IMG/VR virus record: IMGVR_UViG_3300042402_005186
Coordinates: 1 to 57,852 of that record
Direction: 5' to 3' (one strand)
Length of the DNA: 57,852 nt
Source: a virus
Taxonomy: Duplodnaviria; Caudoviricetes
Shown: positions 1 through 57,852 of the stretch, piece after piece
Layout of the letters: each line of letters begins with the position of its first letter
Position numbering within the stretch: position 1 is the stretch's first letter
Translations under genes and position numbers: made by a program
Notes under the pieces: model-generated
Seen by the model: only the letters and a program-made list of their open reading frames with translations
The model's database searches: none
Told to the model about the DNA's origin: nothing

Positions 1-255
1 GATACAAACTCTCTCAAGATTAATCGTAGGTGTATCTGGATGCCCAAGTTCACCTAGAGCACGATTACTTTTAATATACTCTTCAGTATATCTACCAACT
101 TCTTCTCTGAGTGTATCAATTTTATACATGCGGCGATTTCTATTAGCTTGTTCACCAACAAGAAATGGACCTTCAATGTATAAATTCTTTTTACCTGACT
201 CTGTAGTTTCTGTTAGATATCTAACATTCTCTACGGTTTCTTTAATTAGTTTCAT
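1..255 (-). CDS. gp21: Prohead protease (5' part, truncated by window edge)
   Basis: Manual translation from ATG at 255 gives MKLIKETVENVRYL...LYIEGPFLVGEQANRNRRMY...RALGELGHPDTPTINLERV, with the T4 gp21 motifs. It overlaps the upstream stop as ATGA. Not in the ORF track. Confidence 0.93.
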   Translation of the reverse strand, partial: MKLIKETVENVRYLTETTESGKKNLYIEGPFLVGEQANRNRRMYKIDTLREEVGRYTEEYIKSNRALGELGHPDTPTINLERVCI

Positions 256-611
256 AGAGTTTCCAATGCGGTAGAATATGTTGCTATTTTCGAAACCTCG
301 ATTGCAACTGATCCGCCAGTAACAATCGTAACCACAACATTACCAGTATTAGTATTTGCGACTGAATAACCTAACTCATCGAAATACATTTGACCTGCAT
401 TATGAAGTGCTAACATTGGAGTAGGTGTTGCTCCTCTTCCAATTGAAATAGATCCATTTGATGACCATACTACGCGCTTAATGTTTACTGCCGATACTGT
501 TTCTAACTGAGTATTGGAAGATAAATTATTAAGAGTGATAGTGTATGTGCCAGGATCAACAGCACGAATAATACTGGTGCTTCTAAGATTATTTACGACT
601 TCGTATGGCAT
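252..611 (-). CDS. Hypothetical protein (119 aa, beta-rich) in head gene cluster
   Basis: Tightly packed ORF between the core protein genes and gp21. No recognised motif. Confidence 0.7.
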   Translation of the reverse strand: MPYEVVNNLRSTSIIRAVDPGTYTITLNNLSSNTQLETVSAVNIKRVVWSSNGSISIGRGATPTPMLALHNAGQMYFDELGYSVANTNTGNVVVTIVTGGSVAIEVSKIATYSTALETL

Positions 612-612
612 G

Positions 613-1047
613 TTATCTTATTCCCATTGATTTGCGGCGGCGCATAGACATTTTTCTTTTTAGTAAAGTTCTATTCAGTCTTGCTCTGCCTTTTGTTTTC
701 CAGTATCGTTTTAACTTTCTTGCTTTCTGTAATCTCTGAGTAACTGGTATTCTTTTTACCGTACTACCAACTACTTTATATCCTTGTACCGCTGAACGTC
801 TTACATTACGCTGTACAATTATTCTACCTTTAGAATCTCTTCTTATTCTTCTACGAATCTTTTGTATTCTGCCTTGTTTTATTATATTACCTTCATCTAG
901 TATTTCTATATCTTCACCGTATATATCAGCAGATATTTCACGACGTTTTTCTTCTAACCTCTTAGAAATCGTTTCACTCAGTTGGGCAAAAAATATTTCT
1001 TTAGCTTCAACTAATTTATTTTCCAATACTAAATCTACAAATCTCAT
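613..1047 (-). CDS. Prohead core protein, gp68-like, with Arg/Lys-rich C-terminus
   Basis: Lies between portal and protease. Acidic helical N-terminus followed by a very basic C-terminus (RKLKRYWK...KRKMSMRRRK). Confidence 0.6.
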   Translation of the reverse strand: MRFVDLVLENKLVEAKEIFFAQLSETISKRLEEKRREISADIYGEDIEILDEGNIIKQGRIQKIRRRIRRDSKGRIIVQRNVRRSAVQGYKVVGSTVKRIPVTQRLQKARKLKRYWKTKGRARLNRTLLKRKMSMRRRKSMGIR

Positions 1048-1823
1048 TTTGCTTTACTAAATGCAAATGCTGCTGCTTTTTCAAAATGAGCAGGTGATTT
1101 GTGAACCATATCAGCAAATTTTTTCTTATTCTCATCATTTAGTGCTTTATGAACTTGAGTAATCGCAGATGCAGTAAAGTGATCAATTTTTCGAGTATGA
1201 CCCGAAGCAAATTTAACACTTTGTGCAGATTTATTATCTACGATCTTATGAAGGGTGTCCATAACCGCTTCTTCAATATATTCTTCCGACTGAACTATTC
1301 CCGTTTCACCATCATTAAATGGAATGGCAAAATCTCTATTTAATCTGTCGCTATGGTAAATAGCAACACGCATTCCATTTGGATATAAACGTATTGCAGT
1401 TCTCTTTAGTAAAACTACAAAAGGCGGATCGGAAGAAAGAGCTTCACCGATGAGCATTTCTTCTTTGACCTCTTCTTTTTCTTCATCATCAAAACGTATA
1501 CGATGAGCTTTTACTTTTTTACCAGACTGACTAAGTTTGTAATCCGAAGTATCATGAATACTTTCACTCACTGCTTTTTTAGTTTGTCTGAATAGTTGAG
1601 GATTATTCGTAATTAAATCGACCATTTTATTAAACAAATTTTGTATAATTTGTTTATCAGCATTTGTGAAAGATGGTCTCTCTTCTTCCATTTTTCCAAG
1701 AATTTGATGCAAACGCTGTATTTGCGCTTTGTTACCTAGGCCTGCTCGGACTAAAGCATCGAATTTGCTATAGTCTTTTTTCTCTTCTTCTAGAATAACT
1801 TTAAATTCTTGTAATGATTTCAT
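1044..1823 (-). CDS. Putative prohead core/internal head protein
   Basis: Head-cluster position. MKSLQEF N-terminus and several (L/I/V)xE motifs resembling gp21 cleavage sites. Confidence 0.55.
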   Translation of the reverse strand: MKSLQEFKVILEEEKKDYSKFDALVRAGLGNKAQIQRLHQILGKMEEERPSFTNADKQIIQNLFNKMVDLITNNPQLFRQTKKAVSESIHDTSDYKLSQSGKKVKAHRIRFDDEEKEEVKEEMLIGEALSSDPPFVVLLKRTAIRLYPNGMRVAIYHSDRLNRDFAIPFNDGETGIVQSEEYIEEAVMDTLHKIVDNKSAQSVKFASGHTRKIDHFTASAITQVHKALNDENKKKFADMVHKSPAHFEKAAAFAFSKAK

Positions 1824-2035
1824 TCTTCTTGTTCCGTCTCTGAAGTTGTTTCGTTACTTTCAGAATCATCAAATTCTTCACCTTCTTCTTTTCCATTAAA
1901 TAACGTCGAAGCTACTTCTTGTTTTTTTGCTTCGAGTGCTTCCATAGCCTTTGTTGAAAGTAAATCTGCAAATGCATCTTTAGCTTCCGAACTTTGTCCT
2001 GAAGCTAGTAAATCTAAAAATTGTCTTGCATCCAT
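1820..2035 (-). CDS. Small acidic prohead core protein, gp67-like
   Basis: 71 aa directly downstream of the portal. Helical N-terminus (KAMEALEAKKQEVASTLF) and acidic tail. Confidence 0.65.
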   Translation of the reverse strand: MDARQFLDLLASGQSSEAKDAFADLLSTKAMEALEAKKQEVASTLFNGKEEGEEFDDSESNETTSETEQEE

Positions 2036-2045
2036 AATTAACTCC

Positions 2046-3698
2046 TTATCTTGTATTTATTACCCGACTAAATCTTTTTACTACTGAGTCTAGTTCAGGT
2101 GTATCAGACTCTTCACTCTCTTTTTCTGTTGTATTATCAACAGGCTCTACTTCTTGTTCTTCTTGTGGTTGTTCGATTGGTTGTCCACTCGCATCCATAG
2201 GTTGAGGCGCTGGTTCTGAATCGATTTGTTTTTGCATTTCTTTTATATCATCATCAGTTAACTGTAGAACATTTCTCTTCACCCATTCTTGTGAGAAATA
2301 ACGACCGACATAAGGATCTACTAAACCTAAAAGTTGTAATCTATTTTGCAATAACTCTGCATCACGCAATTCGGTAAAATTATTATCTTTTTTATAATCG
2401 TAATAAATTTTATCTTTAAACTCTTGCCATTCTTCTTTGGTGCAAATACCTTTTAGAATTAATTGAGTCTCTAATGCATAGTCGAATATTTTCGAAAACT
2501 TGTTACGAATCTTAGTAATAAATTTATTGAATTTTAATTCATCACGAGTAACTTCAGTTGTTCTACCTAATCCAACAAGACCTCCAGACTGGGCTTCAAG
2601 TCTTGAGTAAGGAACATTCATTGATTGTAGTAATTTTTTCTGAAAATAAACAACATCATCCATTTGACCAAGATTTTGACCAGCAGGCAGTGTTGTAATT
2701 TCTGTGCCTTTTCCACCCTCTCGTCTTGGTAACCAAAAATCTTCTAGCATTGAAAGATGTTTTCTATCGTCTCTCAGTTCACCAGTGCTCGCATCATAAA
2801 CCATTTTATTGCGATACTTGATCATGATATCTCTGATGTACTGTTCAGCTTTACCTTTTGGCAAATTACCAACGTCAATATAAAATACTCTTCGTTCAGG
2901 CGCTCTGCTAATACGATAAATGACTGTAGCATCTTCAATCATTCTTAGTTGATTGAGAGGCTTAATTGCTTTATGTAAGAATGAAATGACGAAGGTGTTT
3001 TTAGCATCCATCAATCCAGAATTCACATTAATAATTGATTCTGGAGAAATTCTTAAACCTTGATTCGCTGCTGCGGTAAAAGATTGTGTTGTAGTGCCAC
3101 GATCATTGTAGATATAATATTCGGCAATCGATTTGATGATATCCGCGCCAGTTTTTGGATCTCTTCCTTTTTGTACTTCACGAACTTTACGTATTTTTCT
3201 CGGATCAATATAACGTAATTCTTTTATACCTTCTTTTGGATTAGCTTCATTTACAATTACATGATAATAAATTCTTCCGTCTATGTACCAACGACGAAAC
3301 ATATCATCAGCTAAATTGGAAAAGTTTAACATTTTGAGAATCGTGTCAAACTCTTCTCTAATTTTTTTCTTAATAGATTCTGGTTGTTTCAAATCATCCA
3401 TAACTATATCGACAACTCTGCCATCATCATCGTGACAGATAGCTTCATCAACGATTTCTGTAATTGCTTGATCACACTCAGGATGATTTGACATTTCACG
3501 ATAACGAGTGATAAGTTCAAGTTCATTACGTACTGAACCTTCCAAATCGACATAGGTACCAAAGTGAGCATTTTGAGTGATGGTAACTGCACCATCATCC
3601 AATGTATCAGTAGGTATAGAGAAGGAAGCCTGTTGAGGGTCTTCCTTCTTTACTATATCTTTTTGTCCGAGTGTGAATCCGAATAAGCGAATTGCCAT
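2046..3698 (-). CDS. gp20: Portal vertex protein
   Basis: Motifs YRISRAPERRVFYIDVGNLPKGKAEQY and EDFWLPRREGGKGTEITTLP. Confidence 0.98.
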   Translation of the reverse strand: MAIRLFGFTLGQKDIVKKEDPQQASFSIPTDTLDDGAVTITQNAHFGTYVDLEGSVRNELELITRYREMSNHPECDQAITEIVDEAICHDDDGRVVDIVMDDLKQPESIKKKIREEFDTILKMLNFSNLADDMFRRWYIDGRIYYHVIVNEANPKEGIKELRYIDPRKIRKVREVQKGRDPKTGADIIKSIAEYYIYNDRGTTTQSFTAAANQGLRISPESIINVNSGLMDAKNTFVISFLHKAIKPLNQLRMIEDATVIYRISRAPERRVFYIDVGNLPKGKAEQYIRDIMIKYRNKMVYDASTGELRDDRKHLSMLEDFWLPRREGGKGTEITTLPAGQNLGQMDDVVYFQKKLLQSMNVPYSRLEAQSGGLVGLGRTTEVTRDELKFNKFITKIRNKFSKIFDYALETQLILKGICTKEEWQEFKDKIYYDYKKDNNFTELRDAELLQNRLQLLGLVDPYVGRYFSQEWVKRNVLQLTDDDIKEMQKQIDSEPAPQPMDASGQPIEQPQEEQEVEPVDNTTEKESEESDTPELDSVVKRFSRVINTR

Positions 3699-3716
3699 TA
3701 GTTTACCTTTTCATAA

Positions 3717-3746
3717 TGAAAAGAGAGGAGCAAAGGCTCCCCTCTC
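3717..3746 (-). terminator. Intrinsic terminator after the tail tube gene
   Basis: Minus strand reads GAGAGGGGAGC-CTTT-GCTCCTCTC-TTTT directly after the gp19 stop. Confidence 0.75.
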
Positions 3747-3747
3747 A

Positions 3748-4293
3748 TTAGACTACTGCGTCCTCTACTGCTTCCCACCATTGATAGGTCAAGTTGACAG
3801 AGAATTCTTCAATCGTATCATTGGCTGACCAATCAACATCGATTGCAGAAATGTCAGTAGGAAATAATCCGATGAATTTATATTTCTTGAGAATATTTCC
3901 TGCTTTACCATATTGACGAACTTCTCCGTCTACGCTATAGCTAAGAGCAGTTGCGGCAGCAGGATTACGAACATTAAGACTATGACTATTAATACCATTA
4001 AGCCATCTTTCAAAAGCATTACGAATTACGAAATCTTCATCATTGATAATAGTAATAGACCAATCTGTGAACGTTCTATTTCCTGCAAATTTTAGTTCGC
4101 GTCCAAAATATTGAACTGGAACTGCGCCAATTGTTGAGCCCGGCAATTGGGCTGTTTTGCACATAAACGACATTTTGGTTTGTGCATTTCCTGGCAATGA
4201 GAAAGCTGGGAAAGGAAGCGTTACCTCAAATAAATTTGGGCGCGCTCCATCTCCCTGCATCTGAGAGCGGAATTCGTTAATATTGAAAGCCAT
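3748..4293 (-). CDS. gp19: Tail tube protein
   Basis: Motifs GARPNLFEV, GRELKFAGNRTFTDW and IEEFSVNLTYQWW. Follows the sheath gene. Confidence 0.97.
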   Translation of the reverse strand: MAFNINEFRSQMQGDGARPNLFEVTLPFPAFSLPGNAQTKMSFMCKTAQLPGSTIGAVPVQYFGRELKFAGNRTFTDWSITIINDEDFVIRNAFERWLNGINSHSLNVRNPAAATALSYSVDGEVRQYGKAGNILKKYKFIGLFPTDISAIDVDWSANDTIEEFSVNLTYQWWEAVEDAVV

Positions 4294-4316
4294 TTAATTT
4301 TTCTCCTATCTCTCTT

Positions 4317-4324
4317 TATTTATT
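4317..4324 (-). promoter_or_regulatory. T4-type late promoter-like motif (AATAAATA) upstream of gp19
   Basis: Matches 7 of 8 positions of TATAAATA and overlaps the gp18 stop. The same motif recurs before many late genes. Confidence 0.55.
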
Positions 4325-5981
4325 AAAATTTTCCAACAACTTCTTCGAACGCAACACCTGTTCTAACTGCAACAAAGTTAAGTTGAATGAAGTTGATAGA
4401 ACGAGCAGGCTTAATGTAAATGTCACCAACAAACTCATTTCGATCAATAACTTCAGGTGTGTTATTAGTTGTATCGCAGACAACTCTGAAGTCATAAATT
4501 CCTCTGCGACCTTGCACTTCACGTAGATAAGGCTCTACTAAATTCACGAATGCAGCACGAGTAAATTCATCATTGAATTCGAAAAGTGATGAACGTGCAG
4601 CACGAGCGATTGTTTTTTCAAGAACAATAAACAATCTACGAACATTAATTCTATCGAATGCGCTTGGCTTATTTAATAAAGTCTTATCGCCATATAGAAT
4701 TGTGCCTTCGCCTGGGAAAGTAACTACAGGATTTACGCCCGCTTTGTATAAAGCATCTCTATTTGCTTTAGTAGGATTCCAAGCAAGTTTAACGACATTT
4801 TTAATAACTCCACGATTTATACCGGCTGGTGAGAACCATGGATCTCTTTCGTTATCGGTACGAACGCAAAGACCTGCGATATCACCATTGAGAGGTACCC
4901 AACGATAAACGTCATTATATTTGTCATACTGATATTTCCAACCGCTATCCATAACTGCGAATGAAGATTTAGTATATGTACCGGCTGTCGTAGTAATATT
5001 TGTTTGCTCTGAACCGGAAGCATTGACTACATCATCAAATTCTGGAGAGACGAAAACTAAACAATCTTTACGAGTATCTGCCAATGAAATTAGATGATTT
5101 GGTGTTGTTGTACCGGTTGTTGCGCCAGCCATAATTAATGAAACATCTACGGAATCTGGATTAGCAAATAAATCGAAAGCAGTATTTACATTAGCAGCAC
5201 TAGGCTCGGCATCTACTCCACCAACTAATACAGAATTCAAATTTGCGGTCATTTGAGCATATGCGGTGTTTGATGCGGTATTTCCCCAATTGCCATGTAA
5301 ATGTTTCCCAACCCACAAATATTTCGAACGACTATTGATTACTTGTTTGTAATAATTTGATGATCCATCAGAATTCTTTGCATCACCTGCTTTTGAAACG
5401 TAAGCAAACTTTTCTAAAACTGTATTTGCTGTTCCTGAAATTTGTCCTGTCGCATCAATTACTATAATATGAAGTTCGTCATTTGTAGAACTTCTTGTTG
5501 AGGCCCAGGTAGATGTTGATGGTGCTGAATCGAAATTATCTTTATAATCCCAAGTAGTATGTGTATTTCCGTCAGACATAGAAACGCGAATAGAATTCCC
5601 CAATTCACCAGGATACTTAGCATAAAAATATGCTCCAGTATTTGCGCTATGGTTCAATTCATAATCTGTAGTATTTTCTATCAGTGCTGCGGCATCTCCA
5701 ACATTAGCATTTAATGCTCCTGTTCCTACTGCGCGAACTACTCTTAGGTCTGTTCCATATGCTAAAAAGTTTGCGGCAGTAAAAAATGCATTTGCGGTAT
5801 TTGCATTAGGTTTACCGAATGTTTGTGCTAATTGAAGTTCGTTATTAATTACTGTTATTTCATTAACGGGACCCCACGCAAATGCTCCAGCAAACCCACC
5901 TACCGTAGTTGCAACAGATGGAACAACTGTTGTCAGATCTACTTCGGAGATATTCACTCCTGGTGACAGTTGAAAAGCCAT
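4323..5981 (-). CDS. gp18: Tail sheath protein
   Basis: Motifs MAFQLSPGV, PWFSPAG, FDRINVRRLF and IKPARSINFIQLNFVA. Confidence 0.98.
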   Translation of the reverse strand: MAFQLSPGVNISEVDLTTVVPSVATTVGGFAGAFAWGPVNEITVINNELQLAQTFGKPNANTANAFFTAANFLAYGTDLRVVRAVGTGALNANVGDAAALIENTTDYELNHSANTGAYFYAKYPGELGNSIRVSMSDGNTHTTWDYKDNFDSAPSTSTWASTRSSTNDELHIIVIDATGQISGTANTVLEKFAYVSKAGDAKNSDGSSNYYKQVINSRSKYLWVGKHLHGNWGNTASNTAYAQMTANLNSVLVGGVDAEPSAANVNTAFDLFANPDSVDVSLIMAGATTGTTTPNHLISLADTRKDCLVFVSPEFDDVVNASGSEQTNITTTAGTYTKSSFAVMDSGWKYQYDKYNDVYRWVPLNGDIAGLCVRTDNERDPWFSPAGINRGVIKNVVKLAWNPTKANRDALYKAGVNPVVTFPGEGTILYGDKTLLNKPSAFDRINVRRLFIVLEKTIARAARSSLFEFNDEFTRAAFVNLVEPYLREVQGRRGIYDFRVVCDTTNNTPEVIDRNEFVGDIYIKPARSINFIQLNFVAVRTGVAFEEVVGKF

Positions 5982-6019
5982 TTTCTGTTCTCCTTATTTT
6001 AGAACTATTCTTATTCTTC

Positions 6020-6027
6020 TATTTATT
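6020..6027 (-). promoter_or_regulatory. Late promoter-like motif (AATAAATA) upstream of gp18
   Basis: Intergenic nATAAATA, followed by an AAGGAG Shine-Dalgarno before the gp18 ATG. Confidence 0.55.
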
Positions 6028-6030
6028 ATT

Positions 6031-7665
6031 TTACAAAATTGAAGATAAATATCCGCGATTTCTGACATTTACCCATAAATCCTTACCATCAGACTCTTTT
6101 TCTTCTTGTAAACCGTCGTTCAATTCGCCAATAGGAAGCATTTCTTCTTCTAGTTGAAGATTTCTTTCTTCGATTAATTTCTGTCGAATATCAGAATCCG
6201 TCAATTCTTTGAAATAACTTTGTGCTGTTAGCCAAGAAAATAACACTAAAGTCATCACAATATCATCATTATTTCCTTCTTCTGCTTTATAAGTATCGCC
6301 ATTACGAACAAAAGTATTAAATTCTGCGATAGTATCGAAATCGGTTGTAACTAATTTATCATTTTCGACTAACGTTTTTAAGTTGGCGCAACCTATTTTT
6401 TTGACTGTTTTAGAGGTTTTTACACCATAAGCGGCACCTTTTTTGAATCCGCTAGATATATGTTGACCTTTAATATCATGACTTTCTATTCTAAAAATGT
6501 TTTCGTACTCAAGATCGTAGTGTAGAATGTCGACTACCTGCTGTCCTACGCTATTCGTTTCAACTAAAATGAATGCGCGATTATAACGATTTGCTATATT
6601 ATACAAATATGTTGGAAGTATGAGGGGTGATATTTTATTGTCCCTATATTTTGCGACATGCTTATATGGTATTTCCGTTACATCTACAATCGAAATTACC
6701 GAATAATCATATCCGACTCCTTCAGAACAATCTACAATTGCTATGTAAGTATGTCCTTTTTTCGGTTCTTCATATACATCTAAGTGTTCATCTTTTCTTA
6801 TTGGATTATTGAATATTAAAGTTTTCAGTTTAATGCCTGGGATCAAAGTCATACTTGAACCTAGGAATTCGGTTTCAAATTCCTGTCTGAATTGTTCTTC
6901 ACTGGTGTTTCTTATAGTCTCTTCTTTCCAAGCTTCATCTCTACCTGGTACCATGGACCAATGAACTTCAAATGGCACATAAAGGCTTCTTTTTTCTACG
7001 GCATCGATCCACATTTTGTAGAACATATTCAGACCATTGGGTGTCGAAACTATGATAACTTTTGTGGTTTTACCTGATGATATAACTGGATATGTTGATG
7101 CAAAGAATTCTGTTGCCATGTTTTGTGGCACGAAGGCAAACTCATCAAGAAAGATTAGATTGTAAGTTCCTCCACGAACACCGGAAGCACTTGTAGCAAA
7201 CGCTGAGATTTCGGATCCATTTTCAAGAACAATATTACCTTTGTTCCATTCAAGAATGCCTTGTTGCATCCAAATAGGCAAATACTCATAAGCGTATTTG
7301 ATTCTACCTAAAATATCTCTTGCAAGATCGCCCTTATTAGCTAAGATTGCTATTTTATAATCGTCATTGAATAGAACATTCCATAACATATAGCCAGAAA
7401 CCGTAGTAGTTTTACCTACCTGTCGTGGCATTTTACAAATAGAAAATCGATTAGAATGAAATCCATTGACCATTTCTTCTTGAAATGGCCACATTTCAAA
7501 CGGAACAAGACCAAGATCTACGTTAACAATCTTAACGTATTTCTTGATGAAATATATCGGATCTTTAATACACTTGGTAATCTCAATTAATTGTTCTCTG
7601 GAGTATTCAATTTTAACTCCAGGACGTTTTAAATTGGGATTACCTTGATAACCACCAAGAGACAT
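6031..7665 (-). CDS. gp17: Terminase large subunit
   Basis: Walker A (PRQVGKTT), Walker B (IFLDEFAF), VSTPNG and nuclease acidic residues (NDDIVM). No intron or intein apparent. Confidence 0.98.
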   Translation of the reverse strand: MSLGGYQGNPNLKRPGVKIEYSREQLIEITKCIKDPIYFIKKYVKIVNVDLGLVPFEMWPFQEEMVNGFHSNRFSICKMPRQVGKTTTVSGYMLWNVLFNDDYKIAILANKGDLARDILGRIKYAYEYLPIWMQQGILEWNKGNIVLENGSEISAFATSASGVRGGTYNLIFLDEFAFVPQNMATEFFASTYPVISSGKTTKVIIVSTPNGLNMFYKMWIDAVEKRSLYVPFEVHWSMVPGRDEAWKEETIRNTSEEQFRQEFETEFLGSSMTLIPGIKLKTLIFNNPIRKDEHLDVYEEPKKGHTYIAIVDCSEGVGYDYSVISIVDVTEIPYKHVAKYRDNKISPLILPTYLYNIANRYNRAFILVETNSVGQQVVDILHYDLEYENIFRIESHDIKGQHISSGFKKGAAYGVKTSKTVKKIGCANLKTLVENDKLVTTDFDTIAEFNTFVRNGDTYKAEEGNNDDIVMTLVLFSWLTAQSYFKELTDSDIRQKLIEERNLQLEEEMLPIGELNDGLQEEKESDGKDLWVNVRNRGYLSSIL

Positions 7666-8099
7666 TACTTAGTAATACTTTTTAGGAACCAACTATGCTT
7701 GGCATGCTGATCTAAAAGATCTTGTAAAAAGTTGCTGATTGCCGGCTCACCTGCACCATCCGCTGCAACTATACCTGCTCTTAAATGATACATAAATCTT
7801 TCATTCGAAGCTAAAACTTCTCTCATCATAGTAAGAGCATCGGGAATATTTTCAGTTTCAGCTATATCTGCTAGTTCATGAATTCTCGTCATGTTAGCTG
7901 GCGCATATGCTCCGAGCATACGGATTTTTTCTGCAATCAAATCGGTATTGTTCCAAACTGCGGTATAAAAATCCCCTAAAAAAGTATGGTACTGAACGAA
8001 GTCTGGACCCTCGATATTCCAATGAAAACTATGAGCTTTAAAATAAAGACCAAAGTTTGTGCCTAAAATTACTCTAAGTTGTTCGATTAGTTTTTCCAT
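7665..8099 (-). CDS. dps: Dps/ferritin-like DNA-protection protein
   Basis: Dps signature HSFHWNIEGPDFVQYH...DLIAEKIRMLG and C-terminal KHSWFL. 144 aa. Confidence 0.9.
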   Translation of the reverse strand: MEKLIEQLRVILGTNFGLYFKAHSFHWNIEGPDFVQYHTFLGDFYTAVWNNTDLIAEKIRMLGAYAPANMTRIHELADIAETENIPDALTMMREVLASNERFMYHLRAGIVAADGAGEPAISNFLQDLLDQHAKHSWFLKSITK

Positions 8100-8103
8100 G
8101 TTT

Positions 8104-8493
8104 TTAATCCATGTTTTTGATTTGTTTAATTAAATCTGAAGTTGATCCAACGAAAACTGCTTTATCAACATGAACTGCTGGTGTTGATTGTTTTTCTGTA
8201 GGAGTTAAATCTTTTCTTTTCTTTTGCAGTTCCATTAAATCTTTATTGATATCTGACATATTTTTGATCAGTGTAGCAGCTACTTCATATGCTCTTGGGT
8301 GATCTGTTGCAGAAGCTACCTGAAGAATATTATCAACAGCAATTTTACCTTTTTCCGCTAATTCGCGTATATTTCTTCTTGCAAATTCAAAATCAGAATC
8401 TACCTGACCAGGATCTATAATCTCAATTTCCTGTTTCTTTGGCAAAGGATCTATATCAAATAATTGAGACATTTTTTCATCAAATTTGTTCAT
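8104..8493 (-). CDS. gp16: Terminase small subunit
   Basis: Motifs DFEFAR, HPRAYEVAATLIK and VFVGSTSDL. Confidence 0.93.
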   Translation of the reverse strand: MNKFDEKMSQLFDIDPLPKKQEIEIIDPGQVDSDFEFARRNIRELAEKGKIAVDNILQVASATDHPRAYEVAATLIKNMSDINKDLMELQKKRKDLTPTEKQSTPAVHVDKAVFVGSTSDLIKQIKNMD

Positions 8494-9494
8494 GTTATAG
8501 TATTAGGAAATTCTGTTATGGTATCTGTAAATCCAAAATCATCATCAGGAGATGCATTTAAAGGATCGGTTTGTGTGATAATCGAAACTACTTTTAATGG
8601 GTTTAAGTCTACGGTATTTATAGTATATTCTGCATTGGAGTAATCTCCGACAATTATCTCACCCTCTTCGAATGGATCTGAAACCTCAGATACGACTAAT
8701 GTTCCTAAACTATTATTTGCAAAGTAAACTACTGTTCCGGTTTTCTGTTTGTTTTGTATTCTAACGGTTTCGCCAGTAGTAAACACACCATTGCCGGATG
8801 CTGGGTCTACATAAATTTGCTGTGTCATTTTACTTCTTGAATCTAGATAAATGTTTGTATTTGCAGATTTGATAATCTTTGCATCAGAAGAAACGGGAGG
8901 AAAAATGTATCCCTTAACTGTAAATGTTAAATTCCAAATGATAAGTCTAGTTGTAGACATATCTCCTTCATAATCAATCTGAGGTGTTACAGAATTCAAC
9001 ATTACCGGAATATCATATTTACGTCCCAACTTAGGAATCAAATCTACCGTTACTGTAAAATCAGGAGTAAAGAATGGTAGTATCTGTTCTAGTAACTGTG
9101 TTCCGTCTTCCGTATTTCTAACGTAGATATTAACATCGAATTCGAAATTATATGGTATTGCAGAATACTGTGCTGATACAGAATTCGTTGTACTATTAAC
9201 TGCATAATTTCGATTTAGTGTATTAAATTTTCTTGTAGAATCATATGTTATTCCAACCAAATCGAACGAAATTCTAGGCACATAAACATTAATAGATTTA
9301 GTAAGTGTTGGATCAGAAGTTAATCTTGTGATATATTTTTCTTTTGCACCATAAGAAAGTGGAACTCTCGTTCTCTCATATTCTTGAGTGCCTGCTTTAT
9401 TGTAACGAACAAGGACGAGATCATTGAACAGAGTACCAAATGCAACAACTATTTTTCGTATTGTTCGATTGTAGAAATGATTGTTACCTAACAT
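8490..9494 (-). CDS. gp15: Tail terminator / sheath stabiliser, with an inserted domain
   Basis: Motifs FYNRTIRKIVVAFGTLFN, VPLSYG and EQILPFFTP. Confidence 0.93.
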   Translation of the reverse strand: MLGNNHFYNRTIRKIVVAFGTLFNDLVLVRYNKAGTQEYERTRVPLSYGAKEKYITRLTSDPTLTKSINVYVPRISFDLVGITYDSTRKFNTLNRNYAVNSTTNSVSAQYSAIPYNFEFDVNIYVRNTEDGTQLLEQILPFFTPDFTVTVDLIPKLGRKYDIPVMLNSVTPQIDYEGDMSTTRLIIWNLTFTVKGYIFPPVSSDAKIIKSANTNIYLDSRSKMTQQIYVDPASGNGVFTTGETVRIQNKQKTGTVVYFANNSLGTLVVSEVSDPFEEGEIIVGDYSNAEYTINTVDLNPLKVVSIITQTDPLNASPDDDFGFTDTITEFPNTIT

Positions 9495-10399
9495 TATGCC
9501 TCACCAAAAGGATTTTTTTCTGTCCAATCTAATATAGCATCAGACTCAGATTCTATTCTCGTGTTATCTGAAATATCTTCGAATACATTATCATCAACTT
9601 GAGTGTCGGTATTAAACACAAGAACGCTTCTGAGAGCACCGCTTGTATTACCATAAACATTACCTGATGCGAAAATTCCTTGAACTTGAATAACGGTAAC
9701 CGCACTGTTTGGTGTATAAGAATAAACTATAGCTTGAGCATTTGCTGAAGCTAGGGAAGAACCTTGGTATATAATTTCTCCGGGAGTAAATATTCCCGTT
9801 CCTGCTGGAAAAACTGTCGTATTTGCAAGAGATAGTGTTGATCGTTTATATTCATCGAAGGCTTGATCATCTATTTCTTTAACGCCAGTAGATATAATTT
9901 CTTCACTAAATACGAACTGTTTCATGCGAAGAGCATAAACATATACGTTTCCACCTCGACCTCGACCAAGTGTATAAAACATTGCTTGATCATTTTCATG
10001 TTCTACGAATGTTATCTCAAAGAAATTTTGAACCAGAGGAATATAAATTAAATCGCCCTCTCTTGGTCTAGTCAAAGGCACAGTATACTTAAATCTTCTT
10101 CTCGACATGAGTAGAGTAACTTCATCTCGGATTTCAAGACCAAACTTAGAGATGAAATCACCTTCGCCGTCCATACCAGTGACATTTTCCATATACATTT
10201 CTATGCCGTAAGCATTTCGATACTCTTTCAAGGTGTCTTCACCATACAGCATATCGACTTGATCTCTACTTGTTCTAGGCAAATAATATACGTCCATGCC
10301 ATTAATTTGCATAGCTTCGATCACCAAATCTTCTACCAGTAATTGTTCACTGGTAATTTGATGTTGTGGAAAATTATTGAAATAAAAATTTGTAGACAT
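9494..10399 (-). CDS. gp14: Neck protein
   Basis: Motifs EQLLVEDLVIE, GMDVYYLPR, SKFGLEIRD, RPREGDLIY and terminal NPFGE. Confidence 0.95.
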   Translation of the reverse strand: MSTNFYFNNFPQHQITSEQLLVEDLVIEAMQINGMDVYYLPRTSRDQVDMLYGEDTLKEYRNAYGIEMYMENVTGMDGEGDFISKFGLEIRDEVTLLMSRRRFKYTVPLTRPREGDLIYIPLVQNFFEITFVEHENDQAMFYTLGRGRGGNVYVYALRMKQFVFSEEIISTGVKEIDDQAFDEYKRSTLSLANTTVFPAGTGIFTPGEIIYQGSSLASANAQAIVYSYTPNSAVTVIQVQGIFASGNVYGNTSGALRSVLVFNTDTQVDDNVFEDISDNTRIESESDAILDWTEKNPFGEA

Positions 10400-10400
10400 T

Positions 10401-11354
10401 TTAGCCTATGAAAATTTCGCTTGGCATGGAAAGAGTGCTCTTCGCATCTTCTTCCAACTCTTTCATTTCTTCTAATGCTTCATTCATGATTCTGGGGCCA
10501 TCTAGTGTAACTCCACCAGGCATTTGAATACCAGCAAATTTACTTAGATTTGTTCCCCACTGGTATTTAATTTTTGCTGTAGCATATGCTTTTAGAAAAC
10601 GATCATTCCAAACATCGGGATATCCTGTGATTGTCATAGAATTACCTGATGAAGAAGATGCATATGAGGAACTTACATTTAAGGAAGTATCTGATTCAAT
10701 GTTAACAACCCTTTTTGTTTCCCCTGCGATTACGATTTCTTCTCCGATAGAGATTTCTTTAGTAAAACTTGTTCCGCTTCCGGTTACTGTATTTGAAGAA
10801 TTGCTTATTGTCGCAGTGCCCGTCATCGTTGTATTATCAGGAGAAATGTATCGATAACATTCGATGATAATCCAATCACCTTCTTTTAGATCCCTAGTCC
10901 AGTCGATATCTAAGAATAACTTATCCATCTTTCGATTAAATCTTACCTGCGGAGTACCAGAGAATAAAAGATTCAATGTTCGAATATGTTGCATTGTGAT
11001 TTCATATGACACATAAGATACGGAAGTAAAGTCATATAAATCATGCAATCTAAGTTGATATCTCAAATCGAACATATTCACTGATGAATTTGATTGATCG
11101 AACGGAAGAATTCCCGTAATAAACTGAATTGCATCTGGGCAATTAATCCACTGCCTGTCTATATCAATTTGTTTTATTTGGTGCTTCAGGTACATTTGTT
11201 GCGTACCGTCATAGTGATAATCGTTGAAAAAAGCTAGGGCATCATCTATTCTATCTTCAACTTGATCGTCATCCACGTTAATTTGTACAACGGGATGCCC
11301 TAGGCGTCTTAGGCAGTATTCTTTAAATTGTGTTCTTGTTGATATTTTTGCCAT
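10401..11354 (-). CDS. gp13: Neck protein
   Basis: Motifs YCLRRLGHPVVQINVDDDQ and KYQWGTNLSKF.GIQMPGGVTLDG. Confidence 0.95.
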   Translation of the reverse strand: MAKISTRTQFKEYCLRRLGHPVVQINVDDDQVEDRIDDALAFFNDYHYDGTQQMYLKHQIKQIDIDRQWINCPDAIQFITGILPFDQSNSSVNMFDLRYQLRLHDLYDFTSVSYVSYEITMQHIRTLNLLFSGTPQVRFNRKMDKLFLDIDWTRDLKEGDWIIIECYRYISPDNTTMTGTATISNSSNTVTGSGTSFTKEISIGEEIVIAGETKRVVNIESDTSLNVSSSYASSSSGNSMTITGYPDVWNDRFLKAYATAKIKYQWGTNLSKFAGIQMPGGVTLDGPRIMNEALEEMKELEEDAKSTLSMPSEIFIG

Positions 11355-11377
11355 TTTCCACCCATAGTTTTATTAGG

Positions 11378-11385
11378 TATTTATA
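11378..11385 (-). promoter_or_regulatory. T4 late promoter consensus TATAAATA upstream of gp13
   Basis: Exact consensus. It overlaps the stop codon of the upstream glycosyltransferase gene. Confidence 0.75.
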
Positions 11386-12655
11386 TCTTCAGAGGACCAG
11401 GCAATCTCTGCATACCATCTTTAACTGCTACAAGCCATGCATCAGTGACACAAACATTGAGATTTTTGAGCCAATCATTCGGAAACCAAGTCATTTTTCT
11501 GTATTCCTGAAAACGAATCGATTTATTTTCTATAAATTGTGCGAGATATGCATCCGTATAATATAAGAAACTGTTTTCGTTCCAATAACTTACATGGGTG
11601 GGATCTTGAAACGCTCCTCTCCCATCAGTGCTTGGAACCTGAATAAATGCCCATCCGCCTGGGGCTAAAACCCGATGAATTTCTTCCATGATTTTTGTCT
11701 TATCATGAAGATGTTCGAGTATATGGCTTGCATTTATGACGCCTACAGTATTATCGGGTAGTGGAATTCCATTATTTAAATCGTGAATAATATCTGCGTC
11801 TTTTCTCAAATCTACAGAAATATAGTTCGGATACGGATTTAAACCACCACCCAAATCAACACAAAGTAAATTTTTATCTTTTGCATCTTTTTCTGCTAAT
11901 TTTTGAGCATATTGATTAAACAATTCAACAGTCTTAATTTGAATATCTTGATTTCTTTGTAACCATGTATTGTTACCAGTTATTCTATAAATGTACAAAA
12001 CTTTAGGAATGCGTTTCATCTTAGAGGCAAGATACGTTCGAATCATCAATTCATGATCATCACATATTGAAAGTTCTGGATTATGTCCACCAACTGATTG
12101 GTATACCGATTTTCTCCAACTTCTAACATGATCAGGTGCATACCAAATATAACCGAGAGAATGAGAGGATGGTTCAAAACTGTTCATCGCAATCAACCAT
12201 TTGTCTTTCCATTCAAATAATCGGTGAGTCCATCCAAAGTTACCATCGAAAGGAACAAACTTATCTTCCATATGCAAAACCGCATTGTCGCTGTATACAA
12301 ATCCAATAGACTCATCTTTATATGCTTGCGACAATTCTTCAAGACAATCAGGCGTGAGTAAATCGTCGTGGTCTACTTCAACTAAAATATCTCCTGATCC
12401 GGCATTAAATGCTTTATTTTTAATTGCACCGACATTCGTTTCACCTGAACCATCATAAAAAATACGAACTTTTTCATCTTTTAAAATATCAGGAGGAACT
12501 AAATCTTCAGTGAACTTGTTGTTCAAATATAGTATCCATTCCCAATTTGTATACGATTGATTCTTGATCGTATCGTAAAGCTCAAGTAAAAAAGGAATAT
12601 TACCAGGGTCATGTTCTGGCGTAATAATGCTGAATTTCATAATATACTCACTCAA
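11381..12655 (-). CDS. GT2-family glycosyltransferase fused to a class I SAM-dependent methyltransferase domain
   Basis: N-terminal GT-A motifs FSIITP, EVDHDD (DxD) and CDDHEL. C-terminal motifs VDLGGG, ASHILEHL and RVLAPGG. The start may be the second Met (MKFSII). Confidence 0.85.
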   Translation of the reverse strand: MSEYIMKFSIITPEHDPGNIPFLLELYDTIKNQSYTNWEWILYLNNKFTEDLVPPDILKDEKVRIFYDGSGETNVGAIKNKAFNAGSGDILVEVDHDDLLTPDCLEELSQAYKDESIGFVYSDNAVLHMEDKFVPFDGNFGWTHRLFEWKDKWLIAMNSFEPSSHSLGYIWYAPDHVRSWRKSVYQSVGGHNPELSICDDHELMIRTYLASKMKRIPKVLYIYRITGNNTWLQRNQDIQIKTVELFNQYAQKLAEKDAKDKNLLCVDLGGGLNPYPNYISVDLRKDADIIHDLNNGIPLPDNTVGVINASHILEHLHDKTKIMEEIHRVLAPGGWAFIQVPSTDGRGAFQDPTHVSYWNENSFLYYTDAYLAQFIENKSIRFQEYRKMTWFPNDWLKNLNVCVTDAWLVAVKDGMQRLPGPLKI

Positions 12656-14357
12656 AAAAGAATAAATGTGTCAGTCTTCCGTCTTGATCATTTTGACCAA
12701 AATATGGACCCGCAGAATGTATTGCTCTTGCATCCATAATGAGAAGTCTATTGTATATATTTCCTATATTATCGACGATATCAAACTTAGTGCTATCGTA
12801 AAAACCGGAAGAGAATGACATATCAATACCTTCTTGACTCGAATGTCTAAGACCTGTAATCTTAGAACGGTGCGACCTTGTTCCGCTTTCTAATGGAGCG
12901 TTTGGTGTTAAATAAATCATTCCCGCCCATCTTTGTTGATCATAGTGATAAACTTGTGGATCATTTGAAGTTGTTATTTGAAAACAACCATTGTACCCAT
13001 CATCCCAAAGGGTAATCGTTTGACCTATAATATTTTCAAATGCTCTCTTGATGCTATGAGGTCTATAAGTTTCTTTCGATCTTAACCCTTTATACCAACG
13101 GATATCGGAAGAAAATTCTACAGAAAGTGCATAGTCACGAATACGATCAGGCTCATCATAAAAATTATCAACAACAAAAACTTTTCTATCTAAACTTTTC
13201 TTGATTGAAAAAAGAGGCAACCCTCTCGGTTTAGAATTCTCATACTTACGTAAAGCTCTTTCGTGTATTTCTTGAATTCTTCCTGTTGGACTATCCCAAT
13301 ACATCGAAGTATCAATAAAATTTACATATTTCGGAAAAGCATTCGTTCTTTCTGGTAGCATCATTCTCGAAGTTTGATTAAACATATTTTCATAATCACC
13401 TAGCTTTTCATATAAATTTGCAAGTGCCAATATATGATCATTTCTTCCTGGAGCGAATTTTTCAGAAAGATTATAAGACGTAATCGCCGCTGAATAATTA
13501 TTCAACATTTCATAACATTCACCGCAATATATCATTGATAGATATGAAGTTTCATCAATCGGAACTTCTGTTTTATTTTTATAAAGAAAATTTACATATT
13601 CTTCAAAATAGTAAATAGCTCTTCTTGCATATTCTTTTTGATGAGATAAACCCAAAGGCATTTCTTTACATTCTCTAGCGTCGTAATAACTTTTGCCTAT
13701 GTACCAAAAATGATATAGATTGGATAACATAGTGCGATCAGAGATCATATCTTTTTCTAGAATCAAAGAATGTTTTATGAATTTATATGGATCGCTCCAA
13801 CTTTCTCCTGTATTAAAACCTGTTTGCCTGAAGCTTGGTGGCAAGTCGAATCTTTGGAAGTCTTTTCCTATTTCAGGTAAATCACAGTAAACTGTCTCGT
13901 GACAAGGATCATGATTGAATCTCCACGGCATCTTTGCATTGTACATCCATGCTCTATGATAAATTGAAGTTCCTTGGACAGCAGGGATATGAAAACTGTG
14001 GATTGTTTTATCGTCTAAAAGTGACCAATCAAAATCGTCATCGACTTCTAAAATCTCGTCGCAGTCCATTTTCAAAATCCAATCGCACCCATGGTCTGCG
14101 TTTTGTTGACAATACTGGATTAGATGATCGCGGTTCCAACCGAAACCTTTCCACCCCTCTTCACAAACATATATTTCTCCAGAGAGTTGATTGTCTAATA
14201 AAAATTTTCTAGCAATCTCATCTGTACCATCAGTAGATCCGTTATCTTGCATAACATAATAATCGACATAAGGTAAACACGAATTCAACATTCTAAGAAT
14301 GCTCTTAGATTCATTCTTGAACATTGTAATCATGACGATCTTAGACTTCTTATTCAT
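12648..14357 (-). CDS. GT2 glycosyltransferase / TPR / putative 2OG-Fe(II) oxygenase three-domain fusion
   Basis: GT2 motifs MFKNE, DNGSTDGT and MDCDE. Central TPR-like helices. C-terminal VVDNFY...HYD...WAGMIYL...YNRLL...H.A...RLTHLFFF, typical of the 2OG-oxygenase fold (DUF6445-like). Confidence 0.8.
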   Translation of the reverse strand: MNKKSKIVMITMFKNESKSILRMLNSCLPYVDYYVMQDNGSTDGTDEIARKFLLDNQLSGEIYVCEEGWKGFGWNRDHLIQYCQQNADHGCDWILKMDCDEILEVDDDFDWSLLDDKTIHSFHIPAVQGTSIYHRAWMYNAKMPWRFNHDPCHETVYCDLPEIGKDFQRFDLPPSFRQTGFNTGESWSDPYKFIKHSLILEKDMISDRTMLSNLYHFWYIGKSYYDARECKEMPLGLSHQKEYARRAIYYFEEYVNFLYKNKTEVPIDETSYLSMIYCGECYEMLNNYSAAITSYNLSEKFAPGRNDHILALANLYEKLGDYENMFNQTSRMMLPERTNAFPKYVNFIDTSMYWDSPTGRIQEIHERALRKYENSKPRGLPLFSIKKSLDRKVFVVDNFYDEPDRIRDYALSVEFSSDIRWYKGLRSKETYRPHSIKRAFENIIGQTITLWDDGYNGCFQITTSNDPQVYHYDQQRWAGMIYLTPNAPLESGTRSHRSKITGLRHSSQEGIDMSFSSGFYDSTKFDIVDNIGNIYNRLLIMDARAIHSAGPYFGQNDQDGRLTHLFFFE

Positions 14358-15064
14358 AATGTTCTTTCTTGTATTAATTTCAAAATTTCTGGATCATTTT
14401 TTTGTTTCTCTGTTGGTGAATATAATGCTCTTTTTCTTTTATTCGTATTTTCGTTCGAAGAAACCAGATAATACATTGCGATACTTTTCCTATAAACATT
14501 TTCTGGACAATCAATTGGATTTGAAAACCCATGCCAAGAATTGTGTGTTGTATCGAAAAGCAACAAACGATTAAATTTATTTTCAATAGTTTTTACTAAT
14601 TCTTTAGGTGAATTATTTTCTTGATCATGGGACCAAAATTCTAAATTGCCTCCCCACTCGGGTTTCCATTCCGGTGTTAGATAATATATTAAGTTAAACT
14701 TTCTTTCCATATCCAATTTCGGATGTAGCGAATAATCTAAATGAACATTCAGTCTACCTTCATTGCCTTGGATATGCCAACCCGCACCATGCAGACCTGC
14801 ATCCGGAGTTAGCTCTTCACAGTTAGTCAAACCGCGAAGAAAATTTACAAACTGTGGAGATAAAATGTGTTGAAAAAATTGATATGTTGTTTTTGGAAAG
14901 TAATACCAATTGTTCAGAGCCTTCTTTTTTTCGAGTGGATTATCATAAACAAACCAGTGCTCCGAATTGTAATCAATAAATTCGTTCGATAGTTCTTCTG
15001 CTAAATGATGCGGTAAAAAATTGTCTATAATACAATGCGGAAAAGGATCATTATAAAATTCCAT
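14354..15064 (-). CDS. 2OG-Fe(II) oxygenase (prolyl-hydroxylase-like superfamily)
   Basis: HLD (HxD), WGGNLEFW, SWHGF and RKS motifs. Start reassigned to the ATG at 15064 (MEFYNDPFPH), which has GGAGA upstream and lies 1 nt after the previous stop. Confidence 0.88.
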   Translation of the reverse strand: MEFYNDPFPHCIIDNFLPHHLAEELSNEFIDYNSEHWFVYDNPLEKKKALNNWYYFPKTTYQFFQHILSPQFVNFLRGLTNCEELTPDAGLHGAGWHIQGNEGRLNVHLDYSLHPKLDMERKFNLIYYLTPEWKPEWGGNLEFWSHDQENNSPKELVKTIENKFNRLLLFDTTHNSWHGFSNPIDCPENVYRKSIAMYYLVSSNENTNKRKRALYSPTEKQKNDPEILKLIQERTL

Positions 15065-15065
15065 G

Positions 15066-15638
15066 TTATCTCCATTTCGGACCTTCAAACCAAGCAGCAA
15101 TACTATATCTCGTTCCACGAGTCACTGGATTTGCCCTATGTCTGAATAGAGATGGAAAATAGATGAATGATCCTTGTTCTCGAACTTCTTTATCAAGTTG
15201 AGTACCTGTATCGGTAAGTTCTAAATCACCACCAACATAATCATTTGGATCTGACAATTGAATAACGCAGGAAAGTTTTCTGTGGTACACTGGATCATTA
15301 TTTAACCAAAATACATCATGATGTTCTTTATATTCACCTTTATAGCTCTCATCATATTCAGCGAATTGTATGAAGTCTAATTTAGTAATATGAAGACCGA
15401 AGAAGTCACGATTTGCTTCGAGAGCAGTTTTCCATAGAGCATCGAAGATATATTGATATCTCCAATCTCCCGAATTCATAAATCTAATTTTACTTCTTCG
15501 TGTGCTGTAATTTACGCCTTCACCATTACCAAGACCTACAATTCCATCTTGAACTGGTAATACTTGAACATCTTGTATGATTTTTTCGCAGGTTTCTTTA
15601 CTGAAGTATGATTTAAAATAACACCATTCACCTTTCAT
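15066..15638 (-). CDS. 2OG-Fe(II) oxygenase (P4H/PKHD-type hydroxylase-like)
   Basis: HHD (HxD), RKLSCVIQL, YVGGDLEL and HRANPVTRGTRYS motifs. Confidence 0.9.
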   Translation of the reverse strand: MKGEWCYFKSYFSKETCEKIIQDVQVLPVQDGIVGLGNGEGVNYSTRRSKIRFMNSGDWRYQYIFDALWKTALEANRDFFGLHITKLDFIQFAEYDESYKGEYKEHHDVFWLNNDPVYHRKLSCVIQLSDPNDYVGGDLELTDTGTQLDKEVREQGSFIYFPSLFRHRANPVTRGTRYSIAAWFEGPKWR

Positions 15639-15647
15639 ATTATACCT

Positions 15648-17819
15648 TTACAATTTTGTTTTTATATACTCGATTTGATCCTTTTGTTCTTTGAGGGCTT
15701 GTATGAGTAAAGGAACAACTTTTTCGTACATAATCGTTAAATATTTTTCACCGCTAATGCTGTTTCCATATTTATCACTATCAAACGGAGCAGGTACTAT
15801 TACTTCTGGCAACACTTTTTGAACTTCTTGAGCAATAAAACCTACCTGTTTGATGCCTTGTTTGGTATAGCCTAACTCTTTTGCGAGTTCATTTTCTTCA
15901 TAATAAACCCCTCTAATTTTTTCAAGCTTCTCTAAAGATTTATCTACAGGCCCCAAAATGTCTTTCAGTCTTCTATCCGAATAAAATGAAGTAATTTCTT
16001 GTGTTGCTCTGACTGTTCCTTGTGGTCCTAAAGCAGATCTTATACCAAGAACATCGACTCGGTTTGGATCAACTCCTCTAGGACCTTGCGCTCCGGTTAA
16101 ACCCGTGGGGCCTGCTGCGCCAGCACGACCCATCGGACCACCTAAACCCTGAGCACCTTGTGGGCCGGTAACTCCTGGGGGTCCCGGAGCTCCCATCGCC
16201 CCCTGAACACCTGAAGGTCCTACTGGCCCAGGAACACCTATTGCTCCTTGACGACCTTGGCGACCTTGATTTCCTTGAGGTCCTTGAACACCTTGAGGTC
16301 CTTGAGCACCTGATACACCTTGGCGACCTTGAACGCCAGTTGCACCTTGAGGCCCTTGAACCCCTGTAGACCCTTGAGCGCCTTGTGCGCCTTGAAATCC
16401 TGTTGGTCCTTGAATTCCTTGGAATCCTGTTGGTCCTTGAATTCCTTGAGCACCAGGCGAACCTTGAACACCTTGACGGCCTTGAAACCCCGAAGGTCCT
16501 TGGGCGCCTTGAGCACCAGGAACACCAGTAGCACCAATTACCCCTTGAGCTCCAGGTGCTCCGGTAGGGCCTTGAAATCCTGATGGTCCTTGAGCACCCT
16601 GAACCCCCTGAGCACCAGTATTACCTTGAGCACCAGCGACTCCTGGAACGCCAGCAGCACCTGGAGGACCAGCAGCGCCTTGAGGACCTACCGCTCCCTG
16701 TGCACCTTGGGGACCTTGAGCGCCCGTTAATCCTTGAGCACCGGCAACACCAGGAACACCAGTAGCTCCTGGAGATCCAGTTGCTCCTGAAGGTCCTGTT
16801 AAACCTTGAGCTCCTTGAAATCCTGCTGCTCCATTATTTCCTTGAGCACCGGCAACACCAGGAACACCAGTAGCTCCAGTTGAGCCTGTGGCACCTTGTA
16901 CTCCTTGTGCGCCTTGAGGTCCTTGAGCACCAATCGCACCTTGAGGTCCTTGGACACCAGAGACTCCTGGAACTCCAGTAGCTCCAGTTGAGCCTGTGGC
17001 ACCTTGTACTCCTTGTGCGCCTTGAGGTCCCTGTGCGCCTTGAACACCTTGAGGGCCTTGTGCTCCAACGACCCCACTTACTCCCTGCGGTCCAGTTGAA
17101 CCCAAAGGTCCCTGAAAGCCTGAAGGTCCCTGAACCCCTTGAGCTCCTTGTATTCCTTGGGGGCCAACAGAGCCAGTTACACCAACAATTCCTTGTGGCC
17201 CGGAATTACCTGAAGGTCCTTGAAACCCTTGCGGCCCAGGTGATCCTGCCGCACCCGTTGCTCCAGGAGAACCTTGGGCTCCAGTCGTTCCTATTACACC
17301 AGAAACCCCTGTAGAGCCTGTTAATCCTTGAAATCCTGCTGGTCCTGTAGGACCCTGTGCGCCTTGAGGTCCTTGAGCACCTTGAACGCCTTGTAGTCCT
17401 TGGAACCCTTGCGGTCCAGTAATTCCTTGAGGTCCTTGTGGTCCTTGAGACCCGACAAGCCCTTGAGGTCCTTGAGCACCTTGCGGGCCTTGTGCACCAG
17501 AAACTCCTTGTGAACCGACAGCACCTTGAGCACCAATAGTACCCGGAGCGCCTGTTGGTCCTTGAGGACCTTGGGCACCTTGAGCACCCTGTGGACCTTG
17601 AGCACCCTGTGGACCTTGAGCGCCTGAAGCTCCCTGTGTGCCTGAAGATCCTTGAGGACCTTGAGCCCCGGCAATACCAGGCACTCCAGAAACTCCCTGT
17701 GGGCCCTGAGGACCTTTTATATTAAGTGTGTCTCCAATCCAAACACCATTCGCAGCAACGACGCCATAAGTTTCGATTGTAAGTCCGTTTTTAACTACGA
17801 AAGGTTTTGTTGTAGCCAA
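15648..17819 (-). CDS. Collagen-like fibre protein 3 with C-terminal peptidase S74 intramolecular chaperone
   Basis: About 180 apparently uninterrupted Gly-X-Y triplets. S74 motifs YSDRRLK and GFIAQEV. TTG start. Confidence 0.92.
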
Positions 17820-17821
17820 AA

Positions 17822-20497
17822 TTATTTACCTCTTCTTTCTATTTCTTTTAACAAATCGGCTATCATAACTTGCTGTTCTTTAATTGCTTGTGTAATAACT
17901 GGTATTAATCTCTCGTATTGTACGGCTAAAAAGTCATGACCGGATTTACTATTTCCGTGTTCATTAATATCGAAAGGTGCCCTATCGATAACTTCAGGAA
18001 CAGATGGTTGTATTTGTTGAGCAATCAATCCAACTCTTCGCTTTTGATCCTTCTCATAACCATATTTTTCTGCTAAACGATTTTGCGTAAAGTATATACC
18101 AGTCATGCTTAATATTTTTTCCAAACAATTATCTATAATAGAGATTTTCGTCTTCAATCTTTTATCGGAGAAATTAGAAGTTATCTCTGCTGTAGCTCGA
18201 ATAGTACCTTGAGGGCCTGCGGCCGTGTTTAATCCAAGTGCATTTAAACTGGCACTAGAAGTTGTTCCTTGTATCCCTTGTGGTCCAATAAATCCTTGTC
18301 TTCCCGTAGGACCAGGAGGACCTTGAACGCCTTGAGCGCCCGTTGGTCCTCTAGGTCCCTGAGCACCAGCGAGCCCTTGTGCGCCTTGTGCGCCTTGTGG
18401 ACCATTATTACCCGGAAAACCAAAAACGCTACCTTGGGGTCCTTGAGCCCCTTGAGCGCCTTGTGCGCCTTGTGCGCCTTGAGCTCCAGCAATATTTTGT
18501 GAACCCGCAGATCCCTGTACACCCTGTGCACCTTGAACACCTTGAGGTCCTCTTGCAGGAAAACTTGAAAAATTATTAAAAGCAACATCTATAAAACCAG
18601 AAGTGCCAGTATAATAAAAAGATGAATCTATATAAAAAGTTCTATCAGGTCCATCTAACATTTCTCGCTGAAGAGATCCATTTATCCAATACCTAACATA
18701 AACGTTATCATATGTTATAGAAAATTGTGTAGTGGAATCATATCCTGGAAATTCTCCAACATATGTTCCATTTTCATATATTTGAGTGCCTCCTCCATAA
18801 TAAGGATACCAAGCATAGTCGATGGTGGCATAACCTGCATTTGTTGCAGGATCACTATTCAAACCGCACATTACATAATTGAGATTATCATTTCTTCTAA
18901 AAGAAACGAAAGCACCACTCGTAAATCCAGTTGACGAATAAAACTGACCGTCCCAATCTCCATTAGTTCCCGTGTTTTTATAAAAATAACTTGCATCCGA
19001 TGAGGATTGAATGACACCACCAGAAACTACTGCGGTAAAGTTGCTTGATGAACCTGCATATCCTTTTCTGGCAAATCCTTGTGGACCTTGAGCACCAGCA
19101 ACTCCCTGTGGACCTTGAGCACCAGCAACTCCTTGGGCACCGACAACTCCCGGTGCCCCTTGCGGGCCTTGTGGTCCTATATTATTCGAAGGTCCTTGAG
19201 GTCCCTGAACGCCTTGAGCCCCTTGACGACCTTGAAATCCAGCGGGCCCTTGTGCTCCGACAACACCTTGTGCTCCAGAAATACCAGCAACACCTTGTGC
19301 TCCAGGAGAACCTGTCGCGCCTTGAACACCTTGGCGACCTTGAAAACCAGCAACAGCACTTGTTGGTCCAGTGATTCCTTGTACACCTACAGGCCCCTGA
19401 AAGCCAGAAGGTCCTTGTGCTCCAGTCGCACCTTGAGCCCCTTGACGACCTTGAGCACCAACAAGCCCCTGAACTCCTGCAACTCCCTGAGGGCCTATAG
19501 TTCCTTGAGGTCCTTGAGCACCGGGAGCACCTGTTGCACCCTGAACACCTTGACGTCCCTGAAATCCGGTGGGACCTTGTGCACCAACTACCCCTTGTGC
19601 GCCAACAGGAGCAGTACCCTGAGCGCCGGGAATCCCTGTTGCACCCTGAACACCTTGACGGCCTTGAAAACCAGTGGGACCTTGAACACCAACTGCTCCT
19701 TGTGCTCCGACCGGTGCAGTACCTTGAACTCCTTGAGCCCCAACTGGTCCCTGAACTCCCTGAACACCTTGAAATCCAGTGGGGCCTTGAGAACCTTGTG
19801 GTCCTTGGAATCCAGCAGGAGCATTACCTTGAGCGCCTTGTCTACCAGAAGCGCCTTGTATTCCTTGAACTCCTTGAAATCCTTGCGGGCCAGTAGCACC
19901 CTGTGGTCCTTGAAAACCAGAAGGAGAAGATCCTTGGATTCCGGGTGGCCCAAATGGTCCTTGTGATCCTTGAACACCCTGAAACCCCTGCGGACCAGTA
20001 GATCCTTGCGGACCTTGAGCGCCCTGTACGGAAGATCCTTGTGGGCCTGCAAGACCCTGAGCACCTTGTGAACCAGGGGAACCTTGAGCGCCAGGTGCTC
20101 CTGTTGTTCCTTGAGGACCTTGTGCACCTGGATTTCCTTGAGAACCAGCAACTCCTATATCACCGATTTCACCAGAGAACCCAAGAGCTCCTGCGCTACC
20201 AGATTCGCCTTGTGCGCCTTGAGGTCCTTGAATACCAGAAGCTCCTGTTGACCCCTGTGGACCTTGTGCTCCAGGTGATCCTTGTGGGCCTGGTTGTCCA
20301 ATAAATCCGGTGGGTCCCTGGATACCTGGAGCCCCTATATTCCCCTGAGCGCCCTGAGAACCTTGTGCTCCCTGTGCACCTGCGTAAGATGATGGCTGAC
20401 CAACCCATTTTCCTAATGAGTTAATTATGTTATGGGTGCCTGTAGTATTACTGACAGACACTCCATTTTTAACTATAAAATTTCTATCGGTTGCCAT
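17822..20497 (-). CDS. Collagen-like fibre protein 2 with internal globular domain and S74 chaperone
   Basis: Gly-X-Y repeats with periodic interruptions and an aromatic-rich insert of about 170 aa. S74 motifs FSDKRLK and GLIAQQI. Confidence 0.92.
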
Positions 20498-22697
20498 TCA
20501 ATCTTTCTCTGAGAGCTTCTATTTCTTTTTGTTGTTCTTTGATCGTTTCTACAATAAGTGGTATCAAATATTGGTAATGAACCGTTAAATAATTTTCACC
20601 GCTTCTACTCTGTTCATTCTCATCAATATCAAATGGAGCAAGAGTAACGATTTCAGGTAAAACTTTTTGTACTTCTTGTGCTATTACGCCTATTTGTTTT
20701 TTATAGTCGTGATAACCAAATTTTTCTGCATGAGAATTTTGTTTGTAAAAAATGCCATTCAGTGAATAAAGTTTTTCACCAGCATTCTTTATGTATTCGA
20801 TGTTATCTTTTAATCTGATATCAGAGTAAAATGAGGTTATCGTACTTGTAGCTCTGAGTGTTCCTGTTGGACCTGCGGCAGTATTTACACCTAATGAAGC
20901 AATAGAAACGCTTGGTGTTCCTGGGACTCCGGCTGAAAGATCTCCTGGAGTACCTTGAGCTCCTGTTGGTCCTTGGGCACCTTGAGCTCCCGAAGTACCT
21001 GGAGGACCTTGGGGTCCTGTAACACTTGACGGAGGACCTGTATTTCCTTGAGCCCCAGGCGACCCATTAGCACCAAATGTAAAAGATGAAGGTCCTTGTG
21101 GACCTTGGACTCCTTGAGCACCAGGAACTCCCGGAGCACCAGGAACACCAGTAAAACCCACTCGTCCTTGAAATCCTGATGGGCCTTGTGCCCCAGAAAC
21201 TCCAATTGATCCTTGTGCTCCTTGTCTTCCTGCGGCCGCGGTTGGACCTATGGCTCCGTTTACACTAGTATTGCCTTGAGCACCGGCAATTCCTTGAACA
21301 CCTTGAGCGCCAGCGATTCCTTGAGTGCCTTGAACTCCCTGTCTTCCTTGGATCCCAGAAGGACCAGTTGTACCAAGAACTCCTTGAGGACCTGTTGCGC
21401 CAGTAGGATTAGTTCCTTGTGCTCCCTGAGGTCCTTGAAATCCTGCGGGTCCTTGAACGCCTTGAAAACCTTGTCTTCCTTGTGCGCCTTGAAATCCTGC
21501 AGGACCTTGAACGCCAGCGGGCCCCTGAGCTCCTTGAGGTCCTTGAATTCCAGTCGGACCTTGAATACCCTGTGTTCCCGTAAAACCCACTTGTCCTTGA
21601 AAACCCGAAGGGCCTTGTGCACCAGCAGGACCCTGTGCGCCCTGAGCGCCTGGAGGTCCTTGAACACCTTGAGCACCTGTGACTGAAGATGCTGCACCTT
21701 GAGCACCTTGAAATCCCGCAGGACCTTGTGCACCCGCAGGACCTTGTGCACCCTGTGGACCCTGAGCACCTGCAACTCCTGGTACACCTTGAGCACCTGC
21801 TGTTCCAGTGGGCCCCTGAAATCCCGCAGGACCTTGTGCACCCGCAGGACCTTGTGCACCCTGTGGACCCTGAGCACCTGCAACTCCTGGTACACCTTGA
21901 GCACCTGCTGTTCCAGTGGGCCCCTGAAAACCTTGTGGTCCGAGTGAACCTACTGAACCTTGTGCACCTTGAGGTCCTTGAATACCAGAAGCTCCTGTTG
22001 ACCCCTGTGGACCTTGTTCTCCAGGAATTCCAATCGGTCCTTGAGCGCCTTGAGCACCCGGAGAACCCTGAGCGCCTTGAGGTCCTTGAGCGCCTGATGA
22101 TCCTGTTGTTCCTTGAGGACCTTGCACACCCGATCCTCCTTGAACACCTTGAGCGCCTTGAGGGCCGACTGCACCTTGAGTTCCTTGAGGACCTTGTGCA
22201 CCAGAAGCACCGGATGAACCTTGAGGTCCTTGAGCTCCTGGGGCTCCGGTATCTCCAGTCGTTCCCACCATTCCAGGAACGCCAGTATTTCCAGTTAGTC
22301 CTTGAAACCCTATAGCTCCGTTAGCGCCAACATTACCAGTAAATCCTATTCCACCTTGAAATCCTTGGGGACCTTTTGAACCTTGAGGGCCTTGTGCACC
22401 AACTGCTCCCTGTGCGCCTTGAGGGCCTTGTGCTCCAGAAGCGCCTGGATCTCCACCAACTCCGGGAGCTCCATCAACACCAGAAAAGCCCGGTGTGGTA
22501 CTTGCAGATCCTTGGGGTCCTTGTGCTCCCGGTGTTCCTTGAGCTCCCGGTGAACCAGGAGAACCTGAAGCTCCTGCAAAACCTGCGTCACCTGTTATAT
22601 TATCTGGCGGTCCAACCCATCGACCGTCCGAATCAATGACTGATTCAGTACCGACGTTTATGCCATTTTTTACTACGAAATTTTTATCTGTTGCCAA
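20484..22697 (-). CDS. Collagen-like fibre protein 1 with S74 chaperone
   Basis: Long Gly-X-Y region. S74 motifs YSDIRLK and GVIAQEV. TTG start preceded by GGGGA. Confidence 0.92.
21709..21929. repeat. Exact 108-bp tandem duplication inside collagen gene 1
   Basis: The unit starting aaatcccgcaggacc occurs at 21711 and 21819 and encodes a 36-aa (12-triplet) repeat. Confidence 0.9.
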
Positions 22698-22725
22698 GGT
22701 TCATTATCCCCTTTACCAAAATTAT

Positions 22726-23319
22726 TTAGATGGGTATTAGGGTGATCGAAGCTTTGACTGTTGTCGATGAAAAGGTGGGAGTGAATAAGACACTTAGTGT
22801 TCCTGTTGTAATAGATGCATCGAATGCGCCGAGAGAATTTGCTGTTGTTTTTATTTCGCCGTATTGAGTTAAGAAAACGTTTGCGCCATCATGAGTCATT
22901 GACAATTCAATTACGTTATATTCCGAACCGCTTGTTATTTGAACGAAGTATTTTGCTGAACGATAGGTTCCTGAAGGCCATGAATCGAAAGTAATTTGTG
23001 ATAAACCTGATGTTGTAACTGTAGTAGATTCAATTAAAGCATGAGCATTTACACTAATCTTTTCTGTGCTTAATGTGCTTGTGCTTGTGTTATACTTTAG
23101 CTTATTTGATGCACCAAATGATCCGAGATTGTTAAATTGAATCTCACCATCAAGCCCCGCTGGTTCAGTTACAGTATCTAACTGTATTACGTGATTAGTA
23201 TTATTACCATAGTATAATTTACCATCACTTGAGTTGATGGCAAGTTCTCCAGGCTGTAGCGTTGAAGGTACATTACCTGAAGAACCAGAATGTCTTAACT
23301 GTATTATTGTATTTGCCAT
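22726..23319 (-). CDS. Putative fibre adaptor / virion structural protein
   Basis: N-terminus MANTIIQLRHS...LQPGELAIN..DGKLYYG resembles fibre N-terminal anchor domains and the N-terminus of 23952..25370. Beta-rich C-terminal domain. Confidence 0.6.
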   Translation of the reverse strand: MANTIIQLRHSGSSGNVPSTLQPGELAINSSDGKLYYGNNTNHVIQLDTVTEPAGLDGEIQFNNLGSFGASNKLKYNTSTSTLSTEKISVNAHALIESTTVTTSGLSQITFDSWPSGTYRSAKYFVQITSGSEYNVIELSMTHDGANVFLTQYGEIKTTANSLGAFDASITTGTLSVLFTPTFSSTTVKASITLIPI

Positions 23320-23329
23320 CTAGTGAATC

Positions 23330-23929
23330 TTAGAATGTTCCTCCAGACCTAACACTATTATCCGGAGTTTCCGTTTGAATTATTTTTTCGGAGACGGCAG
23401 ATCCATTAGTTTTAATTTTCTTCAACTTATTTGCCGGCAACTCTGTTTCTAACTTTTCGATATATTTAGTTAGCTCATCCAAACGGGTGTTATTTCTGAG
23501 TAAAACATCCTGTGATTCACTTTTTGCTCGCAGTAATTCGTTTTTAGCCTCATTAAGCTGTCTCATATAATCATTAACAGCTTGTTGTAGCCTAGTTTTC
23601 TCTTGTGCTATAGAATTTAAATTAGAAATTTCTGAAGATTTGGAATTCAAATCATTTTTTAATGCATCTCTTTCAACAGTTAAAGCATTTATGATTCTAT
23701 CTTTTTCGACTGTTGAAGAATTAATAACTCTATCTTTTTCTACAAGAGTTTTTTGCAATTCTGTATTAGAATTCGAAAGCTCTTGAACTTTTCTTTTCGT
23801 TTCATTCGCTTCTTGAATTTCTGTTTTCAGTGTTTCTAACTGAGCCTGAAATAAAATGTTTTGCTTGACAACCGCTAGAAAATTGTCAAGCAAAACCTGA
23901 GAGTAAGCATTTTGCAATTTCACATCCAT
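23330..23929 (-). CDS. Coiled-coil hypothetical protein ending in GGTF
   Basis: Long heptad-like charged helical sequence. Confidence 0.7.
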   Translation of the reverse strand: MDVKLQNAYSQVLLDNFLAVVKQNILFQAQLETLKTEIQEANETKRKVQELSNSNTELQKTLVEKDRVINSSTVEKDRIINALTVERDALKNDLNSKSSEISNLNSIAQEKTRLQQAVNDYMRQLNEAKNELLRAKSESQDVLLRNNTRLDELTKYIEKLETELPANKLKKIKTNGSAVSEKIIQTETPDNSVRSGGTF

Positions 23930-23951
23930 GATAAACCCCTTTCAAAATAAT

Positions 23952-25370
23952 TTAGAATGTTCCACCGTTCAAGTGTTCAAATACTGGAATACCAGAAGCA
24001 TTAATTTGAAGTATTTGGCCCTGTGTTCCAGTAACCGCAGTAAGTGCTCCTGTAGAAGACTCAGCAGAAATTACAACACCATTCGCAGTGAATGAAGAAG
24101 ATCCTGTACCACCTCTAGGGACACCTAATGTTCCAGAAATGATTTGTGATGTATCTATCGCTATTGCAACATTAGAAACCGCACTAACTCTTCCATAAGT
24201 ATCAGTAGTTACAATTAATGTTCTACTATTTCCACCATATGTTTCTGCTGTTCCAGTATTAGCAAGCTCATTTAATCCGCCAGTTCCATTACCAATTAAG
24301 ATTGCGCCAGAAGTAAAGGTGCTTCTTCCGGTACCGCCATCTGCAACTGCAATATCAGAAAATAAACTTGAAACATTACCACCGACAATATCCGCATCTA
24401 GTGTAGCTCTTTGGAATGATGTATTCGCTACATCAATAATATTATTTGGTGTATTTGTATCTAATGATGCATCTGTGTAATTCTTAAACAGATAATATTT
24501 ACCATCCGATGCATGACGAACAAGACCTGTATGTCTCTTTGTTACACCAGCATCATCGCTGTAATGACCTAAGAATCCAATATCAACAGCATCAGACGAT
24601 TCATTGTTTGCTGCTAACTGAATCATCGGATCATCTACTCTAATCGTATCGATATCGAGAGAGGTTAAATTTCCTGTTACAGAGAGGTTGCCTGTAAGAG
24701 ATAAGTCACCAGTAATAGATTGATTACCAGTTGTTCGAATGATTGTATTATCTACATTAAAAGTTATCTTGTTGTTGCCTGCATCGGTAACGGTACTGAT
24801 TCCATCTCCACCGATTAAATTCAGGGTATCTGTAGCAAGAGCAATTGTGTCTTGTCCGGTATCAGAAGCAACAGTTAGACTTGTAGAAATCGATACGTTT
24901 GCTGCATATGAAATACGACCTTTCGTATCTACAGTAAAGACTGCAATGTTTGATGTTCCACCATATGTTCCTGAACTCACACCAGTTGTTTTCAAATTAC
25001 CCTGAAGAACAACGGGCGAAGTTCCGTCAAATCCTACCGTAGCAGAATCTACGTCATCTCCGTTTATACTGAAGTTTCTACTTGTTTCTAATGCAGTCGC
25101 AGTATTAGAATTACCGTAAATTGTAGCAGTGATTACATTAGCAGAAAAGTTTCCGCTGTTATCTCTCTTAACTAATGTATTGGCAGTATTCGCATCTGTG
25201 GAAGAATTAATTTTGTCTGTATACGCTTTACCACCAATAGCAACGACACCCGTTCCGTCATCAATCCATAGGGTATTGGTTACGTTCGAGTAGGCTGGTT
25301 CCGCTAAATTTAATGTTGGTGGAACCCCTGTCGCATTAGAATACTTTAGCTGAATTACTGTATTAGCCAT
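23952..25370 (-). CDS. Tail-fibre-like virion protein
   Basis: G/S/T/N-rich, with repeated TYGG...VTTD.YGR and VADGGTG/VPRGGTG fibre motifs. Confidence 0.7.
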   Translation of the reverse strand: MANTVIQLKYSNATGVPPTLNLAEPAYSNVTNTLWIDDGTGVVAIGGKAYTDKINSSTDANTANTLVKRDNSGNFSANVITATIYGNSNTATALETSRNFSINGDDVDSATVGFDGTSPVVLQGNLKTTGVSSGTYGGTSNIAVFTVDTKGRISYAANVSISTSLTVASDTGQDTIALATDTLNLIGGDGISTVTDAGNNKITFNVDNTIIRTTGNQSITGDLSLTGNLSVTGNLTSLDIDTIRVDDPMIQLAANNESSDAVDIGFLGHYSDDAGVTKRHTGLVRHASDGKYYLFKNYTDASLDTNTPNNIIDVANTSFQRATLDADIVGGNVSSLFSDIAVADGGTGRSTFTSGAILIGNGTGGLNELANTGTAETYGGNSRTLIVTTDTYGRVSAVSNVAIAIDTSQIISGTLGVPRGGTGSSSFTANGVVISAESSTGALTAVTGTQGQILQINASGIPVFEHLNGGTF

Positions 25371-25383
25371 TTTTTTTACCTTT

Positions 25384-25391
25384 TATTTATT
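25384..25391 (-). promoter_or_regulatory. Late promoter-like motif (AATAAATA)
   Basis: Intergenic nATAAATA 13 nt upstream of the ATG at 25370. Confidence 0.5.
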
Positions 25392-25393
25392 TT

Positions 25394-25651
25394 TTAAAAT
25401 CTTCCACCGTTAATATTTGTCGGAATCGCAGCAATATCACCGAGTCTTTGATTAGTAAATTTTCCCTCGGTTGCATCAAAAGCTACAACATCCCCTTCTT
25501 CCGGATTGATTACTTCAGTATCAGACAATTCAATCAAAGCTACATTTGGCTTTGGTTTGAATCTCGGATCCGCAATAACAGTTCTATTTGGAGAAGATAT
25601 CGCTACTTGTAGTGACGCATTTCTTGGTGATATTGAAGCCTTTATTGACAT
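25394..25651 (-). CDS. Small hypothetical virion protein ending in GGRF
   Basis: 85-aa ORF with an AGGA RBS. LSDTEV...EGDVVAFD resembles a fibre linker motif. Confidence 0.65.
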   Translation of the reverse strand: MSIKASISPRNASLQVAISSPNRTVIADPRFKPKPNVALIELSDTEVINPEEGDVVAFDATEGKFTNQRLGDIAAIPTNINGGRF

Positions 25652-25663
25652 TTATTTTCCTGT

Positions 25664-25671
25664 TATTTATT
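25664..25671 (-). promoter_or_regulatory. Late promoter-like motif (AATAAATA)
   Basis: Intergenic nATAAATA immediately after the upstream stop. Confidence 0.5.
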
Positions 25672-26004
25672 TTACCTAGTAACTGAGGGTAAAACAGTAA
25701 CAATTCCTTCAACCACTCTCGTCACTACATTAGTTGGAGAGGTAATAATCACATCATAAACATATCTTCCTGGTGTTAAATTTGCAGTATTTGATGAAGT
25801 CATTGAAAGAGTAACTTCACCATTTGCTATTCCGGTAACTGTAGCAGTAATCTGATTATACGAAGAAGAATAGTAAGACTTTCTCATCATTGAGTTTGCT
25901 GTATATGCATATAAATTTAATGCTGTTCCAGCAGTATCTTCGATATTGATTACAGTGCTAAATGTAGCGCCCTGTTCTATAGCAAGTTCGGAAAAAGCAG
26001 CCAT
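25672..26004 (-). CDS. Small beta-sandwich virion protein (fibre/baseplate attachment-like)
   Basis: Pattern IEQGATF...LTPGRYVYDV...RVVEGIVTVLP, recalled from phage structural adaptors. Confidence 0.6.
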   Translation of the reverse strand: MAAFSELAIEQGATFSTVINIEDTAGTALNLYAYTANSMMRKSYYSSSYNQITATVTGIANGEVTLSMTSSNTANLTPGRYVYDVIITSPTNVVTRVVEGIVTVLPSVTR

Positions 26005-26005
26005 T

Positions 26006-29000
26006 TTATTTTTTCTTTAATTCTTCGAGTTTATTGTCTATTTCTTTAATTGCTTCGATTAATAACGGTATCAATCTTTCATAATGTACTGTCATATACT
26101 GCGAACTTATCGGTGCAGAAGACACTACTTCAGGGAGAACTTTCTGAACTTCTTGTGCGCTGACACCAACTTTTCTTTCATCGGTAAATCCAAGCTCTTT
26201 TGCTGTTTCGTTTGCTTTGTAGAAAAAACCCGAAAGTTGTTTTACTTTATCGAGAGCATTTTCGATATTGCCTAATTTATCTTTGAGTCTATCATCAGAA
26301 TAAGAAGATGTTATTTCACCGGTTGCTACAATTGATGCATCAACATTTATTTTACCTGAAGATCCGCTTCTACTAATCAGAACAATATCATTATTAGAAG
26401 CAATTACGATTTCAGCTCCAAGTTCTGCTGCGTCCATTACTCCCGTACCAGCTCCAACTCTTATGTAATTTTTTACGTTTGAAGTTGTACTGGTTGTACC
26501 TCCAGTTATAATAACTCCTCCTCCCCGTTCAACTCCTACCGATGCAGATAATAAATTGTTTGGAATAACCATTATTCCAGTAGATAGATTATTAGCATGC
26601 TGTATTACAAAAGGAACATTTGCAACAGAATCGACAGAGGTAACTCCTGTTAGAATACTATTAAAAGAGGAAGCATCACCAGCTAGTATCGTGCCTGATC
26701 CATTGATATCATAAGATGGTTTTACTACCATCTTAACTTTATTATTGTTTTGATAACTTGTTCTAGATTCACTTACGGTAACATCACCGAAGTTTAGAGA
26801 ACCTGTAAGAGTATCGCCGGCTTTAGCGACTTTAAGTGCAGCTAGATCATAAGCAGTCTTAACTGAGTTTGGCGTTGCTGCTGTTGTTGTACTCGTGCTC
26901 GAAGTAGAGTCAGTAAGTTGAACGATACCAGTTTCGCTAGTTGTGCCGGAACGAATCGTAGTATTTGTTACTCCGGTTATATGGCCTGTCGCATTTACTA
27001 CTATAACTGGAACTGCAACACTTGTTCCATGCGTTGCTGCGGTAACACCAGAAGCCTCATGAGAAATTGATATCGTACCAGAAGACGTTGTTACACTTAT
27101 CGGGGTAGTGTTACTTGCACTACGAATTACTCGTGTACCTGTATCAAATACTCCAGTGGCACTATAAACAGGACCCGTTGAAATTATGTTTGCTGACCAG
27201 AGATTCGCTTGTGTACTGATACCTCCGGTAACTCTCAAAGCTCCGGTTGTCGTACTTGTTGCCGTGCTAGTATTACTGATGATCAGTCTTCCTGTCATCG
27301 TATCACCATCTCTAGCAACTTTATTATCTGCTAATCCATAAGCGGTGTCTGCTGCGTCTTGGGCAATAACGACCAAATCATAAACAGTCTTAACGGAATT
27401 TGGCGTTGCCGCATTTGAAGTGCTTGTGCTTGTTACAGAATCTTGAAGAAGAACAATACCAGTGTGTGTTGTATTCGCAAGTCGTAATCTCGCAGCAGGC
27501 AATTCGCCTGAACTAATGTTCGAAGCATTTGTTGTATCAATGGTAGCCGAAGGAGCAAGTCCAGAAACTGCTGCTGCGGCTATAGCAATTGCAACATTAC
27601 TTGCCGCCATTATATGACCAGTATTGCTTACTTGGAATGTAGGTACTTGTGATGCGCTTCCGTAGTATGCATTAGCTGATGTAGTAACACCAGAACCGGC
27701 GTGGTAGAATAGACCATTCGTCGAATCATACTGTATAGGTTGTGTAGAATTTGCAGTTGCGCTTACAGAAATATTTGAAGCATTAACATTATTTCTAACT
27801 CTAGCAGCAGTTAAAAATAAATTAGAAGTTGCTTCTGTAATATGGGAAGTTGATCCGGGTATTGTTATTACGCCAGTAGAATTATTATATGCTGCTGAGC
27901 CAGTTGTTGCAGAAAGTGCTTGTCTTGCTCTCGAATCTAGGTAATAGAGATTTGTTCCTTCTGTGAGATACGATGTACTATTAGCTAATCTAAATTCACC
28001 TGCGGTTATTCCATTATTTGCAACCCATGCATCAATAGATTCATTCCAACGAATATAGGTATTAGTATTAGCGCCTCTATTAATTATTATTCCTGCATTT
28101 TGCGTTGCTTGAACATTTGTTGGTAAATTAGAATTCAATACGATTTCGTTGTCTGCTAAATTTATTTCTTCAGTGTTTATAGTAGTGACGCTACCAGATA
28201 CCGTAAGGTCTCCGCCAATAGTTACATTATTATTAAAAGTAATATTTTGATTTACTGCTTGTGCTGCGCCTGGACTTAGTTTAACGAAAGTTGAGTCTGT
28301 ATAACTTTTCAAATTAGTGTTAGCAACATCAACATAAGACTTCATGTTAGTGTTGGCCACATCAACATATGACTGCATATTAGTGTTGGCCACATCAACA
28401 TAAGACTTCATATTGGTGTTGGCCACATCAACATAAGACTTCATATTGGTGTTGGCTGTAACTAAATTATCTTGAACAGTTTTAACTGCTTTCGAACTTG
28501 CTAAATTATCCGAACTGTTTAATGTTATACTATCACTAATCAGATTTGCAGTTAATGCTTTCGAAAATCCTGTAGAATCATTTAAATTGTTTACATCTCT
28601 AAATTGCCATACTTTATTAAGATCATCCCAACGAATTTCAGCGTCTACATTGTCCAAATCTTGGATAGCAGTATTTCCCGTTCCGTTAAAATCAAGTAGG
28701 GTTCCAGGATATCCAGCCGAAGTAGAAAGTCTGAAAGTATTAGTTCCTGTAACGGTAACTCGATATGTCGTTCCGTTAGCAAGACCTGTTATACCTGTAC
28801 TTAATGAAGAAAGTCTAACATTTTGTCCATTTGTAAACCCATGGCTACTCAAAGTTATTACATCAGTAGTTCCATTTACTGCGGCTAATGATGCTGCGGT
28901 ATTGGTTCTATTGACAGTAAAGTAATCGTATCCGGCACCTAAAGTTTGTTTCGTAGATGCCATTAATTTAATACGATTCGTATCAACTAATTGTTGGCCT

Positions 29001-31291
29001 GTTACTGTGAAATCTCCACCTACAGATAATCCACCTAAAACTGTCGCAGACTGTATTGATGTTACCCCACTTATAACTAAAGGACTGGAAATGGTTTGTG
29101 CCGAAGCAGATGTTAATTTTAAGAAAGTAGAATCTGTATAATTTTTAAGATTCGTATTTGCTGTTGTTACTGTCGTATCAACATAAGACTTCATGTTAGT
29201 ATTAGCAACATCAACATAAGACTTCATGTTAGTATTAGCAGTGGTAACATGATTCACTGTTGGTGCTTTTGTTGTACTTGTTCCACCAAGTGTGTCTTCT
29301 AGTTGAATAACCCCTGTTCGTTCAGTAGTCGCCGAACGAATTGTTGTATTCGTTACTTCGGTTATATGACCAGTGTCATTTACTATAATAACCGGAATAG
29401 CAATATTTGTTCCGTGTGTTGCTGCGACAACACCAGAAGTATCATGCGAAATCGATAACGCCCCTGTGCCTGCATTTAAAGACGTAGCAATTGGTGCTGT
29501 TGCAGATGCGGTTCTAGCTACTCTGTTTCCATTATCATAAAGCGCGTTTCCGTGAACATTTGCGCTTACTGCTAATCCACCATTGATTTGTAATGCGCCG
29601 GCAGAAGTTTTAGATGTAGATTCTAAGCCGCTTCCGAGTGTCAAATTACCAGTAATTGTTCCATTACCCTGAAGAGTGAGCGATGCATTTGCGCCACCAT
29701 TAGCAGTGTTTGCCGCATAAATGAATAAATTTCCAGCAGAATTAGAAGTTCTATCCCCAACCGCTACTAGAACTGATGTATTGACGGCTCCGGCTGCATC
29801 ACCTTTTATAGTTAAATTGCCAGAAATGAATGCAGACTTTGAAACCCCGATTCCACCCGAAGTTATAATTGCACCGACAGTATTCGAAGAAGTTTCTGTT
29901 GTAGACGTAAATCTTCCACTAGGAGAAACTACAGAACCCGATGCAACAAAATGAGCACTTGTTGTGTTTGCAGCAATTCTAGCACTATCTGAAACTACCG
30001 AGCCAGAAGCATTGAAGTGTGCAGCAGAGGTATTTGCGGCGATTCTAGCAGTGTCAGCTACAACAGCCCAAGTTGAAATTAAGTTTCCTGTTGTCGTATT
30101 TGCGGTGATTCTAGCACTATCGGAAACTACAGAACCCGATGCAACAAAATGGGCACTTGTTGCGTTTGAAGTAATTCTAGCATTATCGGCTACAACAGTC
30201 CAAGTTGAAACTAAATTTCCCGTTGTTGTATTTGCTGTGATTCTAGCACTATCTGAAACTATCGAGCCAGAAGCATTGAAGTGTGCGGCAGTGGTATTTG
30301 CGGTGATTCTAGCACTATCGGAAACTACAGAACCCGATGCAACAAAATGAGCACTTGTTGTATTTGCGGTGATTCTAGCACTATCAGAAACTAAAGAATT
30401 TGTCGCAATTACATCAGTCGTATGAATATTGGCAGAAACACCGAGTCCACCTGTTACTGTGATCGCACCAGTAGTTTTGTTAGTGGAAATTAAACCGCTT
30501 CCGACTGCTAAATTTCCTGTTATTGTTCCGTTACCTTGAACCGTTAATGATCCATTGGCTCCTCCGCTTAGTGTGTTTGCGGAAGAAATATACAAATTAC
30601 CAGCAGAGTTTCCAGAGTAATCACCAAGTGTTATTGTGACTTTAGAATTAACTGTTCCTTGATCATCACCTTTTACTATAACATTACCTGAAACGAAAAG
30701 AGATTTTGCTATACCAACTCCACCAGATACAAAGGCTGCACCCGATGAATTTGAAGTTGTTTCTGTAGTATCATTAACTCTTATAGAACCAGTAGAGGTT
30801 GAATTCGCAGTCGTTAAGTTTCCGGCAGTTGTATTGCCAGTTATAATTGCAATTTTATCGACAAGTAAATTACCAGATTGTGTAGTTCCTGATACCGTAA
30901 CATTAGTATTCGTTGTAATGTTATTCGTTGTTATTGTCTGTGTTACTTGTAAATTATTGTTTACTGTAGCGTTGTTTGCTACAACTAATGCAATGTCTTT
31001 TCCAGAAATTGTAAGGTTTGCACCAACAGTTAAATTACCTGATACGCCTGGTGTTCCTAAAACTATATTTTGTCCGACAGTTACATTTGATGAAAAGAGT
31101 GCGTTATTCGATACGGTTAGTGGTGTGCCTTCCGCAGTTAACGAAAGTGCTCCAGTACCCGAAATCGTTAATGTTCCAGCAGTTTTATTAAAATTGCCCG
31201 TCTCTATTTGATTAACGGCATTTGCAGATTGATTAGTCTGAATTCGCCATTCATCGACTGTGTTTACTCTGGTAATATTTGGTATAGGCAT
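26006..31291 (-). CDS. Long tail fibre protein with S74 chaperone
   Basis: 1761 aa. Three phage tail-fibre repeats (GIVQL.DS...AATPNSVK type), internal tandem repeats and C-terminal YSDDRLK/GVSAQEV. Confidence 0.88.
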   Translation of the reverse strand: MPIPNITRVNTVDEWRIQTNQSANAVNQIETGNFNKTAGTLTISGTGALSLTAEGTPLTVSNNALFSSNVTVGQNIVLGTPGVSGNLTVGANLTISGKDIALVVANNATVNNNLQVTQTITTNNITTNTNVTVSGTTQSGNLLVDKIAIITGNTTAGNLTTANSTSTGSIRVNDTTETTSNSSGAAFVSGGVGIAKSLFVSGNVIVKGDDQGTVNSKVTITLGDYSGNSAGNLYISSANTLSGGANGSLTVQGNGTITGNLAVGSGLISTNKTTGAITVTGGLGVSANIHTTDVIATNSLVSDSARITANTTSAHFVASGSVVSDSARITANTTAAHFNASGSIVSDSARITANTTTGNLVSTWTVVADNARITSNATSAHFVASGSVVSDSARITANTTTGNLISTWAVVADTARIAANTSAAHFNASGSVVSDSARIAANTTSAHFVASGSVVSPSGRFTSTTETSSNTVGAIITSGGIGVSKSAFISGNLTIKGDAAGAVNTSVLVAVGDRTSNSAGNLFIYAANTANGGANASLTLQGNGTITGNLTLGSGLESTSKTSAGALQINGGLAVSANVHGNALYDNGNRVARTASATAPIATSLNAGTGALSISHDTSGVVAATHGTNIAIPVIIVNDTGHITEVTNTTIRSATTERTGVIQLEDTLGGTSTTKAPTVNHVTTANTNMKSYVDVANTNMKSYVDTTVTTANTNLKNYTDSTFLKLTSASAQTISSPLVISGVTSIQSATVLGGLSVGGDFTVTGQQLVDTNRIKLMASTKQTLGAGYDYFTVNRTNTAASLAAVNGTTDVITLSSHGFTNGQNVRLSSLSTGITGLANGTTYRVTVTGTNTFRLSTSAGYPGTLLDFNGTGNTAIQDLDNVDAEIRWDDLNKVWQFRDVNNLNDSTGFSKALTANLISDSITLNSSDNLASSKAVKTVQDNLVTANTNMKSYVDVANTNMKSYVDVANTNMQSYVDVANTNMKSYVDVANTNLKSYTDSTFVKLSPGAAQAVNQNITFNNNVTIGGDLTVSGSVTTINTEEINLADNEIVLNSNLPTNVQATQNAGIIINRGANTNTYIRWNESIDAWVANNGITAGEFRLANSTSYLTEGTNLYYLDSRARQALSATTGSAAYNNSTGVITIPGSTSHITEATSNLFLTAARVRNNVNASNISVSATANSTQPIQYDSTNGLFYHAGSGVTTSANAYYGSASQVPTFQVSNTGHIMAASNVAIAIAAAAVSGLAPSATIDTTNASNISSGELPAARLRLANTTHTGIVLLQDSVTSTSTSNAATPNSVKTVYDLVVIAQDAADTAYGLADNKVARDGDTMTGRLIISNTSTATSTTTGALRVTGGISTQANLWSANIISTGPVYSATGVFDTGTRVIRSASNTTPISVTTSSGTISISHEASGVTAATHGTSVAVPVIVVNATGHITGVTNTTIRSGTTSETGIVQLTDSTSSTSTTTAATPNSVKTAYDLAALKVAKAGDTLTGSLNFGDVTVSESRTSYQNNNKVKMVVKPSYDINGSGTILAGDASSFNSILTGVTSVDSVANVPFVIQHANNLSTGIMVIPNNLLSASVGVERGGGVIITGGTTSTTSNVKNYIRVGAGTGVMDAAELGAEIVIASNNDIVLISRSGSSGKINVDASIVATGEITSSYSDDRLKDKLGNIENALDKVKQLSGFFYKANETAKELGFTDERKVGVSAQEVQKVLPEVVSSAPISSQYMTVHYERLIPLLIEAIKEIDNKLEELKKK
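28300..28456. repeat. 33-bp coding tandem repeat (ANTNMKSYVDV, 5 copies)
   Basis: Visible in DNA and protein. A second, shorter cluster lies at about 29135-29240. Confidence 0.9.
29920..30385. repeat. 66-bp coding tandem repeat (22 aa, 7 copies)
   Basis: gattctagcactatc recurs at 30239, 30305 and 30371. Protein unit SARITANTTSAHFVASGSVVSD. Confidence 0.9.
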
Positions 31292-31524
31292 TATTCTTTA
31301 CTCTGTTTCAACAATGAGTTTAAAAGATTTTTTATTTCTTTCATATCCGAAGAAAGATCATCAACCTTGATTTTAAGATTATTTATCTCATCATCTTTGC
31401 CGCGAAGCCTTTCCCCCATTCTTTTTCTAGCTTCATTTTCTATAATAGCGGTCTTCGAAGTCATTAAAAGGGCACCAGTATTCATATCTTTTACGAAGTT
31501 GGTGCCTTCTACTTTAACTCTCAT
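31291..31524 (-). CDS. Small hypothetical protein with C-terminal coiled coil
   Basis: 77 aa, overlapping the fibre gene start (TAATG). Confidence 0.7.
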   Translation of the reverse strand: MRVKVEGTNFVKDMNTGALLMTSKTAIIENEARKRMGERLRGKDDEINNLKIKVDDLSSDMKEIKNLLNSLLKQSKE

Positions 31525-31527
31525 AGA

Positions 31528-34500
31528 TTACTCCGCGGGCAATGCAATAGCTCTCAAATCTTTGACTCTTGGAACGACAGCAGGATCAGAAGAAGTCAAT
31601 ACGATTTTAATTGCAAAGGTTTTAAACGTATCATATGTAACGCCAGAATCGGAGGTATAGGTTACATAACTATTTGTTGCAGAAGGTCTATATTCATATT
31701 CTGTAAACTCAGTTGCGGTTTTTGAAGCAACTGCACTCGGATTTATTAATGTCATTTTTTGATATGGTCTATCTTTAAATGCGGTATCATCAAATTGACT
31801 TAATAATTTGTAGTACACATGAACTTCTGTTCCTTGAGGCTTATTCGCCGCAAGATAAACTTTTAAGTCGCCGGAATCAAAACCATCAGCTAAAACAATT
31901 GGTTTCGTAATATAACGAGCTTCGCTTGGTCCACCAGATGGATCAAATTCGCTATTAATAACTATCGATGCATTAGAAGAAACGTTTGCATCATTACCTG
32001 TATCGGGATATGTTATATAAAAATCGTCTGTGTAACCAGATCCACCTGAGGTAACATAAATCGACAGAATATTTCCATTAGCATCTACTTGCGTATTCGC
32101 ATTCGCGGATGTTCCACTCGAACTTACAACAATGACGCTATTCGCATTAGTGTATCCTTCACCCTGATCGATTATGGTAAAATCTTCGGAACTTATTTCT
32201 GCATTATCTACGAAATTTTCCCAAACATTCAAATATAGATTTTGAACAGAAACTACAGGAGAAACATGATTGCTTATGGTAGAAAGAGTTAATTTGACTT
32301 TAAAATCGCCAGCGTTTGTGATCTTTCTTCTTCTGTTTCCTATTGCATATTTTTGTGATTGTCCATATTCATATACTTCATCGGGCGAAATATCTTCATA
32401 ATCCGTTTCTGCAAATCCGTTAGCTAATTTAGTAATTATCGAATATTTTGATAAAGCAACTCCGTTTGTGAAGTTAGTTATTTCATTCGTCAAAAGTCTC
32501 AGTCTATCTACGTTATAACTTAAGTTTGGATCAGTTAATAGATTCGGATAATTGGTCCCAGGTTTCTCGTTATCGAAAACGAAAACTGCTGGTGCACTTG
32601 TATTAAAAGAGCATCTATTAAGTCTGAACATCAAATCTTCATTAATATAAGGAACATATTCCATCGTATTTTGTGATTTATATAATGTTCCGATGTGAGG
32701 TTGACGAGAAACCGTTTCATTATTAACAGTAATTTTTCCTTTCTCCGCAACCCAAACCGAGTAGTCTGGAGAATCTGTAATAATTACTACGGCATATAAT
32801 CCAGGTTTTAAATACACTGGAGAATAAAACTTGAAGTTAGTTGTTGCTGCTGTATTTGTGAAAGAAGGAGGTAACTGAGACGTTTTGATATCTGAAGGAT
32901 AAAGAACAGACACAGACTCGGGGTACCAAAAATCTGCGCTTGGTGTTCCATTCACTGTAGGTCTAATCTGAACCGTTACTGGCAAGTTAGAATCATCTTT
33001 AGCTTTAAAGAAAAGATCGACACTATCTAAAAATATACCATTCGGATAAACAGACTCATCAACAAAGAAGGTTTGCGCTAAAGGATCCGATCCACCATCA
33101 CCGCCACCATCACCTCCGGCGTTACCTCCTAAATCTTGCACTGTAGGTTCAGCAGTAACTATTTGTCCTACTTGGAAGCTAGAAGTATCTGTTCTTGTGG
33201 TCGAAGAGATTGTTCTATCGCTTGTTGTACGACCCAATATTCTATTTTCTACTCCGACAGTTAAAACTGTATCCACGAGAGTAGTTTTCTTTACATTTAT
33301 TCCTGAAGACGTATAAACCGCTTCTGCAAAAGAAATTGCATCGGCATCATACGTATTATTAAATGATTCGGTAACTCTAAGTGTTCTTTGTCCCGAAAGG
33401 AAAGTTCTTGGAGGTAAGAAAAAGTAAGCAGATAAACGACCTAGTGAATCTGTTTTATTTTGTCCGATAGAATATAAAAATTTGCCTGCTTTGCTTGGTG
33501 TTCCACTCAATGTGGCAGTTCTTGTTGATCCAACATAATCGGTGATTGTAAACTGTTCATTGATCCAAGTAGTAGGATCAGAAACGCTTGTCATCAAGAC
33601 ATTAATAGTATTTCCATTATAATAATCATCAACACTTGAGGAATCTCTGGTAGACCCTCCGTACAAACCTGAAGTAGAGTCGCCAAGAACGATTGTATTA
33701 CCTACTACTAATCCGTACCCACCTCGATGTTTGACCGATGAAACTTGAAATGAACGACCAGATTCAACACCATATAAGTACAAACCGTTCATATCATATT
33801 GAGTGAATATAGTCGCGGTATTCGAAGAAGATTCGCTAAACCCTGCGGAAGCAAAACCAATACCTGTATTTCCTGGATTAGCTCTATAAGAAGCTATGTG
33901 TTGATTTAATGTAGTAGTATTATTGTAAATGAAAACTCTTTCACCAGGAATAAATTTAGGTAATCCTACCGTACTTCCTCCTGTAGTAGTTGTCAGAGTT
34001 ACTTCGTTTGGAAGCCATATAGAATCATCAACATTAACTCCATCGAAGAAATGATAAAATGTCGTATTTGGTCTTAACTTCTGGGCATTAAATAAGATGC
34101 CCGTTTGTTTCATATTTGGGCGAATAGCCAAATCGGTAATAAACGATCCCATTTCAACTTGTGAAGCGGAGGTTGTAAACTGTCTTCCTGTAATCTGTGT
34201 TCCAGCAGCTACTACGTTGTTGACGGTAGTAGTTGTGGCGGATTCCCAAACACCAGATCTTCTTCCGTCAATTACGATACCGTTGTTGAAATCAACTATT
34301 TGACGTTCGGTTGATGATGTTGCAACTCTTTGTTGGAACCAATCTTGGCTTGATATTTGTGCAAAAGGATTATTTCTATCCAATATCCAATCAGTATTGT
34401 TTAGTGCTTGATATTGAATTAAATTATTAATTGCGGTAAATGCTTGATTTAAACCTTGAGTGGAGTTTAAAACTACTCTAGCGGACGAACTCGTATCAAC

Positions 34501-37500
34501 ATCACCTTCAAATTCAGGAGATAATTGCATCACTCCTTTAAAGTTTGCGAATAATGCTCCTGCTACGACCACTTCTTTTGTCGCAAATTGTTGTCTCGTT
34601 AATTCGGTTGTAGTATAACTTAAAGTTAATACTTTTTTATCCCCGACTCCATTAAACTTCGTAGATCCTGAACTTAATGAAGTATTAGAAAATAGTTTAA
34701 CCGTTCTCATTAAAGAAGCAGGTCTAAGTTCACCGTTTTCTACAAGATTGCGATTATCATATCCGACTTCTTCTCGACTTGCTTGAAGATCTTTTGTAGA
34801 AAAATTATCAACGAAAATACCATATTTCGAACGTTCAAGACCATTAGCATCAAGAATTTTTAATGATAATGTATCTTTTTCAAGGGCATTTAATGTGACA
34901 TAATATTCTAATTGTTTTAATCTATTTTCGATTCTGTCAATATCTCTCATCGTATATCTACGATGGTTTTTAAAATCTGCTCGAATTAATTCTACAGTAT
35001 CAGTATAAGGAGGAATATACAAAGTATAAAGAATCATATCATCAGTACCTACGGTTGCAGGTATTGGATTTACTGCTGATTTGCCTTGAACTATAGCAAA
35101 TTCTCTAGAAGGTTTAATAACGATATGATCAATTCTTCCCAAATAATAATCAAAATCCATTGATATATTTTCTAATGGCTCAGGATTTACTGCTCCAGAT
35201 AGAGAAGTTCCACCGATTGCTCTTGTGGGTCTGAAATCAAATGCGGAGCGAAGTGGGACTATTTTTCCGTCTTCCGTATTATTGTAGTAAAAAATCTGAT
35301 CGTAGGTAAAATTAGAACCAGTTTTAAGATAAGAATCTACTGTAAATAATCCATTATTTTGTGGACTTGGGGCCGCACTATGTTTTAGATATTTGTATTG
35401 AACAAAAACTCTTCCTCTTGGTGGCGACACACCTCTTTTAAGTTTAATAGTGGCATGATCATAGTGAGTTTTTCTTTGCCCAGTATCAAATTCATAATTT
35501 CTGGTAACATCATAAGAATCATTACTTAACATTGCGGTTGTTACGTTTGCAGAGAGATTTTGCGAGTCTGTAATTCTTACGATTTCGATTACATCAGGAA
35601 CTTGAAGGCTGACAGAAACTCCTGGTGTTCTAAGTTTTACGAGAGTAGAAATCAAAGTGAAATTTGTAGCGCCTATATCTTCAAATACCATTCCACCAGA
35701 AAATGAAGTATTTGTCACAGTATTAGCATCTTCTAGAGTATTGGCGCCTCCCATTTCATAAGGAACTTTAGCATGCAAATTGGCACCAGAAGTCAAAGGT
35801 ATTAATTGTTTTCCTCTTATTGCGCCAGTAGTGGAATTGTTTGCTGCATTTATTTTTGTTGTAATATACAAATCTAATTTGACACCAGAAACATTCAAAT
35901 CTATCGTAAAAGATTGTGTCGAAACAGAAGTTACAGTAAAGTTATTATTAGCAAGTGCTAATATTCTTCCAGGAAAGATTCCGCTTGCTGAATCGGAAAC
36001 GGAATCAGTTCTTACAAATGCTAAAATATTTTCAGTAATTAAACTATCTGAAATAGTTCCGCTTCCTGGAGAAAATGCAAAGGTATCGGTTCCTGACGCG
36101 CTAATTGTTATTAAGCCACCAGCATCCGAGGTTTTATCTTTATATGCTTTTCTGCCATACAAATTCATATCCGAGATTGTTCCAGCTTTAATTGCGGCAA
36201 AAGGAACTTCAAATATTTTACTTGTTCTCTGAGGTTCAGTTATGAATGCATATCCGGTAGAAGATTGTATAGAATCGGAATTAATATCACCAGCAAAAGT
36301 AACACCCGATCCGCTATTTGCAATCAAAGATCTTGCTGATTTAAAATCGGTTTTTATCTGAACAGTATTCGATGCAGGTATGAAAGGTAGTGCAGAAGAA
36401 AGATTAATTGTAGCCGAATTTGAACTTGTAATTAAAATCGGCGATACGACTGTTCCCAATCCATCAGTAATTTGAAAGTACATATTTGCATAGGCATTTA
36501 CAACATTAGGTGTTAATGTTGTTGGAAGAGCTATTGTTGTTGTAGATGATCCTGATGCGGGAAGGGTTCCCAATAATGGAATAGTATTTGCGTTAAACAC
36601 ATTTACAGTTAATGAATACGTATTTCCTAATGTTCGATCTGTCGAATCATTATAACGAAGCATAGAAACGTTTAATGATCCAATCTTAGTTTCGTTATAC
36701 TCGCTTTGGGATGAATTATTAACTTTATCTTGAGCTACGCAATGAATATCTAAACTTGGATACGTAGTTATGTCTAAAGCACCGAATACGTTTTCGACAA
36801 CTATTGAGCTTTCATAGTTCGTAGGTAAATCGTAATTGGCTGCATTCGCTACCGATCTACCTCTATCTAAAGAAAGTGTGGTGGGAGCGATAGTTTGAAA
36901 TTCATATCCTGAAACATATGCTTTTCCAGGATCAAGAATTGCGCTAAATTTTCCATTAGCTACATCACCCTCTTCAATCGCAATTACGAAAGGATCTACA
37001 GTATAGTTTCCTGACTCATCATATGTTCTTCTAGCTAATGTTTTTTCGATTTCGCTGTAAACAGGATACTCTATCTCTTTCGTTTTAACGTCATCTACAA
37101 GACGAATAACTTCGAAGAAGGTAGAAATATCTGAAGAATCAATAGTTCTTTTTGATAGTCTTGTTATGACTTGAAAACGATTTGCACCAGGAGCTTGGTA
37201 ATTGAATGCTCCCTGAGCAGGGTCTAAAAGAGAAACGTCATCGATTTCGTCAACGATGTTTTCTTCAAACTCAACGCCAATTTTATAAGAAGGTTTAGCA
37301 TTGATCGTAGAACTATTTCCTATACGGTAATAAGTTTCAATAACTAAAAATTGAGGAATAACTTTTACAAATTGCCCTTTAAAATAGTAGACACCTTCTT
37401 GAATGCTTGCAACGAAAGAACCTCCAGTTGCCGAAGTGCTCTTTAGTGTTGCAAAAATATCTTGTCCGCGGATACGCAATGATTCACTCTCCGCAAAACG

Positions 37501-37887
37501 ATCACCGCTCAAATATTTAATGACAAGAACCGGATTTGTAGCCGAAGTGTCTACCGCAATAACTTTAGCAACAGCAGACTTAGATCCACCAAAAGAAACA
37601 ATAGTTTTATCTAAAAATTGACTTGGTGCTATATCAATACCATTATACTGAGTTTCTAATACAATATAATTTGCCTTTCTATCGAGAGAAATTTTTCCAC
37701 CGATGATTGGGCTTCCATTTTTAAAAATATGATTCCCGAACTTTTCAATTTGATTGGCTAAAATCGTTTGTAGTTGAGTTAGTTCTCTAGCTTGTACGGA
37801 ATAGCCTGGACGAAATAAAACTCGTAAAAAGTTTTTATTTTCGTCAAAATCGTCGTAATATGGGTCGTAATTGAAAAGAGTTGTCAT
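31528..37887 (-). CDS. Large virion structural protein (DUF4815-type, baseplate-associated)
   Basis: N-terminal PYYDDFD...RVLFRPGYSVQARELTQLQ, internal DPLAQTF and C-terminal VPRVKDLRAIAL, as recalled for large structural proteins of aquatic T4-like phages. Confidence 0.8.
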   Translation of the reverse strand: MTTLFNYDPYYDDFDENKNFLRVLFRPGYSVQARELTQLQTILANQIEKFGNHIFKNGSPIIGGKISLDRKANYIVLETQYNGIDIAPSQFLDKTIVSFGGSKSAVAKVIAVDTSATNPVLVIKYLSGDRFAESESLRIRGQDIFATLKSTSATGGSFVASIQEGVYYFKGQFVKVIPQFLVIETYYRIGNSSTINAKPSYKIGVEFEENIVDEIDDVSLLDPAQGAFNYQAPGANRFQVITRLSKRTIDSSDISTFFEVIRLVDDVKTKEIEYPVYSEIEKTLARRTYDESGNYTVDPFVIAIEEGDVANGKFSAILDPGKAYVSGYEFQTIAPTTLSLDRGRSVANAANYDLPTNYESSIVVENVFGALDITTYPSLDIHCVAQDKVNNSSQSEYNETKIGSLNVSMLRYNDSTDRTLGNTYSLTVNVFNANTIPLLGTLPASGSSTTTIALPTTLTPNVVNAYANMYFQITDGLGTVVSPILITSSNSATINLSSALPFIPASNTVQIKTDFKSARSLIANSGSGVTFAGDINSDSIQSSTGYAFITEPQRTSKIFEVPFAAIKAGTISDMNLYGRKAYKDKTSDAGGLITISASGTDTFAFSPGSGTISDSLITENILAFVRTDSVSDSASGIFPGRILALANNNFTVTSVSTQSFTIDLNVSGVKLDLYITTKINAANNSTTGAIRGKQLIPLTSGANLHAKVPYEMGGANTLEDANTVTNTSFSGGMVFEDIGATNFTLISTLVKLRTPGVSVSLQVPDVIEIVRITDSQNLSANVTTAMLSNDSYDVTRNYEFDTGQRKTHYDHATIKLKRGVSPPRGRVFVQYKYLKHSAAPSPQNNGLFTVDSYLKTGSNFTYDQIFYYNNTEDGKIVPLRSAFDFRPTRAIGGTSLSGAVNPEPLENISMDFDYYLGRIDHIVIKPSREFAIVQGKSAVNPIPATVGTDDMILYTLYIPPYTDTVELIRADFKNHRRYTMRDIDRIENRLKQLEYYVTLNALEKDTLSLKILDANGLERSKYGIFVDNFSTKDLQASREEVGYDNRNLVENGELRPASLMRTVKLFSNTSLSSGSTKFNGVGDKKVLTLSYTTTELTRQQFATKEVVVAGALFANFKGVMQLSPEFEGDVDTSSSARVVLNSTQGLNQAFTAINNLIQYQALNNTDWILDRNNPFAQISSQDWFQQRVATSSTERQIVDFNNGIVIDGRRSGVWESATTTTVNNVVAAGTQITGRQFTTSASQVEMGSFITDLAIRPNMKQTGILFNAQKLRPNTTFYHFFDGVNVDDSIWLPNEVTLTTTTGGSTVGLPKFIPGERVFIYNNTTTLNQHIASYRANPGNTGIGFASAGFSESSSNTATIFTQYDMNGLYLYGVESGRSFQVSSVKHRGGYGLVVGNTIVLGDSTSGLYGGSTRDSSSVDDYYNGNTINVLMTSVSDPTTWINEQFTITDYVGSTRTATLSGTPSKAGKFLYSIGQNKTDSLGRLSAYFFLPPRTFLSGQRTLRVTESFNNTYDADAISFAEAVYTSSGINVKKTTLVDTVLTVGVENRILGRTTSDRTISSTTRTDTSSFQVGQIVTAEPTVQDLGGNAGGDGGGDGGSDPLAQTFFVDESVYPNGIFLDSVDLFFKAKDDSNLPVTVQIRPTVNGTPSADFWYPESVSVLYPSDIKTSQLPPSFTNTAATTNFKFYSPVYLKPGLYAVVIITDSPDYSVWVAEKGKITVNNETVSRQPHIGTLYKSQNTMEYVPYINEDLMFRLNRCSFNTSAPAVFVFDNEKPGTNYPNLLTDPNLSYNVDRLRLLTNEITNFTNGVALSKYSIITKLANGFAETDYEDISPDEVYEYGQSQKYAIGNRRRKITNAGDFKVKLTLSTISNHVSPVVSVQNLYLNVWENFVDNAEISSEDFTIIDQGEGYTNANSVIVVSSSGTSANANTQVDANGNILSIYVTSGGSGYTDDFYITYPDTGNDANVSSNASIVINSEFDPSGGPSEARYITKPIVLADGFDSGDLKVYLAANKPQGTEVHVYYKLLSQFDDTAFKDRPYQKMTLINPSAVASKTATEFTEYEYRPSATNSYVTYTSDSGVTYDTFKTFAIKIVLTSSDPAVVPRVKDLRAIALPAE

Positions 37888-37898
37888 TTATTCCTCGT

Positions 37899-39224
37899 TT
37901 AAAAACTCAATACAAAACGAATTCTTTCTGTTTGAGATGCATCTCTTGTTATTGGTAATTTATCAGATATGTATAATATCTTTCCGGAGTAAGGTTTTAG
38001 AGTAGGATTTAAAAATGAATTTACGACTCTAATAGAACCTGACGATAGACCCCAGATTGTTTTATTTTCCTGTAAAGTTCCTTTTACATTATTCAAATAT
38101 AGTAAATTTAAAACACTATCAAATGAAATAACTTCGGCAGAAAAAGTTGATGAAGCATAAGAATCGCCTTGATAAACGATTTCATCAGTATTGTAGTCAC
38201 CGACACCAGGAGAAACTTTCACTCTCGTATATAAAGTATATGCAGTGGATGATGCTAAAGTAGTAGATCCATATATCTGAGGATTCTGTACTAAAAATAT
38301 TTCTCTGAAGTCGTTATTTGTTGGTAAAGAAGAAGATTCACTTTCTGCAAATTCTACTGTAAATAGTATAGTCGAAGCACCTAATTCGTATACTGGATCA
38401 TAACCATGCCCATCAGTCGGGGCAATCAATACTGTAGCAGCAGCACCCGTTCCTACGCCACCGGAAACATCAGAAAACGATAGATTTGCATAAGTGTAAT
38501 TCGTTCCGCGATTCTGTATAATTATATTTTGTACCCTATTATTTGAGACATTGGCTTTTAAAATTGCACCTGTTCCGTCTCCATCGATAGTTATAATATC
38601 TTGGGTTGTTCCATTAGTGTAATTATTACCAGAATTAGTTACTGTAACGATATCAATAGAACCTGGCTCGGCTGCTGCACGAACGAATTTATTATATACG
38701 ACTGGCATCCACTCGGAAGTTAAAAATTTTTGCTTCTGAAGTGTCGATAATGTCATCAGATATTTCCACTTGTAACCATCCGAAGTTTGAACGAAAGGTT
38801 CTTCTAATGAAGTTGTGGAAAGCGTAAGTTCTGGCTGATCTGTCGAAGCAACACCACCATTATTAAATAAACATTTAAAAACCTGATCTTTACTATTCAA
38901 AACATAAAAATTTGTATTTGATTGATAATTATTATAAACAGTATTGGATGTCCAATTAATTCTGGGAACAACTAAAGAAGCGTTTTCTATTGAGAGTTGT
39001 TTTGCATAAATTGATCTTTTGTAATAATCATTTAATGCAGTAATAGATTCTGTTGGAACTGGAGCAACTTCTGTTCCGGTATTCCACGGAAGTTGTTTTC
39101 CTATTACCGCATAAACATATGACTTTCTATCAGTCGGAAGATAGGAATTTGCACCAACTTCAAGTAAATTATATACTTGTTTGGCTAAGGTTATTTTGAA
39201 ATTTTTTGTTATGAGAGATGGCAT
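37899..39224 (-). CDS. gp8: Baseplate wedge subunit
   Basis: Motifs VPRINW, VFKCLFN, DGYKWKYL and GHGYDPVYELGA. Follows gp7. Confidence 0.88.
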   Translation of the reverse strand: MPSLITKNFKITLAKQVYNLLEVGANSYLPTDRKSYVYAVIGKQLPWNTGTEVAPVPTESITALNDYYKRSIYAKQLSIENASLVVPRINWTSNTVYNNYQSNTNFYVLNSKDQVFKCLFNNGGVASTDQPELTLSTTSLEEPFVQTSDGYKWKYLMTLSTLQKQKFLTSEWMPVVYNKFVRAAAEPGSIDIVTVTNSGNNYTNGTTQDIITIDGDGTGAILKANVSNNRVQNIIIQNRGTNYTYANLSFSDVSGGVGTGAAATVLIAPTDGHGYDPVYELGASTILFTVEFAESESSSLPTNNDFREIFLVQNPQIYGSTTLASSTAYTLYTRVKVSPGVGDYNTDEIVYQGDSYASSTFSAEVISFDSVLNLLYLNNVKGTLQENKTIWGLSSGSIRVVNSFLNPTLKPYSGKILYISDKLPITRDASQTERIRFVLSF

Positions 39225-39229
39225 ATTTT

Positions 39230-39237
39230 TATTTATC
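39230..39237 (-). promoter_or_regulatory. Late promoter-like motif (GATAAATA) 5 nt upstream of the gp8 ATG
   Basis: Overlaps the gp7 stop codon. Confidence 0.5.
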
Positions 39238-42200
39238 TAACTTTTTGAACGGTTGCACTCAAATTGTACCCATTAGACCTAAAGTTTGTAGTCGTTATGA
39301 TCGTATTCGCATTAATAGAATTTGCTATTGCAATCTCAGAATAAACGAGATTTGCAGTTACCGTAGTTGAAGTGACATTGATTGTGGTGTTCAGTATTGC
39401 AAAATTAGAGTTTGTTACCGATTGAATTTGTACTGTATTACCGGTCGACAAGTAAATTACATCACCTTCTTGTAAATCATTAATAAAGTTGACATTGTTT
39501 GCTATTCCAGTAAGAACATTTGAACCGGAAGTAACGTTTACCGTATTCTGTAGCGTTCGATGAACATTCGATAGAAGAATCGTATCTCCAACATTTACTT
39601 GTGCTAACAGATTTGCAGTTACATTAGTCGAAACTATCGTATTCGAATTGACTGCTATATTAAATGTATCCAGTAAACTTGTTATTGTTATGAAATTCGA
39701 AACATTTGTAGTATCTAAAACTTCAGAATGATCTACATTTCTAACAACGAAAGTTTTTGTTCCTATCGGGTGAACGAGATCGCCAAGAGGTTTCTTAAAG
39801 TCTGCATAATCAGTCTTTGTTTTTAGAACATAGGAGAAATTGTGATATTTTTCTCCGTCTTGCAGTTTTTTATCTGAACTTACTTGTCCGTCGGTATTCA
39901 AGTATATGCCTGGATAACGAATCAACCCGTTTTCGAATTTGGCGGTCGCTTTCGCATTTCCATCACCATAAGGGCTAAACGATGAAGCTAAAGCACTGAC
40001 TGCATTCAATTCTGTTTCACTATCATACAGAATTCTAGCCTGAAGGTTTATGGATCCAAGATAATCAAAAACTCTGAGCAATCCAGTCGTCGGATTATAA
40101 GAATCCACTGTTGCTTTAAATGTAAAGTTTGTATTTGATGCACCCTGATAAATTGATGAATTAGATACAAAAAGAGAACCCTCAGTAATATTATATGTAA
40201 CAATATCTGCATTTCTTAGAGAAACATTTGGTGCAGATACGTAGTCGTAACCATAACTTATGACTCGTATTGAAGATACTGCTCCAACTCGGGAAGTCGT
40301 AAGTGCATAAGATTCTCCGTCTCCTGTGATTTCCGAAACCGTTAAGTTAGCCCCAGTACCAGATGCAGACTGTACCGTAATAACAGGTAATGAATCTCTC
40401 GTATAACCTTCTCCGCCAATTACATAAGCATTAGATGAGTGATTGTTGATTGTGACCGAAACGATTGCTCCGCTTCCGTTAACATTCACATAACCGTTAG
40501 CTCCGTAACCACTACCTCCAGTAAATACTAAAATATCACCATCCGAATAATTCGAACCTCCAGTGTTTATCTTGATTGTTCCGATAGAACCAAGTTTATA
40601 TAAATCTCTTCGATTTATTTTGAAAACTCTAGCTACAACATCATTTGCGAAAGATTGACTGAAATACAAAGTGTTCGTATCTACAAATGACAATTCACGA
40701 ACTTCTTCACCAATCTGTGCACCAGATAATGATGAGAGATATACGATTCGAACATAATCACCGGCTTCAATTAATGACGGTAAATTGCCGGTTGAAGTCG
40801 CATTATTTGCTATGATTGAAGTGCCTTTTACAACGTTTACATTATTCAAAATTAAATCGTCATCAGATTCTTCATTATAAAAACTAAACGTTTCAACGAT
40901 AGGTTTACTTCTATATCCACCGCCCGAACCATCTAATGTGATAAAGGAAATAGGATGAACATTAATTGTTGCAAAAGAAGATATAGAATTTATTGTGCTA
41001 GATCTAATATTGGCTATCGTACCACCAGCTTTCATGATGGTGATATTATTTCCGGTTGCGGCAAAATTGCTTGTTACATTTAAAACAGTATCGCTCGTTA
41101 TAATAGTAACTTCGGCAAGATTGCTTCCGATATAAATTGCATCCCCCACTGACAAATTTGAAGTGAAATATGTTCCGCTACCACGCACAACATTTTCGGA
41201 AATACTAACATTCGCGGTTCCAGGTAAAGTAATATTAGACCCAGTAGATATTTCAGATACAAGAGTGCTCGATAAATTCATTACTCTGTAAATATCATCA
41301 TCTATCAAACTTATATTTGCTTTAGCTTCTTGTCCAAAAGAAACGCTTTCGAAACCACCCCGAAAATCTAATATAGAAGATTTGGGATAATCTAGAATAC
41401 TTCTAAATCCAAAACCTCCTTTTTCAACAACTATGTCTGTTATAGATCCTTTTGTCGTTTGCCCAACATAAGCAACGGCACCGATAGGATTTGGTGAGTC
41501 AGGATTTAATCCACCGACAATACTTAAAGGATCGCCATCATAGTTGTTTTCTGGTTCATAGCCTCGATAAAAGAGACCCCGATTATTTGGGTCGACTTTT
41601 ATTTCTGAAAGTGAACCGATCAATCGTCCTGATACTGTTACAGGTAATCCTGTAATCGAATCAATATAGGTTGCGGTTAAAGTTTCACCTGTTGCGAAAA
41701 GTCGTTCTACATTCGAGATATAAACTTCAATGTATGAAACACCTAATTGTCTATCAATTGAACGAATTACTTTTTCTACAATAGCAGTTGCTTTAGAGGT
41801 TTCGCCTTGAAGAAGACATTTCTCGATATTGAAGATGTTGTTATCATTCGTATCAATTCGAAGTGCTAAAGGAAGAACCCATTTACCATCAGAAGCAATT
41901 AATATTTCTTCTTTTGGATAATAAATTTCGATATCATCATTATAAAGTGCTTTAAAAAGAAACTTGACGGATTCTTGCGTTCCACTAGATTTATAAAAAC
42001 TTGTTATAAGTTTTAAAAATAATCGTTTATCTGCTACTACATTTTTAGGAAAATATGGTAACAAATCATTTCTTAACTTATCGATATAAAAAGAATCTGC
42101 TTCGTCAATATCATTCGCATCACGAAGAGCATCTATTTCGTAATGAGGATTATTGTTTAATTCAAGCCATTGATAATATTTTTCCAAAAAAGTGACAAAT

Positions 42201-42271
42201 AAAGGGTAGTCACTTCTAACAAACTCTGGAAGTTGTTTATTAACTGACGATGATAATTTAAAAGTATCCAT
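39233..42271 (-). CDS. gp7: Baseplate wedge initiator, gp7-like
   Basis: Motifs QLPEFVRSDYPLFVTFLEKYY, FYKSSGT..S..FLFK, LQDGEKYHNFSY and VHPIG. Lies between gp6 and gp8. Confidence 0.75.
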   Translation of the reverse strand: MDTFKLSSSVNKQLPEFVRSDYPLFVTFLEKYYQWLELNNNPHYEIDALRDANDIDEADSFYIDKLRNDLLPYFPKNVVADKRLFLKLITSFYKSSGTQESVKFLFKALYNDDIEIYYPKEEILIASDGKWVLPLALRIDTNDNNIFNIEKCLLQGETSKATAIVEKVIRSIDRQLGVSYIEVYISNVERLFATGETLTATYIDSITGLPVTVSGRLIGSLSEIKVDPNNRGLFYRGYEPENNYDGDPLSIVGGLNPDSPNPIGAVAYVGQTTKGSITDIVVEKGGFGFRSILDYPKSSILDFRGGFESVSFGQEAKANISLIDDDIYRVMNLSSTLVSEISTGSNITLPGTANVSISENVVRGSGTYFTSNLSVGDAIYIGSNLAEVTIITSDTVLNVTSNFAATGNNITIMKAGGTIANIRSSTINSISSFATINVHPISFITLDGSGGGYRSKPIVETFSFYNEESDDDLILNNVNVVKGTSIIANNATSTGNLPSLIEAGDYVRIVYLSSLSGAQIGEEVRELSFVDTNTLYFSQSFANDVVARVFKINRRDLYKLGSIGTIKINTGGSNYSDGDILVFTGGSGYGANGYVNVNGSGAIVSVTINNHSSNAYVIGGEGYTRDSLPVITVQSASGTGANLTVSEITGDGESYALTTSRVGAVSSIRVISYGYDYVSAPNVSLRNADIVTYNITEGSLFVSNSSIYQGASNTNFTFKATVDSYNPTTGLLRVFDYLGSINLQARILYDSETELNAVSALASSFSPYGDGNAKATAKFENGLIRYPGIYLNTDGQVSSDKKLQDGEKYHNFSYVLKTKTDYADFKKPLGDLVHPIGTKTFVVRNVDHSEVLDTTNVSNFITITSLLDTFNIAVNSNTIVSTNVTANLLAQVNVGDTILLSNVHRTLQNTVNVTSGSNVLTGIANNVNFINDLQEGDVIYLSTGNTVQIQSVTNSNFAILNTTINVTSTTVTANLVYSEIAIANSINANTIITTTNFRSNGYNLSATVQKVR

Positions 42272-44343
42272 TAAACTGTAACTGTCTTAACTGTTATGCT
42301 TGAAGAATCGTCTGCATCTAAAACTAACATATGATTCAATTTAGATTGAATGATATTTATTTTAGGTTTTATGTGAACCATAATATCACCGAAAGAATTG
42401 TTTACGGCAGTAGGATAAAAATCATTTATGTATATTTTACCTAGAACATAATCGATTGTTCCTGTGATACCGTTGTTTCGATTTCGATTAATTACCACTT
42501 TCGTGCTTTGACTGCTGATTGCATCTGTTTTGAAATATGAAATTCTTATTTGGCCATATCTTCCTTCTAATACTGCGGTTGCTGCGCCAAGATATCCGCC
42601 ACCACCTACAACTTGAATTGCTGCGGTAGTATAACCAACCCCAGGATTTGTTACTTCTATTTTAGAAAGTTTACCGTTAACTATTGTTGCTACCGCTGTT
42701 GCGCCTTCTCCATCACCGATAATGTTTATGGTTGGAGTAGAAGTATATCCATAGCCAGGATTTGTTACCGTCACAGCCTCAAGTCCAGTGAATGAAGAAG
42801 GTATTTCTTCAAAGAAACACTGCCTCGAAACTCCTTCTTCATCAACGACAGTGAAATCTGGTGATGAATAAAAGTTATCGTTCGTTGTTCCTCGCGCTAG
42901 TTCGAATCCATAATCTAAAACATAACTATCAGATTGACCGAGAACTGGTCTAAACTTCTTCGCAACAAATAATTCGACCTCATTTGAAACTATCGAATTA
43001 CTATATGAATCGATTGAGGTTTCAAGACCTGAGTATTTAAAATATGAATTGAATTTATTTAAATTAGTGTTGCAATAATTTAATATAACTGTGCGTATAG
43101 AATTCTTAAAATCTTCATTCGATTGAGTAGTTTTAGTCGCATCATAAAAAACAGTAGAAGTCACTTTAAGATAATTATAGTCTATGTCAATTATCTCAGG
43201 TGTAACCGTCAAAATACTAATCGGCTTCAGTACGGTTTCTCTTACAAAATCTTTTTCTGTTTGAGTAATTTCAAAACCCTGTTTAGGTTTAGCAGAAACA
43301 AAAACTTTTCCATATACTGGAGGGTCATTTTCTTCTCCACCCCAAACATTTACTGCTTCGAAGGTTGGATATTTTTGTTGAATTAAACGAATATAATCAT
43401 TCTTTGTCACCGCTCTATTTTGTGATAACAATGAGAGTGGAGCAGCAAATTTAATTTGTTCAACGGTTTCTCTTATTGTTCCGCCAGATGCCGCTTTAAT
43501 CGGATTTACTGCAATCGAGGTAAATCCACCAATACTTGCTGTTGAAATGAAATTATTTGCTTGATTAGCTATATCAGAATTCGTAACAAGATATTCTAAA
43601 TTTACTACGCCTCCATCGGGTATTTTTTTACCAATAACATCATCCCCGAAATAAACTTCATAACGACCGTTTCTTCCTTCTTGTAAAAAATAAACTTTCG
43701 AATTCGCAGTGATATTTAAAATGTCTTCCGCTCTATCATAAACCTCAGTTTGAGTATTTGCAGTAGACTGTCTAACACTTACTCTTAAAGTAGAAGTATC
43801 CACTTTATCGGACGGAACGACGAATAACTGTTTTGGATTTGATGTATAACTATTTACATAACTGTAAGACGAAAACTGACCTTCATATATTTTTACATTA
43901 TTGAACGTATAAGTCGTTCCAACTTTTGTTGCAGAATATGCATCAAGAGTTACGAAACGATAAGATACTCCGTCTATTTGTGAAGAAAGAAAAACATACC
44001 CTCTCGGTAAAGATAATGTGCCTGGAGAACTATTTCCCGTCTCAACAACAACTCGAATGATTGCGGTTGGCGCGGTCGAAGACCTTGGAACATATCCCAA
44101 CTTTTTAGCATGCGAAACTACAGAATTTCTAAGAACCGAACTATCTAAAAATGATTCGTTTGCTACCATATTTAAATAGTATGCATTATAGTGCGTATTA
44201 TATGCTAAAACATCGAGTAGAATATTTAAACCCGACCCCTCAAAATCATAATCTTGAAACTCACTTTGTTGTCTAAGAAAGTTTCTCAGATTTGTTTTAA
44301 TTGTATCGAAATCTAAATCTGTTACTGTTAAACGGTCAGCCAT
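42271..44343 (-). CDS. gp6: Baseplate wedge subunit
   Basis: Motifs LDFDTIKTNL, DYDFEGSGL, LAYNTHY and QNRAVTKNDY. Confidence 0.96.
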   Translation of the reverse strand: MADRLTVTDLDFDTIKTNLRNFLRQQSEFQDYDFEGSGLNILLDVLAYNTHYNAYYLNMVANESFLDSSVLRNSVVSHAKKLGYVPRSSTAPTAIIRVVVETGNSSPGTLSLPRGYVFLSSQIDGVSYRFVTLDAYSATKVGTTYTFNNVKIYEGQFSSYSYVNSYTSNPKQLFVVPSDKVDTSTLRVSVRQSTANTQTEVYDRAEDILNITANSKVYFLQEGRNGRYEVYFGDDVIGKKIPDGGVVNLEYLVTNSDIANQANNFISTASIGGFTSIAVNPIKAASGGTIRETVEQIKFAAPLSLLSQNRAVTKNDYIRLIQQKYPTFEAVNVWGGEENDPPVYGKVFVSAKPKQGFEITQTEKDFVRETVLKPISILTVTPEIIDIDYNYLKVTSTVFYDATKTTQSNEDFKNSIRTVILNYCNTNLNKFNSYFKYSGLETSIDSYSNSIVSNEVELFVAKKFRPVLGQSDSYVLDYGFELARGTTNDNFYSSPDFTVVDEEGVSRQCFFEEIPSSFTGLEAVTVTNPGYGYTSTPTINIIGDGEGATAVATIVNGKLSKIEVTNPGVGYTTAAIQVVGGGGYLGAATAVLEGRYGQIRISYFKTDAISSQSTKVVINRNRNNGITGTIDYVLGKIYINDFYPTAVNNSFGDIMVHIKPKINIIQSKLNHMLVLDADDSSSITVKTVTV

Positions 44344-44344
44344 G

Positions 44345-44749
44345 TTATCTGTCTCGTTCTAAAAAGAATTGTATTGTTACAGGATCGGACATATTCATAA
44401 TCAAAAAAGTCATACCAACAGAATAAGCATTTTCATCATAGTTCGGAGAAACGGACACTTCTTTAACAGAAACCCTAGGTTCAAAATTTTCTAAAACCTG
44501 ACGAATTTCTCTTTCGAGCAACGATGAGCTTATTCCATCCATTGGCTCAAATAGCATACGTTTTACATTTGAACCAATTTCTGGTCTAAACGGTCTTTCG
44601 TAATGATCTGTAAGAATTAAATTTTTTACAGAATTGATAACTGCCATCTCATCCACGTGCTTATTTACATCCTTTTTTACGGGATGTTTCGTGAATGACA
44701 AGTCCAAATCTTTATATGTTCTTGTTGTTTTTGCGACTATTGTTGCCAT
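44345..44749 (-). CDS. gp25: Baseplate wedge subunit
   Basis: Motifs YKDLDLSF, ERPFRPEIGS and FEPRV. Confidence 0.95.
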   Translation of the reverse strand: MATIVAKTTRTYKDLDLSFTKHPVKKDVNKHVDEMAVINSVKNLILTDHYERPFRPEIGSNVKRMLFEPMDGISSSLLEREIRQVLENFEPRVSVKEVSVSPNYDENAYSVGMTFLIMNMSDPVTIQFFLERDR

Positions 44750-44753
44750 TGTT

Positions 44754-44761
44754 TATTTATT
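44754..44761 (-). promoter_or_regulatory. Late promoter-like motif (AATAAATA) 4 nt upstream of the gp25 ATG
   Basis: nATAAATA overlapping the upstream stop. Confidence 0.5.
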
Positions 44762-45638
44762 ATGTGTTTGCCGAGATTTTATCGATATATTCTTGAGTAC
44801 CAACTAAATTCTTGATTAAATATTCTTGAGTTTGCCCAACATCTTCCAATCTAGTTACTTTATCGTAATCCTGTAATAATTCTAATCCTTCTCTATAATA
44901 AAACCAATCCGATTCTCTTCTACCCGCAATTAAAGTATTAGCAACATTTAGTGATTCAAGAATTGAATTAGCGACTGCTTGAGAAATATTTGATATGTTT
45001 CCGGTCGCTGGAGCGGGAGGATCCCCAACATAAATTGTTCCGGATCTTATAGTATTATTTGCAGTAGCAATATACGTAAAAATCGTATTGTTATTTGCTC
45101 GTATATCACTTTCAATAAACAAGCTTGTCATACTTCCTAAGGCTGGAGAAGCATCTAAAATACCATCTGTGGCATTTAAAAGCATCACCAAATCTTTTCC
45201 GAGAGCAATTGATTTATCATAATCTGGAAATTCTACGCTCGAATAAGTATCTTCGGTAACGGTGGCATCAGCCGATTGAATGCCAGAAATATTATCCGTA
45301 TGAGATTTGAATGCATCAATTTGAATAATTAAATTAGCAGCAACAGATATTATATTTGCACTTTGGACCATATTGTCATACTGGTCTATTCTAAGAAAAA
45401 CATTTTTTAAATTATAAACATTGGCTCGTAATTGATTCGATACGTTCAATACAGGATTTTTATAATAATTTCCAGATGTTGCTACATTAGAATTTGCTAA
45501 ATCAGATATTTGCCAATCTGTAAGAACTATAGGTTTTGTGTTTAAAAAATCTTTCGTATCTTGGCTTAAAACTATAGCATCGCCAAATTTAGTTTTGTCG
45601 AAATTAAAATTTAATCTAGAAGTGAATATGTTTGCCAT
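44760..45638 (-). CDS. Hypothetical protein (292 aa) between the spike gene and gp25
   Basis: Tightly packed ORF. No recognised motif. Confidence 0.75.
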   Translation of the reverse strand: MANIFTSRLNFNFDKTKFGDAIVLSQDTKDFLNTKPIVLTDWQISDLANSNVATSGNYYKNPVLNVSNQLRANVYNLKNVFLRIDQYDNMVQSANIISVAANLIIQIDAFKSHTDNISGIQSADATVTEDTYSSVEFPDYDKSIALGKDLVMLLNATDGILDASPALGSMTSLFIESDIRANNNTIFTYIATANNTIRSGTIYVGDPPAPATGNISNISQAVANSILESLNVANTLIAGRRESDWFYYREGLELLQDYDKVTRLEDVGQTQEYLIKNLVGTQEYIDKISANT

Positions 45639-45639
45639 T

Positions 45640-46470
45640 CTATATCATTTTTCTCAGGGGTGTTGATGAAATACCTTTTGGAACTTTATGAATATGCGAA
45701 TTGAATTGTAATCTCATCATCATCATTGTTCCCGTTGCATCTTTAACTATTGAACCATTGATTAAAGGGGAGTTTACGGATACCGCAGCATCTACAGTTA
45801 GAGGTCTTGCTATTGGTGACCCTACTGCCAAACCGCCAGATTCGGATACAAACCCGAGAGGTCCAGCAGTGACCTGTGTTCCACCATTGACTTTGGTAAT
45901 CGCAGTAACCATATCGGCAACTATAGATCCAGCAACTTGAAGATCGCTATCAATATAGACTAAATCGCCAGCACGAAGATTAATCGTTCCATCAGGAATC
46001 AATCCTTCTGGGTTTCCAGAATTCAGAGACATTTCAGAAAGTGAAGTTAGTGTAGTTTCACCTACAACAGTTTGCGTATAGTTTCCTCGAACTTCTTGAT
46101 AATAGTTACCATCAACTCTTTCGTACTTATCTCCCTTGACATGAACTACAGAATCTCCCTCAATCGTTATATTGCATACACCTTTTATTAAAACATTATT
46201 TGTTCCTGCGATAATATGATAGTTATCTTTAATAACTTTTGTTACCATATCACCATTTGATTGCATTTCGAAGAAAGTTCCTTTTCCTTCAGTCTTAGCA
46301 CCACCGTGCTGCAAACGAATTCTTTCACGACCTTTCGTATCATCGAGTTCGAATGAGTGTCCAGAAAGTGTTACTTTCGCATCATTGAACGGATACTGAG
46401 GTGGATTTTCTACACTTGCTTCGGATTCAGGCTCAGTCCACGAATAATCTTTATCAGGTTTTGTTGTCAT
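45640..46470 (-). CDS. gp5: Baseplate central spike, gp5 C-terminal (beta-helix) portion
   Basis: SGHSFELDDT..RERIRLQH motif, V.G-type beta-helix repeats and terminal HIH. Confidence 0.8.
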   Translation of the reverse strand: MTTKPDKDYSWTEPESEASVENPPQYPFNDAKVTLSGHSFELDDTKGRERIRLQHGGAKTEGKGTFFEMQSNGDMVTKVIKDNYHIIAGTNNVLIKGVCNITIEGDSVVHVKGDKYERVDGNYYQEVRGNYTQTVVGETTLTSLSEMSLNSGNPEGLIPDGTINLRAGDLVYIDSDLQVAGSIVADMVTAITKVNGGTQVTAGPLGFVSESGGLAVGSPIARPLTVDAAVSVNSPLINGSIVKDATGTMMMMRLQFNSHIHKVPKGISSTPLRKMI

Positions 46471-47474
46471 TATAGTTTAATTCCCTTTACGGAATTTACT
46501 GCTGATGTTGCTGCTGCATAAGTCGTTGCTGCGTTCGTAGCAGTTGAAAGAAGATTACCAGTTGTTTCGATTGCAGCGTCGAAAGTTTGTTTAACTTCTC
46601 CTGCGATTTGTGATATCGCACTTAGCGAACCGCCGCCAGGAGTAGACGATTTAAACAACTCAGCGAAACTTAAAGACAGGGCTCTTCTTAATTCAGCAAG
46701 GCAATCGGCTAAAAGTGCTATCAATTTTTGTGGAAGAGAAAGTATCCATTCAATCATTTGATTCACCTGTCGAATAAAATTATTAATTGCTTGCAGTCCT
46801 AGATTAACATCATTTAAAAACTTTCTTAGTCTTTTTGCTTCTCGTGCAACACTCTCCGCTATCTGTTTAAGTCTAGAAGAAACCCCATCTGGTTGAAAAC
46901 CCAAAGCATTCAAAATGGCTCTAATACCATTACGAATAAAAGTCATAAATTCGCTAAATTTGACTCTGATCCAACCAGCAGCATTTCTCATCGGTCCGGA
47001 TATGTCGCAAATATGAGTTCGTGTATTGTTGGCTACATTAACTGAAGTTCCCTCAACTTTTCCCCTCGCAAGAAAATTGACTGTAGATTCACCCTTGGTT
47101 TTTGTGAAAATATTTTTTGCGGTCACGGGCAACTTATCTATTTGTTCTTCAGTCAACTCTGCGGTAATATCTTCTCCATTCCAAATACCTTCAATCACGC
47201 CATATACTATAGGCTTCTGTCTATCTCTATCCGAAAAATAACCAATAACGATATCGGAAAGATTTATTCTTATACCAGAATTTGGATTAATAGGCTCAGC
47301 CCACGGTAAGTGTTCCGTTGGCAATTCGGTTACATTAAAAGAATGAAAACCAAAACAACGTACTCGAATTCTTCCCTTTTGGCTTGGGTCGAATACATCA
47401 ACAACTCTTCCAACAAACCATGTGTGCCAATTAAGTCCAGCAAAATTGGGATCTAAATTATTAGCAATGTACAT
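46470..47474 (-). CDS. gp5: Baseplate hub, gp5 N-terminal OB-fold portion with helical extension
   Basis: WFVGRVVDVFDP..KGRIRVRCFGFH...LPWA, the gp5 OB-domain signature. No lysozyme domain. Confidence 0.8.
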   Translation of the reverse strand: MYIANNLDPNFAGLNWHTWFVGRVVDVFDPSQKGRIRVRCFGFHSFNVTELPTEHLPWAEPINPNSGIRINLSDIVIGYFSDRDRQKPIVYGVIEGIWNGEDITAELTEEQIDKLPVTAKNIFTKTKGESTVNFLARGKVEGTSVNVANNTRTHICDISGPMRNAAGWIRVKFSEFMTFIRNGIRAILNALGFQPDGVSSRLKQIAESVAREAKRLRKFLNDVNLGLQAINNFIRQVNQMIEWILSLPQKLIALLADCLAELRRALSLSFAELFKSSTPGGGSLSAISQIAGEVKQTFDAAIETTGNLLSTATNAATTYAAATSAVNSVKGIKL

Positions 47475-47481
47475 TTTTATC

Positions 47482-48798
47482 TCAATAAATTTCTAATGAT
47501 TCGTTTTGTAAATTTGTACTCGTATAGACTGCATCTCGATTATTGGAGTCTGTTGCAACTTCAATAACGGTTTCATGTTTTTGATAATTTATAATATGTC
47601 TTGCTGCGATAATCAAATACTTACCACTTAAGGATTTATCTTCAATATTTTCCGATACTGCTTTCTCACCTCGTTTAGGCACAATTAGATTAGCTGTCAG
47701 TCCTGAAGTTAAATCGAAATTTCCAGGCATCACAGCACGAATTCTTTTTGACATTAAATTTCGGAATAACGCTTCTCTCTGAACGAGATAATTATAGTTG
47801 TCATCAGAAACATCTATCGAGTATGGATCTTTTTCTTTTGTCCACGAACTGGTTTGATCTAAGACATTCGTCGGTTGAAATACAACTTTCGCATCATATG
47901 CGGTTGTAATTTTACCAAGTTTATTTGTAATAAGTCCTATATTAGGCATTTTGTTTGCATGTTCACTGAGTTCGTAAGTATTAGAAAAATCTATATTTTT
48001 AACTACAAGTGATCTATTACTAGTATCAAATCCAATGTAACGAGATCCATAAACTCCAGAAGTGATATTCTTGTTTAAATCAAACTGTGAAACAACTTCG
48101 TAGTGTCTTGCGCCATACAATTCGAATCTATCATCTTTCAAATTTTTTGGTTGAAAATTAATAGTAAAAGATTCCTTCGAGCCTAATAATGTAGATGTGG
48201 TAACAAAATTATAACCAAACTTATTTTCAAAGAATAAAAAAGTCGGTGAATTTATATAATTAACTGCTCTTCTGCTGCAAAGATTTATTGCATCAAAAGG
48301 TGATAAGCTCGGAAAAACCATAATTCTATTTCCGAGTGATTGTTCAATCATACCAATCGAGGCATCTTCAATCTGCAAGTATTCTTTTAATATATTACTT
48401 ACCATTTTAGAGTAAGTATCTTTATACGATCTTCGCAACTTCAATAGTTGAGACAGAATAAATTCTTCAGAAATAAAATATAGCATGTAAGATTCTGAAG
48501 ACATATTAGCAGAGGTTCTAGGCCCCTGTTTATAAATTCGAAATGATTTCTTCAAAATGCCAGCATCAGAGGTTTTTCCCATTTCGATTACGATTGTTTC
48601 AGATCCGTCGAACGAAAGTTTGTCTGATAGCCCTATAGAATCAGAAATGATGACTGTTCCGTTCATACACGGATATAAAATACTATCGTAAATATTAATC
48701 TCTTCAAAAATTCCAGTGATATCAATCTCACCTATCTTAGAGACTATGCTTAATTTTTTAGTAGTATATTGTGTAGACTGAACAACTCTTTTATCCAT
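47482..48798 (-). CDS. Putative baseplate hub protein (gp27-like)
   Basis: Lies between gp53 and gp5, 438 aa. FLFFEN..GYNF and PGNFDLTSG...LSGKYLI...H are typical of hub proteins. Confidence 0.55.
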   Translation of the reverse strand: MDKRVVQSTQYTTKKLSIVSKIGEIDITGIFEEINIYDSILYPCMNGTVIISDSIGLSDKLSFDGSETIVIEMGKTSDAGILKKSFRIYKQGPRTSANMSSESYMLYFISEEFILSQLLKLRRSYKDTYSKMVSNILKEYLQIEDASIGMIEQSLGNRIMVFPSLSPFDAINLCSRRAVNYINSPTFLFFENKFGYNFVTTSTLLGSKESFTINFQPKNLKDDRFELYGARHYEVVSQFDLNKNITSGVYGSRYIGFDTSNRSLVVKNIDFSNTYELSEHANKMPNIGLITNKLGKITTAYDAKVVFQPTNVLDQTSSWTKEKDPYSIDVSDDNYNYLVQREALFRNLMSKRIRAVMPGNFDLTSGLTANLIVPKRGEKAVSENIEDKSLSGKYLIIAARHIINYQKHETVIEVATDSNNRDAVYTSTNLQNESLEIY

Positions 48799-49432
48799 CT
48801 TTCATAATCTCACGAAACTCGGTTTCTATAGGAGCGATATACTCAGATTTCAAAATCTTTATACTTCGTTTCTTTTCGTTCTCTTCAAGTTCATATTCGT
48901 AGTATGTTTTTGATTTTTTATTGATAGAAACAGTAATTGGATTTGAATCAGGTAAAATATAATTATTTGATGAAACAGATACATTAGAGTATGTATTAGC
49001 ATCGATCTGTATTTCGTCTACAGTCTTTTCACCACTTTCAGTAAGGGTTCTAGTTTCTATTAAATAATAAGAGTGAGTATTCGCTTTTGCCCATTGAATA
49101 CCTGTCTGACCGAAAGAAATTGCTACATTCGAATATTTCAAATTAATCGATTCTACTAATGAGGTATAGTCTAAAACCCAATCATTTTTAACATCATAAA
49201 CGTCATTCATTTTCAAAACTAACCAATGTTTTTCTGAAGATCCGTAAACTTTATGAGCAACTATTTCGGGCGTTTCCCCATCTTGAACATCATACTCATA
49301 ATAAAGAACTGAGTTATCTAATATATTTTTATCAAAAGAAAAGTTTATTGTCAGATTTGTAACAGAGTCTAAACTACTGGAATCACCTTGATTGTAAATA
49401 GTTTTGGGAAAATAATTAAAAAATTTTGCCAT
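48791..49432 (-). CDS. gp53: Baseplate wedge subunit (LysM-like)
   Basis: Motifs FFNYFP, DGETPEIVAHKVYG..HWLVL and YEYELEENEKKRSIKIL. Confidence 0.92.
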   Translation of the reverse strand: MAKFFNYFPKTIYNQGDSSSLDSVTNLTINFSFDKNILDNSVLYYEYDVQDGETPEIVAHKVYGSSEKHWLVLKMNDVYDVKNDWVLDYTSLVESINLKYSNVAISFGQTGIQWAKANTHSYYLIETRTLTESGEKTVDEIQIDANTYSNVSVSSNNYILPDSNPITVSINKKSKTYYEYELEENEKKRSIKILKSEYIAPIETEFREIMKDG

Positions 49433-50709
49433 TATACGCCTCCAACAGTTCCGGTTCCTCTAGCTGACTCTGGTCCATTTTCACTATAATTATTTTCCCT
49501 TCTTTTATCATAGTCGGCTTTCGTAACAATTTCAGTTTCGGTGAATGATAAGGTCATTCGTATGCTGACTGGGCTACCTGTTCTTCCTGGTTTTGGTTCG
49601 CTTGCATCCGAAGGGACTTCATATGCAGTAAAACCGGAAGGAGCATAATCTACATTTATATTCGTCAATACACAAGTGGATATTTTGGGTATATTTGGAT
49701 TTTGAAAACCATTATAGAAAAATTCAATATCGAATTCGGAGGGAGGAACTAAAAAATAACCAGCAGTACCTTCTGCAAGTTCAGGAGCTTGATGAAAATA
49801 TAATCTCTGTATTATTTTATAAACCTCAAAAGCCTCTTTTTCACTTCTAGGATTAAAAACGAAATCGAATCTAAATGACCTAAAACTAGGTTTGGTATAA
49901 ATCAACTCCATCATTGGATTTTGAACAACACCAAAAGCACTTGCGAAAATCGCTTGAACTGAATTGCGCCCAAAAGACTCTAGAGCATTTCTGGCTGCAA
50001 CCCCAATAAATGGAGATAAGTTAGTCGTTAATTGTCGTTCATCTATTCTTCCGCGCGAATAATCTGAAATGATCGATCCCAATGAAGAGAATCCCGCTAT
50101 TGGTTCTCCGCCCATTTCCAAACCGCTGTATTGTTGATCGTGAGAAAACGCGAGCGTATCAGGCATGTAAAGAGCGATACTATCTTTCGTTCTTTTTATC
50201 GTTCTCAAAAAATTCACATTACTAAGTGGACTTTCAGTCAAAGCACCAGAAACACCCTGTGTAATATTTCTAATTAAAGCATTATCAGTAATTTTGGATG
50301 ACTGAGAAATCAAATTTAATGCGGCTTTACCAACGGAAGTTTGAGCGTCTACTTTTGTTCCCCAAGTTGCGGCGTCGTACTCAGAATACTCTACATTTTT
50401 TCTCAACTCACCTACGGTTCCGCCAGCCCATGCGCCAAGACTATCCAGAACATTTCCTATGTTTCCGCCAACGCTTACTCGATTTTTACTTTTGAATATG
50501 GAAGGAAGATTGCTGGGATCTAAATTAGAAACATAACTTGATTTTTCTTGAGTGTTTATATGAATCAACATATAGTGCCCTTTATCGGCACTCCCAACAT
50601 CAATTGGATATTTTAAAACATCAGTTGAATAATTATCGGAAACGTTCTTAAATTTTCTAAACTCATCTTTCACATAACGAATATCTTTGAGATTGAATAG
50701 TGATGGCAT
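49432..50709 (-). CDS. gp48: Baseplate tail-tube cap
   Basis: Motifs IALYMP, NPMMELIY..P.FRSFRF.F.F.PRS..EA and CVLTNINVDY. Confidence 0.88.
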   Translation of the reverse strand: MPSLFNLKDIRYVKDEFRKFKNVSDNYSTDVLKYPIDVGSADKGHYMLIHINTQEKSSYVSNLDPSNLPSIFKSKNRVSVGGNIGNVLDSLGAWAGGTVGELRKNVEYSEYDAATWGTKVDAQTSVGKAALNLISQSSKITDNALIRNITQGVSGALTESPLSNVNFLRTIKRTKDSIALYMPDTLAFSHDQQYSGLEMGGEPIAGFSSLGSIISDYSRGRIDERQLTTNLSPFIGVAARNALESFGRNSVQAIFASAFGVVQNPMMELIYTKPSFRSFRFDFVFNPRSEKEAFEVYKIIQRLYFHQAPELAEGTAGYFLVPPSEFDIEFFYNGFQNPNIPKISTCVLTNINVDYAPSGFTAYEVPSDASEPKPGRTGSPVSIRMTLSFTETEIVTKADYDKRRENNYSENGPESARGTGTVGGV

Positions 50710-50733
50710 AGCCTATCCTAAAAGTTGACTATA

Positions 50734-50741
50734 TATTTATA
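50734..50741 (-). promoter_or_regulatory. T4 late promoter consensus TATAAATA at the head of the leftward structural block
   Basis: Exact consensus 24 nt upstream of the gp48 ATG, at the divergence point. Confidence 0.75.
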
Positions 50742-51190
50742 TGTCATACGGAAAGAATACATACAAAGGGTGGTTTAACCCGCAAAACCCCAAAAAATAC
50801 AACGGAAACCCCGAAAATATCATTTATCGATCCTCTTGGGAATTACGCTGTATGAAGTATTTTGATGATCATCCAGAGATCATTTGGTGGTCATCAGAAG
50901 AGCTGGCTATTCCATATATCTCTCCAGTTGATGGAAAGAGACATAGATACTTTCCAGATTTCATCATCAAAGTAAAACGAAAAGATGATACCGTAATGAC
51001 CTATGTAATCGAGGTCAAACCAGAAGCACAGACAAGAAAACCAGTACAAAGAAAGAAAACTAAGAAGTTTCTACAAGAAGCAGCAACATATGCCATTAAT
51101 CAAATGAAGTGGAAAGCTGCTGATGAATTCTGCCATGAACATGGATGGCAATTCAAGATACTGACTGAGAAGGATATTGGTATCAACTGA
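50741..51190 (+). CDS. gp4: Head completion protein (TnsA-like nuclease fold)
   Basis: Motifs YRSSWE, WSSEE, HRYFPDF, EVKP and NQMKWKAA. Confidence 0.93.
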   Translation: MSYGKNTYKGWFNPQNPKKYNGNPENIIYRSSWELRCMKYFDDHPEIIWWSSEELAIPYISPVDGKRHRYFPDFIIKVKRKDDTVMTYVIEVKPEAQTRKPVQRKKTKKFLQEAATYAINQMKWKAADEFCHEHGWQFKILTEKDIGIN

Positions 51191-51248
51191 ACCCAGGACA
51201 CCAATACTTATACAAAAACTACAGAAAAAAGTCGGTTATAATAAGGCA

Positions 51249-51256
51249 AATAAATA
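51249..51256 (+). promoter_or_regulatory. Late promoter-like motif (AATAAATA) 5 nt upstream of the gp2 ATG
   Basis: Intergenic nATAAATA. Confidence 0.55.
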
Positions 51257-51261
51257 GCATC

Positions 51262-51840
51262 ATGGCTTACCTAATGGATCGAATCAGTCAACAGTTATTG
51301 AAAACTGGGTATCAAGCTCGCTCTCGGCAAGCTAGGGATTGGTTACGCACAAAACTTCCAGACTTGAAACCAACCCCACAAAAACTGATGCAAGATAGAG
51401 AAAGAAAGACTTCATCCCATTTTATTGGGCATATGTACTTTTTCTACTACGATCCGAAAACGAAAGAAACGCTGCCATATTACGATAGGTTCCCTTTGGT
51501 GATACCAATTCAACTATACCCAGACGGTTTTCTAGGGCTGAATCTGCATTATATTCACCCAAAGCAGCGAATCATTCTTTTAGATAAGTTAAGTGAACTT
51601 GCAACAGATAATCGTTTTGATATGCAGACAAGACTCAGAATAAACTATCAAGTTCTAAGAGCGTTTTCTAAAGCATATGAAGCAACACCATGTGTGAAGA
51701 GATATCTTTCAAATCATGTTCAGTCTAGATTTGTTGAAATATTTGGGGATGAGTGGGATATTGCAGCATTATTACCAGTTGAGCAGTTTGAAAAAGCGTC
51801 CACAAGCAAAGTCTGGGCAGACTCAAGGAAGAAATTCTAA
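51262..51840 (+). CDS. gp2: DNA end protector protein
   Basis: Motifs YDPKTKETLPYYDRFPL and GLNLHY. Confidence 0.93.
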   Translation: MAYLMDRISQQLLKTGYQARSRQARDWLRTKLPDLKPTPQKLMQDRERKTSSHFIGHMYFFYYDPKTKETLPYYDRFPLVIPIQLYPDGFLGLNLHYIHPKQRIILLDKLSELATDNRFDMQTRLRINYQVLRAFSKAYEATPCVKRYLSNHVQSRFVEIFGDEWDIAALLPVEQFEKASTSKVWADSRKKF

Positions 51841-52610
51841 TGTCATTCTTACCGCAACTATTTTATTCAAATATAAACGCAAAAGACGGATTGGCGAGAC
51901 CGAGCCGTTTTCAAGTCGTTTTACCTATACCAAAATATATTAGCGAATTTGTCGAAACTAGCGTTATCGAAAGATTGTTAAATTTACCGAATTCGATATT
52001 TTCTGATATTACCGCAAAAGTAATCGGCGATAATGAGGTGGGAAAAAGTTTCGATCCAACAATCAGTAGATATCTCGCTCTGCAATGTGAGGCAGCAGAA
52101 TTGCCAGGCAAAGCATTACAAACTATAGAAACGAAAGTGTATGGACCTACATTTCAAGTTCCATATCTCGCTTCTTACGGTGATACGTCCTTCACATTCA
52201 TTTGTACGAATGACTTTTATGAGAGAAAACTTTTTGATAGATGGTTAGAAGCAATCGTACCAAATGATACTCATAATCCTAGATTTGCTCGTGGTGAACG
52301 AACACGATTTTTGTCCGATATAAAAATAATTCAGTACAATGATTTTTTCAAACAAATATATGCTGTAAATTTAATTGATGCTTTTCCAAAAAGTATTACT
52401 GCACAAAATTTAAGTTGGTCCGATGACGGATTTCATAGATTGACAGTTCAGTTTGCATATCAAAAATATGAAACAATTTACAGAGGCGCCTATGATACTA
52501 GCTCAATTGCTGCGGCTCTTGTCGGTGCAGGGATTGCAGGAACACCAACTGGAAAAGCATTGCAAGCACTTGCGAAAGGAACATTGGCTGAGGTAAAACA
52601 ACTTTTTTAA
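51840..52610 (+). CDS. Tail-tube-fold baseplate protein (gp54/gp19-like tube initiator)
   Basis: Motifs GLARPSRFQV, CEAAELPG, DAFPKSI and LTVQFAY. Confidence 0.75.
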   Translation: MSFLPQLFYSNINAKDGLARPSRFQVVLPIPKYISEFVETSVIERLLNLPNSIFSDITAKVIGDNEVGKSFDPTISRYLALQCEAAELPGKALQTIETKVYGPTFQVPYLASYGDTSFTFICTNDFYERKLFDRWLEAIVPNDTHNPRFARGERTRFLSDIKIIQYNDFFKQIYAVNLIDAFPKSITAQNLSWSDDGFHRLTVQFAYQKYETIYRGAYDTSSIAAALVGAGIAGTPTGKALQALAKGTLAEVKQLF

Positions 52611-52625
52611 TTATTTGGAGTTTTT

Positions 52626-53366
52626 ATGTTACCCAAAATTGATGTGCCGATATATGAACTGAAATTACCTCTTTGTAAAAAGAAAATTAAGTTCAGACCA
52701 TTTCTAGTAAAGGAAGAAAAAATATTATTGATGGCAATGGAATCTGATGATCAAGATGCAATATTATTAGCGATTAAACAAATTATCAATAACTGTATCG
52801 TTTCTAAGATAAACATAGACGATTTGCCAATATTAGATTTTGAGTATTTGTTCATGCACTTAAGGGCAAGATCAGTCGGCGAAATGATCGATCTTCAATA
52901 CAAATGCAATAATGATGTTGGTGAAGAAAATGGGGAAAAAATTAAATGTAATAATCTTGTGAAACTAAGTTTTAATGCTCTTGAAGTCGAACCAGATTTG
53001 AAAAGCGTGAATGAAAAAATTGAACTCACTTCGAATCTTGGTGTTGTGTTGAAGTACCCAACGTTTAAGGGAATTGAAAAACTCAATAGAGAAAATGCTC
53101 CAGCTTCTGCTGCTGAAATTGTAGCGAGAACTATAATTAATTCGATTGATTACATTTATGACAAAGAGAACGTTTATTATGCAAAAGATGTTCCAGAAGA
53201 AGAGTTGATTGAATTTGTTGATAGTTTAACGAGAGAACAGTTTTTGAAGATACAAGAATTTTTCGATAATCTTCCTAAATTAAAAAAAGACCTGTCTTTC
53301 ACTTGCCCAAAATGTAAGTATGAAGAACAGATTGTTGTAGAAGGAATCCAAAGTTTTTTCGGATAA
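52626..53366 (+). CDS. gp26: Baseplate hub assembly chaperone
   Basis: Motifs MLPKI..P.YEL.LP, FRPFLVKEEKILL, LRARSVGE, CPKC and terminal EGIQSFF. Confidence 0.92.
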   Translation: MLPKIDVPIYELKLPLCKKKIKFRPFLVKEEKILLMAMESDDQDAILLAIKQIINNCIVSKINIDDLPILDFEYLFMHLRARSVGEMIDLQYKCNNDVGEENGEKIKCNNLVKLSFNALEVEPDLKSVNEKIELTSNLGVVLKYPTFKGIEKLNRENAPASAAEIVARTIINSIDYIYDKENVYYAKDVPEEELIEFVDSLTREQFLKIQEFFDNLPKLKKDLSFTCPKCKYEEQIVVEGIQSFFG

Positions 53367-53563
53367 TTTTTCGTTATGATACTTTGGCAAATTATTTTCA
53401 AACAAACTTCGCGCTAATGCAACATCACAAATATAGTTTAGCAGAGTTAGAAAATATGATGCCGTGGGAAAAAACAGTTTATGTAAGTATGCTTCTCAAA
53501 TATATTGAAGAGGAAAATGAGAAGATTAAACAACAAAATTTAGCTAGAAGAAGGCAACAATAA
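53360..53563 (+). CDS. gp51: Baseplate hub assembly catalyst, probably reached by -1 frameshift from gp26
   Basis: Manual translation: RIIFRYDTLANYFQTNFALMQHHKYSLAELENMMPWEKTVYVSML...QQ*. The first in-frame ATG (53417) lies inside the region I recognise as conserved. Not in the ORF track. Confidence 0.85.
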   Translation, partial: RIIFRYDTLANYFQTNFALMQHHKYSLAELENMMPWEKTVYVSMLLKYIEEENEKIKQQNLARRRQQ

Positions 53564-55599
53564 TGGCAACTAAATTTTCTTCCATATACAAACAAGAACT
53601 TAAATCTAGAGGCGCACTCGAATCTCTGGGCTCTACTGTAGTCAAGTCTATGGCGGAACGAGTAGATTTGAGAAATGTATTATTTGGTGGTAAAGGTTTT
53701 GTAGCGAAAACTGGAAGAAGAATATTTGGTAAAGGTTATGATCCAATTGACCGAGCAAGAAAAATAACACCTGATTCTTCAGCAGCAGTTGCCGCAGTTG
53801 CATCTCTACAAGAATCGAATAAAAGACAAGAAGATGCACTGAAAGTTATTGTCAAAAACACTATGAACATGAATATGATGGCGAGAGACATGAACATCAC
53901 TCGCCAAAATATTGCTTCATTGACAAAAGCGGTAACGGGAAAATCTTCTAGAGGTGCTGATGCTCTTTGGATGAATGCTGAGAGAAGAAATAAACTAATA
54001 AGTGGTGGAACAGATGGATCTAATATGCTTTCACCAACAAAAACTGGCGGATCTACAGGTTCTATATTATCCGGAGTTCTAGGTGGCGTAATGGGTATCG
54101 GTGGTTCGATAGGATCGGGAATTTTTAGAGCACTCGGATCAATCATAGCAATATCTCCAATACTCGGAATCGTAGGAATCGCAGCAGCAGGTTATGCAAT
54201 TAAAAAGATGGGTGAGAGTATCGATTTTTCTGGAATTTTCGATTCAATTAAAACTAATATATTAAACTTTTTAGGAATAGATCCGAAATCTGATACACCG
54301 ATAATGAAACAATTAGCGGCTAGATTAGATGGAATTTTTTCGACGGATAAGTTCACTAGCATTTATGATTGGGTCGGTAAAAACTTTGGTGAAGATTTTA
54401 AGAAAATAGGAAAAATGATTTCCGATACAACAAAAGAAATCATGATTTATTCTGAGTCGGCGTTTAGAGTTTTAGGAAACGGTTTTGCAAAGTTAGGGGA
54501 AATCTTCGCATTTCATTTCGGACAATTCATCAATCAATATAAACCTGAATTGCTTGCTACCTTAGGAGCTTCAATAGGGGCATCAGTTGGAAGTATCTTT
54601 GGAATTAAAGGAGCTGCTTTAGGAGGACTAATAGGTGCCGGTGCAGGATACATTATGAGTAAAGTTACCGGAAGTAGAACAGAAGAAGACGTTCAATCTG
54701 ATATAGAAAAAAGTAAAGCCCAAAGAGAGGAATTGTTACGACAAATACAAATAGAAGAAGGAAAATTACCTTCGAAAAAAGAAGGCCAGGAATATAAACA
54801 ACGATTTGAAAAAATACAAGGAATGAGAAGGGAGTTGTTATCTGTAGAAGATAGAATTGGAATTTATGGGGAAGAACTAATTCAAGGAAAAGAAAAGGTT
54901 GAATCATTAAGATTGAATATGAAGAACTTAGGATTCACCGGAGAAAATTATACGCAACAACTTGAAGAAGTCAGAAAAAAATATGAATCGTCTACCTATC
55001 CAGAAAGAATTTCTTCACCAACAGAAATGGCAGCATTAATTTATAAAAAATTTACTGAGAAGGGATATTCAGACATACAAGCAAGAGCCGCTATTATAAA
55101 TGCCATGGCGGAGTCTAACTTAAATCCTTATGCTCAAAATTCTACTGGAAAAGAAGAGAGTTACGGGCTATTTCAAATTAATAGAAAAGCTCATCCATCT
55201 TTCTCTAAAGAGCAACTTTTAAATCCAGAAGGTAACATTGATGCTATATTAAAAATAATGGAAACAGATTATAAAAAATATGGGGCTGAATTCAAAACTT
55301 TAAATAATTTAGATGAAGCTACGAAATATTTCATGACACATATCGAAAGACCTCGATTGAGTGCGGAAGAAACAGAAAGAAGATTATCTTTAATGAATAA
55401 AATCCCTGCTGGTTCCGTGGACTTAGGAAGTAGAATGTTAGCTGAATCTTACAGATCAGGAGGAGAACAATCTGCTCCTGTAATTCAAAACATCAATAAC
55501 AATAATGTAACAAAAGCTGCTCCACAGTCGCAACAAGTACCAGGAGCATTTAATCATGAAATTACTGAACTCTTGATGGGCTTAGCAATAGGTCGATAG
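53563..55599 (+). CDS. Tape-measure-like protein with C-terminal tail lysozyme/transglycosylase domain
   Basis: Helical, with two Gly-rich hydrophobic segments and a coiled coil, then AIINAMAESNLNP...SYGLFQIN (lysozyme-like). Follows gp26/gp51. Confidence 0.7.
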   Translation: MATKFSSIYKQELKSRGALESLGSTVVKSMAERVDLRNVLFGGKGFVAKTGRRIFGKGYDPIDRARKITPDSSAAVAAVASLQESNKRQEDALKVIVKNTMNMNMMARDMNITRQNIASLTKAVTGKSSRGADALWMNAERRNKLISGGTDGSNMLSPTKTGGSTGSILSGVLGGVMGIGGSIGSGIFRALGSIIAISPILGIVGIAAAGYAIKKMGESIDFSGIFDSIKTNILNFLGIDPKSDTPIMKQLAARLDGIFSTDKFTSIYDWVGKNFGEDFKKIGKMISDTTKEIMIYSESAFRVLGNGFAKLGEIFAFHFGQFINQYKPELLATLGASIGASVGSIFGIKGAALGGLIGAGAGYIMSKVTGSRTEEDVQSDIEKSKAQREELLRQIQIEEGKLPSKKEGQEYKQRFEKIQGMRRELLSVEDRIGIYGEELIQGKEKVESLRLNMKNLGFTGENYTQQLEEVRKKYESSTYPERISSPTEMAALIYKKFTEKGYSDIQARAAIINAMAESNLNPYAQNSTGKEESYGLFQINRKAHPSFSKEQLLNPEGNIDAILKIMETDYKKYGAEFKTLNNLDEATKYFMTHIERPRLSAEETERRLSLMNKIPAGSVDLGSRMLAESYRSGGEQSAPVIQNINNNNVTKAAPQSQQVPGAFNHEITELLMGLAIGR

Positions 55600-55600
55600 T

Positions 55601-55631
55601 AAAAACCCCGCTTTTGGCGGGGTTTCTTTTT
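55601..55631. terminator. Bidirectional intrinsic terminator
   Basis: AAACCCCGC-TTTTG-GCGGGGTTT hairpin flanked by A and T runs, between convergent genes. Confidence 0.9.
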
Positions 55632-56512
55632 TACTCTTCTTCTGCTAAAGATTTGAAGAAATTCAAATCCTCATCATCAGCACTAGATGGAATATTTACT
55701 CCACCTTTAGCTTTGACAACTGGAATCTCAGCGTCTTCAGCACGAGATTGTGCTACAACTCCCTCGAAACCAAGAACTTTCTCTAGACGAGCCTTCAGTG
55801 CTTCATGAGACTTAAAGTTTTTCTTATCTAGAAAATCTTTAAGTGAATGCTCTTGCGAATAAATCTTTTCGAGCTTAGAATCATCACCATCAAGCAGAGC
55901 AGATTTATCTGCAAACTCTGATTTGTCATAGTTGCGATAACCTTCAACATTGCGAATTTTTAGTTTGAAGTTGGCGCCTTCCCACATATCAAACGGATTC
56001 AATGGCTCTTCATCAGCAAACTCGGGATTCATTGCTTCGGTGATTTTGTCGAAGATTTTTTTACCAAATTTGAAGAGTCGAACAGTTCCTTCATTTTCAG
56101 GATTTGAAGGATCAGAAATTACATAAACATTAGCAACATAACTTAGTTTGCGCTTTTGCTTACGAACAATTTCTTTATTAGCTTCGATACCAGAATTCCA
56201 GAGAGCGTTATTATGCTCACACACTGGACACTTCTCATTCAAAGTAGTCAAACAGTTATCGATGAACCATCCGCCGGGTCCTTGAAAACCGTGACTGAAT
56301 GTGCGAATCCAAGGAAGACCATCATCACCATCTACTGAAGGTGCTGGTAGAAAGCGAATAATAGCCATGCCATTACCTGACTTATCTACACTTGGTTGCC
56401 AGAATCGGGTATCGTCTTTTGAGCCAGCTTCTGCGGCTTGTGTGGTAGTCTCAATTGCTTTCGTAAGTTTTTCGAGACTGTTGCGGTTGCGTTTCAAATT
56501 TGCAAAACTCAT
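55631..56512 (-). CDS. gp32: Single-stranded DNA-binding protein
   Basis: Motifs DTRFW, IRFLP, HGFQGPGGWFIDNCLTT, CPVC, GANFKLK and NYDKSEF, plus an acidic tail. Confidence 0.97.
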   Translation of the reverse strand: MSFANLKRNRNSLEKLTKAIETTTQAAEAGSKDDTRFWQPSVDKSGNGMAIIRFLPAPSVDGDDGLPWIRTFSHGFQGPGGWFIDNCLTTLNEKCPVCEHNNALWNSGIEANKEIVRKQKRKLSYVANVYVISDPSNPENEGTVRLFKFGKKIFDKITEAMNPEFADEEPLNPFDMWEGANFKLKIRNVEGYRNYDKSEFADKSALLDGDDSKLEKIYSQEHSLKDFLDKKNFKSHEALKARLEKVLGFEGVVAQSRAEDAEIPVVKAKGGVNIPSSADDEDLNFFKSLAEEE

Positions 56513-56583
56513 ATTATTTCCTTTCGTATGTCGTAGTATAAACGGAGTATGTTTTGTTATCCACAGTATGCATTATGTGAATG

Positions 56584-56591
56584 TATTTATG
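56584..56591 (-). promoter_or_regulatory. Late promoter-like motif (CATAAATA) upstream of gp32
   Basis: nATAAATA overlapping the upstream stop. Confidence 0.45.
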
Positions 56592-57093
56592 CGCTCGGGC
56601 GTCCAGGGCGAATAATTTCACTTACTAATGCCATTGTTTCATCAACATCAGTGTGTAAAATTCCATGTCCACCTGCTGCATTGAATGCATCGATAATTTC
56701 TGGTGTATCATCAATCAAAATTGTATCGGGTGTCGCATATTGTGCTTTATAAGACCTGCCAGGTACAATGTTTGCTTTAAAGAAAACACCATTTTTATTT
56801 AACCAATACATTTTTTGCTCTTTCACCTGTTCATGAAATTCCAGTCCGCCAGATGATGAAAGAATCTCTAAATTTTCCGCTCTCTGAGTTAGGAATACCA
56901 AACGTGCTAAGAGAGATCGTCCACCTGGAAACCAATCTAGCGTTTTGAATTGTTCAGTGGTCACAAATTGTTGCCAATTGACTGACCATGCTTTATCGTC
57001 TCTCTCTTCACGATGAAGAGGTCCGAACATAGATTCATAGCGCGATTGAAAATCACAAAGTACGCCATCCATGTCTAAGTAAACTTTTTTCAT
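56587..57093 (-). CDS. HAD-superfamily 5'(3')-nucleotidase-like protein
   Basis: Motif I YLDMDGVL, motif II ILSS, a Lys residue and motif IV LIDD. Confidence 0.85.
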   Translation of the reverse strand: MKKVYLDMDGVLCDFQSRYESMFGPLHREERDDKAWSVNWQQFVTTEQFKTLDWFPGGRSLLARLVFLTQRAENLEILSSSGGLEFHEQVKEQKMYWLNKNGVFFKANIVPGRSYKAQYATPDTILIDDTPEIIDAFNAAGGHGILHTDVDETMALVSEIIRPGRPSA

Positions 57094-57671
57094 TGTAGTC
57101 CTTCTAGTGCAAGTTTTCTGAATTTTGTTTTATCAAACTCTATAAAGGGAGTATAGCACACCCACTTCTTAAATACAAGAGGCCAGCGAATTGTATCCGT
57201 TATTTTCCGGTTCCATACCGGTAAGAAATTCGCAAATGAATTTAGAATACATACCGTCTCATCAGATACCTCTTCCCTATTTGCGAGAGTCAAAAGTAGG
57301 GGATAATCACCATTAGTTTTCAAAACACTATTGAAATCTGAAGTTTCTCTTATTTTCTGGCAATCATTTCGAAAGTGATAAGAAAGAGATTGTATTCTTG
57401 CCATTCGCGCCATGTGTATTTCTTTAGATGAATCTGCAAGCAAATTGCCAGCCCAAATGTTAGACTCTTTTAATAGACTTGAAATGACAAATTGTTTAAA
57501 TTCTTCATGATCATATTTTCTCGACAATTTATAAAAATGATATTTGTCTTTCCTCTTTTCGAAAGAATCTATCTTAATATTACATTTACCATTATATTTG
57601 AAGTAATCGTAGCTAGTGGTAAAATGCAACTTCAAAACGTGAAATATACTGAAGGCTTCATAACCAGTCAT
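57090..57671 (-). CDS. gp59: Helicase loader
   Basis: Motifs LKLHFT..YDYFKYNGK and FEKRKDKYHFYKLSRK. Lies in the gp33-gp59-gp32 gene order. Confidence 0.9.
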   Translation of the reverse strand: MTGYEAFSIFHVLKLHFTTSYDYFKYNGKCNIKIDSFEKRKDKYHFYKLSRKYDHEEFKQFVISSLLKESNIWAGNLLADSSKEIHMARMARIQSLSYHFRNDCQKIRETSDFNSVLKTNGDYPLLLTLANREEVSDETVCILNSFANFLPVWNRKITDTIRWPLVFKKWVCYTPFIEFDKTKFRKLALEGLQ

Positions 57672-57852
57672 ATTGGAAGTCTGTGTGTTTTTGGAAGCAT
57701 ATTGAGTTCTTGTGCATCGATTTCGATTTTAGCTTTCAAGTCTTTATTGACAAGTGTTGAAGCTACTTCGATTTCCATGCCAGTTCGATTACAATATTCA
57801 ACGATTGCTTCCATGTAATTGTAATCAGTACCAGAGACAATACTTTCTATCT
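57668..57852 (-). CDS. gp33: Late transcription coactivator (3' part, truncated by window edge)
   Basis: Manual translation ...IESIVSGTDYNYMEAIVEYCNRTGMEIEVASTLVNKDLKAKIEIDAQELNMLPKTHRLPI*. ATGA overlap with gp59. Confidence 0.85.
   Translation of the reverse strand, partial: IESIVSGTDYNYMEAIVEYCNRTGMEIEVASTLVNKDLKAKIEIDAQELNMLPKTHRLPI

Follow-up and report, generated by a model that had tools for sequence, protein, structure and literature searches.

Enzymatic collagen maturation is established for animals and for mimivirus. Animal LH3/PLOD3 with COLGALT1, and L230/R699 of mimivirus, carry out lysyl hydroxylation of collagen followed by Gal-Glc glycosylation. The repeats of the Bacillus exosporium collagen BclA are O-glycosylated GPT repeats, and chlorovirus A064R, which contains two glycosyltransferase (GT) domains and a sugar methyltransferase, caps a virion glycan. 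The glycocin S/O-glycosyltransferases SunS and ThuS, which have a GT2 plus TPR-like two-domain architecture, modify Cys or Ser in small ribosomal peptides. PMC9301287 cites the notion that a virus may hydroxylate Pro-rich or collagen repeats which it encodes itself. For bacteriophages, our literature search found no report of enzymatic collagen maturation.

We analysed a DNA stretch of 57,852 nucleotides (the window; IMG/VR record IMGVR_UViG_3300042402_005186) from an uncultured, aquatic, T4-like myovirus, in which a sequence-only reading had proposed that the phage hydroxylates, glycosylates and methyl-caps its own collagen fibres. Sequence comparisons and structure models suggest that the enzymes encoded beside the fibre genes probably do modify the phage's own fibres, and that they probably do so by a chemistry other than the animal-type modification of proline or lysine.

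A gene cassette with three collagen-like fibres

The cassette (11381-22697) consists of seven tightly packed genes, all on the minus strand and at the coordinates given by the sequence-only reading, and their order along the direction of transcription is collagen-S74 fibres 1, 2 and 3, OG190, OG236, GT2-TPR-DUF6445, GT2-methyltransferase and then gp13 (Table 1). The claim that neighbouring genes overlap or are separated by 9 nt or less was borne out at every junction, with computed spacings of -8, -4, -53, 9, 2 and -14 nt when the longest ORFs are taken; if translation begins at the likelier ATG codons (12640 and 15064), the first spacing becomes about +7 and the third about +1. The proposed location inside the structural block was likewise confirmed, as one flank carries T4-like portal, sheath, terminase, gp15, gp14 and gp13 genes and the other large fibre genes and baseplate wedge genes. 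In relatives without the enzymes, the two small genes at the upstream boundary directly adjoin gp13. The T4 late-promoter motif TATAAATA was not enriched, since 3 matches were observed and 6.4 expected. One of the matches lies at 11378-11385, just upstream of gp13. Within 10000-26500, neither sigma-70-like promoters (39 versus 36.7 expected) nor terminators (12 versus 12.5 expected) gave a signal, and a megablast search of 50,697 phage records with the enzyme block yielded no match. The block is probably a cassette for fibre tailoring that was inserted between gp13, the neck gene, and the genes for the fibres.

Table 1 Features of the cassette and its boundaries (window coordinates)
Feature	Position	Strand	Description
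gp13-like neck protein	10401..11354	-	phrog_211, E 8.5e-40; bounds the cassette downstream
GT2 + class I SAM methyltransferase fusion	11381..12640	-	419 aa from ATG at 12640; Pfam PF00535, PF08241
Three-part enzyme	12648..14357	-	569 aa; GT2 + TPR-like helical region + DUF6445 2OG-oxygenase
DUF6445 part of 569-aa enzyme	12651-13205	-	Residues 385-569; Pfam, fold
TPR-like helical region of 569-aa enzyme	13233-13784	-	Residues 192-375; helices in the model
GT2 part of 569-aa enzyme	13788-14357	-	Residues ~1-190; Glycos_transf_2, E 5e-9
OG236, OGFOD1-like 2OG-Fe(II) oxygenase	14354..15064	-	236 aa from ATG; Pfam PF13640/PF13661
OG190, YbiX/PiuC-like 2OG-Fe(II) oxygenase	15066..15638	-	190 aa; Pfam PF13640 (2OG-FeII_Oxy_3), E 1.5e-15; phrog_61, E 2.6e-31
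Collagen-like fibre gene 3	15648..17819	-	723 aa, TTG start; single unbroken run of 183 triplets, residues 36-584
Collagen-like fibre gene 2	17822..20497	-	891 aa; 171 triplets in 11 runs; C-terminal S74
Non-collagen insert of fibre 2	18551-19069	-	Residues 477-649; 173 aa
Collagen-like fibre gene 1	20484..22697	-	737 aa, TTG start; N-terminal domain of ~35 aa; 7 runs totalling 174 Gly-X-Y triplets; S74 intramolecular chaperone at the C-terminus
Two conserved small genes	22726..23929	-	197 aa and coiled-coil-like 199 aa; upstream boundary of the cassette

All three fibres share a short N-terminal motif or domain, and the claim that each is an S74-chaperoned Gly-X-Y protein was supported by Pfam. 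The 723-, 891- and 737-aa proteins matched Collagen (PF01391) with E-values of 5e-86, 3e-72 and 2e-75 (282.8, 238.8 and 248.9 bits; cut-off 27.2), which predicts a triple helix, and Peptidase_S74 (PF13884) with E-values of 2.5e-11, 2.9e-9 and 4e-13 (44.1, 37.5 and 49.9 bits; cut-off 22). Their S74 parts begin at residues 614, 777 and 625 with SDRRLK, SDKRLK and SDIRLK; we take the Ser of this S-D-x-R-L-K motif to be the start of an endosialidase-type intramolecular chaperone, and autocleavage is predicted. The insert of fibre 2 matched no Pfam family and only unnamed viral or bacterial clusters in the Atlas. The 528 triplets of the three fibres together contain 1 Lys, 7 Asp, 3 Glu and 18 Arg, in agreement with the reported near-absence of Lys, Asp and Glu from the helices. 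The X position is occupied mainly by Ala (158), Pro (121) and Val (76), and the Y position by Gln (279, 53%), Thr (63), Pro (48), Ala (43) and Ser (38). Of the four residues assigned to Y by the sequence-only reading, Gln is thus dominant and Thr and Ser are present, but Pro is found mostly at X.

Putative tailoring enzymes and their nearest relatives

The block had been said to contain three 2OG-Fe(II) oxygenase-type domains, and all three were recovered. The class (PF13640, prolyl-hydroxylase-like branch) was defined by a DSBH fold, an HxD...H iron triad and a basic residue for 2OG, and these features were found in OG190, OG236 and the DUF6445 domain, the first two being recognized by Pfam and the third by its fold and invariant residues. 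OG190 matched PiuC in the PDB (E 7e-8), and across 75 distinct sequences its H106, D108, H167 and R177 are conserved at 97% or more. OG236, the ORF of which extends to a GTG at 15118 (254-aa form; 2OG-FeII_Oxy_3, E 5e-16), matched OGFOD1 (E 1.4e-8) and a Dictyostelium prolyl hydroxylase (E 1.7e-4), with H108, D110, H178 and R192 conserved across 48 sequences. The DUF6445 match of the 569-aa protein (E 1.2e-5) is a 2OG oxygenase domain according to its model (pLDDT 92), which resembles OGFOD1, PHD2 and a YbiX-like protein, and H471, D473, H547 and R561 are invariant in 28 sequences. These comparisons support a placement of the oxygenases in the protein-hydroxylase branch (PHD/OGFOD1/YbiX) rather than in the DNA-acting branches. 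Against NCBIfam the enzymes gave sub-threshold matches only, and literature searches found nothing on PiuC as a hydroxylase and no paper mentioning DUF6445.

Collagen prolyl 4-hydroxylases (animal C-P4H, chlorovirus PBCV-1 P4H and Bacillus anthracis P4H) belong to the same Pfam family, PF13640, as OG190 and OG236. Unlike those enzymes, OG190 and OG236 have PiuC/YbiX and OGFOD1 as their nearest solved structures, and abundant X-Pro-Gly is lacking from their presumed substrate. Animal-style hydroxylation of Pro at Y is doubtful because Pro occupies only 48 of 528 Y positions and because one related lineage (L076) carries all three oxygenases beside a collagen that is nearly Pro-free (4% Pro at X, 0% at Y). 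Lysine chemistry is excluded here by the single Lys in 528 triplets. Prolyl or lysyl chemistry of the animal type was set aside as the main mechanism on this composition.

Pfam also bore out the two GT2 domains (PF00535; 38.6 and 36.8 bits, cut-off 23.3) and the class I SAM methyltransferase domain (PF08241; 41 bits, cut-off 21.2), the latter with a sugar, a protein or another molecule as its possible substrate. In the 569-aa protein the GT2 DXD motif is an invariant D98-C-D100. The ORF of the GT2-methyltransferase extends to a TTG at 12655 (424-aa form; Glycos_transf_2 1.3e-9, Methyltransf_11 3e-10), and its D90-H-D-D93 and SAM motif I, D262-x-G-x-G266, are conserved in 69 sequences. All enzyme domains retain their catalytic residues. 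The claimed TPR region received no call from Pfam, but its helices are present in the model and give weak matches to designed TPR proteins (E 4.6e-4). SunS/ThuS was the best fold match of residues ~1-380 (E 7.5e-14, TM to target 0.56-0.62), at an identity of only 15-17%, and the two domains are arranged alike; unlike the glycocin enzymes, this protein carries a fused oxygenase and is associated with collagen repeats.

Association of the enzymes with collagen genes

The cassette order, with one to three collagen-S74 genes and through to gp13, recurs in many IMG/VR contigs, in which the 569-aa protein is 47-93% identical. A collagen gene lay directly upstream in 18 of 18 lineages with the complete set of four enzyme genes and 2 kb or more of sequence on that side. 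In a neutral sample anchored on gp13, 34 of 80 listed loci had at least 5 kb upstream; 16 of the 34 carried enzymes and collagen, 15 neither, 1 enzymes only and 2 collagen only (Fisher p 2e-6, uncorrected for phylogeny). The gp13 tree implies 6-7 changes of enzyme state, and among independent pairs collagen shifted in the same direction 4-5 times and in the opposite direction never (phylogenetically corrected sign test, p 0.06-0.125, underpowered). Enzymes and collagen were gained or lost jointly several times, and the independent distribution against which the sequence-only reading was to be checked did not appear, only 3 loci being mixed. Among 63 S74-fibre loci without collagen, an OG190-like match was found in 1 and the other three enzymes in none; enzyme-less relatives keep other fibres at the same place, and an alignment-built profile revealed no hidden DUF6445 in BLAST-negative loci. 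The linkage has exceptions: some relatives (L082 and L084) have the GT pair without collagen within 10 kb on either side, and of the 6 lineages with OG236, GT2-TPR-DUF6445 and GT2-methyltransferase but without OG190, only 2 have an adjoining collagen. Neighbouring genes of a hypervariable island can also be exchanged as a unit in the absence of any functional link.

The type of enzyme also appears to be matched to the type of collagen, judging by the genomes compared. Gln occupied at least 25% of Y positions in 25 of 26 phage lineages bearing DUF6445 versus 2 of 17 without it, although the phage tree offers only 2-3 independent pairs for this contrast (p 0.5-1). The cultured cyanophages DSL-LC02 and S-SCSM2R carry DUF6445 near collagens with 46-83% Gln at Y. 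In S-CAM9 and S-PRM1, a GT25+PLOD-GT protein and two 2OG oxygenases, one of them homologous to OG190, lie beside a fibre with Lys at 22 of 59 Y positions. Among 80 listed bacterial DUF6445 loci, collagen was found in 11, all of them among the 19 best matches and all with 28-61% Gln at Y; the flanks of the other 69 contained no collagen. Chromosomes of the Thiothrix group combine DUF6445 with Gly-X-Gln collagen, on opposite strands in Thiothrix, and a Thiolinea chromosome carries a trio of DUF6445, GT2-methyltransferase and collagen between dnaE and rnhB-lpxB-lpxA, a non-phage housekeeping region. The target of the DUF6445 branch is, on these comparisons, most likely linked to Gln at Y and not to Pro or Lys.

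A proposed model of fibre modification and its alternatives

The cassette resembles the LH3/L230 systems in that a 2OG oxygenase is physically coupled to a GT and encoded with a collagen, here its putative substrate, and the fold search with the 569-aa protein also picked up LH3 (E 2e-7, low TM). It differs in its nearly Lys-free collagens, in having GT2 instead of GT25/PLOD-GT domains (no match to PF25342 or PF01755 in the window's enzymes, both of which are present in the S-CAM9 relative) and DUF6445 as the oxygenase, and in that the host is a bacterium and the product a tailed-phage virion fibre. The relatives S-CAM9 and S-PRM1 carry true GT25 and PLOD-GT domains beside a Lys-bearing collagen fibre. 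BclA offers a parallel as an O-glycosylated bacterial collagen-like filament, and A064R shares the fusion of a GT with a methyltransferase; unlike those of BclA, the repeats here are Gln-rich rather than GPT, and the enzyme set includes oxygenases.

In the mechanism that we propose, the oxygenases, expressed late, would hydroxylate side chains of still-unfolded collagen chains. The SunS-like GT2-TPR part, fused to DUF6445, would then add a sugar to the chain, either on the new hydroxyl, in the manner of LH3 and of L230 from mimivirus, or on Thr/Ser. The GT2-methyltransferase might lengthen the glycan and O-methylate it, before S74 drives trimerisation and cuts itself off at the conserved Ser. 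The end product would be uncharged, glycan-coated fibres of ~150 nm. Methyl-capping is conjecture, as are stability, shielding or recognition as purposes of the modification.

The GTs, the methyltransferase and the oxygenases might instead alter the host envelope during infection (its LPS O-chain, capsule or surface proteins), for example against superinfection, and merely be housed in a host-recognition island. PMC7029224 reads GTs of the 'host recognition cluster' of pelagimyophages in this way; expanded cassettes of relatives further contain a sulfotransferase, a sugar nucleotidyltransferase and an APS-kinase-like gene, all of which would also suit polysaccharide synthesis, and in S-SSM7 and Sf-FS3 the DUF6445 gene lies in a ten-gene sugar island away from the fibres. 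We consider this explanation quite unlikely, since the enzymes follow the collagen genes and not just the island, where enzyme-less relatives retain other fibres, since the GT2-TPR fold is nearest to peptide GTs (at 15-17% identity) and the oxygenases are protein-hydroxylase-like, and since the trio with collagen also occurs in a non-phage chromosomal setting. Phages are known to glycosylate hydroxylated bases. Hydroxylation followed by glycosylation could accordingly hypermodify the phage DNA, and glycosylated 5-hydroxycytosine has been described (PMC13326640, 2026), but the text of that paper does not contain the terms 2-oxoglutarate, oxygenase or hydroxylase. The block contains no TET/JBP-, AlkB- or thymidylate-synthase-like domain and sits among structural genes, and the trio with a collagen gene is found in a bacterial chromosome; DNA modification was rejected on the domain content of the block and is extremely improbable.

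OGFOD1 and bacterial PHDs act on translation factors. The oxygenases could similarly be general auxiliary genes that act on host or other phage proteins or on 2OG levels and travel with the collagen genes only as their neighbours, and PMC3037559 views cyanophage 2OG oxygenases in terms of DNA repair or 2OG/nitrogen signalling. The wide distribution of the family, mostly away from fibres (the OG190 family spans 266 phage records, often beside UvsW or ferrochelatase genes), and the corrected association tests, which fall short of significance, would fit such linkage without function. We give it little credence, as enzyme set and collagen Y residue appear to correspond across separate lineages and arrangements, including the opposite strands of Thiothrix, the subfamily at 48% identity or more was always beside fibre genes in the records examined, and one oxygenase domain is fused to a peptide-GT-like domain. 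Finally, the fibres may be glycosylated while DUF6445, perhaps with the other oxygenases, tailors the sugar and not the polypeptide. Distant DUF6445 homologues occur in cultured cyanophages, 3 of 5 of which lack collagen; their place among fucosyl-/galactosyl-type transferases and sugar-nucleotide genes in genomes free of collagen, and within the ten-gene sugar island in S-SSM7 and Sf-FS3, means that the domain could act on sugar, and the sugar-acting oxygenase EvdO1 is among its fold matches (rank 29). The best of these matches are nevertheless protein prolyl hydroxylases, and the link between DUF6445 and Gln-rich collagen would be left unexplained, so that we regard sugar tailoring as unlikely.

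Modification of the phage's own fibres remains our preferred reading; of the original proposal, the tracking of collagen by the enzymes, the protein-hydroxylase-like oxygenases, the peptide-GT-like GT2-TPR and the Thiolinea trio all speak for it; the animal-style hydroxylation of Y-Pro is doubtful, and the methyl-capping is conjectural. A more speculative and rather unlikely extension is a 'Y-residue code' in which each prokaryotic or phage collagen type has its own tailoring set: the Lys type with GT25/PLOD-GT, and the Gln type with DUF6445 as a glutamine-directed protein hydroxylase. The fused GT2 would O-glycosylate the hydroxylated product, which would also be methyl-capped. If such a code were true, collagen would carry a modification, glycosylated hydroxyglutamine, that is not known from any organism, and DUF6445 and part of the abundant cyanophage 2OG oxygenases would gain a first function.

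The fibre-modification reading is directly testable in the cultured phages S-CAM9, S-PRM1, DSL-LC02 and S-SCSM2R. If true, it would assign a concrete substrate, open to testing, to part of the very abundant 'orphan' 2OG-Fe(II) oxygenases and GTs of aquatic phages, which are read as DNA-repair, nitrogen-signalling or host-LPS genes in PMC7029224 and PMC3037559. It may also uncover a collagen chemistry directed at Gln, which would be of interest for recombinant collagen materials. For the phages themselves, it would mean that receptor-facing fibres bear a glycan coat, a point relevant to host recognition and to the stability of the fibres.

Layout and setting of the collagen and enzyme genes

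The block of collagen and enzyme genes described in the sequence-only reading is real: seven co-oriented genes fill the interval. The claimed overlaps or gaps of 9 nt or less are borne out at every junction if the likelier ATG codons at 12640 and 15064 are taken as starts (longest ORFs: -8, -4, -53, 9, 2 and -14 nt). Pfam Collagen and Peptidase_S74 domains were found in the 737-, 891- and 723-aa proteins, which agrees with the proposed three S74-chaperoned fibres, and the enzyme domains were likewise as claimed: 2OG-FeII_Oxy_3 in the 190-aa (OG190) and 254/236-aa (OG236) proteins, GT2 and DUF6445 in a 569-aa protein, the latter counted by fold as the third 2OG-Fe(II) oxygenase-type domain, and GT2 with Methyltransf_11 in a 424/419-aa fusion.

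The 57,852-base IMG/VR record has an estimated completeness of 33%, and PHROG matches place the cassette in a minus-strand structural block of T4-like type. On its low-coordinate side are genes for the portal, sheath, both terminase subunits (large and small) and gp15-, gp14- and gp13-like neck proteins; the other side has two conserved small genes together with genes for a 472-aa structural protein, two fibre-like proteins (1761 and 2119 aa) and the baseplate wedge. The portal shares no more than 53.7% identity with those of cultured phages, with Synechococcus myoviruses as top matches, and none of 50,697 phage records matched the enzyme block by megablast. Promoter and terminator scans showed no enrichment. 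A T4 late-promoter-like motif, TATAAATA, occurs only three times in the window; one copy immediately precedes gp13 and overlaps the GT2-methyltransferase stop. A hairpin (16-bp stem, T-rich tail) just past the 472-aa structural gene overlaps the annotated start of a 199-aa ORF and may be a transcript boundary preceding the small, fibre and enzyme genes. GC content is raised over the collagen genes because of their Gly, Pro, Ala and Gln codons, and so does not on its own point to a foreign source.

Coordinates of features in the window and in compared loci
Feature	Sequence	Positions	Strand	Remark
Seven-gene cassette	window	11381-22697	-	
TATAAATA motif	window	11378-11385	-	
GC-rich stretch over the collagen genes	window	16001-22000		GC 48-54%, ~35% elsewhere
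Insert of fibre 2	window	18551-19069	-	173 aa
Hairpin	window	23858-23896	-	
Long-tail-fibre-like protein	window	26006-31291	-	1761 aa
TPR + FkbM methyltransferase + radical-SAM/SPASM protein	L002 (DSL-LC02)	7827-9977		717 aa
Expanded cassette	L050	1014-3912		
Expanded cassette	L057	4257-8697		
OG190 homologue region	L155 (S-CAM9)	2537-11396		
Gly-X-Ser collagens	L277	1611-8600		
Gly-X-Ser collagens	L278	3-1770		
DUF6445 and collagen set	L316 (Thiolinea MAG)	9515-14308		

Fibres and enzyme folds

The 528 triplets of the collagen helices contain 18 Arg, 7 Asp, 3 Glu and a single Lys, in line with the claimed near-absence of Lys, Asp and Glu. Gln accounts for 279 Y positions (53%), Thr for 63 and Pro for 48; at X, Ala accounts for 158 and Pro for 121. 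Thus the earlier list of Y residues (Gln, Thr, Ser, Pro) stood but its balance did not, Gln being dominant at Y and Pro placed chiefly at X. An N-terminal motif is common to all three fibres and found nowhere else in the window, and the S74 domains all begin with the serine of an SDxRLK motif. With the collagen rise of ~0.29 nm per residue, a helix of 183 triplets would measure ~157 nm. The collagen of fibre 2 is broken by a Tyr/Ser/Gly-rich globular insert without a Pfam family. In the Atlas its nearest clusters consist of unnamed proteins from viruses and bacteria, with SPRY as a weak lead (0.87), and in one locus (L307) a relative encoded on its own adjoins gp13. The 1761-aa protein has no collagen repeats and also carries an S74-type chaperone end (SDDRLK motif), so S74 is used for at least four fibres of the phage.

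The closest resemblance of OG190 is to 'PKHD' hydroxylases of the PiuC/YbiX type (E 7e-8; NCBIfam match sub-threshold), and that of OG236 is to human OGFOD1 (E 1.4e-8) and a Dictyostelium prolyl hydroxylase. The model of the 569-aa protein (pLDDT 88.8) best matched the glycocin peptide glycosyltransferases SunS/ThuS (E 7.5e-14, TM to target 0.56-0.62) across its GT2 and helical parts, and gave multi-domain matches of low TM to AspH and LH3. The DUF6445 domain modelled on its own (pLDDT 92.2) matched OGFOD1, PHD2 and a YbiX-like protein (E about 1e-5, TM 0.5-0.64), which makes it the third 2OG oxygenase and, like those, one of protein-hydroxylase type. Across 28-75 relatives, conservation is complete or at least 97% for the iron triads, the arginines that bind 2OG, the DXD motifs and the SAM motif. 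TET/JBP-, AlkB- and thymidylate-synthase-like domains were absent from the cassette enzymes.

Association of the enzymes with collagen

IMG/VR was searched with the 569-aa protein and with OG190, and the 80 loci listed from each, with ORFs labelled by script, were clustered into 71 lineages. The recurring order in these loci is two small genes, one to three collagen-S74 genes, OG190, OG236, GT2-TPR-DUF6445, GT2-methyltransferase and gp13. A collagen gene lies directly upstream in all 18 lineages with four enzymes and at least 2 kb of upstream sequence, and is adjacent in 2/6 lineages without OG190 and 0/4 with the GT pair only (elsewhere in the locus in one of these); L082 and L084 have the GT pair and no collagen within 10 kb. 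Among OG190-only lineages, collagen occurs somewhere in the locus in 9/12, and collagen or an S74 fibre in 11/12. In a minimal variant, collagen and OG190 are joined by a DUF6445 protein that stands alone and by a 256-aa GT2, and two expanded variants add a sulfotransferase, an APS-kinase-like P-loop protein, a sugar nucleotidyltransferase/cupin and another GT2, which suggests sulfated glycans or sulfated hydroxy residues.

The proposed co-occurrence was examined in a neutral gp13-anchored sample, in which 34 of the best 80 of 560 relatives had at least 5 kb upstream and were kept (46 short-flank loci were dropped). Of these loci, 16 carried enzymes together with collagen and 15 carried neither; one had only enzymes and two had only collagen, in the form of a 248-aa ORF with 16 triplets (Fisher p 2e-6, ignoring kinship). 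The gp13 tree implied 6-7 changes of enzyme state, and over phylogenetically independent pairs collagen shifted the same way in 4-5, the opposite way in 0 and not at all in 1-2 (sign test p 0.06-0.125, non-significant at this sample size). The co-occurrence thus held in the counts but fell short of significance once corrected for kinship. The two small genes abut gp13 in enzyme-less relatives, and therefore the cassette behaves as an insertion. In an S74-anchored search, 63 of 67 S74-bearing loci lacked collagen; an OG190-like match was found in one of the 63 and the other three enzymes in none, indicating that the enzymes follow collagen and not S74 fibres generally. Physical linkage stays a confound because neighbours in variable islands are exchanged together.

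Enzyme type, collagen type and predicted function

When pooled by lineage, at least 25% Gln at Y was found in 25 of 26 DUF6445-bearing phage lineages (0.41-0.89; exception L125) and in only 2 of 17 without DUF6445, a pairing that reflects only 2-3 independent changes on the OG190 tree (p 0.5-1). OG190-only loci have Gly-Pro-Thr-type repeats, and two other loci Gly-X-Ser. In cultured DSL-LC02, DUF6445 lies beside three collagens with Gln at 25/30, 19/38 and 53/116 Y positions, and in S-SCSM2R ~6 kb separates a TPR-DUF6445 protein from a collagen in which 53/67 Y positions are Gln. Among 80 listed DUF6445 loci on bacterial genome contigs, collagen was present at 11, all within the 19 best matches and all with 28-61% Gln at Y, and absent from the flanks at 69. 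A Thiothrix/Thiolinea set combines DUF6445, a GT2-Methyltransf_11 fusion resembling that of the window, and collagen; in L316 the DUF6445 and fusion genes, a 165-aa gene and the collagen (524 aa, Gln/Thr-rich) lie between dnaE and rnhB-lpxB-lpxA, among housekeeping genes rather than in a prophage, and the product may be a modified cell-surface or sheath collagen. DSL-LC02, S-SCSM2R and the bacterial loci support enzyme-collagen matching in other lineages.

The 717-aa protein of DSL-LC02 adjoins DUF6445 and the three Gly-Thr-Gln collagens, and its radical-SAM/SPASM domain is of a type usual in peptide maturases. In two related phages, L277 and L278, Ser occupies 79-94% of the collagen Y positions. 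A 648-aa GT2-methyltransferase-like gene is the only such enzyme gene in L277, and L278 has none of the four enzymes; they may represent a third collagen/enzyme pairing. The closest cultured OG190 homologues, in the Synechococcus phages S-CAM9 (48.7%) and S-PRM1 (48.2%; L156), follow fibre genes and adjoin a second 2OG oxygenase and a 619-aa protein with GT25 and PLOD-GT domains (E 1e-28, 8e-47). In the collagen stretch of the adjacent 1831-aa fibre, 22 of the 59 Y positions are Lys and 24 are Thr, the same pairing as in animals and mimivirus, and by sequence these genes look like a hydroxylysine-glycosylation set of that type in a phage.

Animal-type prolyl or lysyl chemistry is disfavoured as the main mechanism in the cassette, since L076 retains all three oxygenases with an almost Pro-free collagen and the window has 1 Lys in 528 triplets. 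Other targets were also considered. Distant DUF6445 homologues (27-32% identity) occur in ten-gene sugar islands of S-SSM7 and Sf-FS3, and collagen above the Pfam cut-off is absent from the S-SSM7, Sf-FS3 and S-WAM2 genomes; the domain family is therefore not collagen-exclusive, and DUF6445 might act on sugars. The wider OG190 family spans 266 phage records, often beside unrelated genes. In earlier papers, glycosyltransferases of the island are taken as host O-chain modifiers (PMC7029224), cyanophage 2OG oxygenases are assigned to DNA repair or 2OG signalling with collagen unmentioned (PMC3037559), and the role of viral prolyl 4-hydroxylase 'remains cryptic' (PMC9301287). Our literature search found no paper mentioning DUF6445 and no description of a collagen-modifying system in phages or cyanophages; supplementary tables might still list such gene clusters.

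The seven-gene block is probably a fibre-tailoring cassette, predicted to hydroxylate and glycosylate the phage's own collagen-like fibres. It is alike in logic to LH3/L230, but differs in enzyme families and, probably, in target residue.
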